IMG/VR virus record: IMGVR_UViG_3300045988_043739
Span: 1 to 44,247 of that record
DNA: 44,247 nucleotides
From: a virus
Reading direction: 5' to 3' (one strand)
Shown here: piece after piece, positions 1-44,247 of the stretch
Layout of the letters: each line of letters starts with the position of its first letter
Numbering within the stretch: position 1 is the stretch's first letter
Notes under the pieces: model-generated
Database searches by the model: none
What the model was told of the DNA's origin: nothing
The model's input: the letters and a program-made list of their open reading frames with translations, nothing else
Position numbers and translations under genes: made by a program

Positions 1-55
1 AAGCCTAACAACAGTACCGTCACTTCCGGCAACAACGTTGACGGATTACTGCTAT
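1..55. repeat. Terminal direct repeat (assembly overlap) identical to 44193-44247
   Basis: AAGCCTAACAACAGTACCGTCACTTCCGGCAACAACGTTGACGGATTACTGCTAT occurs at both ends. A related but non-identical copy lies 78 nt upstream of the 3' copy. Confidence 0.9.
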
Positions 56-259
56 AACTATATGTTCCGCGGCTGCACAAACATCAAATTGGCTATTTCC
101 AAAAGCCGCGAATACGATAAGGAATATCGCATCCCTAAATCAGGAAATGGTGTAACAGCAACGAGAGCATTGGACAATATGTTTATGCAAACTGGCGGTA
201 CGTTTACCGGAACACCGAGCATCAACACCACATATTACACAAGTAACACTATTGTATAA
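1..259 (+). CDS. C-terminal part of the wrap-around 26-residue-repeat (BspA/DUF285-like) tail-associated protein
   Basis: Codon phase from nt 2 is in frame with the ORF that runs off the 3' end (43735-44247). After removing the 55-nt overlap the two parts make one 238-aa protein. This part contains the last C-x3-MF-x2-C-x2-(L/I) repeat (CYNYMFRGCTNIKL). Stop TAA is at 257-259. Confidence 0.75.
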   Translation, partial: SLTTVPSLPATTLTDYCYNYMFRGCTNIKLAISKSREYDKEYRIPKSGNGVTATRALDNMFMQTGGTFTGTPSINTTYYTSNTIV

Positions 260-465
260 CTGAACAGGGTAATCGCCCGGAAATCTCATGGGGCAGGTGT
301 GCCCGCAGTTTACCATTGCGTGGGCGGCACTGTCCACGGTTGCGGTATGGGTTGAAGATCGTTTGCACGATATCTTCGACTAAATGCTCAGAATTGCGGT
401 AAAGTGCTCAAAATAAAAGAAAAATGTACACTTTGATAGGGCGAATGCCCGGAAAGGAACAAACT

Positions 466-672
466 ATGTACGAAGATAACATCTATGTAAAGAATTATAA
501 GGCTATCAAAAAGCTGCCCGGTGATATTGGCGTACAGCTCGACCAGTTCGACGCTGCCCGCCATCTCAAGCACGATGACCTCGCGCGTGCACAGTACAAG
601 CACTGGCGCAGTGTGCAGACCGGTGTGCCGGAGCTGCTGAGCCGCAATGACCGCGACCTGCTGGGTATTTAA
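466..672 (+). CDS. Hypothetical small protein
   Basis: ORF 424-672. ATG 466 is preferred because GGAAAGGAA lies 6 nt upstream. No recognisable motif. Confidence 0.5.
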   Translation: MYEDNIYVKNYKAIKKLPGDIGVQLDQFDAARHLKHDDLARAQYKHWRSVQTGVPELLSRNDRDLLGI

Positions 673-674
673 TC

Positions 675-1001
675 ATGCCGACGGAGGTTATCTGCACCAT
701 TATCACGGGTGTTGCCGGAATCATCTGCGCTGCTATGGCGGCGCAGTCCGGCAAGCGTGATAAGAGAGCAAGGAAAGAAGCGGAGCGGGTAAACCGGAGA
801 GCGGAACAACGAGCCAAAGAGGGACGCTTGCAGCTTGCAATGATTAACGCAAACTGTCAGCTTACCGTTGGCGTAGCAATGGCATTAAAGCGCGGTCACT
901 GCAACGGTGAGGTAGAGGCAGGACTTGCGGCTATTGAAAAAACAACCAAGGAGTACGAGCAGTTCTTAGAAGGAATTGCAATAGACCATATTGCGAGGTA
1001 A
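675..1001 (+). CDS. Membrane protein upstream of holin (possible lysis accessory)
   Basis: 108 aa. N-terminal hydrophobic helix (VICTIITGVAGIICAAMAA) followed by a K/R/E-rich helix. Its stop overlaps the holin RBS region. Confidence 0.55.
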   Translation: MPTEVICTIITGVAGIICAAMAAQSGKRDKRARKEAERVNRRAEQRAKEGRLQLAMINANCQLTVGVAMALKRGHCNGEVEAGLAAIEKTTKEYEQFLEGIAIDHIAR

Positions 1002-1005
1002 GAGT

Positions 1006-1275
1006 ATGAAGGTAAATATCCCTGTACGAATGAAGAACCCGTGGTTTTGGGTTGGTATTGTCAGCGTGGCAATCACGGCCATTGGTGTTGACCCGCAGAC
1101 GTTTACGAGCTGGGCGGCTGTGTGGGACGGTATTGTTTCGGTGCTGGAAAATCCGGTGCAGCTCTGCACGATGTGCCTTGCGGTGCTGAGTGTGTTTATC
1201 GACCCGACGACGGCGGGCATTACGGATTCCAAAACGGCGCTGACCTACACCGCACCGAAGAAGAAGGGTGAGTAA
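1006..1275 (+). CDS. Holin (phi LC3 / Phage_holin_1-like)
   Basis: GAGG lies 7 nt upstream of ATG 1006. KNPWFWVGIVSVAITAIGV ... LAVLSVFIDPTTAGITDS matches the two-TM plus DPTT-x-G-x-x-DS pattern of this holin family. The gene is immediately upstream of the endolysin. Confidence 0.75.
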   Translation: MKVNIPVRMKNPWFWVGIVSVAITAIGVDPQTFTSWAAVWDGIVSVLENPVQLCTMCLAVLSVFIDPTTAGITDSKTALTYTAPKKKGE

Positions 1276-1280
1276 AGTAA

Positions 1281-2015
1281 ATGAGTATTCCATTCAAACA
1301 GTGCAACGAACGAAACTACCGCAAGGGCAGAGAGTTTGCAATCAACTGGATTTGCCTGCACTTTACATCCGGCAACGGTGACACGGCACAGAATAACGCG
1401 GATTATTTCGCGCGTGAGGGCGGTTTGAACGCAAGCGCACATTATTTCGTGGATACGGAAAGAATCGTGCAGAGCGTAAAGGACGGCGACACGGCATGGC
1501 ATTGCGGCAGGGAGCGCGGCGGCAGCTACTACAACGACTGCCGGAACGCAAACAGCATCGGCATTGAAATGTGCAGTATCATCCGAAACGGTGTATACGT
1601 CATCCCCGAAGCGACGATGAAGAACGCCGCAAAGCTGACGCGGGAGTTGATGGCAAAGTACCATATTCCGGTATCGCGCGTGTGCCGTCACTATGATGTG
1701 ACGAGGAAAAATTGTCCCGAACCGTGGATTCGCAATCCTCAGTTGTGGGAGAAGTTCAAAACCATGCTGACAGAGAAAGAGGTTGAAGATATGACGGAAG
1801 CACAGACCCGCGCAATCGCAAAGCAGGAGATTGCAAACGCTGAAAAGGCAAAGAAGGTTTACGACACGGTAGACGCAGTGCCAGCTTGGGGCAAGGCAAC
1901 CGTGCAGAAGCTGGTGAACAAGGGCTTTTTGCAGGGCGACGATAAGGGCAAGCTGGCACTGACGACCGACTTGCTGCGCCTGCTGGTTATCAACGACAGA
2001 GCACAATTGTACTAA
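1281..2015 (+). CDS. Endolysin, N-acetylmuramoyl-L-alanine amidase (Amidase_2/PGRP type) with C-terminal wall-binding-like segment
   Basis: Motifs ICLHFTSG, SAHYFVD, DTAWHCG, NSIGIEMC and CRHYDVTRKNCPEPW. The C-terminal VPAWGKATVQKLVNKGFLQGDDKGKL is SLH-like (weak). Confidence 0.9.
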   Translation: MSIPFKQCNERNYRKGREFAINWICLHFTSGNGDTAQNNADYFAREGGLNASAHYFVDTERIVQSVKDGDTAWHCGRERGGSYYNDCRNANSIGIEMCSIIRNGVYVIPEATMKNAAKLTRELMAKYHIPVSRVCRHYDVTRKNCPEPWIRNPQLWEKFKTMLTEKEVEDMTEAQTRAIAKQEIANAEKAKKVYDTVDAVPAWGKATVQKLVNKGFLQGDDKGKLALTTDLLRLLVINDRAQLY

Positions 2016-2068
2016 GACAAAAAACAAGGGGAAAGATATGCGGTGACACCATAACGAGGGGATACCGC

Positions 2069-2269
2069 ATGAAATTAACGGAATTTACAAGGCCGGAGGT
2101 GGAATACTTCCGGCGTGAGTGCAATTTTACACCAGAAGAGCGCGCCGTGTTTGATCTGCGAACATCGGCGCGCTCTATTACTCAGATTTGCATGACGCTG
2201 CACATGAGCGAAAGCACGGTGCATCGTCGGTTGAACAGCATCAAATGCAAAATGCTGCGCGTGCTGTGA
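2069..2269 (+). CDS. Small sigma-70 region 4 / LuxR-type HTH regulator
   Basis: 66 aa. FTPEERAVFDLR ... SITQICMTLHMSESTVHRRLNSIKCKM is a region-4-type helix-turn-helix. Confidence 0.6.
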   Translation: MKLTEFTRPEVEYFRRECNFTPEERAVFDLRTSARSITQICMTLHMSESTVHRRLNSIKCKMLRVL

Positions 2270-2343
2270 CAGCAAGTTGACAGATTTGTGACAGGTTTTC
2301 ACGCCCGGCAGACCTTATACTGAAAGTATAAGGAAGTGATCGC

Positions 2344-2514
2344 ATGAGTTACGAACAGAGACTTGAACGCATGGGGTATGACCCTGAGTGCGCTCGTCGC
2401 ATTGTAGCAGTTTACCGCAACGCAGGCAACACAGATTGCTTGGAGGAGTATATATCCTACAAAGAGGCGGTAAGTAAATCCATCAGCGAACACGCAACGG
2501 AGGTGCTGGGATAA
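2344..2514 (+). CDS. Hypothetical 56-aa protein (below ORF-track cutoff)
   Basis: AAGGAAG RBS lies 7 nt upstream of ATG 2344. The stop overlaps the next start (TAATG at 2512-2516). Translation MSYEQRLERMGYDPECARRIVAVYRNAGNTDCLEEYISYKEAVSKSISEHATEVLG. Confidence 0.5.
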   Translation: MSYEQRLERMGYDPECARRIVAVYRNAGNTDCLEEYISYKEAVSKSISEHATEVLG

Positions 2515-2942
2515 TGGCATATCCTTATGGTTACACCGGCTACACGCCGCAGTATCAACAGCAGTACCCGCAACAGCCAATGCAGACACCAATGCAACAG
2601 CAGGTGCAATCTCCACAGCATATTGTTCGACCTGTGGCAAGCGTGGAGGAAGCGCGTGCGGTACAGACGGACTTTTCCGGTGCGCTTACTATCATGCCGG
2701 ACACGGCGCACGGCGCGATTTACACCAAACAGCTTAATTTGCAAACCGGCTGTGCCGACTTTGTGATGTATCGCAGAGCACAGGAGCCGGAAACGAATAA
2801 ACCTGCGGAAATAGATTTGTCAGATTATGTTCCGAGAACGGAATTCAACGAGCTTATCCGACGGTTTAACAAGTTATGTGAACAACTGGGAGGTGCAAAT
2901 GATGAACATGCAAATGCTCATGCAGGCCATGACGGCAAATAA
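2514..2942 (+). CDS. Hypothetical protein with Q/P/Y-rich N-terminus
   Basis: GGAGGTG lies 8 nt upstream. The N-terminal 35 aa are almost only Y/Q/P/M/T. No recognised domain. Confidence 0.7.
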   Translation: MAYPYGYTGYTPQYQQQYPQQPMQTPMQQQVQSPQHIVRPVASVEEARAVQTDFSGALTIMPDTAHGAIYTKQLNLQTGCADFVMYRRAQEPETNKPAEIDLSDYVPRTEFNELIRRFNKLCEQLGGANDEHANAHAGHDGK

Positions 2943-3141
2943 TCCGGCGGTACGGCAGGTTTTGAACATGAAATCGCAGGGCATGACACCACAGCAGGCT
3001 ATGCAGGCGATGGCAAAACAGAACCCGCAGATCGCACAAATCATGAACGGCAATCCACAGCAGATCGCAATGAATATGCTGCGTGAGGGCGGTATCGACC
3101 CGCAGGCGTTTATGCAGCAGGCGGGCAATCTGATGAAGTAA
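2899..3141 (+). CDS. Met/Gln-rich small protein (80 aa)
   Basis: ORF 2827-3141. GGAGG lies 5 nt upstream of ATG 2899. Sequence is MMNMQMLMQAMTANNPAVRQ...NPQIAQIMNGNPQQIAMNML, with repeated NPQ/M-rich helices. Confidence 0.6.
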   Translation: MMNMQMLMQAMTANNPAVRQVLNMKSQGMTPQQAMQAMAKQNPQIAQIMNGNPQQIAMNMLREGGIDPQAFMQQAGNLMK

Positions 3142-3250
3142 ATATCCCCTTTTCAGTTTGGACGGAATCTTGATACAAAATCCGACGTTCTTTTGTGATG
3201 TTCGGAAAGCGTACGGTTCCGTTCAAATAAATCTGAAAAGGAGAATAATC

Positions 3251-4042
3251 ATGGATAACGATTTTGCAACCGGCTATGCACTCGGCAGTGACGGCAACAA
3301 CAACGGCAATATGTGGGGCGGCGATGGCTGGTGGGCCATTATCCTGTTTGCTATGATCTTCGGCTGGGGCCGCGGCGGCTTTGGCGGCTGGGGTAACAAC
3401 AGCGACGGCGCAGGGTATCAGGGCGCGGTTACTCGCTCCGATCTGTGCAGTGAGTTCAACTTCAACGACCTGTCCCGTTCCGTTCTCGGCATTCAGAACG
3501 GCTTGTGTGACGGCTTTTACTCCATGAACAACGGCATGCTGACCGGCTTCAACACGCTTGGCAGCGCGGTTGCTAACGGCTTCCACGGCGTAGACAACGC
3601 AATTTGTCAGCTCGGCTACCAGAACGCACAGCTTATCAACGGCGTAAACCAGAACATGAACACTGGCTTTAACGGCGTAACTGCTGGCCTTACTGCTCTG
3701 GGCACGCAGATGGCTTCTTGCTGCTGCGATACGCAGCGTCAGGTAGAACGCGGTTTCTGCGACACCAATTACAATGCCGCTACCAATGCGCGTGATATCA
3801 TCCAGTCTACGCACAGCGATACCGACCGTATCATTGCACGGATTGACCAGATGGAAACTGCACGTCAGGCGGAGAAGATTGCGGCGCTCCAGACGGAGAA
3901 CCAGACTTTGAAGTTTGCCGCATCTCAGGAAGCACAGAACAATTATCTGGTAAACGCTCTGCGCCCGGCTCCCGTTCCGGCGTTCCCGGTTCCGGCACCT
4001 TACCAGTTTTCCGGCTGTGGCTGCAACACCTGCGGCTGCTGA
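3251..4042 (+). CDS. Membrane-anchored Gly/Asn-rich, Cys-motif protein with coiled coil
   Basis: ORF 3158-4042. AAAAGGAGA RBS precedes ATG 3251. One TM (WWAIILFAMIFGWG), a CCC motif, a coiled coil (IDQMETARQAEKIAALQTENQTLK) and a C-terminal GCGCNTCGC. Confidence 0.7.
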   Translation: MDNDFATGYALGSDGNNNGNMWGGDGWWAIILFAMIFGWGRGGFGGWGNNSDGAGYQGAVTRSDLCSEFNFNDLSRSVLGIQNGLCDGFYSMNNGMLTGFNTLGSAVANGFHGVDNAICQLGYQNAQLINGVNQNMNTGFNGVTAGLTALGTQMASCCCDTQRQVERGFCDTNYNAATNARDIIQSTHSDTDRIIARIDQMETARQAEKIAALQTENQTLKFAASQEAQNNYLVNALRPAPVPAFPVPAPYQFSGCGCNTCGC

Positions 4043-4098
4043 GATACGATATTCAGGAGGGGGAGCAATCCCCCTGCCTTTGATAGGAGGGAATAGTT

Positions 4099-4485
4099 AT
4101 GGCTTGCAAGCCTGTACAAAAACTGTGTCCGAACCTGCGTATCTCACAGGGCGTGACTTACGCAAGCGGCGTGCTGACGGTGAACATTCCGGCGGGAGAT
4201 TACCAGAACGGCTGCGTTTACGGAATCGTAATCGCGCAGAACATTCCGTCAACAACGATCATCGGCGCGCCGGTGGTAATCACCATCGGGGACGGAACGG
4301 TAACGTATCCGCTGCTGAAATGCAACGGCGCTCAGGCGACAGTGTTTAATCTGGATACCCGTCACAAGTACCTGTGCCGGGTGGTCACTTCGGCAAACGG
4401 CGGCAGTTTCCGTATGCTCGGTAATTCCTGCTGCTCTCACTCTAACGCGCTGCGGTCCATCAACGGGACTGCACCGACAACGTAA
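4099..4485 (+). CDS. Hypothetical Cys-containing beta-rich protein (128 aa)
   Basis: GGAGGG RBS. Starts MACKPVQKLCPN and ends NSCCSHSN... Composition suggests a small beta-sandwich with terminal cysteines. No firm family. Confidence 0.65.
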   Translation: MACKPVQKLCPNLRISQGVTYASGVLTVNIPAGDYQNGCVYGIVIAQNIPSTTIIGAPVVITIGDGTVTYPLLKCNGAQATVFNLDTRHKYLCRVVTSANGGSFRMLGNSCCSHSNALRSINGTAPTT

Positions 4486-4497
4486 GGGGGTGACGGC

Positions 4498-5232
4498 ATG
4501 AAAAGAGGTACTATGATGCTGCTGATGCAGCGAAACCGCAGAAGCGACTTTACACCGGAGGAATGGAGAAACCGCAAGGCATATCCGGAAAACCGTGAGC
4601 ATTACGGCGTGCGTTATGAAATGCCGCGTAACCGTTATATCGATCCTTACGGTTATGATGAGCCGCAGAGCTACTACGACGAACGGTTCCACGGCGGCAG
4701 AGAACCGGAGATGCGCGGTTATACGCGCTATTCCAACGGCAGATTTGCCCCGCACAGCAGCGCGGAATATCCCGAGTATGACGAGATGCCGACATACCAT
4801 GACGAGGGTATGCGCCCGATTGGGTTTCGTGATGAACCTATGCGTATGGGGGATACTTCGTATGTAGGGGATAAGACACGCGGCAGCGACAAACAGCTCG
4901 GCTATGCACGCGGCAGCGGCGCGAAGCTCAACCGCGAAATGGCGGAACGCTGGGTGCGCGGCATGAAGAACGCCGACGGCTCGACCGGCGCGCACTGGAC
5001 ACTGGATCAGACCACGGAATTGATGCAGCGGCGCGGAATAAACTGCAATCCGGTGAAATTCTGGGTTGCGATGAACGCGGTGTACAGCGACCTCAGCGAG
5101 GTTGCAGAGCGCCACGGCGTAGGCAATGATGAATTTTACGCGGATATGGCAAAGTCGTTTTGGCTGTGCGACAAGGATGCCGTGGAAGACAAACTGGCGG
5201 CATACTACGAAAACGTTGTAAAACACAACTAA
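4498..5232 (+). CDS. Hypothetical protein, R/E/Y/P-rich N-terminal half, helical C-terminal domain
   Basis: AAGGGGGTG RBS. C-terminal REMAERWVRGMKNADGSTGAHWTLDQT...FWVAMNAVYSDL looks like a conserved globular domain that I cannot name. Confidence 0.7.
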   Translation: MKRGTMMLLMQRNRRSDFTPEEWRNRKAYPENREHYGVRYEMPRNRYIDPYGYDEPQSYYDERFHGGREPEMRGYTRYSNGRFAPHSSAEYPEYDEMPTYHDEGMRPIGFRDEPMRMGDTSYVGDKTRGSDKQLGYARGSGAKLNREMAERWVRGMKNADGSTGAHWTLDQTTELMQRRGINCNPVKFWVAMNAVYSDLSEVAERHGVGNDEFYADMAKSFWLCDKDAVEDKLAAYYENVVKHN

Positions 5233-5287
5233 ACACAAAAAGCAGGTGGAAACACCTGCTTTTATTTTACGAAAAGGAGAGAAGTAT

Positions 5288-6796
5288 ATGGCGAAAAGTG
5301 CGTGGGGCGCAATCGGAAAGGCGCTTGGAACAGGCATTAAGAACACCATTGCGGCAAACACAAAGAAGAACAACACGAGCAGTTCTTCTTCGAGCTCGTC
5401 GAATCGCGGCAGCAGCAGTTCTTCCGGCGGTTATACGGCTTCCGGTTCGGGCGGCAGCTACAACATCAGCAGTGACAAAGGCAAGAACTTTGTAAGCGGT
5501 GCGGCGGCAGGCTCGACCATGACCGGCGGTGACGGCTCGGTCTGGAAGAAGAACAACGACGGCACCACCACAATCACCAAGGGCGGGCAGACGTGGACGT
5601 ATGGTTCTTCCGGCGGCGGTTCGTCTTACGGCGGTTCCTCCGGCGGCTCGTCTTACGGTAATTCTTCCGGCGGTTCGTCGAATGACTGGCTGAAACAGGC
5701 GCAGGCAAACTCCAATGCGTGGCACACGGCGGATGCTGCAACGAGAAAGCGCCTGCAGGAGGAAAACCAGCGCCTGTACACGGCACACGGCTACACCTAC
5801 AACGGCAAAACCGGCACATGGAGCGCTCCACTGAGTGCGGAACAGCAGCAGCGAAAGAACAGCCTGAACAACACGGATTGGTCTACGGTGATCGGCGGCC
5901 AGATTGCAAGCGGCGGACGGTGGCAGGACGTTGAAGATTCGCTGAACAACCGCAATGAGAAAATCCTTCTCAACGGCGGCAAACTCGACCAGTACAGCAA
6001 CGATGCGACAGCGCAGAACGCCAAGAACTACATTAACCAGATGAAACAGGTTGAGGAGCAGTATCAGGCCGAGCTTGACCGGCAGGAGCAAATCAAACAG
6101 CAGCAGCAGGCGTACTATGACCGGATGGCAGACCAGATCAACCAGCAGTATTCCGCGATGCTGCCGGGTTTAAACCAGAGCTACGACGAGGCGGCGCGGC
6201 AGGCGTACATCAACTACCGCACAGCGCAGAGAGACCTTCCCTCTCAGCTTGCGGCGGCGGGCATTTCGGGTCAGGGCGCTGCGGAAAGCTCACTGGTGGC
6301 ACAGAACGCCGCTTACAACTCGGCGTATAACCAGAACGAGCTTGCACGCGCAAATGCGATCCAGAGCGTGGAGAACAACCGTGCAAGCGCACTGGCGGGC
6401 AACTCGACGCAGGCGGCGCAGAGCATGGCAGACCTTGCAAACAGCCTGTATCAGCAGCGGCAGAGCATTCTTGCGCAGCAGGAGGCGGCAAAACAGAACG
6501 TTATCGGCAATCTGTACAACTACGGCAACGCAACCGGCAATTTCGGCGTAAACTCGACGCTCGACGCACAGCAGACGCTTGCGAACATTGCGTACAACAA
6601 GCGTGCACAGGATATGCAGCAGTCGCAGTATGACCAGTCGTTTAAGAACGATCAGCAGAATGCTATGCGTGATTACTACCTCAAACTCTGGGAGGGCATG
6701 GGCAATCGCGGTGCAACGGCACAGATTGCAGCAGTGCTCGGCATTCCTACCGGTGCAGTTTACGGTCAGGGTACCTACAACTCGAATTATTACTAA
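5288..6796 (+). CDS. Ser/Gly-rich then Gln-rich 502-aa protein (possible internal virion/ejection protein)
   Basis: ORF 5246-6796. AAAAGGAGAG RBS precedes ATG 5288. It has poly-S and GGSSYG repeats. It shares the NS-x-AWH...RL...N-x-R...TYNG-x-TG motif with the following giant protein. Confidence 0.75.
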   Translation: MAKSAWGAIGKALGTGIKNTIAANTKKNNTSSSSSSSSNRGSSSSSGGYTASGSGGSYNISSDKGKNFVSGAAAGSTMTGGDGSVWKKNNDGTTTITKGGQTWTYGSSGGGSSYGGSSGGSSYGNSSGGSSNDWLKQAQANSNAWHTADAATRKRLQEENQRLYTAHGYTYNGKTGTWSAPLSAEQQQRKNSLNNTDWSTVIGGQIASGGRWQDVEDSLNNRNEKILLNGGKLDQYSNDATAQNAKNYINQMKQVEEQYQAELDRQEQIKQQQQAYYDRMADQINQQYSAMLPGLNQSYDEAARQAYINYRTAQRDLPSQLAAAGISGQGAAESSLVAQNAAYNSAYNQNELARANAIQSVENNRASALAGNSTQAAQSMADLANSLYQQRQSILAQQEAAKQNVIGNLYNYGNATGNFGVNSTLDAQQTLANIAYNKRAQDMQQSQYDQSFKNDQQNAMRDYYLKLWEGMGNRGATAQIAAVLGIPTGAVYGQGTYNSNYY

Positions 6797-6804
6797 ACAA
6801 TACG

Positions 6805-6830
6805 GGGGCGGCTTAACCGCCCCTTCTTTT
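6805..6830 (+). terminator. Intrinsic terminator
   Basis: GGGGCGG-CTTAA-CCGCCCC followed by TTCTTTT, between the 502-aa gene and the RBS of the giant gene. Confidence 0.6.
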
Positions 6831-6843
6831 ATGGAGGCGTACA

Positions 6844-9800
6844 ATGGCATCGAACAAGAAGAACCGGTACAATCTGAGTAAGGGACGCAAGGAACAGCTT
6901 GCTCAGGCCCGCCAGAATGCGAAAGATGACTACAACCGCAGACAGAAGGAAAAGCAGAACAAGGCGCTGATTCAGCAGTTTAATGCGACGCACAAGAACG
7001 CACCGAAGCAGACGATCTCCGCTAAGGGCGGAAACCGAAATACACGGCATAGTACAGGAACGACCAGAAGCACGGTAAGCAAAACGCGGATGAATGGTTC
7101 GCTGGGAAACTCGTTCGGCGGCTCGAGAACCGGAGGTGCCAAGACCACCACAGACCGCCGCGCAAACGCAGCACACAAGGCGGATACGGAGAGACGGCAG
7201 AGCACGACGCTGAGACAGGGCAGTAGTTACCTTACCGGCGGCAGTACCAGAAAGGCAACGCCTTATGCTGCGGCACAGCAGGTGTACACGCCGCTGCGGT
7301 CAAACGATAGACGTGCACGGGCTGGCAGAGCGGCAGATGCAAACCGCACGATCAATGCACGAAATCAGATGGCAACGACGAAAACCGGCACCGGAAAGAC
7401 GTGGAATGAGAAGGAAGAACGGCAGAAAGCGATTGATACGCTGAATGCCAACTCCATGGCGTGGCACAACACGTCGGATGAAGTGGAAAAGACACGCCTG
7501 CACGCGGCTAACGACCGTATCCGCAAGAAGTTCGGTATGACGTACAATGGCGATACCGGCGCGACATATCTGCCAAAAGCCAGTGGCGGAAAGACCAATG
7601 TTTCCAAGCCGGTGGTTGAGACGGCGAGAAATGCAGCGTTTGGGCAGAACTATCAGACGCAGGAGCAGAGACAGTCACGGTATGACGAACTGAACAACGA
7701 GATTGACCGGATGCAGAAACAGTATCCGTATCTGATCTCTATGGACATGAAAAACCGCAATGCAGGAGAAAAGCTGGCTGCGGTGCCGTGGCTGATTTCT
7801 CATCCGAAACTGGCGGCTGCCGGTATCAACGGCGATGACCAGTACAGCAAGATGAGCACGACGAACAAAAAACAGGCGGACGCGATGTATCAGCTGTACA
7901 AGCGGCTGAACGATGAAGCGGATGCGATCAGCAAGCAGAGTGCGGGCAAGGCATGGGGCAGCGGTGTTGCAAATGCAGCACTCAATGCAGCGGGTGCGGT
8001 AGAAAACGGAGCACGCTATGCTACCTCTGCGGCTGAAAACGCACTGAGCGGCGCGCTGAAACTGGCGGGCAAGCAGGATGCGGGCCAGTTCTGGGAAGAT
8101 GTTGCAAAGAACACGGTAAACACCAGTTTTGCGGATTCTGCAATGCAGAAGGTGAACGACTGGGCACAGCCTGTCGGTTCGGCAAAGAAAGCGCAGGAGC
8201 TTGCCGGTTCCGGTGCGCGTATGCTGCCGGGCATGGCGCTGGGTGCGGCAACCGGTACGGCAAGCAAGGTTTCCTCTCTGTTGGATAAAGCACCTCTTGC
8301 GAATGCAAGTTTAGCGGCAATCTTTGGCGATTCTGCGGCGAGTGGTGCACGCGAAGCGCTGAACGACGGTGCAAGTCTTAATCAGGCGCTTGCTTACGGT
8401 GCGGGCAGCGGCTTAACCGAAGTCGGCACGGAGAAGATGTTCGGCGGTATTCCCGGACTGAACGAGGGCGTTGCAAAGCTGGGAAGCAAGAGCAGGATTC
8501 TCAACAAGGCGTTTGATGTTCTTGGTGAGGGTGTGGAGGAAGCAGCGAGCACGCTTATCGATCCCTATCTGAAACGCGCTACCTACGACAAGAACGCAAA
8601 GAACGCAACCGCGCAGGAACTTTGGGACAGCGCAAAGGGCGGCATGGCACTTGCGGGCATTATGCAGGGCGCGAACGCGGTATCGGAACGGCTGGCAAAC
8701 CGGAGATACGGCACTGCACCGGCTGAGACAACCACCTCTATTCATGACGCAAATGCGGATGTGCGGGCGGCAGAGCAGATGGACAATCGACTGCACCCGA
8801 ACACGTCGCAGGCACTCCCGACGGCACAGCGGCTTGCACTGCCGGAGGGCAACACACGCACGGCAAACACGCTGTATGCGAACGAGAACGGCGGTGTTGC
8901 GAACAATCTGCGTGCATTTAACAATGCGGATACACCGGACGTTCTGTACGGCAATATGCGCGGCGATTTCACGTCTGCACCGGACAGCGGCAGTGTATTG
9001 TATGCAAGCCAGAACGGACAGGTATCGCAGACCCTTCCGACCGGTTATCTGCCAGTGGGACGCAGCGGATTGACGAAGGTTGCGGCACAGGTGGATGAAA
9101 CGCAGACGATTCCACGGTTTGCGGTGGATGATGCGGGTAATCCGAACGGCGGTTTGAGCGATGCCGAAATGCAGTGGGCGAAGCTGCTTGCGGCTAATCA
9201 GGAGAAAACCGGTGTCAGCATTCAGCAGCTAACGCATGAAATTGTTGATTCTACGTTTGAGGAATACAATCAGGCATTGCAGTCGGCGGAGCAGTATGTA
9301 AGAGACTACACGCCGCAGGGTACGTCTGTTGTGTGGAACGCAGACGGAACCAGTTTTAGAGCAAGCAACAACGAAAAGTGGTACTCCGACTACTACAAGA
9401 AGAACGGCAAGGCACCGAGCAGAGCCGAGGCGGCTCAGGTGGCGGCACAGCTGGTAAAAGCAGATATTCAGCGCGGCGGCGGTCAGTTTATCAGCGCAGA
9501 ACTGGCACAGGACTTGCAGACCGCATTAGAGATTCAGGCGGCAGCAAATGCACTGGGCGAAAATGTTATCTCTGCACAGGTTGTAGACGGTAATCTGGTG
9601 GTGCAGCGCGGCAAACCTGCATACACGGCAAATATTCAGGACACCAACGCAAGGCTCGACCGGAATATTATCAGCCCGGTAATGCAGGGCGCGACGGCGG
9701 CTCCGATCAACCTGAGCCCGATGCAGAGAACCGGTCAGACGCAGAGCGCACCGACGCTTGCGGATGTGCAGCAGGCGCGGAACGACATTATGCCGAAGCT

Positions 9801-12800
9801 GACCCGTGCGGGGGCTGAGACGGTGCAGACGGGCGTTCAGACTGCACCGCCGGAAATTACACAGCCGATGCAGGAAAACGCGCAGGGCGCGGCACAGCAG
9901 GCGGACATTAACCCCAAGCTGACAAAAGCGGAAGTGAATGCGGAGAGCTCGGTGGGCGCGGCGGAAACCGGATTTGACCCGTATTCCAAGATGGTCAATG
10001 ATTACGGCGCGATTCCGGAGGGTATGAACCCGGCGCGCATGGTGGATGTACCGCAGAGTACGAACGGCACGGACAGGGTAAGCAATGTTGCAAGAACGAT
10101 CATGGAAAGCGGCGTGACACCGGACAACCTCATTCCGGTACTGGAGAACCATGTTGCAGAGGGTTTGTTTTCGCATGATGTGAAGTCGCTGAAAAAAACA
10201 CTCAGCGGTGCGACGAAAACCATTCAGAAGAAGGGATGGCAGGGCGCGTTTGATCAGTGGGAGGAAGTGACGGACGGCCGCAGAGCCGTTACGGACGATG
10301 ATATTGCACTCGGTCAGATGATGTACACGGCGGCGGTCGAAGCGGGCGACACGCAGACGGCAATGAAACTCGCGGGTGATCTTGCAGTGCAGGGTACGGC
10401 GCTCGGACGCGGTGTAAATGCGTTTAAGCTGCTGAAAAAGACCACGCCCGAAGGTCAGCTTTACTACTTGCAGAAGGCTGTTCAGAAGATTCAGCAGGAA
10501 TATCAGTCTCGGTTTGATAAGCAGGCGGGAAAGGCTGCGAAAAAGCAGGGTGTTCCGGCGGAAGATATTGCGGACCAGTATGGCCTCAAGTTGAACGAGG
10601 ATTTGGTGCAGGAGTTTCTGAACGCGGAGACGCAGGAAGCACGCGACGCGGTTGTAGACAAGATTTACAATGACGTTGCGCAGCAGATTCCTAAGACGGC
10701 AGGCGACAGGCTGAACGCATGGCGCTATTTTGCGATGCTCGGCAATCCGAGGACACATATCCGCAACATTATGGGCAACGTAGCCTCTGCGGCGGCGCTT
10801 GATACCAGTCACAAGGTTTCGGCAGTCGGACAGAAGTTTTTGCCGAAGGAAAAGCGAACCCGTGCGCTGCATACGAGCAAGGCCGCAAAGCAGTTTGCCA
10901 AGGCGGACTATGCAAACGTCGAGACGGAACTCAGCGGCAATGCCTACAAAACCGAAATGAGCGACATCAAGCAGCGGCAGAAGCTGTTTCCGAAGCCGCT
11001 GCAAAAGGTGATGGACGCGAACACATGGGCGCTTGACGCGGAAGATCAGGTTTTTAAGAAGAAATCCTACATTGACAGCATGGGCAACTTCCTGACGGCG
11101 CGCGGCTGGGACGTGAACAATCTGACGGAATCGCAGCTGAACGAGGCGCGTCAGCACGCGATTCAGGACGCGAAGATCGCAACGTTTCAGGATGCGTCAA
11201 AGCTGGCGGATAAGCTCAGCGAGATAGAACACAGCGGCAAGGCATGGGGCGTTGCTATTGGCTCACTTGTGCCGTTCAAGCGCACGCCAATCAATGTTGC
11301 CAAACGCTCGTTTGAGCTGTCACCGGTCGGACTGCTGAAAGCAATCACCTATGACGCGGCGCAGGTCAAGAAGGGCAACATGGACGCAACCAAGATGATC
11401 GACCACATCGGACAGGGTCTCACCGGCTCGGGCGTTGCGGTGCTCGGCGCGTTCCTTGCAGCGCAAGGCATTTTCTCGGCAGGCTCGAGCGACGACGACA
11501 AGGAAGCAAACTTTGATGCGGGCATGGGTCAGCAGGAGTATGCAATCAACATCGGCGGCAAGTCGTATACCATCGACTGGGCGTCTCCGGCTGTTGTGCC
11601 GCTTGCGATGGGCGGCGAACTGTATGAAGCACTGCACCAGAAGTACGACGACGAGGAAACCGCGTTCAATCAGGCAATGGCAACGGTCAGCCGTATGTTT
11701 GACCCGATGCTCAATATGACGATGCTTTCCGGCATTGGCTCGACGGTTACGAGCGCGGCATACAACAAGAGTAATCCGCTGTTTGGCATTGCAAGCAACA
11801 TTGCAACCAACTTTGGCGGTCAGTTTGTGCCGACGCTGTTCGGTCAGGTTGCGCGGACGGTGGACAACACGCGCAGAACCACCTATGCGGACAAGAACAG
11901 TCCTGTTCCGTCGAGTGTACAGAAGTTCTTGCAGCGGCAGGCAAACAAAATTCCGGGACTGTCGCAGTATCAGCCTGCCTATACGGATGTATGGGGCAGA
12001 GAACAGAAGAACGGACCGGACAACGTGTTCGCACGCGCGGCGTACAACTTCTTCTCGCCGGGCTATCTGGCGGATGCAAAGGGCACACAGGCAGAAAAGG
12101 CGCTCAAAGAGCTGTATCAGGCAACCGGCGACAACTCTGTACTGCCAAGCAAGCCGCAGAAGTATTACAAGGATGCAGACGGCGTGAAGAAGTTCCTCTC
12201 TGCGTCGGAATACTCCAAGCTGACAAGCGAGGGCGGTAAAATCTCGCTGGATGCAATCGACAAGCTGACAAAATCCGAGGCATACAAGCAAATGTCGAAC
12301 GATGAGAGAATCGAAGCGGTTGCGGATATTTACAAGTATGCTAAGGATGTTGCGGCGAATAAGACATACGGCAAGGAGCTGGACGGCACGACGAAACTTG
12401 TAAAGGAAAGCGGCATGGAGCCGGGACTTTATTATGCGTACAAGGAAATGCAGTCCAACTTCAAAGCCTCTATGGAAAACTATGAGGCATTCGATCAGAC
12501 GTTCCTTGCGATTAAGAATGACAAGTCTCTTTCTGAGCAGGAGAAGAACAGTTTGTATCACAATCTGCTGATCAAGGGCAACGACGAGGCAACGTGGAAG
12601 AAATACACCGAGATCAGCGACAAGGTAACAGCAGAAGAATTTGTTGATGCGCTGACACAGGTAAAGTACATCAAGGGCATTGGCAAGGAAGAACTTTCGG
12701 ATGAAACGGGCGCTGAACAAGCTAAGGCGGAAGCAACCGAGTTTTCCAAGTACCTTGATATGATGGGGTATACCGGTGAAAAACGTGCAGCGCTGGAAGA

Positions 12801-13623
12801 CAAATTCGGCTTCTACTCGATGATTCGCCAAGACCCGCAGAATTACACATTTGATATGCTCAAGAATGAAGGCAACACCTACGAGCGCGACGCAATCAGT
12901 GCGGTTGAAAGCTCCGGCATGAGTGCTTCGCAGTACAATCAGATTAAGACACTTGCGAACAGACTGCAGGCCGGTGTTGACTATGAAAAGGGTAAGAGCG
13001 GTGCAAAGAAGGCGGCGCAGGCAAAGATCGTTTCTCAGAACGTCGATAACTACGATCAGTACGCAGCGGTTATGAGCGCACTGGGTCTCAAGAGGTTTGA
13101 CAGTCTTTACAGCAGCGGCGGCAAACTGCCGAAAGATAGCGGTTTGAACACCGGCATCAATGTAAACCGTTCATCGGCTTCGCAGAAGACCAGCAGCGCG
13201 GGATTTGTTAATCCGACTACGGCAAGCAACTCAGTTGTAACCAGCGGATACGGCGGCAGAAACGCGGTCAAGACCTCAACAGGCTACAGCAGCACCGACC
13301 ATGACGGCATCGACATTGGCGGCACAGGCGGCAATCTGAACGGTCAGGCGGCGGACAGTATCGGCGGTGGCAAGGTTACTGAGGTTGGCTACGATGAGAA
13401 CGGCTACGGCAACTATGTTGTGGTAGACCACGGCAACGGCTACACCTCGCTGTACGGTCACTTGCAGAAGGCTACGGTTAAGCAGGGAGACACGGTAAGC
13501 GCAGGTCAGCAGGTCGGCGTGATCGGCTCCACCGGCAGCAGTTCCGCTCCGCACCTGCACCTGAGAGTGCATAAGAACGGACAGAGCATTGACCCGAGAA
13601 CGGTTATTCCGGGGTATAAATAA
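6844..13623 (+). CDS. Giant 2259-aa protein with C-terminal M23 (LytM) peptidase; candidate ejected/polyvalent virion protein
   Basis: GGAGG RBS. Basic N-terminus. Central hydrophobic Gly/Ala segments (GVAVLGAFLAAQGIF; FGIASNIATNFGGQFVPTLFG). The C-terminal ~120 aa carry the M23 signature HDGIDIG ... GNYVVVDHGNGYTSLYGHL ... GSTGSSSAPHLHLRV. Confidence 0.9.
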   Translation: MASNKKNRYNLSKGRKEQLAQARQNAKDDYNRRQKEKQNKALIQQFNATHKNAPKQTISAKGGNRNTRHSTGTTRSTVSKTRMNGSLGNSFGGSRTGGAKTTTDRRANAAHKADTERRQSTTLRQGSSYLTGGSTRKATPYAAAQQVYTPLRSNDRRARAGRAADANRTINARNQMATTKTGTGKTWNEKEERQKAIDTLNANSMAWHNTSDEVEKTRLHAANDRIRKKFGMTYNGDTGATYLPKASGGKTNVSKPVVETARNAAFGQNYQTQEQRQSRYDELNNEIDRMQKQYPYLISMDMKNRNAGEKLAAVPWLISHPKLAAAGINGDDQYSKMSTTNKKQADAMYQLYKRLNDEADAISKQSAGKAWGSGVANAALNAAGAVENGARYATSAAENALSGALKLAGKQDAGQFWEDVAKNTVNTSFADSAMQKVNDWAQPVGSAKKAQELAGSGARMLPGMALGAATGTASKVSSLLDKAPLANASLAAIFGDSAASGAREALNDGASLNQALAYGAGSGLTEVGTEKMFGGIPGLNEGVAKLGSKSRILNKAFDVLGEGVEEAASTLIDPYLKRATYDKNAKNATAQELWDSAKGGMALAGIMQGANAVSERLANRRYGTAPAETTTSIHDANADVRAAEQMDNRLHPNTSQALPTAQRLALPEGNTRTANTLYANENGGVANNLRAFNNADTPDVLYGNMRGDFTSAPDSGSVLYASQNGQVSQTLPTGYLPVGRSGLTKVAAQVDETQTIPRFAVDDAGNPNGGLSDAEMQWAKLLAANQEKTGVSIQQLTHEIVDSTFEEYNQALQSAEQYVRDYTPQGTSVVWNADGTSFRASNNEKWYSDYYKKNGKAPSRAEAAQVAAQLVKADIQRGGGQFISAELAQDLQTALEIQAAANALGENVISAQVVDGNLVVQRGKPAYTANIQDTNARLDRNIISPVMQGATAAPINLSPMQRTGQTQSAPTLADVQQARNDIMPKLTRAGAETVQTGVQTAPPEITQPMQENAQGAAQQADINPKLTKAEVNAESSVGAAETGFDPYSKMVNDYGAIPEGMNPARMVDVPQSTNGTDRVSNVARTIMESGVTPDNLIPVLENHVAEGLFSHDVKSLKKTLSGATKTIQKKGWQGAFDQWEEVTDGRRAVTDDDIALGQMMYTAAVEAGDTQTAMKLAGDLAVQGTALGRGVNAFKLLKKTTPEGQLYYLQKAVQKIQQEYQSRFDKQAGKAAKKQGVPAEDIADQYGLKLNEDLVQEFLNAETQEARDAVVDKIYNDVAQQIPKTAGDRLNAWRYFAMLGNPRTHIRNIMGNVASAAALDTSHKVSAVGQKFLPKEKRTRALHTSKAAKQFAKADYANVETELSGNAYKTEMSDIKQRQKLFPKPLQKVMDANTWALDAEDQVFKKKSYIDSMGNFLTARGWDVNNLTESQLNEARQHAIQDAKIATFQDASKLADKLSEIEHSGKAWGVAIGSLVPFKRTPINVAKRSFELSPVGLLKAITYDAAQVKKGNMDATKMIDHIGQGLTGSGVAVLGAFLAAQGIFSAGSSDDDKEANFDAGMGQQEYAINIGGKSYTIDWASPAVVPLAMGGELYEALHQKYDDEETAFNQAMATVSRMFDPMLNMTMLSGIGSTVTSAAYNKSNPLFGIASNIATNFGGQFVPTLFGQVARTVDNTRRTTYADKNSPVPSSVQKFLQRQANKIPGLSQYQPAYTDVWGREQKNGPDNVFARAAYNFFSPGYLADAKGTQAEKALKELYQATGDNSVLPSKPQKYYKDADGVKKFLSASEYSKLTSEGGKISLDAIDKLTKSEAYKQMSNDERIEAVADIYKYAKDVAANKTYGKELDGTTKLVKESGMEPGLYYAYKEMQSNFKASMENYEAFDQTFLAIKNDKSLSEQEKNSLYHNLLIKGNDEATWKKYTEISDKVTAEEFVDALTQVKYIKGIGKEELSDETGAEQAKAEATEFSKYLDMMGYTGEKRAALEDKFGFYSMIRQDPQNYTFDMLKNEGNTYERDAISAVESSGMSASQYNQIKTLANRLQAGVDYEKGKSGAKKAAQAKIVSQNVDNYDQYAAVMSALGLKRFDSLYSSGGKLPKDSGLNTGINVNRSSASQKTSSAGFVNPTTASNSVVTSGYGGRNAVKTSTGYSSTDHDGIDIGGTGGNLNGQAADSIGGGKVTEVGYDENGYGNYVVVDHGNGYTSLYGHLQKATVKQGDTVSAGQQVGVIGSTGSSSAPHLHLRVHKNGQSIDPRTVIPGYK

Positions 13624-13629
13624 TAAAAG

Positions 13630-13658
13630 TTGAAGTCCCACTTTGCTTGTGGTACAAT
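13630..13658 (+). promoter_or_regulatory. Promoter-like element TTGAAG-17-TACAAT with TG extension, embedded in a 17-bp-stem hairpin (13634-13677)
   Basis: TTGAAG 13630-13635, 17-nt spacer ending TGG, TACAAT 13653-13658. Hairpin arms are AGTCCCACTTTGCTTGT and ACAAGTAAAGTGGGACT. Confidence 0.45.
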
Positions 13659-13746
13659 GTACAAGTAAAGTGGGACTAAACATGGGACGAAAATTTTTTG
13701 AAGTGCCAAAAGTTCAGATATACCGTGGAGTTTTGAAATTTCACCT

Positions 13747-13796
13747 CGTCCTTGGTAAGGATGAGGTCACCAGTTCAAATCTGGTTAGCAGCTCCA
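13747..13796 (+). other. attP core: 3' portion of a tRNA-Thr(GGU) gene (anticodon arm to CCA), not a complete tRNA
   Basis: CGTCC-TTGGTAA-GGATG (anticodon loop with U33, GGT, A37), AGGTC variable loop, ACCAG-TTCAAAT-CTGGT T-arm, TAGCAGC-T-CCA acceptor 3' strand. No matching 5' acceptor strand (GCTGCTA) or D-arm lies upstream. Confidence 0.7.
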
Positions 13797-13800
13797 CATT

Positions 13801-13846
13801 AAAAAGCCTTGTTTCTTTGGTAAATCCATTGAAACAAGGCTTTTTT
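13801..13846. terminator. Bidirectional intrinsic terminator between attP core and integrase
   Basis: AAAAA-GCCTTGTTTC-(15-nt loop)-GAAACAAGGC-TTTTTT. A 10-bp perfect stem flanked by A5 and T6. Confidence 0.8.
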
Positions 13847-13852
13847 GTTATT

Positions 13853-15031
13853 TTATACGGCTTTGAGCACTGCTGCACGAAGTTCTTTCAGCTCTCGCAT
13901 AATGTCAGCCATAGGCGTTTTTTGCACTTCGTTAATGGGACTAAATGTGGGACTGAACAAGGCGGCTAATTGCTCACCTGCACGTTCGATCATATCCTCG
14001 CCGGTGTGCGTGTAAATTTTGGCGGTGATCTCGATGGATGCGTGTCCCATGAGTTTGCTTGCGACGTTGAGCGGTACGCCCGCACGCTCTAAATCTGTGC
14101 AGAACGTGTGGCGCAGATCGTAGGGAACGATAGGCGGCAGCTGCTCGGCAATGGGTGAGATTTTCCTTGCCGCGATCAACTCGCGTTCGGTATCATCCAT
14201 AGCGGCGCGGAAACCCTGCCACATGGCACGCATGGACTTATCATCGTACAAGTGCCCGTTACGCGGAAAAACCAATTCACCGAACGAACCGGCTTTCGGC
14301 AGGACTGCGGCAAGCTGGGGGATGATCGGGATTTTGCGAACGCCTGCGTCTGACTTGGGGTATTTCTCGGTGCGGGTGTCCCGGTCGTATGCCTTGTTAA
14401 CGGTAATCATACCGCCTGTAATATCGGCGTATGTCAGCACAAGGCTTTCCGCCGGACGCAAGCCACTATACAGCAGAGTAAGCACCCATGGCCCCGCAGG
14501 ATGCGTCTTTGTGGTTTCCAGTAAAATAACACGTTCGCGGTCTGTAATGCTCCTGTGGCTCTTCTGCTTGCCAGTACGGGGTATCTTCAAATCTTCCGCA
14601 GGATTATTGACGCACAAGCCGTTCTGCTTGGCAGCGCGGAACATCTGCTCGATGGTCTGCTGCACCTTCTTTACGGTGTCCGGCGCGCGTCCATCTGCTG
14701 AGTTAAGCGCTTCCTGACAGTTCAGCGGACGCACCTTACTAACAGGAATATCCCCAATGTAGGGATAGACGTAGTTCACAAGCCGTCCCTCGATCAGCCT
14801 GCGCGTGGATTTCTTCACGCCTGACTTGTAGGTTTCTACCCAGCGCTTGCCCCATTCCTTTACGGTAACACCGGCTTCAATGAGTTTGCTTCCGGATTCA
14901 ATCTCTGCGCGTTTTGCTCTGATCTTCTCGTTGAGTTCCTTCTCGGTCTTGGCTCTCAGGTCGTAGTGTTTCCCCATATATGTTCCGGTCTCACGGACAA
15001 AGCCGCGAGGGTCTTTTTTGCGTCTTGGCAT
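13853..15031 (-). CDS. int: Tyrosine recombinase / phage integrase
   Basis: 392 aa. The C-terminal catalytic region includes GLRPAE, HDLRHTFCT, MGHASIEITAKIYTH. GGAGGA RBS. Adjacent to the tRNA-derived attP. Confidence 0.95.
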   Translation of the reverse strand: MPRRKKDPRGFVRETGTYMGKHYDLRAKTEKELNEKIRAKRAEIESGSKLIEAGVTVKEWGKRWVETYKSGVKKSTRRLIEGRLVNYVYPYIGDIPVSKVRPLNCQEALNSADGRAPDTVKKVQQTIEQMFRAAKQNGLCVNNPAEDLKIPRTGKQKSHRSITDRERVILLETTKTHPAGPWVLTLLYSGLRPAESLVLTYADITGGMITVNKAYDRDTRTEKYPKSDAGVRKIPIIPQLAAVLPKAGSFGELVFPRNGHLYDDKSMRAMWQGFRAAMDDTERELIAARKISPIAEQLPPIVPYDLRHTFCTDLERAGVPLNVASKLMGHASIEITAKIYTHTGEDMIERAGEQLAALFSPTFSPINEVQKTPMADIMRELKELRAAVLKAV

Positions 15032-15063
15032 TGCAAATTCCTCCTATTTTGGATATAATAGAA

Positions 15064-15138
15064 GGGTAGAATCCGTTCCAAAAGTTTCTACCCTTGTTTT
15101 CCCGCTTCGGTGTTGGCGCACTGGAGCGGGATTTTTTT
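15064..15138. terminator. Two hairpins between membrane-protein gene and integrase (terminator-like)
   Basis: GGGTAGAA...TTCTACCC (15064-15093), followed on the minus strand by a U-rich tract. CCCGCT...AGCGGG + T7 (15101-15138) on the plus strand. Confidence 0.4.
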
Positions 15139-15141
15139 GTT

Positions 15142-15558
15142 TCAAAAACGTTTTTTCAGGTAACCGCAGGTCGGTACCCAGATCAGGTACAGTACAAGCA
15201 GTTGGATGAACACAGAACCGAAACTAAAGTAATCCGGCAGTGTTGCATAGTCTGCGCATGCGGTTGCAATGTGCGTTATGGTGCTTGCTATAATCACATC
15301 ACGCGCACAGTTGGTGCAGCGCGGGCTTTTCCGGAATAAGTTCACGGCTAAACGAGCGCCCATAACGGCCGATACAATGCCGCAGATAATGTAGGTGCAG
15401 CAGTACATCGGTTCAGAGTAAAACATAGTGGATGCCGAACCGGCCTTGAACAGCGACAATCCCTGTATAGCTGAGTATGGAGAAAACAGGCTACAGATTG
15501 CGCCGAGCGGCACGACAACACGCAGGATGTTAAACCAGATCATGCCTTGTGGCTTCAT
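15142..15558 (-). CDS. Four-TM integral membrane protein (lysogeny-side moron)
   Basis: 138 aa, four hydrophobic segments, GGAAGTG RBS. Co-oriented with int and repressor. Confidence 0.7.
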   Translation of the reverse strand: MKPQGMIWFNILRVVVPLGAICSLFSPYSAIQGLSLFKAGSASTMFYSEPMYCCTYIICGIVSAVMGARLAVNLFRKSPRCTNCARDVIIASTITHIATACADYATLPDYFSFGSVFIQLLVLYLIWVPTCGYLKKRF

Positions 15559-15570
15559 GATATCACTTCC

Positions 15571-16101
15571 TTACTGTGCGCAGTTCATGCAGGGCGTGTA
15601 GCCCTTGTCACTGGCTTCTGCGATTGTGGTTTTGATTGCGTTTTCACCGGCGCAGGACTGCGACAGGTGGTAACGCTTGCCGGATGGTGTGATGTAGGCG
15701 GTGGGGCTTTCGGGCTCGTCTCCATCGTCCAGATGGGCGGTATAGTCGTATCCGCCGATGTCGTCCGTATCCGGCTCTATGCCGTTTTCCCAACAAGCAT
15801 CCTGCCAGCCTTCTTCATACGCCTGCTGCGTCAGGTCCTCAACGGAGCTTTTCTCGTTTGACAGCTCATTGTATTCGGCTGTTTTGGAATCAAGCTGGGA
15901 TTGCAGATCGGCTATTTGTGCATTCAGATCGTCAACAGTGGCAATCTGTGCTTTTGCTTTCGACACGGTAACTGCGTTTTGGTCTATCTGTTCGCATAGG
16001 GCAACACTGCTTCTGTATAGCTGATAGGCATATACAGATACGCCTATTACAGCGCACGCAAGTACCGCAGATATAGCAGCCTGCACGTTGGATTTGTTCA
16101 C
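15571..16101 (-). CDS. Membrane-anchored coiled-coil protein with C-terminal Ada-like Cys motif
   Basis: ORF 15571-16110. GTG 16101 is preferred (AAGGAAGTG 6 nt upstream), and GTG 16110 is the alternative. N-terminal TM (AAISAVLACAVIGVSVYAY), then a coiled coil, then C-terminal GKRYHLSQSC...GYTPCMNC. Confidence 0.7.
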   Translation of the reverse strand: MNKSNVQAAISAVLACAVIGVSVYAYQLYRSSVALCEQIDQNAVTVSKAKAQIATVDDLNAQIADLQSQLDSKTAEYNELSNEKSSVEDLTQQAYEEGWQDACWENGIEPDTDDIGGYDYTAHLDDGDEPESPTAYITPSGKRYHLSQSCAGENAIKTTIAEASDKGYTPCMNCAQ

Positions 16102-16156
16102 CTTGCACACTTCCTTTACTTATGGTAAAATATGCGTGCAAGGTTCCCTTGTATAA

Positions 16157-16196
16157 ATGCCCGTTTGGTGGTCACGTCACCGGCGGGCATTTTTTA
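16157..16196. terminator. Hairpin/terminator downstream of repressor gene
   Basis: ATGCCCG...CGGGCAT followed by TTTTTTATTT on the plus strand. It lies between the CI-like gene and the moron genes. Confidence 0.45.
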
Positions 16197-16243
16197 TTTG
16201 TCCGGGTTATGGGACGGTGGTTATGCTGGTCAATTTATTGCCC

Positions 16244-16272
16244 TTGATAATCGAACAAATGTTCTGTATAAT
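16244..16272 (+). promoter_or_regulatory. Near-consensus promoter TTGATA-17-TATAAT pointing into the 3' end of the repressor gene
   Basis: TTGATA 16244-16249, exact 17-nt spacer, TATAAT 16267-16272. A second TGcTAAAAT element lies about 60 nt downstream. Confidence 0.55.
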
Positions 16273-16428
16273 TTAGGCGTAAATTGACGAACGGTTTTGA
16301 TTGCATTTTCCTCAAAATGGTAATATGCTAAAATCAAAGAACGAAAGGCGGAAATTCAAATGGACAATATCGACAAGCTGTTAAACTACATCAATTCGTT
16401 TTCAAATCCCCGCCTCATCTTGGACACG

Positions 16429-16821
16429 CTATCCGCGATTGCTGAACCAGTCATCAATCACCGCGATAATGTGCATGAGGAATTGCAGGTCGGCATCCGA
16501 GATCGCGGCGCTGCCGCTCTCGATGATGTGAAGTTTCTGCAAAACTTCAAGTAAATCTTCACGGGTTACTTGTTTGTTCTCCCTCGTTTCGGCTTCGGCC
16601 GAGGCGGGGGCTTTTTCTTTTTCTATGCCGGTATCTAACAAGGTATCGGCAGAGATGTGAAGAACCTTTGCAAGCTGTTTGATTCTCTGCGGGTCAGGGT
16701 TTCGCTTTGCAGTTTCGTATCCACAATAGGTACTCTTTGTAATGCCTATTTCGTCGGCTATTTGCTGCTGGGTTAAACCGGCCTTAATGCGAGCAGCTTT
16801 CAGTTCTTCGTAGAATTCCAT
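16429..16821 (-). CDS. CI-like repressor (XRE-family HTH)
   Basis: LTQQQIADEIGITKSTYCGYETAKRNP is a classic HTH_3. GGAGGTG RBS. Divergent from the Cro-like gene, with operators in between. Confidence 0.85.
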   Translation of the reverse strand: MEFYEELKAARIKAGLTQQQIADEIGITKSTYCGYETAKRNPDPQRIKQLAKVLHISADTLLDTGIEKEKAPASAEAETRENKQVTREDLLEVLQKLHIIESGSAAISDADLQFLMHIIAVIDDWFSNRG

Positions 16822-16842
16822 GTGCTCACCTCCTATGAATAC

Positions 16843-16871
16843 AGCATATCACTAAGTTGGCGTTCTGTCAA
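16843..16871 (-). promoter_or_regulatory. Leftward (repressor) promoter TTGACA-17-TATGCT
   Basis: On the minus strand: TTGACA (16866-16871), 17-nt spacer containing CGCCAAC, TATGCT (16843-16848). Confidence 0.65.
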
Positions 16872-16944
16872 CATTTTTTGAAAAATCCCTTGACAAGTTG
16901 GCGTATTGCTGATAAACTGTAATCATAGGTTGGCGGAGCGCCAA
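16856..16944. promoter_or_regulatory. Three operator repeats (A)GTTGGCG
   Basis: GTTGGCG occurs at 16856-16862, 16897-16903 and 16929-16935. The third is a palindrome TTGGCG-GAG-CGCCAA (16930-16944). The first two sit in the spacers of the two divergent promoters. Confidence 0.6.
16890..16918 (+). promoter_or_regulatory. Rightward early promoter TTGACA-17-TAAACT
   Basis: TTGACA 16890-16895, 17-nt spacer containing GTTGGCG, TAAACT 16913-16918. It is upstream of the Cro-like gene. Confidence 0.65.
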
Positions 16945-16967
16945 CAAATGAGAAGGGAGGTGCAAAT

Positions 16968-17207
16968 ATGTATCCGAATTTGATGGGCATGAAAGCGTTT
17001 CACGGTCTGACATCTGATGATATGGGTAATATCTTAGGTATCAGCAGAAATGCCTATGAATCCAAAATGAAAAGCGGACGGTTTACGCCGAAAGAGTGCA
17101 AGCTACTGTGCCGCTATTTCAAGAAGCCGTTCACTTACCTGTTTGCCACGGACGATGAAATCACCAGCGGAGCATTCGGCGTAGAGAATGACAACGAGAG
17201 CGCATAA
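16968..17207 (+). CDS. Cro-like HTH protein
   Basis: 79 aa. GGGAGGTG RBS. DDMGNILGISRNAYESKMKSG is HTH-like. First gene of the rightward operon. Confidence 0.7.
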   Translation: MYPNLMGMKAFHGLTSDDMGNILGISRNAYESKMKSGRFTPKECKLLCRYFKKPFTYLFATDDEITSGAFGVENDNESA

Positions 17208-17224
17208 GCGGAGGTGAGAAGGAC

Positions 17225-17359
17225 ATGGTGCTGAAAGTTATAGCGCTTTGTCTATCCAGTTTTGCACTGGGTTGGAGTTGTTGCAGTATCGTCTATCGGA
17301 TCGCATTGTTACGAGAGGATAGACACAAGAGAGAGAACAAGACCGGCCGTTCCGACTAA
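17225..17359 (+). CDS. Possible 44-aa hydrophobic peptide (not in ORF track)
   Basis: GGAGGTG lies 8 nt upstream of ATG 17225. Translation MVLKVIALCLSSFALGWSCCSIVYRIALLREDRHKRENKTGRSD is a TM plus a charged tail. Its 3' end overlaps the convergent minus-strand gene by 51 nt. Confidence 0.35.
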   Translation: MVLKVIALCLSSFALGWSCCSIVYRIALLREDRHKRENKTGRSD

Positions 17360-17539
17360 CGCGGCGAAAATCGCAACAGCAAGGTTGATGCGATTCCATT
17401 TCAGCGCGAATCGGCGTTCTTCTACGTCAGATTTTTCGCGTTGCTGGCGTTCATCTTCAAGCTGCTTCAACATGGATTCACGAAATTCCAATTCGGCTTC
17501 TTGCTCGATACGGCGAAGCTCTGAACCTAAGTGCATCAT
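17309..17539 (-). CDS. Tail-anchored small membrane protein, antisense to the early operon
   Basis: 76 aa. AAGGAGGTG RBS. Charged coiled N-terminus and C-terminal TM (LAVAIFAALVGTAGLVLSLVSILS). It has its own TGgTATAAT promoter. Confidence 0.65.
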   Translation of the reverse strand: MMHLGSELRRIEQEAELEFRESMLKQLEDERQQREKSDVEERRFALKWNRINLAVAIFAALVGTAGLVLSLVSILS

Positions 17540-17561
17540 ATCAACACCTCCTTTCCCGGCT

Positions 17562-17570
17562 ATTATACCA
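17562..17570 (-). promoter_or_regulatory. Extended -10 promoter (TGgTATAAT) for the 76-aa minus-strand gene
   Basis: The reverse complement of TATTATACCA reads TGGTATAATA. It lies about 22 nt upstream of the ATG, just ahead of the RBS. Confidence 0.55.
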
Positions 17571-17606
17571 CGGTCGGGAAGGGGCGAACAAGCGGAGGTG
17601 ATACCG

Positions 17607-17717
17607 ATGTATATTCACCCGTTCGTTGCCGGAGTGCTGGCAACACTGGGCGTAGAAATGGCGCTGCTTATTGTGTGTGCAATGCTGCGTGGCGGCAACA
17701 ACGATGATGAGCGATAG
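17607..17717 (+). CDS. Possible 36-aa hydrophobic peptide
   Basis: GGAGGTG lies 6 nt upstream of ATG 17607. Translation MYIHPFVAGVLATLGVEMALLIVCAMLRGGNNDDER. It is the C-terminal part of the implausible 151-aa track ORF 17262-17717. Confidence 0.4.
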   Translation: MYIHPFVAGVLATLGVEMALLIVCAMLRGGNNDDER

Positions 17718-17784
17718 CACACCATCAACACACTAAGCAACAGACCGATAACAAACCATCAACACACCAATAACACACAGAAAG
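17718..17784 (+). repeat. Iteron array A: six tandem ~11-nt units CA(C/A)ACC(N)ATAA
   Basis: cacaccatcaa / cacactaagcaa / cagaccgataa / caaaccatcaa / cacaccaataa / cacacagaaag. The top strand is almost free of G. Confidence 0.8.
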
Positions 17785-17799
17785 CGGAGGGTTGAACGA

Positions 17800-18021
17800 A
17801 TGACAGCAACAGAATTAAGCAACCGCAGACGCACGGTTGAAGGCCGTTTGCGCACGTTCGCAGGGTGCGAATATATTACCACAAAACAGTTAAAAGACTG
17901 GTTTGGCGTTAGTTATCGTACCGTACAGCGTTATTTAGATGGTGTTCCGCGTTTAAACGGCGGTCGCTATCATGTGGCCGATGTGGCTAACCGATTGGTG
18001 CAGGCGGAAGCGTCTGCGTAA
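17800..18021 (+). CDS. Small HTH DNA-binding protein (73 aa) bracketed by iterons
   Basis: GGAGGG RBS. TTKQLKDWFGVSYRTVQRYLDGV is an HTH, and the size and shape fit an excisionase/MerR-like protein. Confidence 0.65.
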   Translation: MTATELSNRRRTVEGRLRTFAGCEYITTKQLKDWFGVSYRTVQRYLDGVPRLNGGRYHVADVANRLVQAEASA

Positions 18022-18098
18022 CACTCCAACAACAGACCATCAACACACAGATAACACACAATCAACAAACCGATAACACACCGATAACAAACCAAGGA
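18022..18098 (+). repeat. Iteron array B: seven exact-phase 11-nt units
   Basis: cactccaacaa / cagaccatcaa / cacacagataa / cacacaatcaa / caaaccgataa / cacaccgataa / caaaccaagga. Confidence 0.8.
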
Positions 18099-18134
18099 AT
18101 AAGAAAGAAAGTAACAAAGAAAGAAAAGAAGTAT

Positions 18135-18220
18135 ATATATATTCTCCCTACGGTCGAATATATATTAATTTAACTTTCTAAGAAAGAAAAGAATAACACT
18201 CTCACTACGTTCGAGTGTTA
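18135..18220. repeat. Twin stem-loops with conserved 11-nt loops in an A/T- and purine-rich tract
   Basis: ATATATATTC-TCCCTACGGTC-GAATATATAT (18135-18165) and TAACACTC-TCACTACGTTC-GAGTGTTA (18194-18220). Each is preceded by AAGAAAGAAAAGAA. Confidence 0.7.
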
Positions 18221-18249
18221 CAAGAAACCGCGAAAGGGGATTGAAACCA

Positions 18250-18459
18250 ATGACCTACAAACACTACGGATGGCTTGCAGGAATGTGCTTTCTCGGAACG
18301 CTGATTTCCGGCGGTATGACCGAGAACGGCCGGATTGACCTGTTCAGCGGAGCAGCTATCATGTTCGCCTTGCTGGCTGTCGGCATGGTGAGCGCAAGGG
18401 CAAGCCTGTTGCTTGCGGCATGCGAGCAGCAGAAACGCTATCGCGGTCGTTACCGCTGA
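18250..18459 (+). CDS. Two-TM small membrane protein
   Basis: ORF 18241-18459 (TTG). ATG 18250 is preferred. Hydrophobic segments are WLAGMCFLGTLISGG and AAIMFALLAVGMV. Confidence 0.55.
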   Translation: MTYKHYGWLAGMCFLGTLISGGMTENGRIDLFSGAAIMFALLAVGMVSARASLLLAACEQQKRYRGRYR

Positions 18460-18475
18460 GGGGAGAAAACAGGAT

Positions 18476-18631
18476 ATGACGGAAGCGAGAAGGAAAACGC
18501 TGAAAGTCAAAGACATGCAGCGCCGGGTTATCGGCAAGGCGATGAACGCCGCGAAGTACGGCTTGCAGATGCGCGAGAGCGCAAAGACGATCAGCATGAG
18601 AACGGAGGACAAGCATGGTAGTAAAAATTAA
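18476..18631 (+). CDS. Small basic protein (51 aa)
   Basis: Internal ATG of ORF 18413-18631, preceded by GGGGAGAAAACAGGAT. K/R-rich. Confidence 0.4.
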   Translation: MTEARRKTLKVKDMQRRVIGKAMNAAKYGLQMRESAKTISMRTEDKHGSKN

Positions 18632-18890
18632 CGGCTCGGTGATTGACATGGCGCGGGTGATGCGGTTTGCACCACACAAGAAGGACGGACTGGACTTTCG
18701 ACCGGAGGATGTATGCACACTGGACGAACTGGAGCAGCGCTGCGAGAAGATGGCAAAGATGCCGACACAGCAGGTTAAGACCGTAGATCGCATGGGATGG
18801 CGGTTTGTGCTGCTGAAAGATATCTACGGCAACACGTTCCCGCAGTGTTTCGCGCCAATCAGCGGCGAGTTGGAATACCTGCAGGAATGA
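18615..18890 (+). CDS. Hypothetical protein
   Basis: GGAGG RBS. 91 aa. No motif recognised. Confidence 0.6.
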   Translation: MVVKINGSVIDMARVMRFAPHKKDGLDFRPEDVCTLDELEQRCEKMAKMPTQQVKTVDRMGWRFVLLKDIYGNTFPQCFAPISGELEYLQE

Positions 18891-18979
18891 GAAAAGCCGC
18901 TGACGGGTGGTAGGACACCCAATCAGCGGCATGCAAAAACATTACACGGTGATTATAGCACCGAACGGAGGAAAACGCA

Positions 18980-19237
18980 ATGGCAAAAGACAAGAAGCTG
19001 TTTCGCAAGCTGATGGATTTGATTCTCGAAAAAGAACCGGAAACGCCGGTGATGATGAACATTTCGGCGCTGACTTGCACTGCAGAAGTGTGGTTTTTTG
19101 AGGTGGTAAACGGCGATGAGCTAAAGACGAAAGAGTGCTATCGCCGCAGCAACGGATACTGGGAGAAATGGGACAAGGACAACCGCGTAACCTTTGCCTC
19201 GGAGAAGCAGGTATTGGAGGCACTGCGCAATGCGTGA
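18980..19237 (+). CDS. Hypothetical protein
   Basis: GGAGG RBS. 85 aa. Confidence 0.6.
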   Translation: MAKDKKLFRKLMDLILEKEPETPVMMNISALTCTAEVWFFEVVNGDELKTKECYRRSNGYWEKWDKDNRVTFASEKQVLEALRNA

Positions 19238-19448
19238 TACTATCACCGGATGCCCCGAGCGGGCATTAGAGCCGACGGAGAGGGCAGATCAGGAGCGGCT
19301 TAACCGGTTGCAGGATATGCGCGAGGCGGAAACAGCTATCGGGCTGTATCTGGAGGATTACAAACACCTATTCAGCATCGAGATTAAGAACTTCTTGCTT
19401 GATTTACGGATTGCTGTGCAGGAATTTGAACAGGAGGACGAACCATGA
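19230..19448 (+). CDS. Hypothetical protein
   Basis: ORF 19194-19448. ATG 19230 has GGAGG 9 nt upstream. ATGA overlap with the next gene. Confidence 0.55.
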   Translation: MRDTITGCPERALEPTERADQERLNRLQDMREAETAIGLYLEDYKHLFSIEIKNFLLDLRIAVQEFEQEDEP

Positions 19449-19933
19449 ATTTATACGAATTGACGCAGGAATTTGCGACTGCAATGCAGGCTATCACGGT
19501 AGACCCGGAGACCGGCGAAGTCAGCGGCTTTGAGGCTGTAGACGGTCTGGACGCGGCGTTTGAGGACAAGGCCGAAGCGTATGCCGTCACCATCAAGAAC
19601 CTTGACGCAGAGATTAAGGCGCTCAAGAACGAGCGGGACAATCTCAAGGCGCGAGAGGATGCGACCAAGAAGCGCATGGAGTACATGAAGCAGCACCTTG
19701 CGGACAGTATGCTTGCTGTAGGCAAAGACAAGATCAGCACGGCCAAGGCGGCGCTGTCGTTCCGCAAGAGTATGCAGGTGAACATTACGAGCGACGTAAT
19801 GGTGCCGGATGATCTGTGCAAGGTGATTATCGACCGCAAGCCGGACAAGACGGCAATCGGCAAGCTGCTGAAATCCGGTGAGGCCGTACCGGGCGCGGAG
19901 CTGGTAGAAAACATGAATTTGCAGGTGAAGTGA
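19445..19933 (+). CDS. Siphovirus Gp157-family protein
   Basis: MNLYELTQEF...FEDKAEAYAVTIKNLDAEIKALKNERDNLKAR, with overall length and layout typical of Sipho_Gp157. Precedes ERF. Confidence 0.8.
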   Translation: MNLYELTQEFATAMQAITVDPETGEVSGFEAVDGLDAAFEDKAEAYAVTIKNLDAEIKALKNERDNLKAREDATKKRMEYMKQHLADSMLAVGKDKISTAKAALSFRKSMQVNITSDVMVPDDLCKVIIDRKPDKTAIGKLLKSGEAVPGAELVENMNLQVK

Positions 19934-19934
19934 T

Positions 19935-20585
19935 ATGGCAGAAATTTATCAGGCGATTATCGGCGTTATGTCCGATATTGGCGTAATCGGAAAAGAAAAG
20001 CGTAACACACAGCAGGGGTTTAAGTATCGCGGTGTTGACGACGTTATGAACGCTTTGCAGCCGGTTATGGTGCAGCACGGATTGTTTGTTGTGCCGGAGA
20101 TCATCGACCAGAAGCGCGAGGAGCGGCAGACGAACCGAGGCGGAAATCTGATTTACTCGGTCTGCACGGTGCGGTACACGTTTTACGCCAAGGACGGCAG
20201 CAGCGTACAGTGCGTTGTGATCGGTGAGGGCATGGACAGCGGCGACAAGGCAACCAATAAGGCCATGAGCATTGCATTTAAGTATGCTTGCTTTCAGGTG
20301 TTCTGCATCCCCACCGAGGAAATGAAAGACCCTGACGCAGAGGTACACGAGGTAGTACCGAAGAATGAGCCTGCGGAGAAGCCGGCTGTAACGGCTGTTA
20401 AGGCAAAGGCGAATGAAGTCAAGCGGCTGTTAGTCAAAGTGTGCGGCGGAGACAAGGAAGCGGCACAGCAGGCATGGAACGAGGAATACAAGAAAGATTC
20501 CGGCGATATTGTGAAGATGAACGCTGCGCTGATTGAGCTGGGCGAGAAACTCAAAGTGTTAGAGGCTATGAGCCATGACGCATGA
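19935..20585 (+). CDS. erf: ERF-family single-strand annealing protein
   Basis: GFKYRGVDDVMNALQPVMVQHGLFVVP ... GDKATNKAMSIAFKYA is the ERF core pattern. Confidence 0.8.
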   Translation: MAEIYQAIIGVMSDIGVIGKEKRNTQQGFKYRGVDDVMNALQPVMVQHGLFVVPEIIDQKREERQTNRGGNLIYSVCTVRYTFYAKDGSSVQCVVIGEGMDSGDKATNKAMSIAFKYACFQVFCIPTEEMKDPDAEVHEVVPKNEPAEKPAVTAVKAKANEVKRLLVKVCGGDKEAAQQAWNEEYKKDSGDIVKMNAALIELGEKLKVLEAMSHDA

Positions 20586-21111
20586 GTTTGACAGGGCGCA
20601 GGTAGTGCACAATGACCTCGGCAACTGGCTTTGCCTGCACGTCAAGAACGCGCCTATGGCGCGCGTAGAGTGCGAGCAGATGAAGGAGGGCAAGACCTAT
20701 ACCGCCGAGGTCAAGAAGAAATACGACAAACGCTCAGGACGGGCAAACGCTTATGCGTGGGCTTGCATGGGGAAACTGGCTGCAAAGCTGGGAATCAAGC
20801 GGGAGGAAGTCTATCGACAGTACATCCCGGAAATCGGCGAGAATTACCGGCTTGTGCCGTATGTGAACGGTCAGCAGAGAGACTTTATCGCTGACCTGTG
20901 GAGCAAGCAAGGCCTCGGATGGGTAACGCAGGATTGCAATGGCGGTTATCTGATGTGCTTCTACGGGTCGAGCACTTACAACACCTTACAGATGGGTCGG
21001 CTTATCAATCTGATCGTGCAGGACTGCAAGGAGCAGGGTATTGAAACCGAACCGGAGAGTACGGTGATTGGTTGGCTGAGTAAATGGAAGCCGGAGGAGC
21101 GCGGGGTATGA
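20575..21111 (+). CDS. NinB/Orf-like recombination protein (tentative)
   Basis: RSGRANAYAWACMGKLA and YGSSTYNTLQMGRLINLIVQDCKEQGIET parallel lambda NinB RSLDQNRKLWACLGDVS and GQSTSRMRVGEFAELLELIQAFG (compared from memory). Confidence 0.45.
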   Translation: MTHEFDRAQVVHNDLGNWLCLHVKNAPMARVECEQMKEGKTYTAEVKKKYDKRSGRANAYAWACMGKLAAKLGIKREEVYRQYIPEIGENYRLVPYVNGQQRDFIADLWSKQGLGWVTQDCNGGYLMCFYGSSTYNTLQMGRLINLIVQDCKEQGIETEPESTVIGWLSKWKPEERGV

Positions 21112-21275
21112 AGTGGAGAAACTACAAGAGATTTGTAAGAAACCCCGGCGAATTTTCGCACAAATACGAGTGCTGGGCTTATAACCACAGAGGTTGGGCA
21201 AAGATGAAAAAAGCAAATCGCCGGACGGCAAAGCGCAGACTGGAACGCGCGGCGAGAAAGGACATGGAAGAATGA
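21108..21275 (+). CDS. Small basic protein (55 aa)
   Basis: ATGA overlaps at both ends. K/R-rich. Confidence 0.45.
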   Translation: MKWRNYKRFVRNPGEFSHKYECWAYNHRGWAKMKKANRRTAKRRLERAARKDMEE

Positions 21276-21577
21276 GACGGCAGACCAAGTTTACCGGCAT
21301 TAGCCCGGCGGTATGGCGCGAATGCTGGGAGCGGGACGGCGGCATTTGCCGCCACTGCGGGAAAGGCGGAGTGTTGCAGGCGGCACATTATATCAGCAGA
21401 GCACGCGGCGGCATGGGTATCCCGACAAACCTTGTGATGCTGTGCCCGGAGTGTCACAGAGAGGCAGATCAGGGCGACGGCAAGGAAATCAAGCGGGAAA
21501 TGCGGGAGTACCTGCAAAGCCTCTATCCCATGTGGAGCGAGGAAAACCAGAAGTATACGAAAGGGACGGGACGATAA
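21272..21577 (+). CDS. HNH endonuclease
   Basis: CRHCGKGGVLQAAHYISRARGG...NLVMLCPECH. Start chosen at the ATGA overlap 21272. Confidence 0.75.
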   Translation: MRRQTKFTGISPAVWRECWERDGGICRHCGKGGVLQAAHYISRARGGMGIPTNLVMLCPECHREADQGDGKEIKREMREYLQSLYPMWSEENQKYTKGTGR

Positions 21578-21760
21578 ATGGAAAAGCTGTTACTTACGCG
21601 CAAGGAAGCGGCGGACGCGCTGAACATCAGCGTGGACACACTGGACGAAATCCACAAGGCGGGTTATATCCGCTGCGTGCGTATCGGCGCTCGGGTGTAT
21701 TACACGCCGGAGGAACTGAAATCGTACATCACGAAGGAGATTTGCAATTATGCTGAATAA
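21578..21760 (+). CDS. HTH_17/excisionase-type DNA-binding protein
   Basis: LLTRKEAADALNISVDTLDEIHKAGYIRCVRIGARVYYTPEEL. Confidence 0.65.
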   Translation: MEKLLLTRKEAADALNISVDTLDEIHKAGYIRCVRIGARVYYTPEELKSYITKEICNYAE

Positions 21761-22145
21761 GGGAATTTTAATGGGTCGGCTGACGCGCGACCCGGAGCTG
21801 AGACATACGCAGAGCGGCACGGCGGTTTGTTCGTTCACGCTGGCGATTGACCGTGACCGCAAGGACGCGAACGGCGAGAAACAGACAGACTTTATCGACT
21901 GCGTTGCATGGGGCAAGCAGGCAGAGTTTGTTTCGCAGTGGTTCAGCAAGGGGATGATGGCAATCGTTGTTGGCCGTATCCAGTCCCGCAAGTGGCAAGA
22001 CCAGAACGGTAACAACCGCACTGCGATTGAGATCAACTGCGAGGATGTTTCCTTCGGTGAGACGAAGAAGAACCGCGAACAGAACAGCGGTAACAGCGAT
22101 TTTATTCCGACCGACGAGGCGGACGATGACGAACCGCCGTTTTAA
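21750..22145 (+). CDS. ssb: Single-stranded DNA-binding protein
   Basis: GRLTRDPELRHTQSGTAVCSFTLAIDR...DFIDCVAWGKQAEFV, with an acidic tail ending DDDEPPF. Confidence 0.95.
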   Translation: MLNKGILMGRLTRDPELRHTQSGTAVCSFTLAIDRDRKDANGEKQTDFIDCVAWGKQAEFVSQWFSKGMMAIVVGRIQSRKWQDQNGNNRTAIEINCEDVSFGETKKNREQNSGNSDFIPTDEADDDEPPF

Positions 22146-22161
22146 CAGGTGGTGAGGGACG

Positions 22162-22881
22162 ATGAACGGGCACATAAAACTGCACCGTGCGCTTACAGAG
22201 TGGGGATGGTATACAGACCTCCCCACCTGCAAGCTATGGCTTCACATCCTGTTGAGAGCCAATTACAAGGCTTGTGAGTGGCAGGGGATAGAAATACCGC
22301 GCGGTGCGTTTGCAACAAGTTACGCGGCACTCTCGGCGGAAAGTGGACTGTCTGTACAGCAGGTACGGACAGCACTCGGTAAACTGAAAAAGACCGGCGA
22401 AATCACGGTGGAAACCAATCGGCACTACACCGTGATTACCGTCAGCAAGTATGACGAGTACCAAAGTTGCGAGCGGGACGAAGTGCCGGAACCGGCAAAA
22501 TGTCCGCCGAAGCCTAAAGCGCCAAAGCCAGAAAAGCCAAAAGAGCCGGACTGGACGGAACGGTTTAACGAACCGGTACGCTCAGCGGTCGAGGATTGGC
22601 TCAGATACAAAGCTGAACGCAGGGAAGGGTACAAGCCAACAGGATTAAAAAGCCTGCTCAGTGCCATTGAGAACCGCGTAAAGCAGCACGGAGAACAGGC
22701 AGTAGCCGAGGTTATCCGGCTGAGTATGTCGCAAGGTTGGAAGGGTATCATTTGGGACAGAATCGGAGACAAGCCGAAGAAAACCAAAACGGATGCGCCG
22801 ATGTTTAACGGTGCGCCCGCCGCCAGTGACTGGGAAAATGAGTGGGCGGCACGAGTGAAAGCCAGCAGAGGTGAAAGGTGA
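22162..22881 (+). CDS. Replication initiator / replisome-organiser-like protein
   Basis: N-terminal KLHRALTEWGWYTD...LWLHILLRANY...GLSVQQVRTALGKLKKTGEI (winged-helix type common in phage replication proteins). Pro/Lys linker. Helical C-terminal domain. Confidence 0.5.
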   Translation: MNGHIKLHRALTEWGWYTDLPTCKLWLHILLRANYKACEWQGIEIPRGAFATSYAALSAESGLSVQQVRTALGKLKKTGEITVETNRHYTVITVSKYDEYQSCERDEVPEPAKCPPKPKAPKPEKPKEPDWTERFNEPVRSAVEDWLRYKAERREGYKPTGLKSLLSAIENRVKQHGEQAVAEVIRLSMSQGWKGIIWDRIGDKPKKTKTDAPMFNGAPAASDWENEWAARVKASRGER

Positions 22882-23258
22882 AATTTGTAATCAAAGGCCC
22901 GCTGCCGGGACTGAATGAGCTGATCGAGGCGGAACGGCGCAATCGGTACTTAGGCGCACAGCTCAAGAAGAAGTGCGAAACCGTTGTGATGCACGCGGCA
23001 CGGCAACTTGGCGGTGCGGAGTTTCAGGAGCCGGTGTATATGATATATCACTGGTACGAGAAGGACCGACGGCGGGACAAGGACAATATCTGCGCGTTTG
23101 GCAGAAAGGTTATTCAGGACGCGCTGGTCAAGGCGCGGTATCTGAGCAACGACGGATGGAAGAATATCCGAGGGTTTGAAGATCACTTTGAGGTGGATTC
23201 CAAACACCCGCGGGTTGAGGTTGAGATTTTGGGAGCGGATGAGGATGAAACAGGTTAA
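22878..23258 (+). CDS. rusA: RusA-family Holliday junction resolvase
   Basis: GTG start. DRRRDKDNICAFGRKVIQDALVKARYLSNDGW matches the RusA catalytic Asp region. Confidence 0.8.
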   Translation: MKFVIKGPLPGLNELIEAERRNRYLGAQLKKKCETVVMHAARQLGGAEFQEPVYMIYHWYEKDRRRDKDNICAFGRKVIQDALVKARYLSNDGWKNIRGFEDHFEVDSKHPRVEVEILGADEDETG

Positions 23259-24063
23259 ATGCGAGTTGTTCTGCGATAATTTCCAGAACTACAAGCGTTA
23301 CGGAATTCCGAAAGCACAGCTTGTGATTGCGGATATTCCGTATAACATCGGTGCGGACGCATACGGAAGCAATCCAATGTGGTATGTAGGCGGCGACAAC
23401 AAGAACGGAGAAAGTGCAAAGGCGAAAAGCAGCTTTTTCCGCACGGACGGCTATTTCAAGATTGCCGAATATATGCACTTCTGCAACCGGCTTTTGAAGA
23501 AAGAACCAAAGGAACGCAACGCTGCACCGGCGATGATCGTATTCTGCGCGTTCGACCAGATGCAGACGGTGATGGAGTATGGCAGACGGTACGGGTTCAA
23601 GAATAGCTATCCACTGTTTTTCACGAAGCCGTATTCCGCACAGGTGCTTAAAGCGAATATGCGGATTGTAGGCGCAACTGAGTTTGCGGTTGTGCTGTAC
23701 CGGGACAAGCTGCCGAAGTTCAACAACGGCAGGCGGTATGACGAGAACGGCAAGGTCGTTCGCGGGAGCGGCAAGATGGTGTTTGACCATATCGACTGGG
23801 AACGCGACGGCAGAGAAGTACCAAAGCTGCACCCGACACAGAAGCCGGTGAAGCTGCTGAAAAAGCTGATTGAGATTTTCACAGACCCGGGCGATGTGGT
23901 GATTGACCCATGCGCCGGAAGCGGTTCGACACTCAGAGCGTCGCGGGAGCTGGGGCGCGATAGTTACGGATTTGAAATCTGCAAGGAGTTTTACCGCGAT
24001 GCGGTGGAAAAGATGCTGAAAGAGCCGGAAACGGTACAGATTGGATTGGAAGGTGTGGTGTGA
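23239..24063 (+). CDS. DNA methyltransferase (N6-adenine/N4-cytosine, ParB-less beta class)
   Basis: ADIPYN (motif IV-like), HPTQKP, VIDPCAGSGST (motif I). The start (23239 or 23245) is uncertain. Confidence 0.85.
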   Translation: MRMKQVKCELFCDNFQNYKRYGIPKAQLVIADIPYNIGADAYGSNPMWYVGGDNKNGESAKAKSSFFRTDGYFKIAEYMHFCNRLLKKEPKERNAAPAMIVFCAFDQMQTVMEYGRRYGFKNSYPLFFTKPYSAQVLKANMRIVGATEFAVVLYRDKLPKFNNGRRYDENGKVVRGSGKMVFDHIDWERDGREVPKLHPTQKPVKLLKKLIEIFTDPGDVVIDPCAGSGSTLRASRELGRDSYGFEICKEFYRDAVEKMLKEPETVQIGLEGVV

Positions 24064-24160
24064 ATGGTTGAGGAAGCAGTTTTGAACGCTGCACCGGAGA
24101 ATGAGGTTCAGACGATGAAAGTTTTAATTGTCTGTGAGGAATCATGGGAGGAACAGAATA

Positions 24161-24382
24161 ATGACATTAGTTGAATTACAGGACGTATTAGGCCGCCGCA
24201 TTGAGATTGCGGAAAATCCGGATATGGATATTGCACAGCGCAAGGAAGAAACCGAGATTTCGCAGACCATTGCGAGCCTTGCAAAACAGATGATCAACAA
24301 CGCAGACATTGTACTGCGTGCTGAGAAGCTGATGGGCGAGGGCAAACTGGTAAACAGCAACATCGAAAAGATGATTCGATGA
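24161..24382 (+). CDS. Hypothetical protein
   Basis: GGGAGG RBS. 73 aa. Confidence 0.55.
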   Translation: MTLVELQDVLGRRIEIAENPDMDIAQRKEETEISQTIASLAKQMINNADIVLRAEKLMGEGKLVNSNIEKMIR

Positions 24383-24939
24383 GCCGTCATCATAGATACA
24401 CACAGGAGCAGGAGCAGTTTCTGCGGGAGCAGATCGGCGTATGCGACAGCTATGCCGACCTGACCCAGCGGTTCAATGCGCGGTTCGGCACGGCGCTCCG
24501 GCAGCACAGCGTGCAGGATAAGTGTACCAAGCAGATGAAAATCCACCGCGGCAGGAACAGCGGACAGTTTGCAAAGCACGGTCAGCCGCGTGCACTGCCG
24601 ATAGGAACGGTGCGCCGAAGCCAGACGGGAACGTACATCAAGGTGCGCGAAGTGCCGGTGGACGCGCATATTTCTGGCTACGCAAGACCGTACTGGATAC
24701 CGTTGCAGGAAAAGGTCTGGACAGATGCGCACGGTAGTGTTCCGGCAGGGCATATGATCTGCTTTCTGGACGGGAACACGCAGAATTTTGCACCGGATAA
24801 TCTGTATCCGATCACACGCGCCGCAAGCGTGCGTATGGCGCAGAATAAATGGTGGTCGAGTGACCCGCGCATTACCAAGACCGGGATTATGTATTGCAAT
24901 TTGATGATTGCGTTGAGGAGGAAACGCGAATGCGACTAA
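24379..24939 (+). CDS. HNH homing-endonuclease-like protein (HNH_3 type)
   Basis: GHMICFLDGNTQNFAPDNLYPITRA. Confidence 0.65.
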   Translation: MSRHHRYTQEQEQFLREQIGVCDSYADLTQRFNARFGTALRQHSVQDKCTKQMKIHRGRNSGQFAKHGQPRALPIGTVRRSQTGTYIKVREVPVDAHISGYARPYWIPLQEKVWTDAHGSVPAGHMICFLDGNTQNFAPDNLYPITRAASVRMAQNKWWSSDPRITKTGIMYCNLMIALRRKRECD

Positions 24940-25151
24940 AGTGTTGGTACGGCATCCATGAGCCGAGCGGAGAAAGCATTATTCCGGCGGTTGATGAGTG
25001 CTGGCTGAAAAAGTGCAAGTATTGCAATCGGTATATTCTGCACGGCGTAGGCTGCTCGGTTGATGTTTCCAAAAGGAAAGCAATGAAGCTGAGAGACGAG
25101 ATTTGTCGAGAGTTAGGAGAATTGAGATTAGGGAGGGTTAGGAATGGTTGA
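24930..25151 (+). CDS. Hypothetical Cys-containing protein
   Basis: GGAGGA RBS before ATG 24930. 73 aa. Confidence 0.5.
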   Translation: MRLKCWYGIHEPSGESIIPAVDECWLKKCKYCNRYILHGVGCSVDVSKRKAMKLRDEICRELGELRLGRVRNG

Positions 25152-25629
25152 GTATATAAAACGGAAAGAAGCAATTCTTACCGTTAAAGGCTACGCAAAG
25201 CATGCTATCGACAAGGGTAGGAAATGCCTTGATGCAGAAGACGATACCATCCATATGTGCGATGAGATTGACCGCCTGCTCGCTGTCGATGTTATTCCAA
25301 GACCGCGCTGGATTCCGATAGCGGAACACCTACCGGAGCCAGAAACCGAAGTTATGATTGTCTGCAATGACAATGGTCGTAGATTTATCGCAACGGCAAT
25401 CCACGAAAACGGAAAGCAGCTCTCGGAAGAAAGCTGCTGGGTTTGGACTGATATTTGGGAGTACGGTCGCTATGACGAAGAACATGACGATTATTTCGTC
25501 CCGGAGGGCTGGTGGGAGAGCCGCTGCTTCACGCCGGACGATGTTTACAACTGCATGGTAGACTGCGAAGTAACTCACTGGATGCCTATGCCGGAGTTGC
25601 CAGAGGAGAAAACCAATGGCAATAAGTAA
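25144..25629 (+). CDS. DUF551-like phage protein
   Basis: RWIPIAEHLPEPETEVMIV ... THWMPMPELP resembles DUF551. Confidence 0.5.
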   Translation: MVEYIKRKEAILTVKGYAKHAIDKGRKCLDAEDDTIHMCDEIDRLLAVDVIPRPRWIPIAEHLPEPETEVMIVCNDNGRRFIATAIHENGKQLSEESCWVWTDIWEYGRYDEEHDDYFVPEGWWESRCFTPDDVYNCMVDCEVTHWMPMPELPEEKTNGNK

Positions 25630-25999
25630 GAAAACCCGCGAAGAAGTATACCGCAAATACGACGGACACTGTGCTTATTGCGGCAGAGAGATTGCATACA
25701 AAGATATGCAAGTAGATCATTTTCTCCCACTGAGGGCATGGGGAATTGAAGATGCGGGGAAAGATGATATTTCGAATCTCATGCCGTCCTGTCGAATGTG
25801 CAATCATTACAAGCGAGCCAATACGCTGGAAACATTCCGGCGCTACATCGCGGAAATTCCGAGAAAGCTGCGCGAAAATTACATCTATAAGGTTGGCGTA
25901 GTTTACGGGAATGTGATCGAGAATGAAAAGCCGATTGAGTTTTACTTTGAGAAGCAGGAAAGTGCAACTCATTTGGGAGAGGGGTGTGAAAATGGCTGA
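25616..25999 (+). CDS. HNH endonuclease
   Basis: CAYCGREI...VDHFLPL...NLMPSCRMCNHYK. Confidence 0.8.
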   Translation: MAISKKTREEVYRKYDGHCAYCGREIAYKDMQVDHFLPLRAWGIEDAGKDDISNLMPSCRMCNHYKRANTLETFRRYIAEIPRKLRENYIYKVGVVYGNVIENEKPIEFYFEKQESATHLGEGCENG

Positions 26000-26282
26000 A
26001 TATATTGAGCGTGAAGCGGCGGAAGATGCAGTCGGAGAAGCGCACCTAAAGGGGCTTAATCCGCTTTGGGAGTTGCGTGACGTTCCTGCCGCCGACGTTG
26101 CGCCGGTGGTGCATGGCGAGTGGGTGCGTCCGCACTGGAAAGGCAGTGATTATTGTTGTGACTGTTCAGAGTGTGACGGGGAAGCAATGCACAGAGAATA
26201 TCAATGGAACAAAAAGGGTATTTACCCTATCTGTCCTAACTGCGGCGCGAAGATGGACGGAGGTAATGGCAATGAAGTTTAA
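25992..26282 (+). CDS. Zinc-ribbon-containing hypothetical protein
   Basis: CCDCSECDG...CPNCG. Internal ATG 25992 of ORF 25923-26282. Confidence 0.5.
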   Translation: MAEYIEREAAEDAVGEAHLKGLNPLWELRDVPAADVAPVVHGEWVRPHWKGSDYCCDCSECDGEAMHREYQWNKKGIYPICPNCGAKMDGGNGNEV

Positions 26283-26826
26283 GAAAGACGGGAAAGTGTA
26301 CGACGATATCGACGCACTGATGCATGAAACCTGTTTTGCAGGAACTCACTACCACTGTGGAAGCTGCGAGATTAAAGACAAGGCACTCACAGAGCAGGAT
26401 AGTTGCTATGCCTATGCAATTTATCATCAGAGAGAAATAGCGCAATACTTAGGCTATGAGGTGATCGAGGACGACACGCCCACCATTGCCGAGGCAGTCG
26501 AGAAGTACGGCGAAGGCGCAAAGCACAGACTGACCCGTGCGGACATCCTGCACGCGGCGGAGAAGTGCGTATGCGGACAGCGCGAGACGGACTACGGCAC
26601 GCCGGAGGACAATTTTGAGACGATCGCGGAACTTTGGGAAACATACCTCAGGCGCGCGTGCGTGGATGAGGCGGGCGGTGTGTATATCGACGCGAACGAC
26701 GTTGCCATGATGATGGCGCTGCTCAAGATTGCACGCATTGCAGCAGGCGGCGGAAAGGCTGACAGTTGGATTGATCTTGCAGGCTATGCGGCTTGCGGGG
26801 CGGAGTGCGAGGGGGTAACGGAATGA
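26272..26826 (+). CDS. Phage protein with DUF6378-like C-terminal domain (tentative)
   Basis: RETDYGTPEDNFETIAELWETYL...DVAMMMALLKIARIA...DSWIDLAGYAACG. GGAGG lies 8 nt upstream of ATG 26272. Confidence 0.5.
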   Translation: MKFKKDGKVYDDIDALMHETCFAGTHYHCGSCEIKDKALTEQDSCYAYAIYHQREIAQYLGYEVIEDDTPTIAEAVEKYGEGAKHRLTRADILHAAEKCVCGQRETDYGTPEDNFETIAELWETYLRRACVDEAGGVYIDANDVAMMMALLKIARIAAGGGKADSWIDLAGYAACGAECEGVTE

Positions 26827-27092
26827 AGTACAGAAAGAAACCTGTTGTGGTTGAGGCCGTCCGGTGGACAGGCGAGAACGTGGGAGAAATCAACGGCTTT
26901 TGCAACCCTGTAAAGGATTATACTGTAAGAAATACTATCTTATGGTCGAAGGATAAGACATTGCTCATCAAAACGCTTGAAGGGAATATGCTTGCGAACG
27001 TTGGCGACTACATCATCAAGGGCGTAAACGGCGAATACTACCCCTGCAAGCCGGATGTGTTCGCAAAAACGTATGAGGCGGTGGAAGAATGA
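26823..27092 (+). CDS. Conserved small phage protein
   Basis: MKYRKKPVVVEAVRW...GDYIIKGVNGEYYPCKPDVFAKTYE is a pattern recurrent in phage genomes (family name not recalled). Confidence 0.6.
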   Translation: MKYRKKPVVVEAVRWTGENVGEINGFCNPVKDYTVRNTILWSKDKTLLIKTLEGNMLANVGDYIIKGVNGEYYPCKPDVFAKTYEAVEE

Positions 27093-27349
27093 CCGTCGCC
27101 GAAATCGCCGCCCAGATGGATACAGCACAAGCGACGGTACTTGTTTTGAGCGCGTTAGCGGTTGTTTGTGGACTTGCAGTGCTTATAGCCAGATTTATAG
27201 GCTCTGATAACATTAGCGCTGCACTGGTTATGCTCTCTGTGCTTTTAGTGGTTTTCGGTGCGATCGCCTTTAGAAACGTATGCAAAACCGCGCCGGGAAC
27301 CACGGCGAACCAGTACATTGTTGAACATTATGGAGGAATAGAAAAATGA
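27089..27349 (+). CDS. Two-TM membrane protein
   Basis: Hydrophobic segments VLVLSALAVVCGLAVLIA and LVMLSVLLVVFGAIAF. Confidence 0.6.
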   Translation: MTVAEIAAQMDTAQATVLVLSALAVVCGLAVLIARFIGSDNISAALVMLSVLLVVFGAIAFRNVCKTAPGTTANQYIVEHYGGIEK

Positions 27350-27720
27350 CACCAACTGTTGTATTTGATTTTGACGGCGTTATTCACAGTTATACTTCCG
27401 GGTGGAAGGGGAAAACGGTTATTCCCGACCCACCGGTGCAGGGAATTCGTGAGGCGATTAACGACATTCGGAAATTGTACCGAGTAGTTGTTGTATCGAC
27501 CCGCTGCGATACACCAGACGGCATTATGGCCGTAAAGGAATATCTGGCCAAGCACGACATTGTTGTTGACGATGTGATGAAGGAAAAACCGCCTGCGATT
27601 GTGTATATTGACGACCGAGCTATTTGTTTTGACGGGAATCCGCACGGATTACTCGATAAAATCACGGCATTTGAACCATGGACGGCAAAAGCGATGAGGA
27701 GAATGAAGAATGACGATTGA
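27346..27720 (+). CDS. HAD-superfamily phosphatase-like protein
   Basis: VVFDFDGVIHSY (DxDG motif I), VVVSTR, YIDDR. Confidence 0.6.
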   Translation: MTPTVVFDFDGVIHSYTSGWKGKTVIPDPPVQGIREAINDIRKLYRVVVVSTRCDTPDGIMAVKEYLAKHDIVVDDVMKEKPPAIVYIDDRAICFDGNPHGLLDKITAFEPWTAKAMRRMKNDD

Positions 27721-27898
27721 TGAAGCTATTAAGTACGCGGATATGCTGTCGTGCAATGTGAATGCGTTTGAAGTGAGCAAGCAATTCGGCGCGATGTGCG
27801 CTGATGCACTGCGGCTGGCAAAGAAAATGAGCGAGGATGCCGGAATTAGCGCAACACCTGCGCAGGACACATGGCAGGAACGAAGAAAGCGCAAATGA
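27710..27898 (+). CDS. Hypothetical protein
   Basis: 62 aa. ATGA-type overlap with the upstream gene. Confidence 0.5.
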   Translation: MTIDEAIKYADMLSCNVNAFEVSKQFGAMCADALRLAKKMSEDAGISATPAQDTWQERRKRK

Positions 27899-28151
27899 GC
27901 GGTTCCCGCAGTTCCACTCGGAGCACGAGGGATGGGCAATCATTACGGAGGAAGCCGAGGAACTGCGGGAAGAATGCGACAGTATCGAAATGTCAATGAA
28001 GCAGCTCTGGCACCGTATCCGTGACGGAATCCCGACGGCGCAACATGTGGCTTTCGTTGAGCAGGACGCCGAAGCTGCGGCTTGCGAGGCAATTCAGGTG
28101 GCGGCGATGGCGAGAAAGTACCTTGATATGTTGGAGCGGATGAACGCGTGA
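27837..28151 (+). CDS. MazG-like NTP pyrophosphohydrolase-type small protein (tentative)
   Basis: FHSEHEGWAIITEEAEELREE resembles the EExxE helix of MazG-like proteins. The only in-frame start (ATG 27837) overlaps the previous ORF by 62 nt. Confidence 0.4.
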   Translation: MPELAQHLRRTHGRNEESANERFPQFHSEHEGWAIITEEAEELREECDSIEMSMKQLWHRIRDGIPTAQHVAFVEQDAEAAACEAIQVAAMARKYLDMLERMNA

Positions 28152-28342
28152 AGCAGTACAGCGCGGAGATGCGGCAGTATCTGGACGAGATGCGGCGGTA
28201 TGAAAATTGGAGGTACGGAAATGACCGATTACGGCGGATATGGGACGAAACAAACTACCTCGCAGACAGTATCGCCCGAAAATACGTTAAAATCGACGAT
28301 CTGATTGAAGAACTGCGGGAGAATGGAATAGCATTAGCATGA
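28148..28342 (+). CDS. Hypothetical protein
   Basis: GTG start overlapping the upstream stop (GTGA). 64 aa. Confidence 0.5.
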   Translation: MKQYSAEMRQYLDEMRRYENWRYGNDRLRRIWDETNYLADSIARKYVKIDDLIEELRENGIALA

Positions 28343-28554
28343 AAAAGAAAAGCGAATGCGCTGGGTGCGCATACTGGCGAGTACTGGGTACGAGCCAAGG
28401 GTATAAGCTATGGGCGTGGCATTATTTGATCGACACGGGGAAATCGCGCGGATGTGAACCGGGTGTGGGTTGCGTCCGCAAGGCGGCTAAGATCAGCCGA
28501 CGCAGGCGATATACACAGCACGGCATGGAGGAGGTAGTGGCACACGACGACTAA
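28339..28554 (+). CDS. Small Cys-containing basic protein
   Basis: ATGA overlap. CAGCAYW...GCEPGVGC. Confidence 0.5.
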   Translation: MKKKSECAGCAYWRVLGTSQGYKLWAWHYLIDTGKSRGCEPGVGCVRKAAKISRRRRYTQHGMEEVVAHDD

Positions 28555-28600
28555 GGAATGGCTCAGACGAGGGATTGACCTTGAAAAGTCGATCTCGGCA

Positions 28601-28957
28601 TTGGAGGAAGCAAGAGTAAGGGCGTGGACGCGGGCGACAAGCGCAACGGCAACCATCAAGGACACGCCGGGCGGCGGCGGTGACGTGACCGCAAACAAGG
28701 CGGATGCATATCTTGCCCTGTCCGAGAAGATACAGAGAGAGCAGGAACGGCTTGCGCTGATTAAAGCCGAGATCATCAGCACAACAGCTAAGGTGCAGGA
28801 TGCGGCGCTGCGGGCGCTGCTGATCGAACATTACGTGAACGGCAGAACGTGGAGAGAGACTGCCGAAAAGATTCACTATAACGAGGACCATGTGCGCGGA
28901 CGGATGCACGTTCGCGCCCTGCGGGAAGTGGAGAAGTTATTAACAGATTGTGCATGA
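28601..28957 (+). CDS. DUF1492-like / sigma region-4-like late transcription regulator
   Basis: DTPGGGG...ERLALIKAEIISTTAKVQD...LRALLIEHYVNGRTWRETAEKIHYNEDHVRGRMHVRALREVEKLL. The frame is open from 28538 with a plausible N-terminal extension but no ATG/GTG. TTG 28601 is the first conventional start. Confidence 0.65.
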   Translation: MEEARVRAWTRATSATATIKDTPGGGGDVTANKADAYLALSEKIQREQERLALIKAEIISTTAKVQDAALRALLIEHYVNGRTWRETAEKIHYNEDHVRGRMHVRALREVEKLLTDCA

Positions 28958-28996
28958 ATCTGTGGAAAACTTACCACACTATACCACAAAAACTGG

Positions 28997-29005
28997 TGTT
29001 ATAAT
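28997..29005 (+). promoter_or_regulatory. Extended -10 promoter TGtTATAAT
   Basis: Perfect TGnTATAAT 40 nt after the regulator stop, heading the ORF-free region. Confidence 0.55.
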
Positions 29006-29252
29006 AGTATTGTGATAAAAGCTCGTAAGAGCAGAATCACGGAGTTTCGTTCCTCCATTTCTACCTAAAGTCCCGTTTTAAGCGGTGGGGAAATCCTGCC
29101 GCTGACCTGCTCCAAAGTCTGCATGAGGGCGGCGGAGCGCCTTTCGCGGAACGAAGGCATTGATTATCCTTTCTATTCTTTCGGCGTGTCTTTTGCGCGG
29201 CACGCCGATATGCTCCAAAGCCTGCATGAGGGTGACGGAGTAATAACATTTA

Positions 29253-29261
29253 TGCTACAAT
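29253..29261 (+). promoter_or_regulatory. Second extended -10 promoter TGcTACAAT inside the ORF-free region
   Basis: TG at 29253-29254, TACAAT at 29256-29261. Confidence 0.4.
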
Positions 29262-30040
29262 GAGAATGGAATGCGGAGCCTGCGGGCAACAGGCACCGCA
29301 AACATGCCCGGATGGCTGCGTGAGGTCGGACGGGTAACGTATGGATTAACCAAGGGCAACGTGGCGGACTTTTGCAAGTCTTGCATGGTGGACAACGTGC
29401 AAGTCAATCTGTTCCCGAAGCTGCATGAGGCGGAGGGAGCACAACGCCTCCAACGAGGACGATAATATTCTGACAGCTCGGAAAGACGAGCCTGTTTCCG
29501 AACGCCTGTGAAGCTGCTGCAACGGCTTTGCAGAGTTCAGCGGGTGCTTGCAGGCACGCCGCAACCGGGGTCGCTCCCCGCTGTAACCTAACAAGGGAAT
29601 CAGCCGGATTACGCACCGATAGAGACGCGTGACACGACGGACAGAGACGCCGAACAGCCTATATCGAGAGGGCGAGTGCTACTGGATAAGCACTCACACG
29701 GACTTAGTGAGCCGAGAGCAAAACACCAGTTTGCTAACAAAGTTACAAAGCCGATACGGCGCTTTCGGGTGGCTAAGTACACGCCACGAAAGAGCACCAG
29801 TCTGTTTATCTCTTGCAATAAACAACCTAATCATCAGGACGGAAACACAAGTAAACTTGCGAAAGTGAGGTTATTACCTCTCTGGATTTCATACAACCGT
29901 TCTGGACAGCTGAGAGATCACCGGTAAAAGCCCGGCGTTCAGACGCGACGATAGCGTTCATACCTCCCTGTGGAGGTATACCGGTTTGCATAGTTGCTGG
30001 AAGCGGGTGCGAGCCCTGCAAAACCGAAACAGTCGTATAA

Positions 30041-30086
30041 TGACAAACCCCGCTCACCTTATGGCTTTGGTGAGCGGGGTTTGTCA
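30041..30086. terminator. 18-bp perfect hairpin between convergent units (bidirectional terminator candidate)
   Basis: TGACAAACCCCGCTCACC-(10 nt)-GGTGAGCGGGGTTTGTCA. The U-tracts on both sides are only modest. Confidence 0.6.
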
Positions 30087-30092
30087 TGCTAT

Positions 30093-30782
30093 TTAGAAAA
30101 TACTCCGATAGTCGCAAAAGTTCAATGCTTCGGCGATCTTCTCGCGGTAATTTTCGCCTGCTTCGTAGGCGGTGATCTTGCCGGTTTCGATCTGTTGCAG
30201 GGTTTGAACTGGAATGCCGGTTGCGTCTGCAAGCTGCTGCTGGGTCAAACCTGCGGCTTCGCGGATATCTGCAACGGAGATTTTGCCTTTTGGCCACTTG
30301 TCCCCGTGTGCCTTATCCATGACCTCGCCGACCTTGTAAATGTGGGCACGTTCCATGCGTCGGCCGCCGCCCTCGTTCGGGATGGAGAAGAAGATACCGG
30401 AATCAATCGCGGACTGAAAAGCGGATTCGAGGTTTTCGCCGTGCTCGCGCAGGCTGGCCGGTGTGCCCACAGTGACGGGCACCATGCAAATATTACCGTC
30501 GTGCGCGTCATAGTCACCGTAGAATGCCGGTGTTGTGTTGCGGTAGCCACTGCAATTACAGTGACCGTAATGCACACCGTCCGGCACCTCGATAAGCACA
30601 CGACGCAGGGCGATATAGCTACCGTATGTGTCCCAACCGAGCTTGCCAATCTGGCGATCGGATTCCACGCTATCCTCTGTAATGATAAAAGCGTCATACT
30701 CCTTGACGGGATAGTTCGGTGTAGATTTTGCCTCGTTGAGGCGTTCGGCTGGCTGACAAAACAGGGTAAGAGTTGCTAACAT
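30093..30782 (-). CDS. Unknown 165-aa domain fused to C-terminal XRE-type HTH (229 aa)
   Basis: ORF 30093-30911. ATG 30782 has GGAGGA 7 nt upstream. C-terminal ISVADIREAAGLTQQQLADATGIPVQTLQQIETGK. The N-terminal domain contains HYGHCNCSGY. Confidence 0.7.
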   Translation of the reverse strand: MLATLTLFCQPAERLNEAKSTPNYPVKEYDAFIITEDSVESDRQIGKLGWDTYGSYIALRRVLIEVPDGVHYGHCNCSGYRNTTPAFYGDYDAHDGNICMVPVTVGTPASLREHGENLESAFQSAIDSGIFFSIPNEGGGRRMERAHIYKVGEVMDKAHGDKWPKGKISVADIREAAGLTQQQLADATGIPVQTLQQIETGKITAYEAGENYREKIAEALNFCDYRSIF

Positions 30783-30934
30783 GGTGAGTTCCTCCTTCGG
30801 TTTGTTGGGTATAAGTGTATCATAATGTAAGTCCGATATGCAGGACTTTAGTTTGCGCTGTTGTGCTAATTGTACCCCGATGTGCGGGGTAGTGTCAATA
30901 TGTTCCGCCACAGGTGCGTGAGCCGGGCGGGAGA

Positions 30935-31102
30935 TTAAACAATTTCAAAACTGACACCCTCAATGAATAAGATAGTACCGTATCCGGGAAGAAATGCACA
31001 ACGGCGTCCAACCCATTCCGGGTGATTACCTTGGTAATCCTGATAGGTGGATTTGTAGTCGTTGCCGATGCGGTCGTATTCTGCTTTTGTGATGCGTACC
31101 AT
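30935..31102 (-). CDS. Hypothetical 55-aa protein (below ORF-track cutoff)
   Basis: AAAGGA RBS. Translation MVRITKAEYDRIGNDYKSTYQDYQGNHPEWVGRRCAFLPGYGTILFIEGVSFEIV. It fills the gap between the two flanking minus-strand genes. Confidence 0.5.
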   Translation of the reverse strand: MVRITKAEYDRIGNDYKSTYQDYQGNHPEWVGRRCAFLPGYGTILFIEGVSFEIV

Positions 31103-31146
31103 GGTAAATCCTTTCTGCCCTCGTTACCTCCGGGGCGGGTGGTTGG

Positions 31147-31380
31147 TTAGTTCCAGCGGTTAAAGTCGAATAGGTCGCTATCAGGAAATGCGGCGTTGAG
31201 AGTATCGCCTTTGTTGGTGACGGCCTCGTAACGATCGAGACAGGAAAGCCAGTTTTCGGCAGCTTGCTGCTCGGTGATGCGGTAGATACGATTAAGGGTG
31301 ATATAACCATCGCCTGCGGATGCGTACTTGTTGCCGATGACTGCGTTCTGCTTGGTGAGGATTGGGTAATTGGTTTTCAT
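31147..31380 (-). CDS. Hypothetical 77-aa protein
   Basis: ORF 31147-31395. ATG 31380 has GGAGGT 8 nt upstream. Confidence 0.6.
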   Translation of the reverse strand: MKTNYPILTKQNAVIGNKYASAGDGYITLNRIYRITEQQAAENWLSCLDRYEAVTNKGDTLNAAFPDSDLFDFNRWN

Positions 31381-31443
31381 GGTGTGTACCTCCAAATTAA
31401 AATTTATGGCTGCGGGCTTTAAGGGTGAACCCGCGAGAACCTT

Positions 31444-31908
31444 TTAAGCGCCGATCGTGCCGAACTGCTGATACAAGTAAATGTACTTAGCAAGTTCTTT
31501 CGCTCCGCCAATGGCAGTGCAGCGGCTTTTGCTGTCGTGCAGACGGTAGTCATAGTACAGGAGACCGGGGCGAACCGTTACGATATCCTCGGCACTTCTG
31601 AGCACCTTTTCCGCCTCGTCGATGTACTCGGCGGATACATCATCAAAGAGGCCGTACTCGTAATCGACGAACATATAAAAGTTGCCGCCTGCGAGGATTT
31701 CACCGGTGCGCTCGTCGCGGTCGATCTCGTCCCAGTGCATGAGCAGCTTTTCAACGTCGCTGCGCTTAACGGTCGGGTCCTTGATCGTAACATGTGCGCT
31801 GGTGCTGTATCCGCAATCCTTAACGGATACCTTGAAGGACTTGGTGTTGTAGCCTGCGGCTTTCAGTTCGCGCTTGATTGCTGCGTTGGTTTCTCGGTTA
31901 GTTAACAT
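31444..31908 (-). CDS. LPD29-like domain protein (tentative), 154 aa
   Basis: TNAAIKRELKAAGYNTKSFKVSVKDCGYSTSAHVTIKDPTVKRSDVEKLL is reminiscent of a domain seen in polyvalent proteins of conjugative elements and phages (from memory). Confidence 0.65.
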   Translation of the reverse strand: MLTNRETNAAIKRELKAAGYNTKSFKVSVKDCGYSTSAHVTIKDPTVKRSDVEKLLMHWDEIDRDERTGEILAGGNFYMFVDYEYGLFDDVSAEYIDEAEKVLRSAEDIVTVRPGLLYYDYRLHDSKSRCTAIGGAKELAKYIYLYQQFGTIGA

Positions 31909-31956
31909 ATTGATTACTTCCTTTCGGTGTTTGGTGTTTTCCTTTGCTGTGATTAC

Positions 31957-31985
31957 ATTGTACTATGAGTTAACTCATAAGTCAA
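31957..31985 (-). promoter_or_regulatory. Leftward promoter TTGACT-17-TACAAT with a palindromic operator filling the spacer
   Basis: Minus strand: TTGACT (31980-31985), a 17-nt spacer holding the 16-bp palindrome TATGAGTTAACTCATA plus 1 nt, TACAAT (31957-31962). Confidence 0.65.
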
Positions 31986-32045
31986 CAGGGAATGATACAC
32001 AAAAGTTAACTCATAAATTTAGTGATATTTGTGAGTACACTCATA
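31964..32045. promoter_or_regulatory. Three related operator sites (G)AGT(T/A)(A/C)ACTCATAA
   Basis: TATGAGTTAACTCATA at 31964-31979 (perfect palindrome), AGTTAACTCATA at 32004-32015, TGAGTACACTCATA at 32032-32045. Confidence 0.6.
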
Positions 32046-32054
32046 AGCGATATG

Positions 32055-32063
32055 TGTTATACT
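32055..32063 (+). promoter_or_regulatory. Rightward extended -10 promoter TGtTATACT
   Basis: TG at 32055-32056, TATACT at 32058-32063. The third operator overlaps its -35 position. Confidence 0.45.
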
Positions 32064-32096
32064 GTTTGTATCTATATAAGATATGGAGGGGAACAC

Positions 32097-32285
32097 ATGG
32101 CAGGAGATTACAAGGGCACGGACGCGCAGAAAAAAGCCGTCAAAGAATACCAGAAGACAAGAGACGCTATTATGCTGAGACCCAGCAAGGCAGACGGTAC
32201 GCAGATCAGGCAGGCCGCGGCCGATGCGGGTAAAAGCGTACAGGCGTATATCTTGCAGGCAGTGCGTGAGTATATGAACAAGTGA
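32097..32285 (+). CDS. Ribbon-helix-helix (CopG/Arc-like) protein, 62 aa
   Basis: ORF 32022-32285. GGAGGGG RBS before ATG 32097. AIMLRPSKADGTQIRQAAADAGKSVQAYILQAVREYM fits a beta-strand plus two helices. Confidence 0.55.
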   Translation: MAGDYKGTDAQKKAVKEYQKTRDAIMLRPSKADGTQIRQAAADAGKSVQAYILQAVREYMNK

Positions 32286-32307
32286 CAACATATTGTAGGC
32301 AGACAAA

Positions 32308-32338
32308 AGCCGCTCCAAGTAACCGGGGCGGCTTTTTT
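32308..32338 (+). terminator. Intrinsic terminator upstream of terS
   Basis: AGCCGCTCC-(8 nt)-GGGGCGGCT followed by TTTTTT. Confidence 0.7.
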
Positions 32339-32367
32339 GTGTCTATATATAAGTAAGGGGTGAGAAT

Positions 32368-32748
32368 ATGAACAAGCTGACCGCAAAGCAGCGGGCATGG
32401 ATTGATTACTATAAGCAGGGCAAGACAGCTACAGAGGCGGCACGGCTTGCCGGTTACAAGGGAAATAATCACCACACGATAGGCGCGCAAAACTTAGCAA
32501 AACTAAGCAAATACATTTCAGATCGGGACGAGCTGCTAGATCGTGACCGTGTGGCGGATATGGCGGAGATTAACGCGTTTTGGAGCGACACCATGAGAGA
32601 TGATACGGCAGACATTAAAGACCGCCTGAAAGCGTCTGAGCTGCGCGCACGGAGTATCGGCGCATTTATTGAGCGCCGGGAAATCGTAGGAGCGCAGACG
32701 ATCACGGTTAAGCTGCTGGATGATGACGAAATGAATGATACAGAGTAA
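32368..32748 (+). CDS. terS: Terminase small subunit (P27-family-like)
   Basis: LTAKQRAWIDYYKQGKTATEAARLAGYKGNNHHTIGAQNL is the typical N-terminal HTH of this family. Precedes terL. Confidence 0.85.
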   Translation: MNKLTAKQRAWIDYYKQGKTATEAARLAGYKGNNHHTIGAQNLAKLSKYISDRDELLDRDRVADMAEINAFWSDTMRDDTADIKDRLKASELRARSIGAFIERREIVGAQTITVKLLDDDEMNDTE

Positions 32749-32751
32749 CGG

Positions 32752-32789
32752 CTTGCAGCCGCTTTCGGGCGGTGCAGGTCTGTTTTTTT
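32752..32789 (+). terminator. Terminator-like hairpin plus T7 downstream of terS
   Basis: CTTGCAGCCGC-TTTCGG-GCGGTGCAGG (one bulge), then TCTGTTTTTTT. Confidence 0.45.
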
Positions 32790-32944
32790 ACCCTGATATG
32801 CAGGATTAGACTTTGCGACTTGCAAAATTAAGGGTTTTCGTGGGGCTGAGTGCCGGATTTCTCGGGGTAAATACCAGAGAGCAAGACGGACGGTGTTGCT
32901 TATTATGCAAAATACGCATTTTGTACAATTAGGAGGTGCGGCGG

Positions 32945-34441
32945 GTGCAAGTTAATATCCCCAAGCGGGCATTCAACGCGGCGTATCTGCCGCTGCTGGA
33001 CGATGACGAGCACAGATATATTGTGCTGTATGGCGGCGCTGGCTCTGGTAAGTCTGTATTTGCAGCGCAACGGCTGGTTGTCCGCATGATGAGCAAGCCG
33101 CTGTGCAATGTGCTTGTGGTCCGCAAGGTTGGCGACACAAACCGAACGAGTACGTTTGCACTGCTGCAGCAGGTCATTAACGGCTGGGGCTTGCATAGCC
33201 TGTTTGATGTTACTGACCTTAAGATTGTATGCAGTCTGACCGGCAACGCCTGTATTTTTAAGGGTTTGGATGACCCGGAAAAAATCAAATCTGTTACATT
33301 TCCCAAGGGCGAGCTGACCGACATATGGATTGAGGAGGCAAGCGAGATTGCGGAAGCCGACTTTAACCAGCTCGATATACGTCTGCGAGGCAAGCGGATA
33401 CACGGACAGATTACGCTTTCGTTTAACCCGATCAACGTTCTGCACTGGCTCAAAAAGCGGTTCTTTGATCGCAAGGATGAGCGGGCGGTGACGCTGAAAA
33501 CCACTTACAAGGACAACGCATGGCTTGATGAGGACTACAAGCGCACGCTTGAGGGGTACAAGGACAGTGATCCGTACTATTACCAGGTGTATTGTCTGGG
33601 GCAGTGGGGCGTTATCGGCAAGACGATCTTCGACGCGGCCAAGGTCAACGGGCGACTTGCAGAACTGCGGGAGCCGGTTAAGCGTGGATACTTTGCATAC
33701 TCGACACGGTTTGACGCGGTATCTAATCAGGTGCGGATTGACGATCGAACTATTAAGTGGGTGGACGCTGACGACGGCTATATCTCGATCTATCAGGACA
33801 GGCGGGACGGCGTGCCCTATGTAATCGGCGGGGATACGTCCGGCGAGGGTTCAGACTGGTTTGTGGGGCAGGTGCTCGACAACACCAACGGGCGGCAGGT
33901 GTGCACACTGCGGCATCAGTTCGATGAGGATGTATACGCTGCGCAGATGTATTGTCTGGGTATCTACTATAACAAGGCGCTGATTGCGATTGAGGCCAAT
34001 TACAGCAGTTACCCGATCAAGGAGCTGCAGCGGCTTCGGTATCCGCGGCAGTACGTCCGGCAGACTGAGGACAACTACACCCACAGACCCCGCGACAGCT
34101 ACGGCTTCAAAACCACAAGCGTTACAAGGCCGGTTATTATTGCCGGACTGGTTGAGGTAGTGCGCGAGAGCGTGGAGCTGCTGAACGATGCGGACACGCT
34201 GGGCGAAATGCTGACCTTTGTTCGCAACGAGAAGGGCAGAGCAGAGGCAGAACAGGGAGCGCACGACGACTGCGTTATGGCGCTGGCTATCGCCTACTAT
34301 GCACGCACACAGCAGAGCTACACCGAGGACAAGCCGCGAGGCAAGCGGGCGAAGTGGACGGATGATATGTACGAGGATTACTACAACGCCAACAAGAGCG
34401 GCAAGGAGTACCTATTATCTAAATGGGGCAATCCGTTTTGA
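32945..34441 (+). CDS. terL: Terminase large subunit (PBSX/Terminase_3-like)
   Basis: Walker A is YGGAGSGKS. The C-terminal nuclease region contains GAHDDCVMALAIA. GTG 32945 is preferred (AGGAGGTG 6 nt upstream) over the track start 32936. Confidence 0.9.
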   Translation: MQVNIPKRAFNAAYLPLLDDDEHRYIVLYGGAGSGKSVFAAQRLVVRMMSKPLCNVLVVRKVGDTNRTSTFALLQQVINGWGLHSLFDVTDLKIVCSLTGNACIFKGLDDPEKIKSVTFPKGELTDIWIEEASEIAEADFNQLDIRLRGKRIHGQITLSFNPINVLHWLKKRFFDRKDERAVTLKTTYKDNAWLDEDYKRTLEGYKDSDPYYYQVYCLGQWGVIGKTIFDAAKVNGRLAELREPVKRGYFAYSTRFDAVSNQVRIDDRTIKWVDADDGYISIYQDRRDGVPYVIGGDTSGEGSDWFVGQVLDNTNGRQVCTLRHQFDEDVYAAQMYCLGIYYNKALIAIEANYSSYPIKELQRLRYPRQYVRQTEDNYTHRPRDSYGFKTTSVTRPVIIAGLVEVVRESVELLNDADTLGEMLTFVRNEKGRAEAEQGAHDDCVMALAIAYYARTQQSYTEDKPRGKRAKWTDDMYEDYYNANKSGKEYLLSKWGNPF

Positions 34442-34456
34442 AAATGAGGTGATAAA

Positions 34457-36385
34457 ATGCAAAATCCGTTTGATAAAACAGGCAAGAGTGACGAACAGAT
34501 TTTGAAGAAGTGGCAGGACAGGCTAAGCAAGGCACGGAGCAAGTACCAGCCGGAACTAAATTTGATGGTCGAGCGGGAAGAAATCTACCGGGGCACGCAT
34601 AAGATCGACAAGGTGCACGGCAAGAACCAGAAAGCGCAAGATGCAGTAGTGGCGCGGAATGTGGTAGCGGAGATCATTGAGGCGGAAGTATCAAGCGACA
34701 TTCCCACGCCTAAGGTTACACCGCGACACGAGGAGGACGAACAGCTTGCGAAAACCATTGAGGACTATATCCGCAATGAGCTTGACCGGCTGCCCTTCGA
34801 GCGCTTAAACGATCAGGACGAGCGAACCACACCGACGCACGGCGGCGATTTGTTCCTTGTGGAGTGGGACAACACCAAGCGGACGCACACCACACGCGGC
34901 GCGCTGAGTGTTACGCTGCTGCATCCCAAGCAGTTTATCCCACAGCCGGGCGTTTACAGTATCCCGGAGATGGATTACTTTTTTATTCAGCTCGCACAGA
35001 GCAAGGAGTACATCAAGAAGAAGTACGGCAAGGACGTATCCGCTGAGGACGAGGAGCAGCCGGACGCACGCGGCTTTGAGCAAAGCGTGGTAGATGATCT
35101 GGTAACGGAGAATATCGGATACTTCCGCAACTCGGACGGCGGCATTGGGCGCGTGGCGTGGTGCAATGACGTACTGCTGGAGTACATGGAGGACTATCAG
35201 GCGCGGCGCATTAAGACTTGCAGCAAGTGCGGCGCGGATATGCAGGGCTCTTACTGCCCGTACTGTGGCAGTAAGAGCGGCGAACAGAAAACCGTCAAGG
35301 ACTTTGCGCGGACGGACGAGAACGGTATTCCGATGACCAAGATGGTTGAACATATCAGCCTTGATGAGAAGGGCAACCCTACCGTTACACAGCACGAAGA
35401 AAACGACATGATACCGTACTATAAGCCGGATGTGTATCCGGTGGTACTGCGGCGCAATGTGTCCGTTGTGGGTAAGCTGTTAGGGTCTTCTGACGTGGAC
35501 ATGATACGGGATCAGCAGATGCTTGTAAACAAGCTCGACAGCGCAATTTCGCAAAAGCTGCTGGGCGGCGGCTCGGTTATCACCCTGCCAAAGGGCAAGC
35601 AGATTAGACGCACGGACGAGAATTTCAAGGTTTTTGAGATTGACAGCCCGGAAGAAAAAGCAATGGTTGATGTGCTGACCCTGCAGCCGGATATTTCTCG
35701 CGATATGGCGTTTGAGGACAGCACCTACACGGCAATGCGCAACCTTATCGGCATTACGGATTCGTTCCAGGGACGCAAGGACAGCACGGCAACGAGCGGC
35801 ACGGCAAAGCAGTTTGCGGCGGCACAGACCGCCGGACGACTGGAAAGCCGGAAGGTGATGAAGAACGCCGCCTATGCGGATTTGTTCGAGGTTATGTTTA
35901 AGTTCTTACTGGCGTACAGTGACGAGCCGCGGCCGATGGTTTACAAGGACACCAACGGCACGCAGATGTACGGCACGTTTAACAAGATGGACTTCCTCAA
36001 GGTGGATGAGGCGGGCGAACCGTACTGGAACGATGAATTTCTGTTCAGCGTAGACCAGACCGCGCCGCTTGCGGGCAACCGTGAAAACCTCTGGCAGGAG
36101 GCGAGAATGAATCTCGAAAACGGCTGCTTCGGAGACCCGGCCGATATGCAGAGCCTCTTGACGTTCTGGACGATCATGGAGGGGCTGCACTACCCGCTGG
36201 CAAGCGAGGTAAAACAGCAGCTTTCCGAACGGCTGGAACAGCAACAGCAGATGATGGCACAGCAGCAGGCAATGATGCAGCAGAGCATGCCGACCGAGAT
36301 TTCAGACCCGACGCAGGCGGTAAATCTGGATGATATGCCGAGTTATCAGGAGGGAGGCGGTAGCCTTGGTATGTCCGGTATGTAA
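34457..36385 (+). CDS. Portal protein (with internal zinc-ribbon insertion)
   Basis: 642 aa. Positioned immediately after terL. GAGGTG RBS. CSKCGADMQGSYCPYCG lies at about nt 35218-35275. Q-rich C-terminus. Confidence 0.7.
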   Translation: MQNPFDKTGKSDEQILKKWQDRLSKARSKYQPELNLMVEREEIYRGTHKIDKVHGKNQKAQDAVVARNVVAEIIEAEVSSDIPTPKVTPRHEEDEQLAKTIEDYIRNELDRLPFERLNDQDERTTPTHGGDLFLVEWDNTKRTHTTRGALSVTLLHPKQFIPQPGVYSIPEMDYFFIQLAQSKEYIKKKYGKDVSAEDEEQPDARGFEQSVVDDLVTENIGYFRNSDGGIGRVAWCNDVLLEYMEDYQARRIKTCSKCGADMQGSYCPYCGSKSGEQKTVKDFARTDENGIPMTKMVEHISLDEKGNPTVTQHEENDMIPYYKPDVYPVVLRRNVSVVGKLLGSSDVDMIRDQQMLVNKLDSAISQKLLGGGSVITLPKGKQIRRTDENFKVFEIDSPEEKAMVDVLTLQPDISRDMAFEDSTYTAMRNLIGITDSFQGRKDSTATSGTAKQFAAAQTAGRLESRKVMKNAAYADLFEVMFKFLLAYSDEPRPMVYKDTNGTQMYGTFNKMDFLKVDEAGEPYWNDEFLFSVDQTAPLAGNRENLWQEARMNLENGCFGDPADMQSLLTFWTIMEGLHYPLASEVKQQLSERLEQQQQMMAQQQAMMQQSMPTEISDPTQAVNLDDMPSYQEGGGSLGMSGM

Positions 36386-36485
36386 AATCGACACCAAGAC
36401 CGACACTGTGGACGGTAAGCTCGTGCTTATCTGCAAAAATCCGCAGTGCCCAAACTATAAGCAGATTGTAAAGGAGGTGAAATAG
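36366..36485 (+). CDS. Possible zinc-ribbon mini-protein overlapping the portal 3' end
   Basis: TTG 36366 has GGAGGGAGG 8 nt upstream, or ATG 36330 in the same frame. Translation (L)VCPVCKIDTKTDTVDGKLVLICKNPQCPNYKQIVKEVK has two CxxC-type pairs. Confidence 0.35.
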   Translation: MVCPVCKIDTKTDTVDGKLVLICKNPQCPNYKQIVKEVK

Positions 36486-36486
36486 T

Positions 36487-36627
36487 ATGGCAAAGTGTGC
36501 AACTCTGGCCGGTAAGGTGAAGAACTCCGGCAGCATGGAGGTCAAGGCGCTGTATCAGCAGACCAAGACCAAGAAGCCGACCGTTAAGACCGGCGGCGAT
36601 CTGCGCTCCTCTAAGAGCGGCAAGTAA
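36487..36627 (+). CDS. Small Lys-rich protein (46 aa)
   Basis: AAGGAGGTG lies 7 nt upstream of the ATG. Translation MAKCATLAGKVKNSGSMEVKALYQQTKTKKPTVKTGGDLRSSKSGK. Followed by a terminator. Confidence 0.55.
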   Translation: MAKCATLAGKVKNSGSMEVKALYQQTKTKKPTVKTGGDLRSSKSGK

Positions 36628-36640
36628 AAGGGAATAGCGG

Positions 36641-36665
36641 AACCGTCCGAAAGGGCGGTTTTTTT
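36641..36665 (+). terminator. Intrinsic terminator (GAAA tetraloop)
   Basis: AACCGTCC-GAAA-GGGCGGTT followed by TTTTT. Confidence 0.7.
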
Positions 36666-36715
36666 ATGCCCAAAATCGCATGGAACAGCGTAAAAATCCG
36701 GAAAGGAACACCCAA

Positions 36716-37531
36716 ATGGAAGAAATTATGGAAACCGAAGTGGAAACCACCGAGGCAGGCGTAAACGAGCCGGAATCCGCCGAACCGGCATCCATCGGCC
36801 CCGAGGAAACAGGCGAAAACGAGCAGCAGACCGCCGAAGCTGCGCCCGAGGGAGTACAGAGTGCGGAAGATAACGCACGATTTGCCGCTGCAAGACGCAG
36901 AGCGGAAGCGCAGTTTAACGAGCGCATTCAGCAGGAGCGACAGGCGGCAAAGGATGAGGTCATCCGGCAGATGTACGAGGGTCAGCTTGACCCGTACACC
37001 AACAAGCCGATCACCTCTGAGGCTGATTTGCAGGCGTATCAGCAGGCATATCAGCGCGACCAGATGCAGCAGGCAGGGCTCGACCCGTCCATGCTCGATC
37101 AGATGATCGCAAACAACCCCACTGTCCGACAGGCGCAGGAAGTGCTTGACCGTGTGCAGATGGAGGAGGGCGAGCGGCAGATGAACGAGGCAATCAAGGA
37201 GATTTCGCACCTTGACCCGTCCATTACCGACGTTGCTGCACTGGCAAACCACCCGAACGCACCCGTTTTTAACGAGTACGTCAACAGAGGCTATTCGCTC
37301 GTTGACGCGTTCCGCCTTGCAAACTTTGACCAGCTGACCGGCAAGCGCGCAGCAGCGGCAAAGCAACAGGCCATGAACAATGTCAACGGCAAGAGCCACC
37401 TGACCACCACAGCAGGCAATGCGGGCGGTGACGATATTGTAATCGACCCGCAGGAAATGCAGATGATGAAGCACGCATTTCCGAACCTTACCCACGCACA
37501 GCTTGTGGAAAAGTTCAAAAAATACAAGTAA
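36716..37531 (+). CDS. Scaffolding protein
   Basis: ORF 36680-37531. ATG 36716 has AAGGAA upstream. Acidic N-terminus, Q/E-rich helical. Positioned between portal and capsid genes. Confidence 0.65.
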   Translation: MEEIMETEVETTEAGVNEPESAEPASIGPEETGENEQQTAEAAPEGVQSAEDNARFAAARRRAEAQFNERIQQERQAAKDEVIRQMYEGQLDPYTNKPITSEADLQAYQQAYQRDQMQQAGLDPSMLDQMIANNPTVRQAQEVLDRVQMEEGERQMNEAIKEISHLDPSITDVAALANHPNAPVFNEYVNRGYSLVDAFRLANFDQLTGKRAAAAKQQAMNNVNGKSHLTTTAGNAGGDDIVIDPQEMQMMKHAFPNLTHAQLVEKFKKYK

Positions 37532-37545
37532 AAGGAGATTTTTTC

Positions 37546-37944
37546 ATGTTTAAGATCGCATATCGCCGTGTGGCTGATGTGTCCCCGTTCGTTTACCTTC
37601 CCGGCGCGGACGGCCTGACCCTCGGCATGGCGGCTACTCTGACTTCCGGCGCGCTGGCAAAGGGCACCGCTTCCGTCAAGCCAACTCACATTATCATGGG
37701 TCCCAAGCGCGAGGACGGCAATTACCCGGCTATCGAGGTAAACGACAACATCGTATTTGAGACTACTTCGACCGCCACCGTTGCGCAGACCGTCGTCGGC
37801 TCGGCTGTCACTCTGGCAGCTGATGCGCTGACCGTTACCGCGACCACCACCAAGGGCGTTTTCAAGGTTCTGACCACCGACGGCGCTACCACCAACTCGA
37901 CCGTTACCGGTGTGTTTGTTGATCCGGCAGCGGTTGCCGCCTAA
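37546..37944 (+). CDS. Head decoration-like protein (tentative)
   Basis: 132 aa, T/A/V-rich beta protein directly upstream of the major capsid gene (lambda D/E-like arrangement). Confidence 0.45.
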   Translation: MFKIAYRRVADVSPFVYLPGADGLTLGMAATLTSGALAKGTASVKPTHIIMGPKREDGNYPAIEVNDNIVFETTSTATVAQTVVGSAVTLAADALTVTATTTKGVFKVLTTDGATTNSTVTGVFVDPAAVAA

Positions 37945-37968
37945 AAAAGAGAGGAGACAAGATAATTT

Positions 37969-38985
37969 ATGGCAGGCATTACTTTTTCTGAGGGTTCCGG
38001 CGTTGCGGATTCCTTCTTCGGCAAATCGCAGGCTCCCATCAAGGCAATCATCGCAGACCGCGTAGAGAGCTTTCAGGAGCAGAGCATGATCGACAAGGTA
38101 TTCTATATGGATACCACCACCAACTACGCAGAGAAGTACACCTCTGCAACTGCGCTGGGTGATTTTCAGGACGTAGGCGAGAACGGCGCGTATCCGCTGA
38201 CCTCTGTACAGGAGGGCTACAGCAAGATCATCGAGCCGACCACCTGGAAGAGCCGCTTTGAAGTTACCCGCGAGCTCATCGAGGACAGCAAGTTCAATCT
38301 GGCTGAATCCCGCGCACGCAAGTTCGGTGCAAGCTACAACCGCACCCGTGAGAAGTTTGCAGCGGACATGATCGCTGGCGGCGTTGGCACTTCTATTGCG
38401 TTCGGCGGCAAGAAGTATGATACCACCTCGGCAGACGGCGTTTCGCTGTTCTCCAACGCGCACGGCTCGGCGACCAAGGGCTACAAGAACCAGTCCAACC
38501 GCTTCAAGTACACCGCAGGCACGGACAAGTACACCGATATTCTGGATGCGGCACAGGAGCAGATGCAGGACATCCGAGACGATGACGGCAACCTGCTGAA
38601 CATCAAGCCGGACACCATTATTATTCCGAACTCCGGCAAGCTCAAGCGTGAACTGTTTGCGGCTATCGGCTCTGAGCTTGACCCGAACACCAACAACAAT
38701 GCGTTCAACTTCCAGCTCGGTCTGTGGAACGTTCTGGTATGGAACTACCTTCCCAAGACCATCGGCGGAAAGGAGTATTTCATGCTGCTCGATTCCGACT
38801 ACAATAAGGACGCTATGTGTATGCCGTGGCTCGACCGCGTATCGCTGACCGTGCGTTCCTCTGTGGACGAGAACACCGATGCGAACTACTGGTCCGGCCG
38901 CGCACGTTTCGGTGCAGGCTTCAACGACTGGCGCGCAATCTCTATTGTTGGCGATACGCTGGCAAACGGTACGCAGCTGCTGTAA
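37969..38985 (+). CDS. Major capsid protein
   Basis: 338 aa. GAGGAG RBS. Its position, its length and the strong terminator after it all fit. Family (lambda E-like?) not verified. Confidence 0.75.
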   Translation: MAGITFSEGSGVADSFFGKSQAPIKAIIADRVESFQEQSMIDKVFYMDTTTNYAEKYTSATALGDFQDVGENGAYPLTSVQEGYSKIIEPTTWKSRFEVTRELIEDSKFNLAESRARKFGASYNRTREKFAADMIAGGVGTSIAFGGKKYDTTSADGVSLFSNAHGSATKGYKNQSNRFKYTAGTDKYTDILDAAQEQMQDIRDDDGNLLNIKPDTIIIPNSGKLKRELFAAIGSELDPNTNNNAFNFQLGLWNVLVWNYLPKTIGGKEYFMLLDSDYNKDAMCMPWLDRVSLTVRSSVDENTDANYWSGRARFGAGFNDWRAISIVGDTLANGTQLL

Positions 38986-38991
38986 AGACTA

Positions 38992-39022
38992 CGGCGGGGA
39001 TTTTCCCCGCCGTTTCCCTTTT
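38992..39022 (+). terminator. Intrinsic terminator after capsid gene
   Basis: CGGCGGGG-ATTTT-CCCCGCCG followed by TTTCCCTTTT. Confidence 0.75.
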
Positions 39023-39035
39023 AAGGAGTGATTTT

Positions 39036-39656
39036 ATGACGTGGGAGCAGATTCAAAAGGCTGCACTCGATAAGATTTTCTCACGCCTGAACTACGGCAC
39101 GGAGGTTTCGCTGACTTCTCCCGATGTGGCGGACTATGTGCGGGCAATGCCGCACGCGGCATGGTTTGCAATGGTGGACCTTGCCGAGGTCATGCCGATT
39201 TACAAATCCGTGGAAGTGGAGCTGCCGGACGATGATGCGGAAGGCTATCGGCTGTTTCATATCCGCGAGCTTGCACCGGATTTCATGCGGTTCTGCCCAG
39301 ACAGACTGACGATCATGGGCGAGAACAACACGTTTATGCGCGTGAACGACTATCAGTTTGACGGCATGGACACGCTGTTTGTCCCGGCGGAGTACGTCGG
39401 TACGCTTGTGATCTGGTACGAGGCATACCCGGAGAACATCGACGAGAGCACGCCGGGCGACACGACGTTTTCTCTGCCGGAGGAAGCGCAGCGGGCGATT
39501 CCGCTGTATATCGCGGCGGAGGTGTTCAAGGAAGATGATATTTCCATGGCGACGCAGTATCTGAACGAATATGAGAACGTAAAGCAGATGCTTGCAAGCA
39601 GGAGACAGCAGACTTCGAGCGGCGGCGCGTGGCGCTCGGTTACGGGGTGGGTGTAA
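39036..39656 (+). CDS. Head-tail adaptor-like protein (206 aa)
   Basis: ORF 38817-39656. AAGGAG RBS before ATG 39036, after the terminator. Size and position are like podovirus adaptor proteins (inference). Confidence 0.5.
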   Translation: MTWEQIQKAALDKIFSRLNYGTEVSLTSPDVADYVRAMPHAAWFAMVDLAEVMPIYKSVEVELPDDDAEGYRLFHIRELAPDFMRFCPDRLTIMGENNTFMRVNDYQFDGMDTLFVPAEYVGTLVIWYEAYPENIDESTPGDTTFSLPEEAQRAIPLYIAAEVFKEDDISMATQYLNEYENVKQMLASRRQQTSSGGAWRSVTGWV

Positions 39657-41543
39657 ATGGCAACATACAAGATTCCCGATTCCCCGAAAAAGTACAAGAC
39701 CGAGTATTCCAGCTTTAAGGGTGTGGATTTGTCAAGCAACCCGACACAGGTTGATTCTGCACGCGGCGCAATGGGAACGGTAAACCTGATTTCGGACAGC
39801 GGCGGCTTTCCCGAAAAGCGCAAGGGATGGCGCGTACTGCTGAATGTCGAGAAGCCGGTAAACGGCCTGTATCGCGGTATTATCAAGGACAAAGAATACT
39901 TTCTTGTGCATGGCGGTACACGGCTGTACAAGTGGACGGAGAACACCTTAACAGAGCTGAAAAGCGGACTGACGAACAAGCAGGGCACCTCGTTTACGCT
40001 GAACGACAAAATGTATGTGCTGACGGGCGGCGAGTACCTTGTGTTCGACGGCGAGACCGCCAAGGACGCAACAGCGGACGCTTACGTTCCGACTACTACC
40101 ATTGCCAACAAGCCGACGGGCGGCGGCACGGCATTCGAGGATGTCAATTTACTTTCGAGCAAGCGCAAGAACGGGTTCTGCGCGGACGGCTCGGCAACGA
40201 CGTATCAGCTGGACACCACCGACATTGAAAGCATTACAGAGGTTAAGGTAGATGATAAGGTGTGGGAGAGCAGCAAGTACACGCTGGACAAGACCAAGGG
40301 ACAGGTGAAGTTCACGACCGCACCGCCGAAACCGGCGATCACCGGCAAGGACAACGTGGTCATTACGTTTGTGAAGCCGGTGGAGGGCTACAAGGAGAAG
40401 ATCACCAAGTGTACCATTGCCGCAATCTATGGTGGCAAGTCACAGGACAGGGTGTTCCTTGCGGGCAACCCGGACGAGCAGGACAAGGACTGGCGGTGTG
40501 AGAGCAACAATCCGCTGTATTTTTCCGATCTTTCCTATACCAAGGTGGGCGCGGACGGCGCGGCAATCGTCGGCTATACGGCGATCTCGGACAGTCAGGC
40601 AATCGTCAAGTCGGATGACCGCAGCGAGACCACGATCTATTTCCGAGGTTACAGCATTAACGACAACACAAGCGCAGTACAGTTCCCGGTACGCAGAGCG
40701 ACAGCCGGTGCCGGTGCAGTGGCAAAGCACGCATTTGCGTATCTGCCGGAAGAACCGGTATTTCTCTCTCGAACGGGCGTGTTTGCGCTGACAAGCAGCA
40801 ATATCACGGCTTTGCAGGTGGCAAGAAACCGTTCCTACTATGTGGATGCGGCACTGACCAAGGAAGCACATCTGGAAAACGCCTGCGCTGTTGTGTGGAA
40901 CGGCTATTATGTGCTGGCGGTAAACGGACACTGCTATGTTATGGACACAAACCAGAACGTAGCGTACAAGCCGCAGTCCTACGGCGATTACGTTTACGAG
41001 TGCTACTACTGGAACAACTTCCCGGCGGTACGCATGATGGAAAGCAGGGGAAACCTGTATTTCGGCACATCGGACGGACGTATCTGCAAGCTGAACACGG
41101 ATATTGACACTATGCAGGCGTATTCGGACGGCGGCACGCTCGGTGAGGACGGCAGAATTACCGGCGGTACGGCAATCTCGGCAGAGTGGCACACCAAGGC
41201 GGACGATGACGGCGACTTTATGACGTACAAGACCATGGTAAAGCGCGGCAGCGGCGTTATGATGAAGCCGTATGCGCGTTCCTCGGTAAAGGTGTTCGCC
41301 CGGACAGAACGTGATTTCGGACGGCAGATTCGGGAACAGCTGATCGACATTTTCAGTTGGGAGGATATAGACTTTACCCGGTTTACGTTCTTTTCCAACG
41401 ATGCACCGCAGGTTGTGCCGTTCAACAGCAAAGTAAAGAAGTACAAAACAATGCAGCTGATTATCAAAAACGATACGCTCAATGAGGCGTTCGGTATTTT
41501 TGGTATCATCAAGCGTTACACCATCGGAACAAGTGTGAGGTGA
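39657..41543 (+). CDS. Large tail structural protein (nozzle/tail-tube-like, 628 aa)
   Basis: Start abuts the upstream stop (TAAATG). Beta-rich with repeated G-x-LY/Y-V-L-x-G segments suggestive of a propeller. No enzymatic motif seen. Confidence 0.5.
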   Translation: MATYKIPDSPKKYKTEYSSFKGVDLSSNPTQVDSARGAMGTVNLISDSGGFPEKRKGWRVLLNVEKPVNGLYRGIIKDKEYFLVHGGTRLYKWTENTLTELKSGLTNKQGTSFTLNDKMYVLTGGEYLVFDGETAKDATADAYVPTTTIANKPTGGGTAFEDVNLLSSKRKNGFCADGSATTYQLDTTDIESITEVKVDDKVWESSKYTLDKTKGQVKFTTAPPKPAITGKDNVVITFVKPVEGYKEKITKCTIAAIYGGKSQDRVFLAGNPDEQDKDWRCESNNPLYFSDLSYTKVGADGAAIVGYTAISDSQAIVKSDDRSETTIYFRGYSINDNTSAVQFPVRRATAGAGAVAKHAFAYLPEEPVFLSRTGVFALTSSNITALQVARNRSYYVDAALTKEAHLENACAVVWNGYYVLAVNGHCYVMDTNQNVAYKPQSYGDYVYECYYWNNFPAVRMMESRGNLYFGTSDGRICKLNTDIDTMQAYSDGGTLGEDGRITGGTAISAEWHTKADDDGDFMTYKTMVKRGSGVMMKPYARSSVKVFARTERDFGRQIREQLIDIFSWEDIDFTRFTFFSNDAPQVVPFNSKVKKYKTMQLIIKNDTLNEAFGIFGIIKRYTIGTSVR

Positions 41544-41547
41544 TACA

Positions 41548-43725
41548 TTGGCTATTTCCGATTACAAGATCACAGCAGAGGATATTGCAAAATACGGCTG
41601 CGTCAGTCTGCCGGACACGCTGACCGGCGACGCACAGGAAAACAAGGCGAAGTTTGACCGCCTTGTGCGGGAATGTGTAGCAAATGCAGTAAACGCAGTG
41701 ATTGACCACATGGTTCTCGTAGAGAATGAAGCGCAGGACTGGGCGAGCGCGGAAGCACTGCGCGTTCAGGCAGAAGCCGCACGAGTGGCAGCGGAAAACC
41801 TGAGAGTGCAGGCGGAGAATGACCGTGCGGACACAGAGACCGCAAGAGCGGCGGCAGAGACGGCCCGCGTACTGGCAGAGAACCTTCGTGCGGAGGCAGA
41901 GACCGCCCGCGCCAATGCGGAGAACAAGCGCGACACAGCAGAAAAGAGCCGCGTTTCCGCTGAGACCGGCAGAGTGAACGCCGAATCTGCCCGCGTGACG
42001 GCAGAAAGCCAGAGGGCGAACGCAGAGAGCGTCCGTGCACAGAATGAAGCGGCGCGTATTTCTGCCGAGACCGGCAGAGCGGATGCCGAGGCAGACCGCG
42101 TTTCTGCCGAGGATACCCGAATTGCAAACGAGAATGCACGGAAATCTGCTGAGACAGACCGCGCCGCTGCGGAGACTGTGCGCGAAAGCGGCGAGAACGC
42201 AAGAAAATCTGCGGAGAATGCACGTGCGAGTGCGGAACAGCAGAGAGAGAGTGCGGAAAGCACCCGTCAGACCGCAGAACAGAGCCGCGCCGCTGCGGAA
42301 ACCGCCCGTCAGACCGCCGAGAAAGCACGCAACGTGTGGGAGGAGTACAGCACGGGCAAGGCGTATGTACCTGGAAACAAGGTCAGCTTTAACGGCTCGT
42401 CTTATGTATGCACGGCTGCAACGACCGGACACGCGCCGACCGATACCGCGTACTGGCTGCTGATCGCGCAGAAGGGCACGGACGGCAAGGGCGCAGGCGA
42501 TATGCTGGCGAGTGTTTACGACCCTAAGAGCAAAAAACAGGATGTGTTCCAGTATGCGGATACCAAGGCGAGTGTGGCAAAAAGTGCGGCGGATGCTGCG
42601 CAAACCAACTTGAATACGCATATTACCAACAAAAGCAATCCGCACAACGTTACAGCCGAGCAGGTTGGTGCTGCCGCGAAGGATTTAAGCAATGTGCAGT
42701 TTGGACTGGCGTTTGTGGCGGCAACGCTGCCGAATTCGGCGAACTGGCAGTCAGTTTGCTACGGCAACGGAAAATTCGTTGCCGTAGCAGCTGGCACCAA
42801 CAAAGCAGCGTACAGCGTAGACGGTATCACATGGACAGCGGCAACCCTGCCGAGTTCAGCAAATTGGACTTCGGTATGCTATGGTGACGGAAAATTCGTT
42901 GCGGTAGCAGCTGATAGAAACAGAGCGGCATATAGCACAGACGGCATCGCATGGATGGCGGCAACCCTGCCGAGTTCAACAGACTGGGGTTCGGTATGCT
43001 ATGGTGACGGAAAATTCGTTGCGGTAGCATATAGCAGCGACGAAGCGGCATATAGCACAGACGGTATCACATGGACGGCGGTGACGCTGCTTAGTTCGAC
43101 AAACTGGGCTTCGGTATGCCACGGCAACGGAAAATTCGTTGCGGTAGCATATAGCACCAACAAAGCGGCATACAGCACAGACGGCATCACATGGACGGTG
43201 GCGACCCTGCCGAGTTCTGCAAACTGGTGTTCAGTATGTTATGGCAACGGAAAATTCGTTGCGGTAGCAAACAGCAGCGACGAAGCGGCGTACAGCACGG
43301 ACGGCATTACATGGACTGTCGTTACGCTGCCTTCGTCTGATTCTTGGTACTCCGTCACCTTCGGTGATGGTAAATTTGTTGCGGTAGCACAAGACAGTAA
43401 CGCAGCCGCACATGCGTCTGACGTCGTAGACCGACTTGTAGACGCCGGTTTAGCAAAAGCACCTTCCGCTTGTAAGGTAACTCTCACCGCTTCCGGCTGG
43501 GATTCTTCTGCAAAAACCCAATCTGCGACGGTCTCCGGCGTACTGGAAGACGAGAGCAAGCAGCTTATCATCCCCATGCCTGCGGTGGCAAGCATGACGG
43601 CGTACAACGATGCGGGTATCCAGTGTACTGCACAGGCGACAGGCAAGCTGACGTTTACGGCAGATACCGTGCCGACGGTGGCTATCGACGTGTATGTGAC
43701 CATTACGCCGGTTAGCTTTTCGTGA
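41548..43725 (+). CDS. Tail fibre / receptor-binding protein (TTG start)
   Basis: GAGGTG lies 6 nt upstream of TTG 41548. Domains in order: N-terminal LTGDAQENKAKFDRL, 28 AE-x2-R-x2 heptads, a CBM5/12-like YVPGNKVSFNGSSYVCTAATTGHAPTDTAYW, NPHNVTAEQVGA, and six 40-aa W-x-SVCYGNGKFVAVA repeats. Confidence 0.8.
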   Translation: MAISDYKITAEDIAKYGCVSLPDTLTGDAQENKAKFDRLVRECVANAVNAVIDHMVLVENEAQDWASAEALRVQAEAARVAAENLRVQAENDRADTETARAAAETARVLAENLRAEAETARANAENKRDTAEKSRVSAETGRVNAESARVTAESQRANAESVRAQNEAARISAETGRADAEADRVSAEDTRIANENARKSAETDRAAAETVRESGENARKSAENARASAEQQRESAESTRQTAEQSRAAAETARQTAEKARNVWEEYSTGKAYVPGNKVSFNGSSYVCTAATTGHAPTDTAYWLLIAQKGTDGKGAGDMLASVYDPKSKKQDVFQYADTKASVAKSAADAAQTNLNTHITNKSNPHNVTAEQVGAAAKDLSNVQFGLAFVAATLPNSANWQSVCYGNGKFVAVAAGTNKAAYSVDGITWTAATLPSSANWTSVCYGDGKFVAVAADRNRAAYSTDGIAWMAATLPSSTDWGSVCYGDGKFVAVAYSSDEAAYSTDGITWTAVTLLSSTNWASVCHGNGKFVAVAYSTNKAAYSTDGITWTVATLPSSANWCSVCYGNGKFVAVANSSDEAAYSTDGITWTVVTLPSSDSWYSVTFGDGKFVAVAQDSNAAAHASDVVDRLVDAGLAKAPSACKVTLTASGWDSSAKTQSATVSGVLEDESKQLIIPMPAVASMTAYNDAGIQCTAQATGKLTFTADTVPTVAIDVYVTITPVSFS
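41746..42333 (+). repeat. 28 tandem 21-bp (heptad) repeats within the tail fibre gene
   Basis: SAEALRV QAEAARV AAENLRV ... TAEKARN, read directly from the translation. Confidence 0.85.
42721..43440 (+). repeat. Six tandem 120-bp repeats (40-aa blade-like units) within the tail fibre gene
   Basis: Units start at 42721, 42841, 42961, 43081, 43201 and 43321. GGAAAATTCGTTGC(G/C)GTAGCA recurs at exact 120-nt spacing. The last unit is diverged. Confidence 0.9.
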
Positions 43726-43734
43726 GGTATCCAG

Positions 43735-44247
43735 ATGATTTATAATTTTCCGAGGAAGAAAAGAAAACAAATCACAAATTATTTGACGTTCTCATCTCCT
43801 AATCCGTTTTCAATCAGAGTGGAAACTCCGGGATGGGACGGAAAACTGTATTACTCGACGGATACCAAGAGATGGGTGGAATGGACGGGAAACGAGGTAA
43901 ATGCCACAGAAGCAGACGGCATTTATGCGTTATATTTCAGCGGCACAGGGAACACAAAAATCGCAGGTGGTTCCTCTTATAAATGGACGCTCAACGGCAG
44001 TAGTATTTCCTGTACAGGTAATATCGAAAGTCTGCTGGATTACGAAACAGTAGCGGCAGGGCATCACCCGACGTTGGCGGATTCCTGCTATAGCTCTATG
44101 TTCTCCGACTGCACAAGCCTAACAACAGCACCGTCACTTCCGGCAACAACGTTGGCGAAGTATTGTTATAGCTCTATGTTCTACGGCTGCACAAGCCTAA
44201 CAACAGTACCGTCACTTCCGGCAACAACGTTGACGGATTACTGCTAT
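43735..44247 (+). CDS. N-terminal part of the wrap-around 26-residue-repeat (BspA/DUF285-like) protein
   Basis: GAGGT RBS. ATG 43735. Open to the window end (171 codons). Continues in frame at nt 56 of the window. Confidence 0.75.
   Translation, partial: MIYNFPRKKRKQITNYLTFSSPNPFSIRVETPGWDGKLYYSTDTKRWVEWTGNEVNATEADGIYALYFSGTGNTKIAGGSSYKWTLNGSSISCTGNIESLLDYETVAAGHHPTLADSCYSSMFSDCTSLTTAPSLPATTLAKYCYSSMFYGCTSLTTVPSLPATTLTDYCY
44086..44247 (+). repeat. 78-bp (26-aa) tandem repeats CYSSMF-x2-CTSLTT-x-PSLPATTL
   Basis: Units start at 44086, 44164 and 44242, the last continuing at window nt 50. Confidence 0.85.

Follow-up and report, generated by a model that had tools for sequence, protein, structure and literature searches.

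The closest described counterparts of the RNA presented here are ROOL (RF03087) and GOLLD (RF01998), which are likewise very large multi-helix ncRNAs encoded by phages. Both are located in phages and prophages; GOLLD has a 3′ region that is conserved and a 5′ region that is less so, sometimes with tRNAs in the linker, and a ribosome pull-down has been reported with it (PMC12286853). Expression of GOLLD is linked to the lytic phase, and neither RNA has a known function (PMC12286853; PMC5737381). The locus that we compare with them lies in a viral contig of 44,247 nt (IMG/VR virus record IMGVR_UViG_3300045988_043739, positions 1–44,247; hereafter the window), whose integrase, terminase, and tail genes provide a phage context; the stretch under study spans positions 28958–30092. 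We consider it very likely that this stretch contains the gene for a ~1.08-kb structured ncRNA on the plus strand, belonging to a family that is absent from Rfam 15. Taking its promoter and a terminal hairpin as bounds, the whole predicted RNA, a conserved block, would extend from 29012 to 30092 (+). Few bacterial or phage RNAs are so large and have such covariation support; to our knowledge, the examples are OLE, GOLLD, and ROOL, each of which is now a target of structural biology. At ~1.08–1.25 kb, compared with 581 nt for a typical ROOL and ~800 nt for GOLLD, the RNA would represent a new architecture, in which a conserved hairpin module, repeated in an array of variable copy number, is joined to a core, likewise conserved, and to an end resembling a tRNA. 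It differs from ROOL and GOLLD in that its 5′ part repeats a two-hairpin unit in an array and its gene is tied to a sigma-4-like regulator and a promoter instead of tRNA islands.

A preliminary description of the locus, made from the sequence alone, had proposed a large phage-encoded structured ncRNA, either of the ROOL/GOLLD kind or of a new class. The proposal is supported in its second branch, since Rfam gave no match, covariation was strong, and relatives carry no protein gene at this position. Searching the whole window with cmscan against Rfam 15 at gathering thresholds yielded 0 matches. Allowing E-values up to 10 for positions 28850–30200 added only spurious miRNA and ohsC matches on the terminal hairpin, and group I/II introns and self-cleaving ribozymes were unmatched there as well. 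The ROOL and GOLLD models were also unmatched in five relatives (L005, L188, L190, L191, and L193). Membership in ROOL, GOLLD, group I/II introns, or known ribozymes is thus excluded.

Judged from its sequence and that of its homologues, the stretch is non-coding. It is an ORF-poor gap of 1.1 kb, as initially described (longest internal ORFs of 83, 82, and 79 aa), and it is indeed not AT-rich, its GC content of 0.52–0.53 matching the surrounding coding DNA. Two longer ORFs touch its 3′ end (29827–30297, minus; 29994–30779, plus); both are antisense or off-frame overlaps of a real minus-strand gene (30093–30911). Across 48 non-redundant homologues, substitutions showed no period of 3 nt, and the lengths of 445 out of 578 indels (77%) were not multiples of 3. 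No intact protein gene was found at this position in six lineages.

The density of helices that had been noted by eye goes beyond chance. The MFE z-scores were −4.13 for 29006–29470, a value matched by none of 100 shuffles, and −6.56 for 29471–30092 (0 of 20 shuffles), compared with −1.32 for a coding control (33000–33600), and all four helices named in the preliminary description were present and recovered in a consensus fold of 16 relatives. Covariation among homologues was strong, with compensatory base changes supporting helices within and between six divergent lineages. For the most conserved repeated element, hairpin B (68 distinct copies; see below), 92.5% of positions were paired compared with 78.5% in shuffles, and the covariation score of 0.428 (0.20 shuffled; ≤0.145 slid) was reached by none of 500 shuffles; all six standard pair types occur at one of its pairs. 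Within the 3′ domain, for which 20 sequences represented 5 lineages, both sides change in 54 of 121 pairs, compared with 17.3 ± 2.8 after shuffling (0 of 300), and 96.6% of cells are paired versus ~40% when slid. The plus strand, which had previously been deduced from promoters, was confirmed by the consensus folding energy (−326 kcal/mol on the plus and −262 kcal/mol on the minus strand, a difference of 64 kcal/mol) and by abundant, in part invariant G·U pairs, which correspond to A–C mismatches on the opposite strand.

The RNA opens with the 5′ hairpin P0 (29011–29041, +; consensus fold), consisting of an outer stem (29011–16/29036–41), an inner stem (29021–24/29029–32), and a GUAA loop. Depending on the lineage, the outer stem reads GUGAU/AUCAC, GUGG/CCAC, or AUGGAU/AUCCAU, and the inner stem GCUC/GAGC, GCCC/GGGC, GCUCC/GGAGC, GCAC/GUGC, or GCCCC/GGGGC. 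It is followed by an anti-Shine-Dalgarno-like tract, UUCCUCC (29050–29056, +), whose UCCUCC core is invariant across all lineages. The main feature of the 5′ part, which the preliminary description had missed, is a series of four tandem units of ~100 nt (94–112 nt; repeat family D1), each composed of two hairpins, A and B, joined by a linker of 4–7 nt. Unit 1 (29081–29141, +) comprises hairpin A at 29081–29103 and hairpin B at 29110–29140; in unit 2 (29183–29244, +), unit 3 (29272–29338, +), and unit 4 (29378–29443, +), hairpin A occupies 29183–29206, 29272–29300, and 29378–29405, respectively, and is followed by hairpin B, with a CUGCGUGAGG apex in unit 3. In the 44-kb window, the model R1 matched these four units and nothing else (29106–29141, 49.5 bits; 29209–29244, 46.4 bits; 29303–29338, 44.8 bits; 29408–29443, 45.9 bits), and the consensus fold of the 16 relatives recovered their helices. 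The units are 63–84% alike over the best-conserved 38 nt. Hairpin A is variable, free in sequence, and often capped by GNRA or UNCG. Hairpin B consists of a stem, a 3×3 internal loop, a second stem, and the conserved apex CUGC-RY-GAGG (C-U/C-G-C-R-Y-G-A-G-G). Relatives carry between one and five units, and the number varies even between close relatives. A second module type follows the array (29466–29491, +), composed of UAUUCUGAC, a stem, the loop region GGAAAGAC, and a stem, of which the stem 29476–80/29487–91 covaries. This UCUGAC/GAAAGA hairpin occurs once in the window, twice in L005, and three times in L197.

By eye, no pairing partner of the hairpin-B apex was identified. Loop–loop kissing through CRYG was rejected, as the CACG-bearing units of L005 lack a CGUG counterpart, and a loop–linker pairing (GCAUG/CAUGC) fits some units and fails in the L005, L190, U1, and U4 types. 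On inspection, the hairpin-B consensus fits neither a K-turn, a T-loop, an anticodon loop, a hammerhead, nor a CsrA site. One lineage uses a known RNA as part of a unit: the DUF3800-VIII RNA (RF03075), reportedly described by Weinberg et al. in 2017, gave a full-length match in L191 (3383–3448; 62.2 bits, cut-off 40.2), exactly at the hairpin A position of unit 2, and was unmatched in the window. In 62 of 63 other viral contigs, this RNA stands alone as a terminator-like hairpin that has no hairpin B in its vicinity, which rules it out as the identity of the element and points to a module borrowed by one lineage rather than to a shared family.

The unit array makes up only the 5′ third of the RNA; the remainder is dominated by a conserved 3′ domain of ~600 nt. 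Its central core (29492–29720, +) was delimited by the conservation profile, the cross-lineage alignment, and compensatory changes, which affect 7 of 10 pairs in 29507–16/29523–32 and 5 of 9 pairs in 29540–48/29553–62; positions 29540–29590 are 99% conserved within the family. Fold and alignment further define a 3′-terminal subdomain (29905–29979, +) with the hairpins CCGG-uaaaagc-CCGG, GACGC/GCGUU, and AUACCUCC/GGAGGUAU, and homologous blocks are also present in fam2 (L005). Directly adjacent lies a minihelix with the acceptor/T-arm geometry of a tRNA (29982–30026, +), formed by an acceptor-like stem (29982–88/30020–26), a 14-nt linker, a T-like stem (30003–07/30015–19), and the 7-nt T-loop-like UGCGAGC. 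The pattern has a single match on either strand of the window (0.54 expected) and occurs once per element, 90–135 nt from the RNA 3′ end, in all lineages examined, with six different acceptor sequences that are all able to pair. The 7-bp acceptor-like stem stacked on a 5-bp stem, the 7-nt U-[GU]-C-R-A-N-N loop, and the placement near the 3′ end of a long RNA are shared with the tRNA-like domain of tmRNA, MALAT1-mascRNA, and viral TLS. Unlike these elements, the minihelix has no D arm, anticodon arm, or encoded CCA, and its two strands come from a single region, in contrast to tmRNA, which pairs its 5′ and 3′ ends. Across the window and six relatives, ARAGORN called 0 tRNA or tmRNA genes, and the Rfam tRNA and tmRNA models were unmatched in the window; a tRNA or tmRNA identity was rejected on these grounds, leaving an internal tRNA-like minihelix defined by its geometry. 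In L193, the equivalent region gave a weak match to the tmRNA model (21.7 bits, below the cut-off).

At its 3′ end, the RNA closes with a perfect hairpin (30040–30087) that resembles a bidirectional terminator and is shared with the convergent gene 30093–30911. The preliminary description had correctly recognized this hairpin, its 18 bp at 30041–30086 now being revised to 19-bp arms at 30040–30058/30069–30087. The 5′ flank is A-rich and the 3′ flank U-rich, with UUUGU inside the end of the stem and UAUUU after the full stem; homology to relatives ends at this hairpin, which itself shows compensatory changes. A simple terminator scan did not call it because of its 10-nt loop. U-tracts are clearer in relatives, for example GGUGCUUUUGCUU in L005. 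The same scanner did not confirm the terminators seen by eye in L005, L191, L198, and L199, and for this reason L198 and L199 were left out of the evidence.

The RNA is conserved in more than 100 phage contigs, often better than the adjacent genes: its body is 88–95% identical to the window where neighboring genes are only 69–81% identical. Temperate siphovirus-like contigs (IMG/VR viral contigs, metagenome assemblies) of no fewer than six divergent lineages share the family, and distant lineages whose regulators share 38–66% identity retain the same RNA plan. A core-motif pattern matched 92 viral contigs, ~75 of which contain true arrays. In 79 loci anchored on the regulator gene, R1 gave 352 matches, and all 300 of those listed lie on the plus strand, 115–575 nt past the regulator stop codon. 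Where cassettes are inserted, the element stays beside the regulator and not beside terS.

Directly upstream of the RNA lies the gene of this regulator (28601–28957, +), a predicted sigma region-4-like protein and candidate late regulator of the RinA/DUF1492 type, which matches phrog_36 (“transcriptional regulator”). The AF2 model (pLDDT 80) has a fold like that of sigma region 4; Foldseek matched it to sigma-4 domains that bind the −35 element (3hug, 3vep, and 2h27), with no Q protein among the matches. Weak ECF-sigma matches were obtained in NCBIfam, and a sequence search of the PDB gave nothing significant. A lambda Q-type module was rejected on the basis of this fold and of a Pfam Phage_antitermQ score of 20.8 bits, below the 26-bit cut-off. 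Position and predicted fold fit late activators of the RinA/ArpU/DUF1492 type; Pfam DUF1492 had no direct match to the window protein, and PF07374 (DUF1492) is present only weakly in a distant homologue (P0038, 35% identity). Regulator homologues have an N-terminal extension, the counterpart of which in the window is without a canonical start codon.

The promoter downstream of this gene has no −35 element; in its place are two direct repeats one helical turn apart, ACCACA-N4-ACCACA (28973–28988, +), the presumed operator of the regulator. This is the sole perfect copy in the 44-kb window, and no second copy was found near terS. Both repeat copies change with the regulator subfamily (ACCACA, ACTACA, AATACA/AATACT, or CTAATA). 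The extended −10 element TGtTATAAT (28997–29005, +), present as initially described, is conserved in position as TGnTAnAnT (mostly TGnTATAAT or TGnTATACT) in fam1, fam2, L188, L191, and L197, and L190 and L195 retain TATAAT. A second promoter-like site that had been pointed out, TGcTACAAT at 29253–29261, is also present in the window; it is not conserved, reading cgCTACAAT or cgCTAAAAA in many relatives, and is therefore probably fortuitous. Since the repeats co-vary with the regulator and the predicted fold resembles sigma domains that bind the −35 element, the regulator most likely activates this promoter, and the RNA would then probably be the first transcript of the late phase. The near-consensus extended −10 element may also fire without the regulator. 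Unlike ROOL and GOLLD, the RNA offers a clear genetic handle: it comes with a dedicated regulator, an operator that co-varies with the latter, and a constant place where the early region meets the late one, which makes its function directly testable.

Contrary to the preliminary description, the RNA does not adjoin the packaging genes: a minus-strand cassette (30093–31908), a small plus-strand ORF (32097–32285), and a strong terminator (32305–32336) intervene before terS (32368), the terminator sitting 32 nt upstream of the latter. A further extended −10-like promoter, TGTTATACT, lies closer to terS at ~32053. The genes directly 3′ of the RNA are on the opposite strand and gave only HTH matches, and across 65 relatives, the 1.5 kb that follow the RNA contain mostly minus-strand ORFs in 42. 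In L191 and L192, no more than a few nucleotides separate the terminal hairpin with its U-tract from GGAGG and the start codon ATG of the leading plus-strand gene, upstream of terL; L005 has its late-region genes ~100 nt past the terminator. On the other side, a gene for a 71-aa Cys/Arg-rich protein (28339–28554, +; CxxC..YWR..CH..RGCEPGxxC with Cys/His motifs and an Arg-rich tail) directly precedes the regulator gene in the window, L005, L188, L190, L195, and L197. This conserved context protein forms only 28 clusters in the protein database searched, had no match in Pfam, and gave an unreliable AF2 model (pLDDT 52); the L191 lineage lacks it and nevertheless carries units.

Besides the large phage RNAs, the layout recalls processive antitermination systems. 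As with HK022 put, lambda nut, and PR′-6S-tR′, the RNA lies directly 3′ of a phage promoter; as with lambda Q and PR′, a regulator gene lies directly 5′ of it; and a terminator stands between promoter and late genes, as in the late leader PR′-6S-tR′. The units, too, resemble put in consisting of two hairpins and a short linker, so that both position and unit shape are compatible with a put-like element. Moron-like cassettes have accumulated downstream, which is a further likeness. The RNA is not known to resemble these systems in sequence; it has up to five units and a conserved 3′ domain of 600 nt, and the regulator resembles sigma region 4 rather than Q. We regard the chances as about even that the locus as a whole is best explained by a structured, regulator-driven ncRNA that serves as a leader of late transcription. 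The more specific proposal, that the RNA is an expanded leader of regulator-dependent late transcription acting on the elongation complex, is tentative and falls somewhat short of even. Under this mechanism, the hairpin-B modules would emerge just behind RNA polymerase and act on the elongation complex, either by themselves, in the manner of HK022 put RNA, or together with a phage protein, for example the Cys/Arg-rich protein that co-occurs. Polymerase would then read through the RNA's own terminator and the terminator-flanked downstream cassettes to reach terS and terL, while the minihelix could be a processing (RNase P/Z) or stabilizing signal that frees the folded RNA as a stable species.

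Several observations appear to favor such a leader, namely the start of the late genes at the terminator in L191 and L192, the gene spacing in L005, and the terminator that precedes terS in the window; moreover, the cassettes after or inside the RNA resemble morons in an antiterminated operon. Other observations weigh against it. Known antitermination RNAs need roughly 70–120 nt, which the conserved 3′ structure would far exceed. Read-through in those relatives with minus-strand ORFs after the RNA would run antisense into a convergent cassette, making the RNA look self-contained, and the promoter at ~32053, which is nearer to terS, may make the late genes independent of that of the RNA. The terminal hairpins were not called as terminators by the simple scanner, and units are retained in the L191 lineage in the absence of the Cys/Arg-rich protein. 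The furthest-reaching version, in which the >1-kb RNA is itself the late-gene switch, seems unlikely: from a promoter fired by the sigma-4-like activator, the hairpin-B modules on the nascent transcript would reprogram RNA polymerase or, together with UCCUCC and the tRNA-like domain, the ribosome, and the minihelix would direct RNase P/Z to release a stable body. If true, late expression would cross terminators and inserted defence/anti-defence cassettes, RNA-based devices for gene control would gain a new class, and no ornate phage RNA known so far would be larger.

The main competitor of the leader explanation, to which we assign a considerable probability that is nevertheless well short of even, is an autonomous, trans-acting “ornate” phage RNA, similar to ROOL and GOLLD in kind and not in family, whose terminator simply ends the gene. 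Such an RNA would be stable and abundant late in infection and would form an RNA-only assembly or a multivalent scaffold, with every hairpin B holding a single copy of a common partner, be it a protein, the ribosome, or another RNA. Its own promoter and strong terminal hairpin, its ~1.1 kb with many covarying helices conserved above the flanking genes, and the convergent cassette that directly follows it in most relatives agree with this explanation. So do a variable 5′ part, a conserved 3′ part, and an embedded tRNA-like element, as described for GOLLD, and the anti-SD-like UCCUCC and SD-like GAGG recall the ribosome pull-down with GOLLD (PMC12286853). However, neither sequence nor structure matches ROOL, GOLLD, or another Rfam family, a number of units varying from one to five is awkward for a fixed quaternary assembly, and three features would be left unexplained: the fixed place just after a regulator-specific promoter, the late genes that start at the terminator in L191, and the RNA split by a cassette in L193.

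The remaining explanations are far less probable. An array of template or antidote RNAs, which we consider very improbable, would account for tandem units that are conserved in structure, divergent in sequence, and variable in copy number between close relatives. The ncRNA arrays of UG27 reverse transcriptases share these traits, being variable-copy, structurally conserved, and sequence-diverse units in prophages of gut bacteria with gains and losses of single units, although their units of ~135–167 nt exceed the 94–112 nt found here (bioRxiv 10.64898/2026.09.22.753630). The unit structure differs as well, RT, sORF, and bORF genes are missing here, and here the array forms one RNA with a large conserved 3′ domain. 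ToxI-type repeats of type III antitoxins measure ~36 nt. Units of ~100 nt with the similarity given above, followed by genes on the opposite strand with only HTH matches, do not fit a ToxIN-like system, and both readings were rejected for want of partner genes: neither a reverse transcriptase nor a ToxN/AbiQ-type toxin was found among the window genes tested or in the Pfam-annotated gene tables of L188–L199. A DNA-level element is more improbable still, be it a packaging site (pac/cos) whose repeats bind terminase or an iteron-containing replication origin, in which the repeats would be protein sites on dsDNA. The position upstream of terS and terL and the repeat spacing of ~94–112 bp would suit it, but pairing is conserved rather than sequence, stems change on both sides, the G·U pairs and the folding energy favor one strand, and the element tracks the regulator instead of terS upon cassette insertion. 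We give the least credence of all to a decayed pseudogene or an unrecognized protein-coding region; several ORFs of 60–83 aa in the region would be in its favor, yet the substitution and indel patterns and the six lineages without an intact gene contradict it, and a freely decaying region would not outdo its coding neighbors in conservation.

The locus is also a hotspot for swapped accessory cassettes, which bears on phage–host conflict. Variable cassettes with XRE-HTH, AcrVA2-like, and Panacea-domain (SocA_Panacea) genes lie directly 3′ of the RNA and, in L193, inside it. A blastn search of the region against 50,697 GenBank phages found no match, and a strict two-unit pattern in species-representative genomes gave 4 chance-like matches in unrelated high-GC MAGs and identified no host. 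Searches with terL and the regulator against phages retrieved only distant relatives (30–50% identity), the distant regulator homologues belonging to Oscillospiraceae phages from human faeces. The contigs of the temperate phages that carry the RNA derive from gut metagenomes.

The region between the plus-strand gene at 28601-28957 and the minus-strand gene at 30093-30911 (28958-30092) had been proposed in the preliminary description to encode a large structured non-coding RNA of the phage. This proposal held: the region is a non-coding, conserved block with strong covariation and no match in Rfam 15, and a real RNA of a family absent from that database is strongly supported. No ORF inside the gap exceeds 83 aa, as described, and the two longer ORFs at its 3′ boundary overlap the genuine minus-strand gene, either off-frame or antisense to it. 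The region is indeed not AT-rich, with the same GC content (0.52–0.53) as the surrounding coding DNA. Across 48 non-redundant homologues, substitutions lacked codon periodicity and most indels (445 of 578) were not multiples of three; the region is therefore non-coding and under selection. Folding z-scores of −4.13 (29006-29470) and −6.56 (29471-30092), compared to −1.32 for a coding control, confirm a density of helices beyond chance; all four helices listed earlier were found and were recovered in the consensus fold of the relatives. The extended −10 element (TGtTATAAT, 28997-29005) can be read in the sequence. The suggested second promoter (TGcTACAAT, 29253-29261) exists as a site in the spacer before unit 3, but its extended −10 is not kept in relatives. 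The perfect closing hairpin is real, with arms of 19 bp (30040-30058 and 30069-30087) instead of the 18 bp assigned to 30041-30086.

Four tandem units, missed in the preliminary description, begin at 29100, 29203, 29297, and 29402 (spacing 103, 94, and 105 nt) and share the motif CTGC[A/G]TGAGG. Each consists of hairpin A, which is free in sequence and often capped by GAAA, GAGA, or UUCG, a 4–7-nt linker, and hairpin B, which comprises a 5–6-bp stem, a 3x3 internal loop, a 4-bp stem, and the apical loop G-C-R-Y-G-A. The inner C-G and U·G pairs of the 4-bp stem are invariant, except for one unit in the distant relative L188, which reads CCGCAUGAGG and replaces U·G by C-G. When 68 distinct copies of hairpin B were aligned on the motif without gaps, 92.5% of cells were paired (78.5% when shuffled), and the covariation score was 0.428, versus 0.20 for shuffles (0/500 reaching 0.428) and at most 0.145 for slid partners. 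One pair displayed all six standard pair types, and G·U pairs were frequent. The hairpin B model R1 matched only the four units on both strands of the 44-kb window and yielded 352 matches in 79 regulator-anchored loci; among the 300 matches listed, all were on the plus strand, 115–575 nt past the regulator stop codon. Unit number is altered by recombination between units (L171-L181 versus L005, ~11845-11920; loci of the window-like family 1): in some L005-like RNAs one unit is absent and the junction is a hybrid; many of the window-like relatives possess an additional unit (U0) in first position, others just 2–3 units in total.

A search of IMG/VR viral contigs for two unit motifs 80–110 nt apart yielded 92 contigs, ~75 of which have arrays of 2–5 units with a spacing of 84–115 nt. 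At least 50 of them keep the full block 28958-30087. Homology stops at the terminal hairpin, and only ~9 of ~70 relatives have the minus-strand cassette beyond it in common. The RNA body (29077-30087) is 88–95% identical to the window, even where upstream genes are at just 69–81%. In three unrelated contigs caught by the motif pattern (L046, 5035-5287, minus strand; L008; L021), CTGCATGAGG lies within short-period repeats (15, 33, or 45 nt); the repeats are probably coding, and the contigs are not relatives. Regulator-protein searches revealed a second, L005-like family (~50% regulator identity), and a protein database combined with contig look-ups led to more distant lineages (L188/L189, 66%; L195/L196, 60%; L190, 58%; L197, 57%; L191-L193, 38%). 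All these lineages share one plan: regulator gene, −10 promoter, 5′ hairpin, UCCUCC, 1–5 units, a structured 3′ domain, and a GC-rich terminal hairpin with U-tract. No units were found in L194, L198, and L199 (regulators 35–45% identical), where the gap is just 200–270 nt.

For the 3′ domain, 16 diverse family 1 sequences were aligned with L188, L190, L195, and L197. The RNAalifold consensus comprises 121 pairs with 96.6% of cells paired and two-sided changes at 54 pairs (17.3 ± 2.8 when shuffled; 0/300), the structure being predicted from the same alignment; in slid controls ~40% of cells pair. The consensus energy was −326 kcal/mol for the plus strand versus −262 kcal/mol for the minus strand. 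Exactly one minihelix per lineage, located 90–135 nt before the RNA 3′ end, has the acceptor/T-arm geometry of a tRNA: a 7-bp stem, a linker, and a 5-bp stem with the 7-nt loop U-[G/U]-C-R-A-N-N, with no gap between the inner stem and the outer stem's 3′ strand. The outer stems differ (CGGUUUG, GCGGCAC, GCAGCC-N, CGGCCCU, GGGGACA, CCCCCUC), yet all pair. In the window, 29982-30026 is the sole match to this pattern on both strands (0.54 expected). Neither ARAGORN nor Rfam called a tRNA or tmRNA.

Searched against Rfam 15, neither the window (gathering thresholds) nor the region (E up to 10) gave a match, in line with the ‘new class’ branch of the preliminary description. The single match among relatives was DUF3800-VIII (RF03075, 62 bits) at L191 3383-3448, exactly at the hairpin A position of unit 2. 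Because 62 of the 63 other viral contigs with this motif (L200-L262) carry it as a lone terminator-like hairpin, followed by a U-tract and with no hairpin B close by, we rejected it as the identity of the large RNA and regard it as a borrowed module. The functions of DUF3800 motifs, ROOL, and GOLLD are not established (PMC5737381; PMC12286853). Parts of the RNA may already be present, unnamed, in a catalogue of 10,006 viral candidate RNA models (PMC10690425). The RNA is marked by its unusual modular architecture and its dedicated regulator, and its function is open to experiment.

The regulator (28601-28957) showed weak matches only, to phrog_36, Phage_antitermQ (below cut-off), and ECF sigma. 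Its AlphaFold model (pLDDT 80; >90 over four C-terminal helices) resembles region 4 of ECF sigma factors, the domain that binds the −35 element (target TM 0.65–0.78), with no Q antiterminator among the structural matches. The promoter of the RNA lacks a −35 element. That position is occupied by a pair of direct repeats, spaced by one helical turn, whose sequence varies in step with the subfamily of the regulator: two copies of ACCACA for the window-like family and L188, ACTACA twice with ~90% identical regulators, AATACA/AATACT with ~66% identical regulators, and CTAATA twice in L191. The entire window contains one perfect copy of the pair. We infer activation of this promoter by the regulator, which would make the RNA the first regulator-dependent transcript. 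The distant DUF1492-type regulators of L198 and L199, which lack a large RNA, are followed directly past the stop codon by the same promoter grammar (L198, 3405-3460; L199, 3408-3445), with two direct repeats 10 bp apart (ATGACA or ATGTCA twice) and then TGTTATCAT or TGTTATTCT. Homologous regulators begin ~20 residues earlier (MTAKEWL...); at 28541-28600 the corresponding TTKEWLRRGIDLEKSISAL is encoded in frame in the window, downstream of a stop codon, but lacks an ATG, GTG, or TTG start; the start may be lost, non-canonical, or coupled to the upstream ORF. A small protein (28339-28554) with CxxC..YWR..ACH..RGCEPGxxC motifs and an RRRR tail is conserved with the RNA-bearing lineages and forms only 28 clusters among 5.8 billion proteins; in the window its third Cys is Trp (AWHY instead of ACHY).

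Our tentative reading is that the RNA, once its promoter is switched on by the regulator, would act as a leader that lets late transcription run through terminators (antitermination). It starts immediately past the promoter, which the regulator gene immediately precedes, and its units are two-hairpin modules. In L191/L192, only a few nt separate the terminal hairpin and U-tract from the ribosome-binding site and start codon (ATG) of the first gene on the plus strand, which lies upstream of terL; in L005, late-region genes lie ~100 nt past the terminator. A second strong terminator (32305-32336) precedes terS by 32 nt in the window, and variable, often reversed cassettes gather after the RNA. 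However, minus-strand-dominated DNA follows the RNA in 42 of 65 relatives, another extended −10-like promoter lies closer to terS in the window, a simple terminator scan passed over the terminal hairpins, and a leader role does not account for a conserved 3′ domain of 600 nt. Almost as likely is the main rival reading, in which the RNA is ornate and autonomous and serves as a multivalent scaffold or assembly. Given a conserved, covarying, non-coding block, it is unlikely that the region is a DNA site or a pseudogene, and an antitoxin is also improbable. According to a 2026 preprint (bioRxiv 10.64898/2026.09.22.753630), ncRNA units conserved in structure form variable arrays adjoining UG27 reverse transcriptases in prophages; no reverse transcriptase was found among the window genes tested or in the relatives’ gene tables, and a reverse transcriptase template is likewise unlikely.

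Directly behind the RNA lies a hotspot of variable cassettes, most of them reversed. The window cassette (30093-31908, minus strand) comprises three small unknown ORFs and the gene of a 272-aa protein whose C-terminus holds an XRE-type HTH. The slot carries an AcrVA2-like protein (PF26125) in L190 (4853-7013) and a SocA_Panacea protein in L193 (2245-3080). The reversed L193 cassette splits the RNA (1690-2250 and 3081-3710) between units 1 and 2, with the same regulator protein as in L191; unit 2 has kept hairpin B and lost hairpin A, and the downstream part retains the minihelix, with a weak tmRNA-model match (3543-3603, 21.7 bits, below cut-off). In the window, a divergent control region (31940-32336) contains three TTAACTCATAA-like / TACACTCATAAG operator copies, a minus-strand promoter (TTGACT-17-TACAAT), and a plus-strand promoter (TGTTATACT). 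A 62-aa ORF (32097-32285) possibly encodes a ribbon-helix-helix protein, as judged by eye, and has a weak MobA-like match.

Follow-up and report, generated by a model that had tools for sequence, protein, structure and literature searches.

The immI region of phage P22 comprises Mnt and Arc, repressors of the ribbon-helix-helix (RHH) type, and the promoter Pant; there, the RHH repressor gene is divergent from the promoter that it controls. Acr-Aca fusion proteins are represented by the AcrIIA1, AcrIF24 and AcrIF25 types. Aca14 (WP_005725436.1), an Aca of the RHH type, represses both its own and the neighbouring anti-defence operon (PMC13551039, NAR 2026). The same study mentions Acr-Aca fusions and the occurrence of LPD29 genes in aca4 operons (PMC13551039). 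The LPD domains of polyvalent proteins, which also occur solo, have been proposed to be early-acting counter-defence modules (Iyer et al. 2017, PMC5512222). The locus described below shares features with each of these systems and differs from each.

The 44,247-nt stretch of DNA analysed here (the window) represents a siphovirus-like, temperate phage whose hosts are gut Clostridia. The phage lineage is very common in human-gut Clostridia, and Butyricicoccus sp. AM28-25 carries members of the same phage cluster. An accessory slot, bordered by the late-regulator/leader region on one side and by the packaging genes on the other, is presently filled by four minus-strand ORFs (Table 1). The first-pass annotation had described these as ORFs of 154, 77, 55 and 229 aa, each with its own ribosome binding site; the ORFs and their lengths were verified, and a Shine-Dalgarno-like motif precedes every one. 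All four are real genes, as judged from the homologue clusters of ORF1 and ORF4 and from the exact ORF2 and ORF3 sequences indexed in many blocks of an assembly collection. The description of the group as the sole leftward block within about 27 kb is approximately right, the qualification being a minus-strand ORF at 18359-18793 that may be a real gene. An antisense ORF at 19384-19914 was discarded as spurious, the real gene at that place being a Gam-like gene on the plus strand. The cassette DNA matched none of 50,697 GenBank phages at the DNA level, and no Rfam match was obtained for the region.

Table 1. Positions of the features referred to in the text, in nucleotides of the window.
Feature	Position	Strand	Remarks
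Integrase gene	13853-15031		
CI-like HTH gene	16429-16821		
Terminator-like hairpin	30040..30087	bidirectional	arms 30040-30058 and 30069-30087, 10-nt loop
ORF4	30093..30782	-	229 aa from ATG behind GAAGGAGG; 165-aa domain plus XRE-type HTH
ORF4 N-domain	30288-30782		residues 1-165, beta-rich
Promoter P2	30869..30898	-	TTGACA-18-TACAAT, 11/12 consensus positions; directly upstream of ORF4
P2 spacer palindrome	30873-30891		TACCCCG-CACAT-CGGGGTA; single copy in window
Linker	30899..30933	-	CTCCCGCCCGGCTCACGCACCYGYGGCGGAACATAT; between variable payload and P2
ORF3	30935..31102	-	55 aa; payload gene
ORF2	31147..31380	-	77 aa from ATG, GGAGG before start; payload gene
ORF1	31444..31908	-	154 aa; first payload gene; alpha/beta fold
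5' leader and RBS	31909..31956	-	A-rich, conserved (GTAATCACAGCAAAGGAAAACACCAAACACCGAAAGGAAGTAATCAAT)
Promoter P1	31957..31985	-	TTGACT-17-TACAAT, 10/12 consensus positions
O1	31964-31979		perfect palindrome inside P1 spacer
O2	32000-32015		second operator copy
O3	32030-32045		covers -35 region of divergent RHH promoter
Extended -10 of RHH promoter	32055-32063		TGTTATACT
RHH-like gene	32094..32285	+	63 aa, divergent; candidate repressor acting on P1 and on its own promoter
Terminator of RHH gene	32305-32336		

Comparison of about 30 related phage loci revealed some 20 different gene orders in the slot; the genes belong to more than 20 families of small proteins. The ORF1-3 sets differ among relatives whose terL is 94-99% identical and whose late regulator is 86-99% identical. 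Small proteins without known domains are thus shuffled, deleted or replaced in otherwise near-identical phages, between edges that are conserved: the divergent promoter region with the 5' leader, the linker before P2 and the 19-bp terminator hairpin. A 38-aa chimera, in which the N-terminus of ORF1 is joined to the C-terminal end of a 181-aa gene product, bears the mark of an in-frame deletion. The first-pass annotation had proposed a self-contained accessory cassette and had named two outcomes that would speak against it. One was strict conservation of the locus across relatives, where swapping was found. The other was a confident match to ordinary phage functions; searches of Pfam, PHROGs, PADLOC and NCBIfam returned none to replication, morphogenesis, defence or toxin families. 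Judged by these comparisons, the slot is a hypervariable accessory cassette and not a set of core genes. Having its own promoter and terminator and being variably present among close relatives, it qualifies as a moron or hypervariable accessory island. The early region of several relatives harbours the Sequestin sponge family, to which no match was detected among the scanned early-region ORFs of the window.

Transcription of the cassette would start at P1, a near-consensus promoter whose spacer had already been recognized as perfectly palindromic and which contains the 16-bp sequence TATGAGTTAACTCATA. This palindrome is present as three predicted operator copies (O1-O3) and is absent from the rest of the window. 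In all relatives, the P1 architecture is kept and the operator is swapped, each operator type being present in two or three copies per locus, one of them inside the P1 spacer. Five variants of the divergently encoded 63-aa protein pair with five operator sequences, the operator type changing with the protein variant in 5/5 cases. An identical ORF4 HTH sequence (recognition helix IPVQTLQQIE), on the other hand, occurs with four P1 operator types; the HTH of the window type was found with operators TGAGTTAACTCA, ATCATTACTCAATGAT, ACTTGCGCAAAT and GTCAGTCTACTGAC. Since the operator type follows the variant of the divergent protein, and since identical ORF4 HTHs are found behind different P1 operators, the repressor of P1 is likely to be the divergent protein rather than ORF4. 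Linkage rather than binding may account for part of these regulator-operator correspondences and of those at P2, as the operators are located within 150 bp of the RHH gene and P2 lies directly against ORF4. The 63-aa protein matches, in every case below cut-off, phrog_13890 (4.4e-6; a PHROG of unknown function), the Arc-like phrog_582 (0.053), a NikA-like Pfam family (1.4e-3), HicB (0.011) and TacA1. These matches suggest that it is ribbon-helix-helix-like, an assignment that leans on sub-threshold Pfam matches and one PHROG. The A-rich leader downstream of P1 is kept ahead of either type of first gene, the ORF1 type (MLTNRE...) or one starting with MTAT..., and may act as a recombination linker.

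A second promoter, P2, matches the consensus more closely than P1 does (11/12 versus 10/12). Its palindromes fall into three types (A, B and C), the window having type A. Type A was found in 5/5 loci without a downstream 149-aa gene, type B in 18/18 loci with a downstream 149-aa protein, whose C-terminus is RHH-like, and type C in 2/2 loci where the ORF4 homologue is 36% identical and has a different HTH. Types A and B both precede ORF4 proteins of identical HTH sequence; hence ORF4 cannot bind the two of them specifically. Aca-like autoregulation by ORF4 is possible at P2 only. The linker on the P2 side is conserved whichever gene precedes it, as seen in the alignment upstream of ORF4 and in locus L039. 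No terminator was detected in the ORF3-ORF4 interval. At the end of the slot there is indeed a hairpin, as first reported, although with arms of 19 nt rather than the 18 bp (30041-30086) originally given; its RNA energy is -38.1 kcal/mol (z = -9.8). The hairpin recurs at the slot end in those related loci that were inspected; there it shows up in translation as the conserved peptide MTNPAHQSHKVSGV.

The initial description of ORF4 as a 165-aa domain of unknown nature fused to an XRE-type HTH was borne out. Residues 171-203 match Pfam HTH_3 (PF01381) with 38.4 bits against a cut-off of 23. In the AF2 model of the protein (pLDDT 93.6, pTM 0.88), the HTH part (residues ~166-229) retrieved 434 Cro and C.AhdI in Foldseek (2cro, 1y7y and 2b5a; probability 1.0, target TM 0.66-0.74). 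With HTH_3 above cut-off and a five-helix Cro-like fold, the C-terminus is of the XRE/Cro-C1 HTH type. Residues 1-165 belong to no Pfam family and have no PDB match by sequence-profile search or by Foldseek, where solely the HTH part was matched. A metal-binding role for the HYGHCNCSGY motif of this domain was considered and rejected, the Cys/His motif being replaced or deleted in homologues. ORF4 has 45 homologue clusters; no match was found in the 50,697 GenBank phages, nor by a profile scan of the GTDB representative genomes. Stand-alone versions of the N-domain (148-184 aa) are encoded in other phages, among the small accessory or early genes. ORF4 is the last gene before the terminator in the window; further genes follow it in most other cassettes, and it is missing from the cassettes of L024, L026, L027, L029, L042 and L046. 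ORF4 and the 149-aa gene, together with a gene of 93 aa, also form a module that resides in an ICE-like region encoding TraG and sortase. In another element (L001), a 71%-identical ORF4 homologue is directly followed by the gene of a 329-aa protein with an AcrVA2-like Pfam domain, whose C-terminal region matches PDB entry 7ci1 (AcrVA2) with an E value of 5.4e-4. The 329-aa protein of another locus (L043), examined as a second AcrVA2 homologue, turned out to be a zinc-ribbon protein.

Among the remaining products, ORF1 has 26 homologue clusters (36-97% identity) sharing the conserved motif IDRDERTGEILAGGN. Its AF2 model (pLDDT 89.6) gave no PDB match in Foldseek, nor did its sequence in a profile search. 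Against BFVD, the best Foldseek match was an uncharacterised Siphoviridae protein (E 4.4e-8, TM 0.70), and two phage proteins annotated as "Large polyvalent protein associated domain-containing" were also retrieved (E 2.4e-4, TM 0.50, and E 1.5e-3, TM 0.40). The resemblance to an LPD29-type domain claimed in the first-pass annotation therefore receives weak backing from the structural matches. ORF1 itself falls short of the Pfam gathering threshold of LPD29 (PF18847), with no match at E up to 1, and only 2 of 23 relatives match the family weakly (best E 0.083). The predicted fold may be distantly like that of LPD-annotated phage proteins. The sole match of ORF1 in the 50,697 GenBank phages is a distant homologue in Streptococcus phage phi5218, located in the integrase-lysis moron region and adjoining an Abi-like gene. 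In the GTDB representative genomes, the ORF1 profile found only three loci, in Clostridia MAGs. In the assembly collection, 1313 indexed blocks contain the exact ORF2 sequence, with varying neighbours, and 1397 contain the exact ORF3 sequence; a 73%-identical copy of ORF3 occupies another cassette position in L004. Family matches were absent for ORF2 in Pfam, PHROGs, PADLOC, NCBIfam and PDB sequence-profile searches, and for ORF3 in Pfam, PHROGs and PDB sequence-profile searches. ORF1-3 and about 20 pan-cassette proteins yielded nothing from PADLOC, NCBIfam, Pfam or PHROGs.

Taken as a whole, the data seem to us best explained by a shuffled accessory slot with two repressor-controlled units and conflict-type payloads, an account that we hold with moderate confidence. 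The two units would be nested. In the outer one, P1 and the divergent RHH promoter would have the three operators in common; the 63-aa protein would most likely bind O1-O3 and thereby shut off both P1 and its own gene, following the logic of Aca14 or of Mnt/Arc. P1 would transcribe ORF1-ORF2-ORF3, with probable read-through into ORF4, given that no terminator was detected ahead of the latter. In the inner unit, ORF4 would be under P2, and its HTH would most likely bind the P2 palindrome where, as in the window, the unit has no other DNA-binding gene; ORF4 would then be an effector-plus-autorepressor fusion. Payloads would be made from strong sigma-70-type promoters, either on DNA entry or in the lysogen, after which the repressors would throttle their synthesis. 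The step of which we are least certain is the function of the payload proteins: by binding proteins of the host or of rivals, they would take part in conflicts, be it with host defences or with rival mobile elements. The case for an anti-defence function is circumstantial. It draws on the possibly LPD-like fold of ORF1, the AcrVA2 homologue beside an ORF4 homologue, the ORF4 module in an ICE and the N-domain genes among accessory or early genes. A regulator is present in the cassette and another beside it (HTH_3 in ORF4 and the RHH-like gene), as in acr-aca operons; the cassette proteins of the window have no detectable homology to a characterised anti-defence protein in Pfam, PHROGs, PADLOC, NCBIfam or PDB profiles. 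A bolder version, possible but doubtful in our estimate, would make the slot an anti-defence or inter-element-conflict island with more than 20 inhibitor families under exchangeable RHH-operator control. ORF4 would represent a new class (beta-rich effector plus autoregulatory HTH), and the cassette might be silenced late by convergent antiterminated transcription from the neighbouring leader RNA, which has 4-5 conserved hairpins.

The AcrVA2 link comes from one lineage and is a case of guilt by association, and the targets of AcrVA2 homologues are mostly unknown (bioRxiv 10.1101/2022.11.29.518452). Outward-facing, self-terminated genes in a temperate phage fit lysogenic-conversion morons equally well. 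In that event, the payloads would be conversion or superinfection-exclusion genes, expressed from the prophage and protecting the lysogen against phages or mobile elements, with the RHH protein and ORF4 as housekeeping regulators. The integrase and CI-like HTH genes of the phage agree with this idea, as do the cassette's own sigma-70-like promoters and terminator, its orientation against the lytic genes, the moron-region setting of the phi5218 homologue and the action of AcrVA2 relatives such as FinQ against rival elements (bioRxiv 10.1101/2022.11.29.518452). We nonetheless regard it as unlikely: apart from generic HTH matches, PADLOC models match no window or pan-cassette protein; the family searches brought up none of the membrane, nuclease or NTPase families that characterise exclusion or abortive-infection genes; and proteins so small and so quickly replaced look more like inhibitors than like defence systems. 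Quite improbable is a toxin-antitoxin or addiction module stabilising prophage or ICE, in which ORF4 and the 149-aa RHH-tailed protein of relatives would be antitoxin-like autoregulators of small toxins. The promoters do look tightly autoregulated from their sequence, and the module also resides on an ICE and on Rep-encoding elements. However, the matches to antitoxin models (HipB/Y4mF at 4.7e-7, Xre-like-HTH, and a HicB-like PHROG for the 149-aa protein) are weak, all scoring under the family cut-offs, and are accounted for by generic HTH. Toxin families, by which a type II system would be recognized, are absent from ORF1-3 and the pan-cassette genes in Pfam, PHROGs, PADLOC and NCBIfam; moreover, the partners of ORF4 vary, and in the window it stands alone behind P2.

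The wiring itself admits other interpretations. The first-pass annotation had envisaged a single four-gene operon of the acr/aca type, with the terminal ORF4 acting as autorepressor at the P1 palindrome. The position of ORF4 before the terminator in the window, its genuine XRE HTH and the likely read-through from P1 all accord with such an arrangement. This part of the annotation was not supported, and we consider the model highly improbable: it is the RHH variant, not ORF4, with which the P1 operator type changes, ORF4 has a promoter of its own, and in many cassettes it is internal or absent. The divergent RHH gene, the operators over both promoters and the temperate nature of the phage reproduce the anatomy of mnt/Pant, and the Arc-like PHROG match points the same way; the RHH protein could then be a Mnt/Arc-type repressor of an antirepressor operon feeding the lysis-lysogeny decision. 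We give this extremely little credence, as no payload protein has an Ant, KilA-C or Bro domain, and a regulatory circuit would not tolerate the swapping of unrelated output genes among near-identical phages.

To our knowledge, hardly any counter-defence genes are known from phages whose hosts are strictly anaerobic Firmicutes of the gut. Should the payloads be factors of counter-defence or inter-element conflict, the shuffled slot provides a ready catalogue of candidates with conserved boundaries, in a lineage that is widespread in human-gut assemblies (exact ORF2 and ORF3 each in about 1300-1400 indexed blocks). If they are ordinary prophage morons, the locus still offers a clean case of cassette exchange at conserved linkers. 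Together with the P2 operators in their three types, the exchangeable RHH-operator pairs would make up a natural set of orthogonal repressor-promoter pairs, by which the recently described logic of RHH-type Aca would extend to Clostridia.

Like Aca14 systems, the locus combines a small protein, here of putative RHH type, with inverted repeats that overlap two promoters on a mobile element, that of the protein's own gene and that of a neighbouring operon whose genes are small and for the most part lack annotation. The placement of the operators agrees with the Aca14 type (O1 within the P1 spacer, O3 over the -35 region of the promoter of the RHH-like gene), and the RHH fold is suggested by sub-threshold matches. 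Payloads are variable, as in Aca-regulated operons, where LPD29-type genes are reported (PMC13551039). Unlike in Aca14 systems, the RHH gene is divergent and monocistronic and does not close the operon, none of the payloads is a known Acr and the host is a gut Clostridium-type bacterium; the likeness described is one of layout. With the Acr-Aca fusions, ORF4 shares the joining of an HTH to a non-DNA-binding domain that also stands alone, behind a promoter with a spacer palindrome. It differs from them in that its N-domain resembles no known Acr and no solved structure, its binding of DNA and its inhibitor activity are putative, and the same HTH is found behind two types of P2 palindrome. ORF1, a phage protein that stands alone and whose predicted fold has matches among LPD-annotated phage proteins, may resemble the solo LPDs, but it stays under the Pfam LPD29 threshold. 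The parallel with P22 immI lies in a temperate phage with a divergent RHH-like gene and operators over both promoters, outside the main immunity region, yet the cassette contains no antirepressor homologue and its output genes are interchangeable cargo. Finally, in common with morons and hypervariable islands, the slot is an autonomous promoter-genes-terminator unit between conserved modules that is present, absent or replaced in close relatives. It departs from the usual moron in what seem to be two nested repressor-operator pairs, in conserved linkers that apparently serve as exchange points and in an unusually high combinatorial diversity per slot.

The locus between the late regulator gene and terS is best described, on sequence grounds, as a two-tier, repressor-controlled slot for accessory genes, of the anti-defence-island or moron kind, with an exchangeable ribbon-helix-helix (RHH)-operator pair at promoter P1 (upstream of ORF1) and an effector-HTH fusion behind promoter P2 (upstream of ORF4). 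The four minus-strand ORFs reported in the first-pass annotation are present with the lengths described, each preceded by a Shine-Dalgarno motif. ORF1 has 26 homologue clusters (identity down to 36%) and ORF4 has 45, while the exact ORF2 and ORF3 sequences occur in 1313 and 1397 blocks, respectively, of an assembly collection index. Judged from this recurrence, all four are real genes. P1 is indeed near-consensus (TTGACT-17-TACAAT), its spacer containing the perfect palindrome TATGAGTTAACTCATA, and the terminal hairpin is very stable (-38.1 kcal/mol, z -9.8), with arms of 19 nt rather than the 18 originally given.

Coordinates of features in the window and in related loci (L numbers)
Feature	Position	Strand	Remark
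Tail protein	6844-13623		2259 aa
Integrase	13853-15031	-	
CI-like HTH gene	16429-16821	-	
Mu Gam-like gene	19445-19933		early region
N6/N4 DNA methylase	23176-24063		early region
HNH endonucleases	24379-24939; 25616-25999		early region
Late regulator	28601-28957		
Leader stretch	28958-30039	+	1.1 kb
Four hairpin units	around 29119, 29222, 29316, 29421	+	loop motif CUGCRUGAGG
Terminal hairpin	30040-30087		
ORF4	30093-30782	-	229 aa
P2	30898..30869		
ORF3	30935-31102	-	55 aa
ORF2	31147-31380	-	77 aa
ORF1	31444-31908	-	154 aa
P1	31985..31957		
O1; O2; O3	31964-79; 32000-15; 32030-45		P1 palindrome copies
RHH protein gene	32094-32285	+	63 aa
terS	32368-32748		
terL	32936-34441		
38-aa chimeric ORF	L014 5385-5600; L015 5611-5826; L020 5617-5826; L025 3808-3924		relatives
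Sequestin-family genes	L006 9144-9665; L024 8140-8168; L026 7714-8085; L039 4317-4700; L046 6737-7234		relatives
ORF4 with downstream partners	L007 6001-7448; L011-L022, L025, L041, L044; L001 5605-5988		most relatives

Whether the cassette is core or variable was examined by comparing 13 loci from IMG/VR and more than 30 from ENA, Logan and NCBI. It proved variable: at 94-99% identity in terL and 86-99% in the late regulator, phages still differ in which of ORF1-3 they have, and some lack all three. Gene maps of the relatives reveal about 20 gene orders in this one slot, drawn from over 20 families of small proteins. Alongside the window's 154-77-55-229 (lengths in aa) are other orders with the 229-aa ORF4 (75-181-55-229; 154-77-229-149-93; 76-36-64-66-229-149-93), one without it (154-181-55), and further ones (76-65-103-181-55-77-145; 75-69-77-89-111-329). 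A 38-aa ORF, in which 14 codons from the start of ORF1 (MLTNRETNAAIKRE) run into the final 24 codons of the 181-aa cassette gene, is an in-frame deletion scar; it shows that recombination between short shared stretches removes genes from the cassette. Varying subsets, multiple orders and the scar together mean that the cassette is accessory and undergoes very fast exchange. Across all gene families found in the slot, searches of Pfam, PHROG entries with function and PADLOC gave almost no match. Between the RHH gene and terS, the 5' untranslated regions are similar (32067-32093 vs 32340-32366, 27 nt, 70%), as are the last codons of the former and the first codons of the latter (32266-32282 vs 32360-32376, 17 nt, 94%); these resemblances may be a trace of the insertion of an RHH-cassette block upstream of terS.

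The P1 palindrome occurs in three copies (O1-O3) between P1 and a divergent gene for a 63-aa protein. As read from the sequence, O1 fills the P1 spacer and O3 lies over the -35 region of the extended -10 promoter of the divergent gene (TGTTATACT, 32055-32063). The small protein matches phrog_13890 (4.4e-6), with sub-threshold matches to NikA-like, HicB, TacA1 and Arc-like proteins, and looks like an RHH protein. The architecture is constant across relatives, P1-region sequences being swapped as one unit. The small protein has five variants, which pair with five operator sequences (TGAGTTAACTCA, ACGTCAACGTGT, ATCATTACTCAATGAT, ACTTGCGCAAAT and GTCAGTCTACTGAC); each operator is present in 2-3 copies, one of them inside the P1 spacer, and is followed by a conserved 5' leader and RBS that stay the same irrespective of the first gene. 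The P1 palindrome had been assigned to an autorepressor, the terminal HTH protein ORF4. However, the operator type goes with the RHH variant, and an identical ORF4 HTH sequence is found behind four of the five operator types; this rules ORF4 out as the specific P1 repressor. Parsimony makes the RHH protein the candidate for this role, with the caveat that its gene and the operators are physically linked.

Nor do the four genes form a single operon, as had been proposed, since ORF4 has its own promoter immediately upstream (P2, TTGACA-18-TACAAT, 11/12 consensus). No terminator was detected between ORF3 and P2, so that P1 transcripts probably continue into ORF4. The P2 spacer holds a palindrome unique within the window, TACCCCG-CACAT-CGGGGTA (type A), which is found at 5/5 loci having ORF4 as the last gene. 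Type B, with three copies of ACTTTYRYRYAAAAGT, is found at 18/18 loci with genes for a 149-aa protein (RHH-like C-terminus, N-terminal KRYNTETAK motif) and a 93-aa protein downstream of ORF4; type C, with TGACATATATGTCA in the spacer, at 2/2 loci where the ORF4 homologue is 36% identical and has a different HTH. The palindromes imply that every P2 version is under operator control. Autoregulation is favoured in types A and C, where the unit encodes no DNA-binding protein other than ORF4; the main argument against its binding the type A site is that the same HTH sequence also occurs in type B loci. For that very reason, the RHH-tailed 149-aa protein is the better candidate for the type B binder. 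ORF4 and the genes for the 149-aa and 93-98-aa proteins travel together behind the triple-operator promoter in phages, Rep-encoding elements and an ICE-like region. Both of these partners have been lost from the window, where the P2 operator is of another type.

The XRE-type HTH at the end of ORF4 was borne out (Pfam HTH_3, 38.4 bits; Foldseek probability 1.0 to 434 Cro and C.AhdI). The ORF4 model is very confident (pLDDT 93.6, pTM 0.88), and its Foldseek structural relatives are confined to the HTH. The 165-aa N-domain represents a family without a Pfam model; an exhaustive search also found it stand-alone (148-184 aa) in other phages, encoded alongside small genes of the accessory or early kind. 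Its conserved positions are W50, P67, D95/G96 and the segment A121-A125-G129-P135-G139-R141, whereas the Cys/His motif HYGHCNCSGY singled out previously is not conserved in homologues. ORF1 also gives a confident AF2 model (pLDDT 89.6), with no structural match in the PDB. Its suggested kinship with LPD29 is weakly supported: it matches BFVD phage proteins, two of them annotated as large-polyvalent-protein-associated domain (E 2.4e-4 and 1.5e-3), but the Pfam LPD29 match is weak and limited to 2/23 relatives. LPD29 is without known function (PMC5512222) and has been noted in aca4 operons (PMC13551039). Family searches with ORF2 and ORF3 gave no match.

The window is a temperate phage with lysin, ERF, DNA methylase and HNH genes; its early region also carries a Mu Gam-like gene, and a long antisense ORF there (19384-19914) is spurious. 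The 2259-aa tail protein, whose sole recognised domain is a C-terminal M23 peptidase, is likely to be a fusion of the tape-measure or tail-lysin type rather than a polyvalent protein. No close cultured relative was found; the relatives come from human-gut metagenomes, and the annotated proteins of Butyricicoccus sp. AM28-25 include ORF1- and ORF3-cluster members. Beyond the late regulator, the early region of several relatives includes a gene for a Pfam Sequestin-family protein. Sequestin is a nucleotide-signal sponge family recognised as anti-defence, which gives the lineage at least one further variable spot with such a family; early-region ORFs scanned in the window (22162-28554) yielded no Sequestin match. 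The 1.1 kb from the late regulator to the cassette terminator are free of conserved ORFs and contain a promoter-like TGTTATAAT (28997-29005) and hairpin units about 100 nt apart, whose loop motif has 5 matches in the window vs 0.29 expected. Every related phage has 4-5 units; in 36 distinct units, 96% of cells pair, vs 79% in shuffled and 28-52% in slid controls, with compensatory changes at four pairs. G-U pairs assign the structure to the late-gene strand, and Rfam gave no match. The stretch resembles a structured leader RNA of the late genes, perhaps an array for antitermination or protein binding; read-through would take late transcription across the cassette in the antisense direction.

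As to function, a 71%-identical ORF4 homologue lies in an element with Rep and terminase genes (L001-L003), flanked by a 127-aa protein related to the RHH-tailed one and by a 329-aa protein with a Pfam AcrVA2-like match, the latter independently confirmed against AcrVA2 in PDB 7ci1 (E 5.4e-4, residues 189-312 to 186-314). AcrVA2 homologues, FinQ included, are widespread on mobile elements and active in conflicts (bioRxiv 10.1101/2022.11.29.518452). The module of ORF4, 149-aa and 93-98-aa proteins is also present in the ICE-like region of a 288-kb contig. Conflict or counter-defence cargo is what the AcrVA2 and ICE associations suggest, together with the LPD-like ORF1, how small the proteins are, their turnover and the absence of enzymatic domains in them; none of this is proof, and a moron role in protecting the prophage fits almost equally well. 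What stands of the proposed acr/aca-like cassette is its accessory, self-regulated and swappable nature; the model of one operon whose last protein autorepresses P1 does not. The RHH-operator layout at P1 matches Mnt/Arc of P22. It also matches the layout of a recently described RHH-type Aca, Aca14, by which its own operon and an adjacent one are repressed (PMC13551039).
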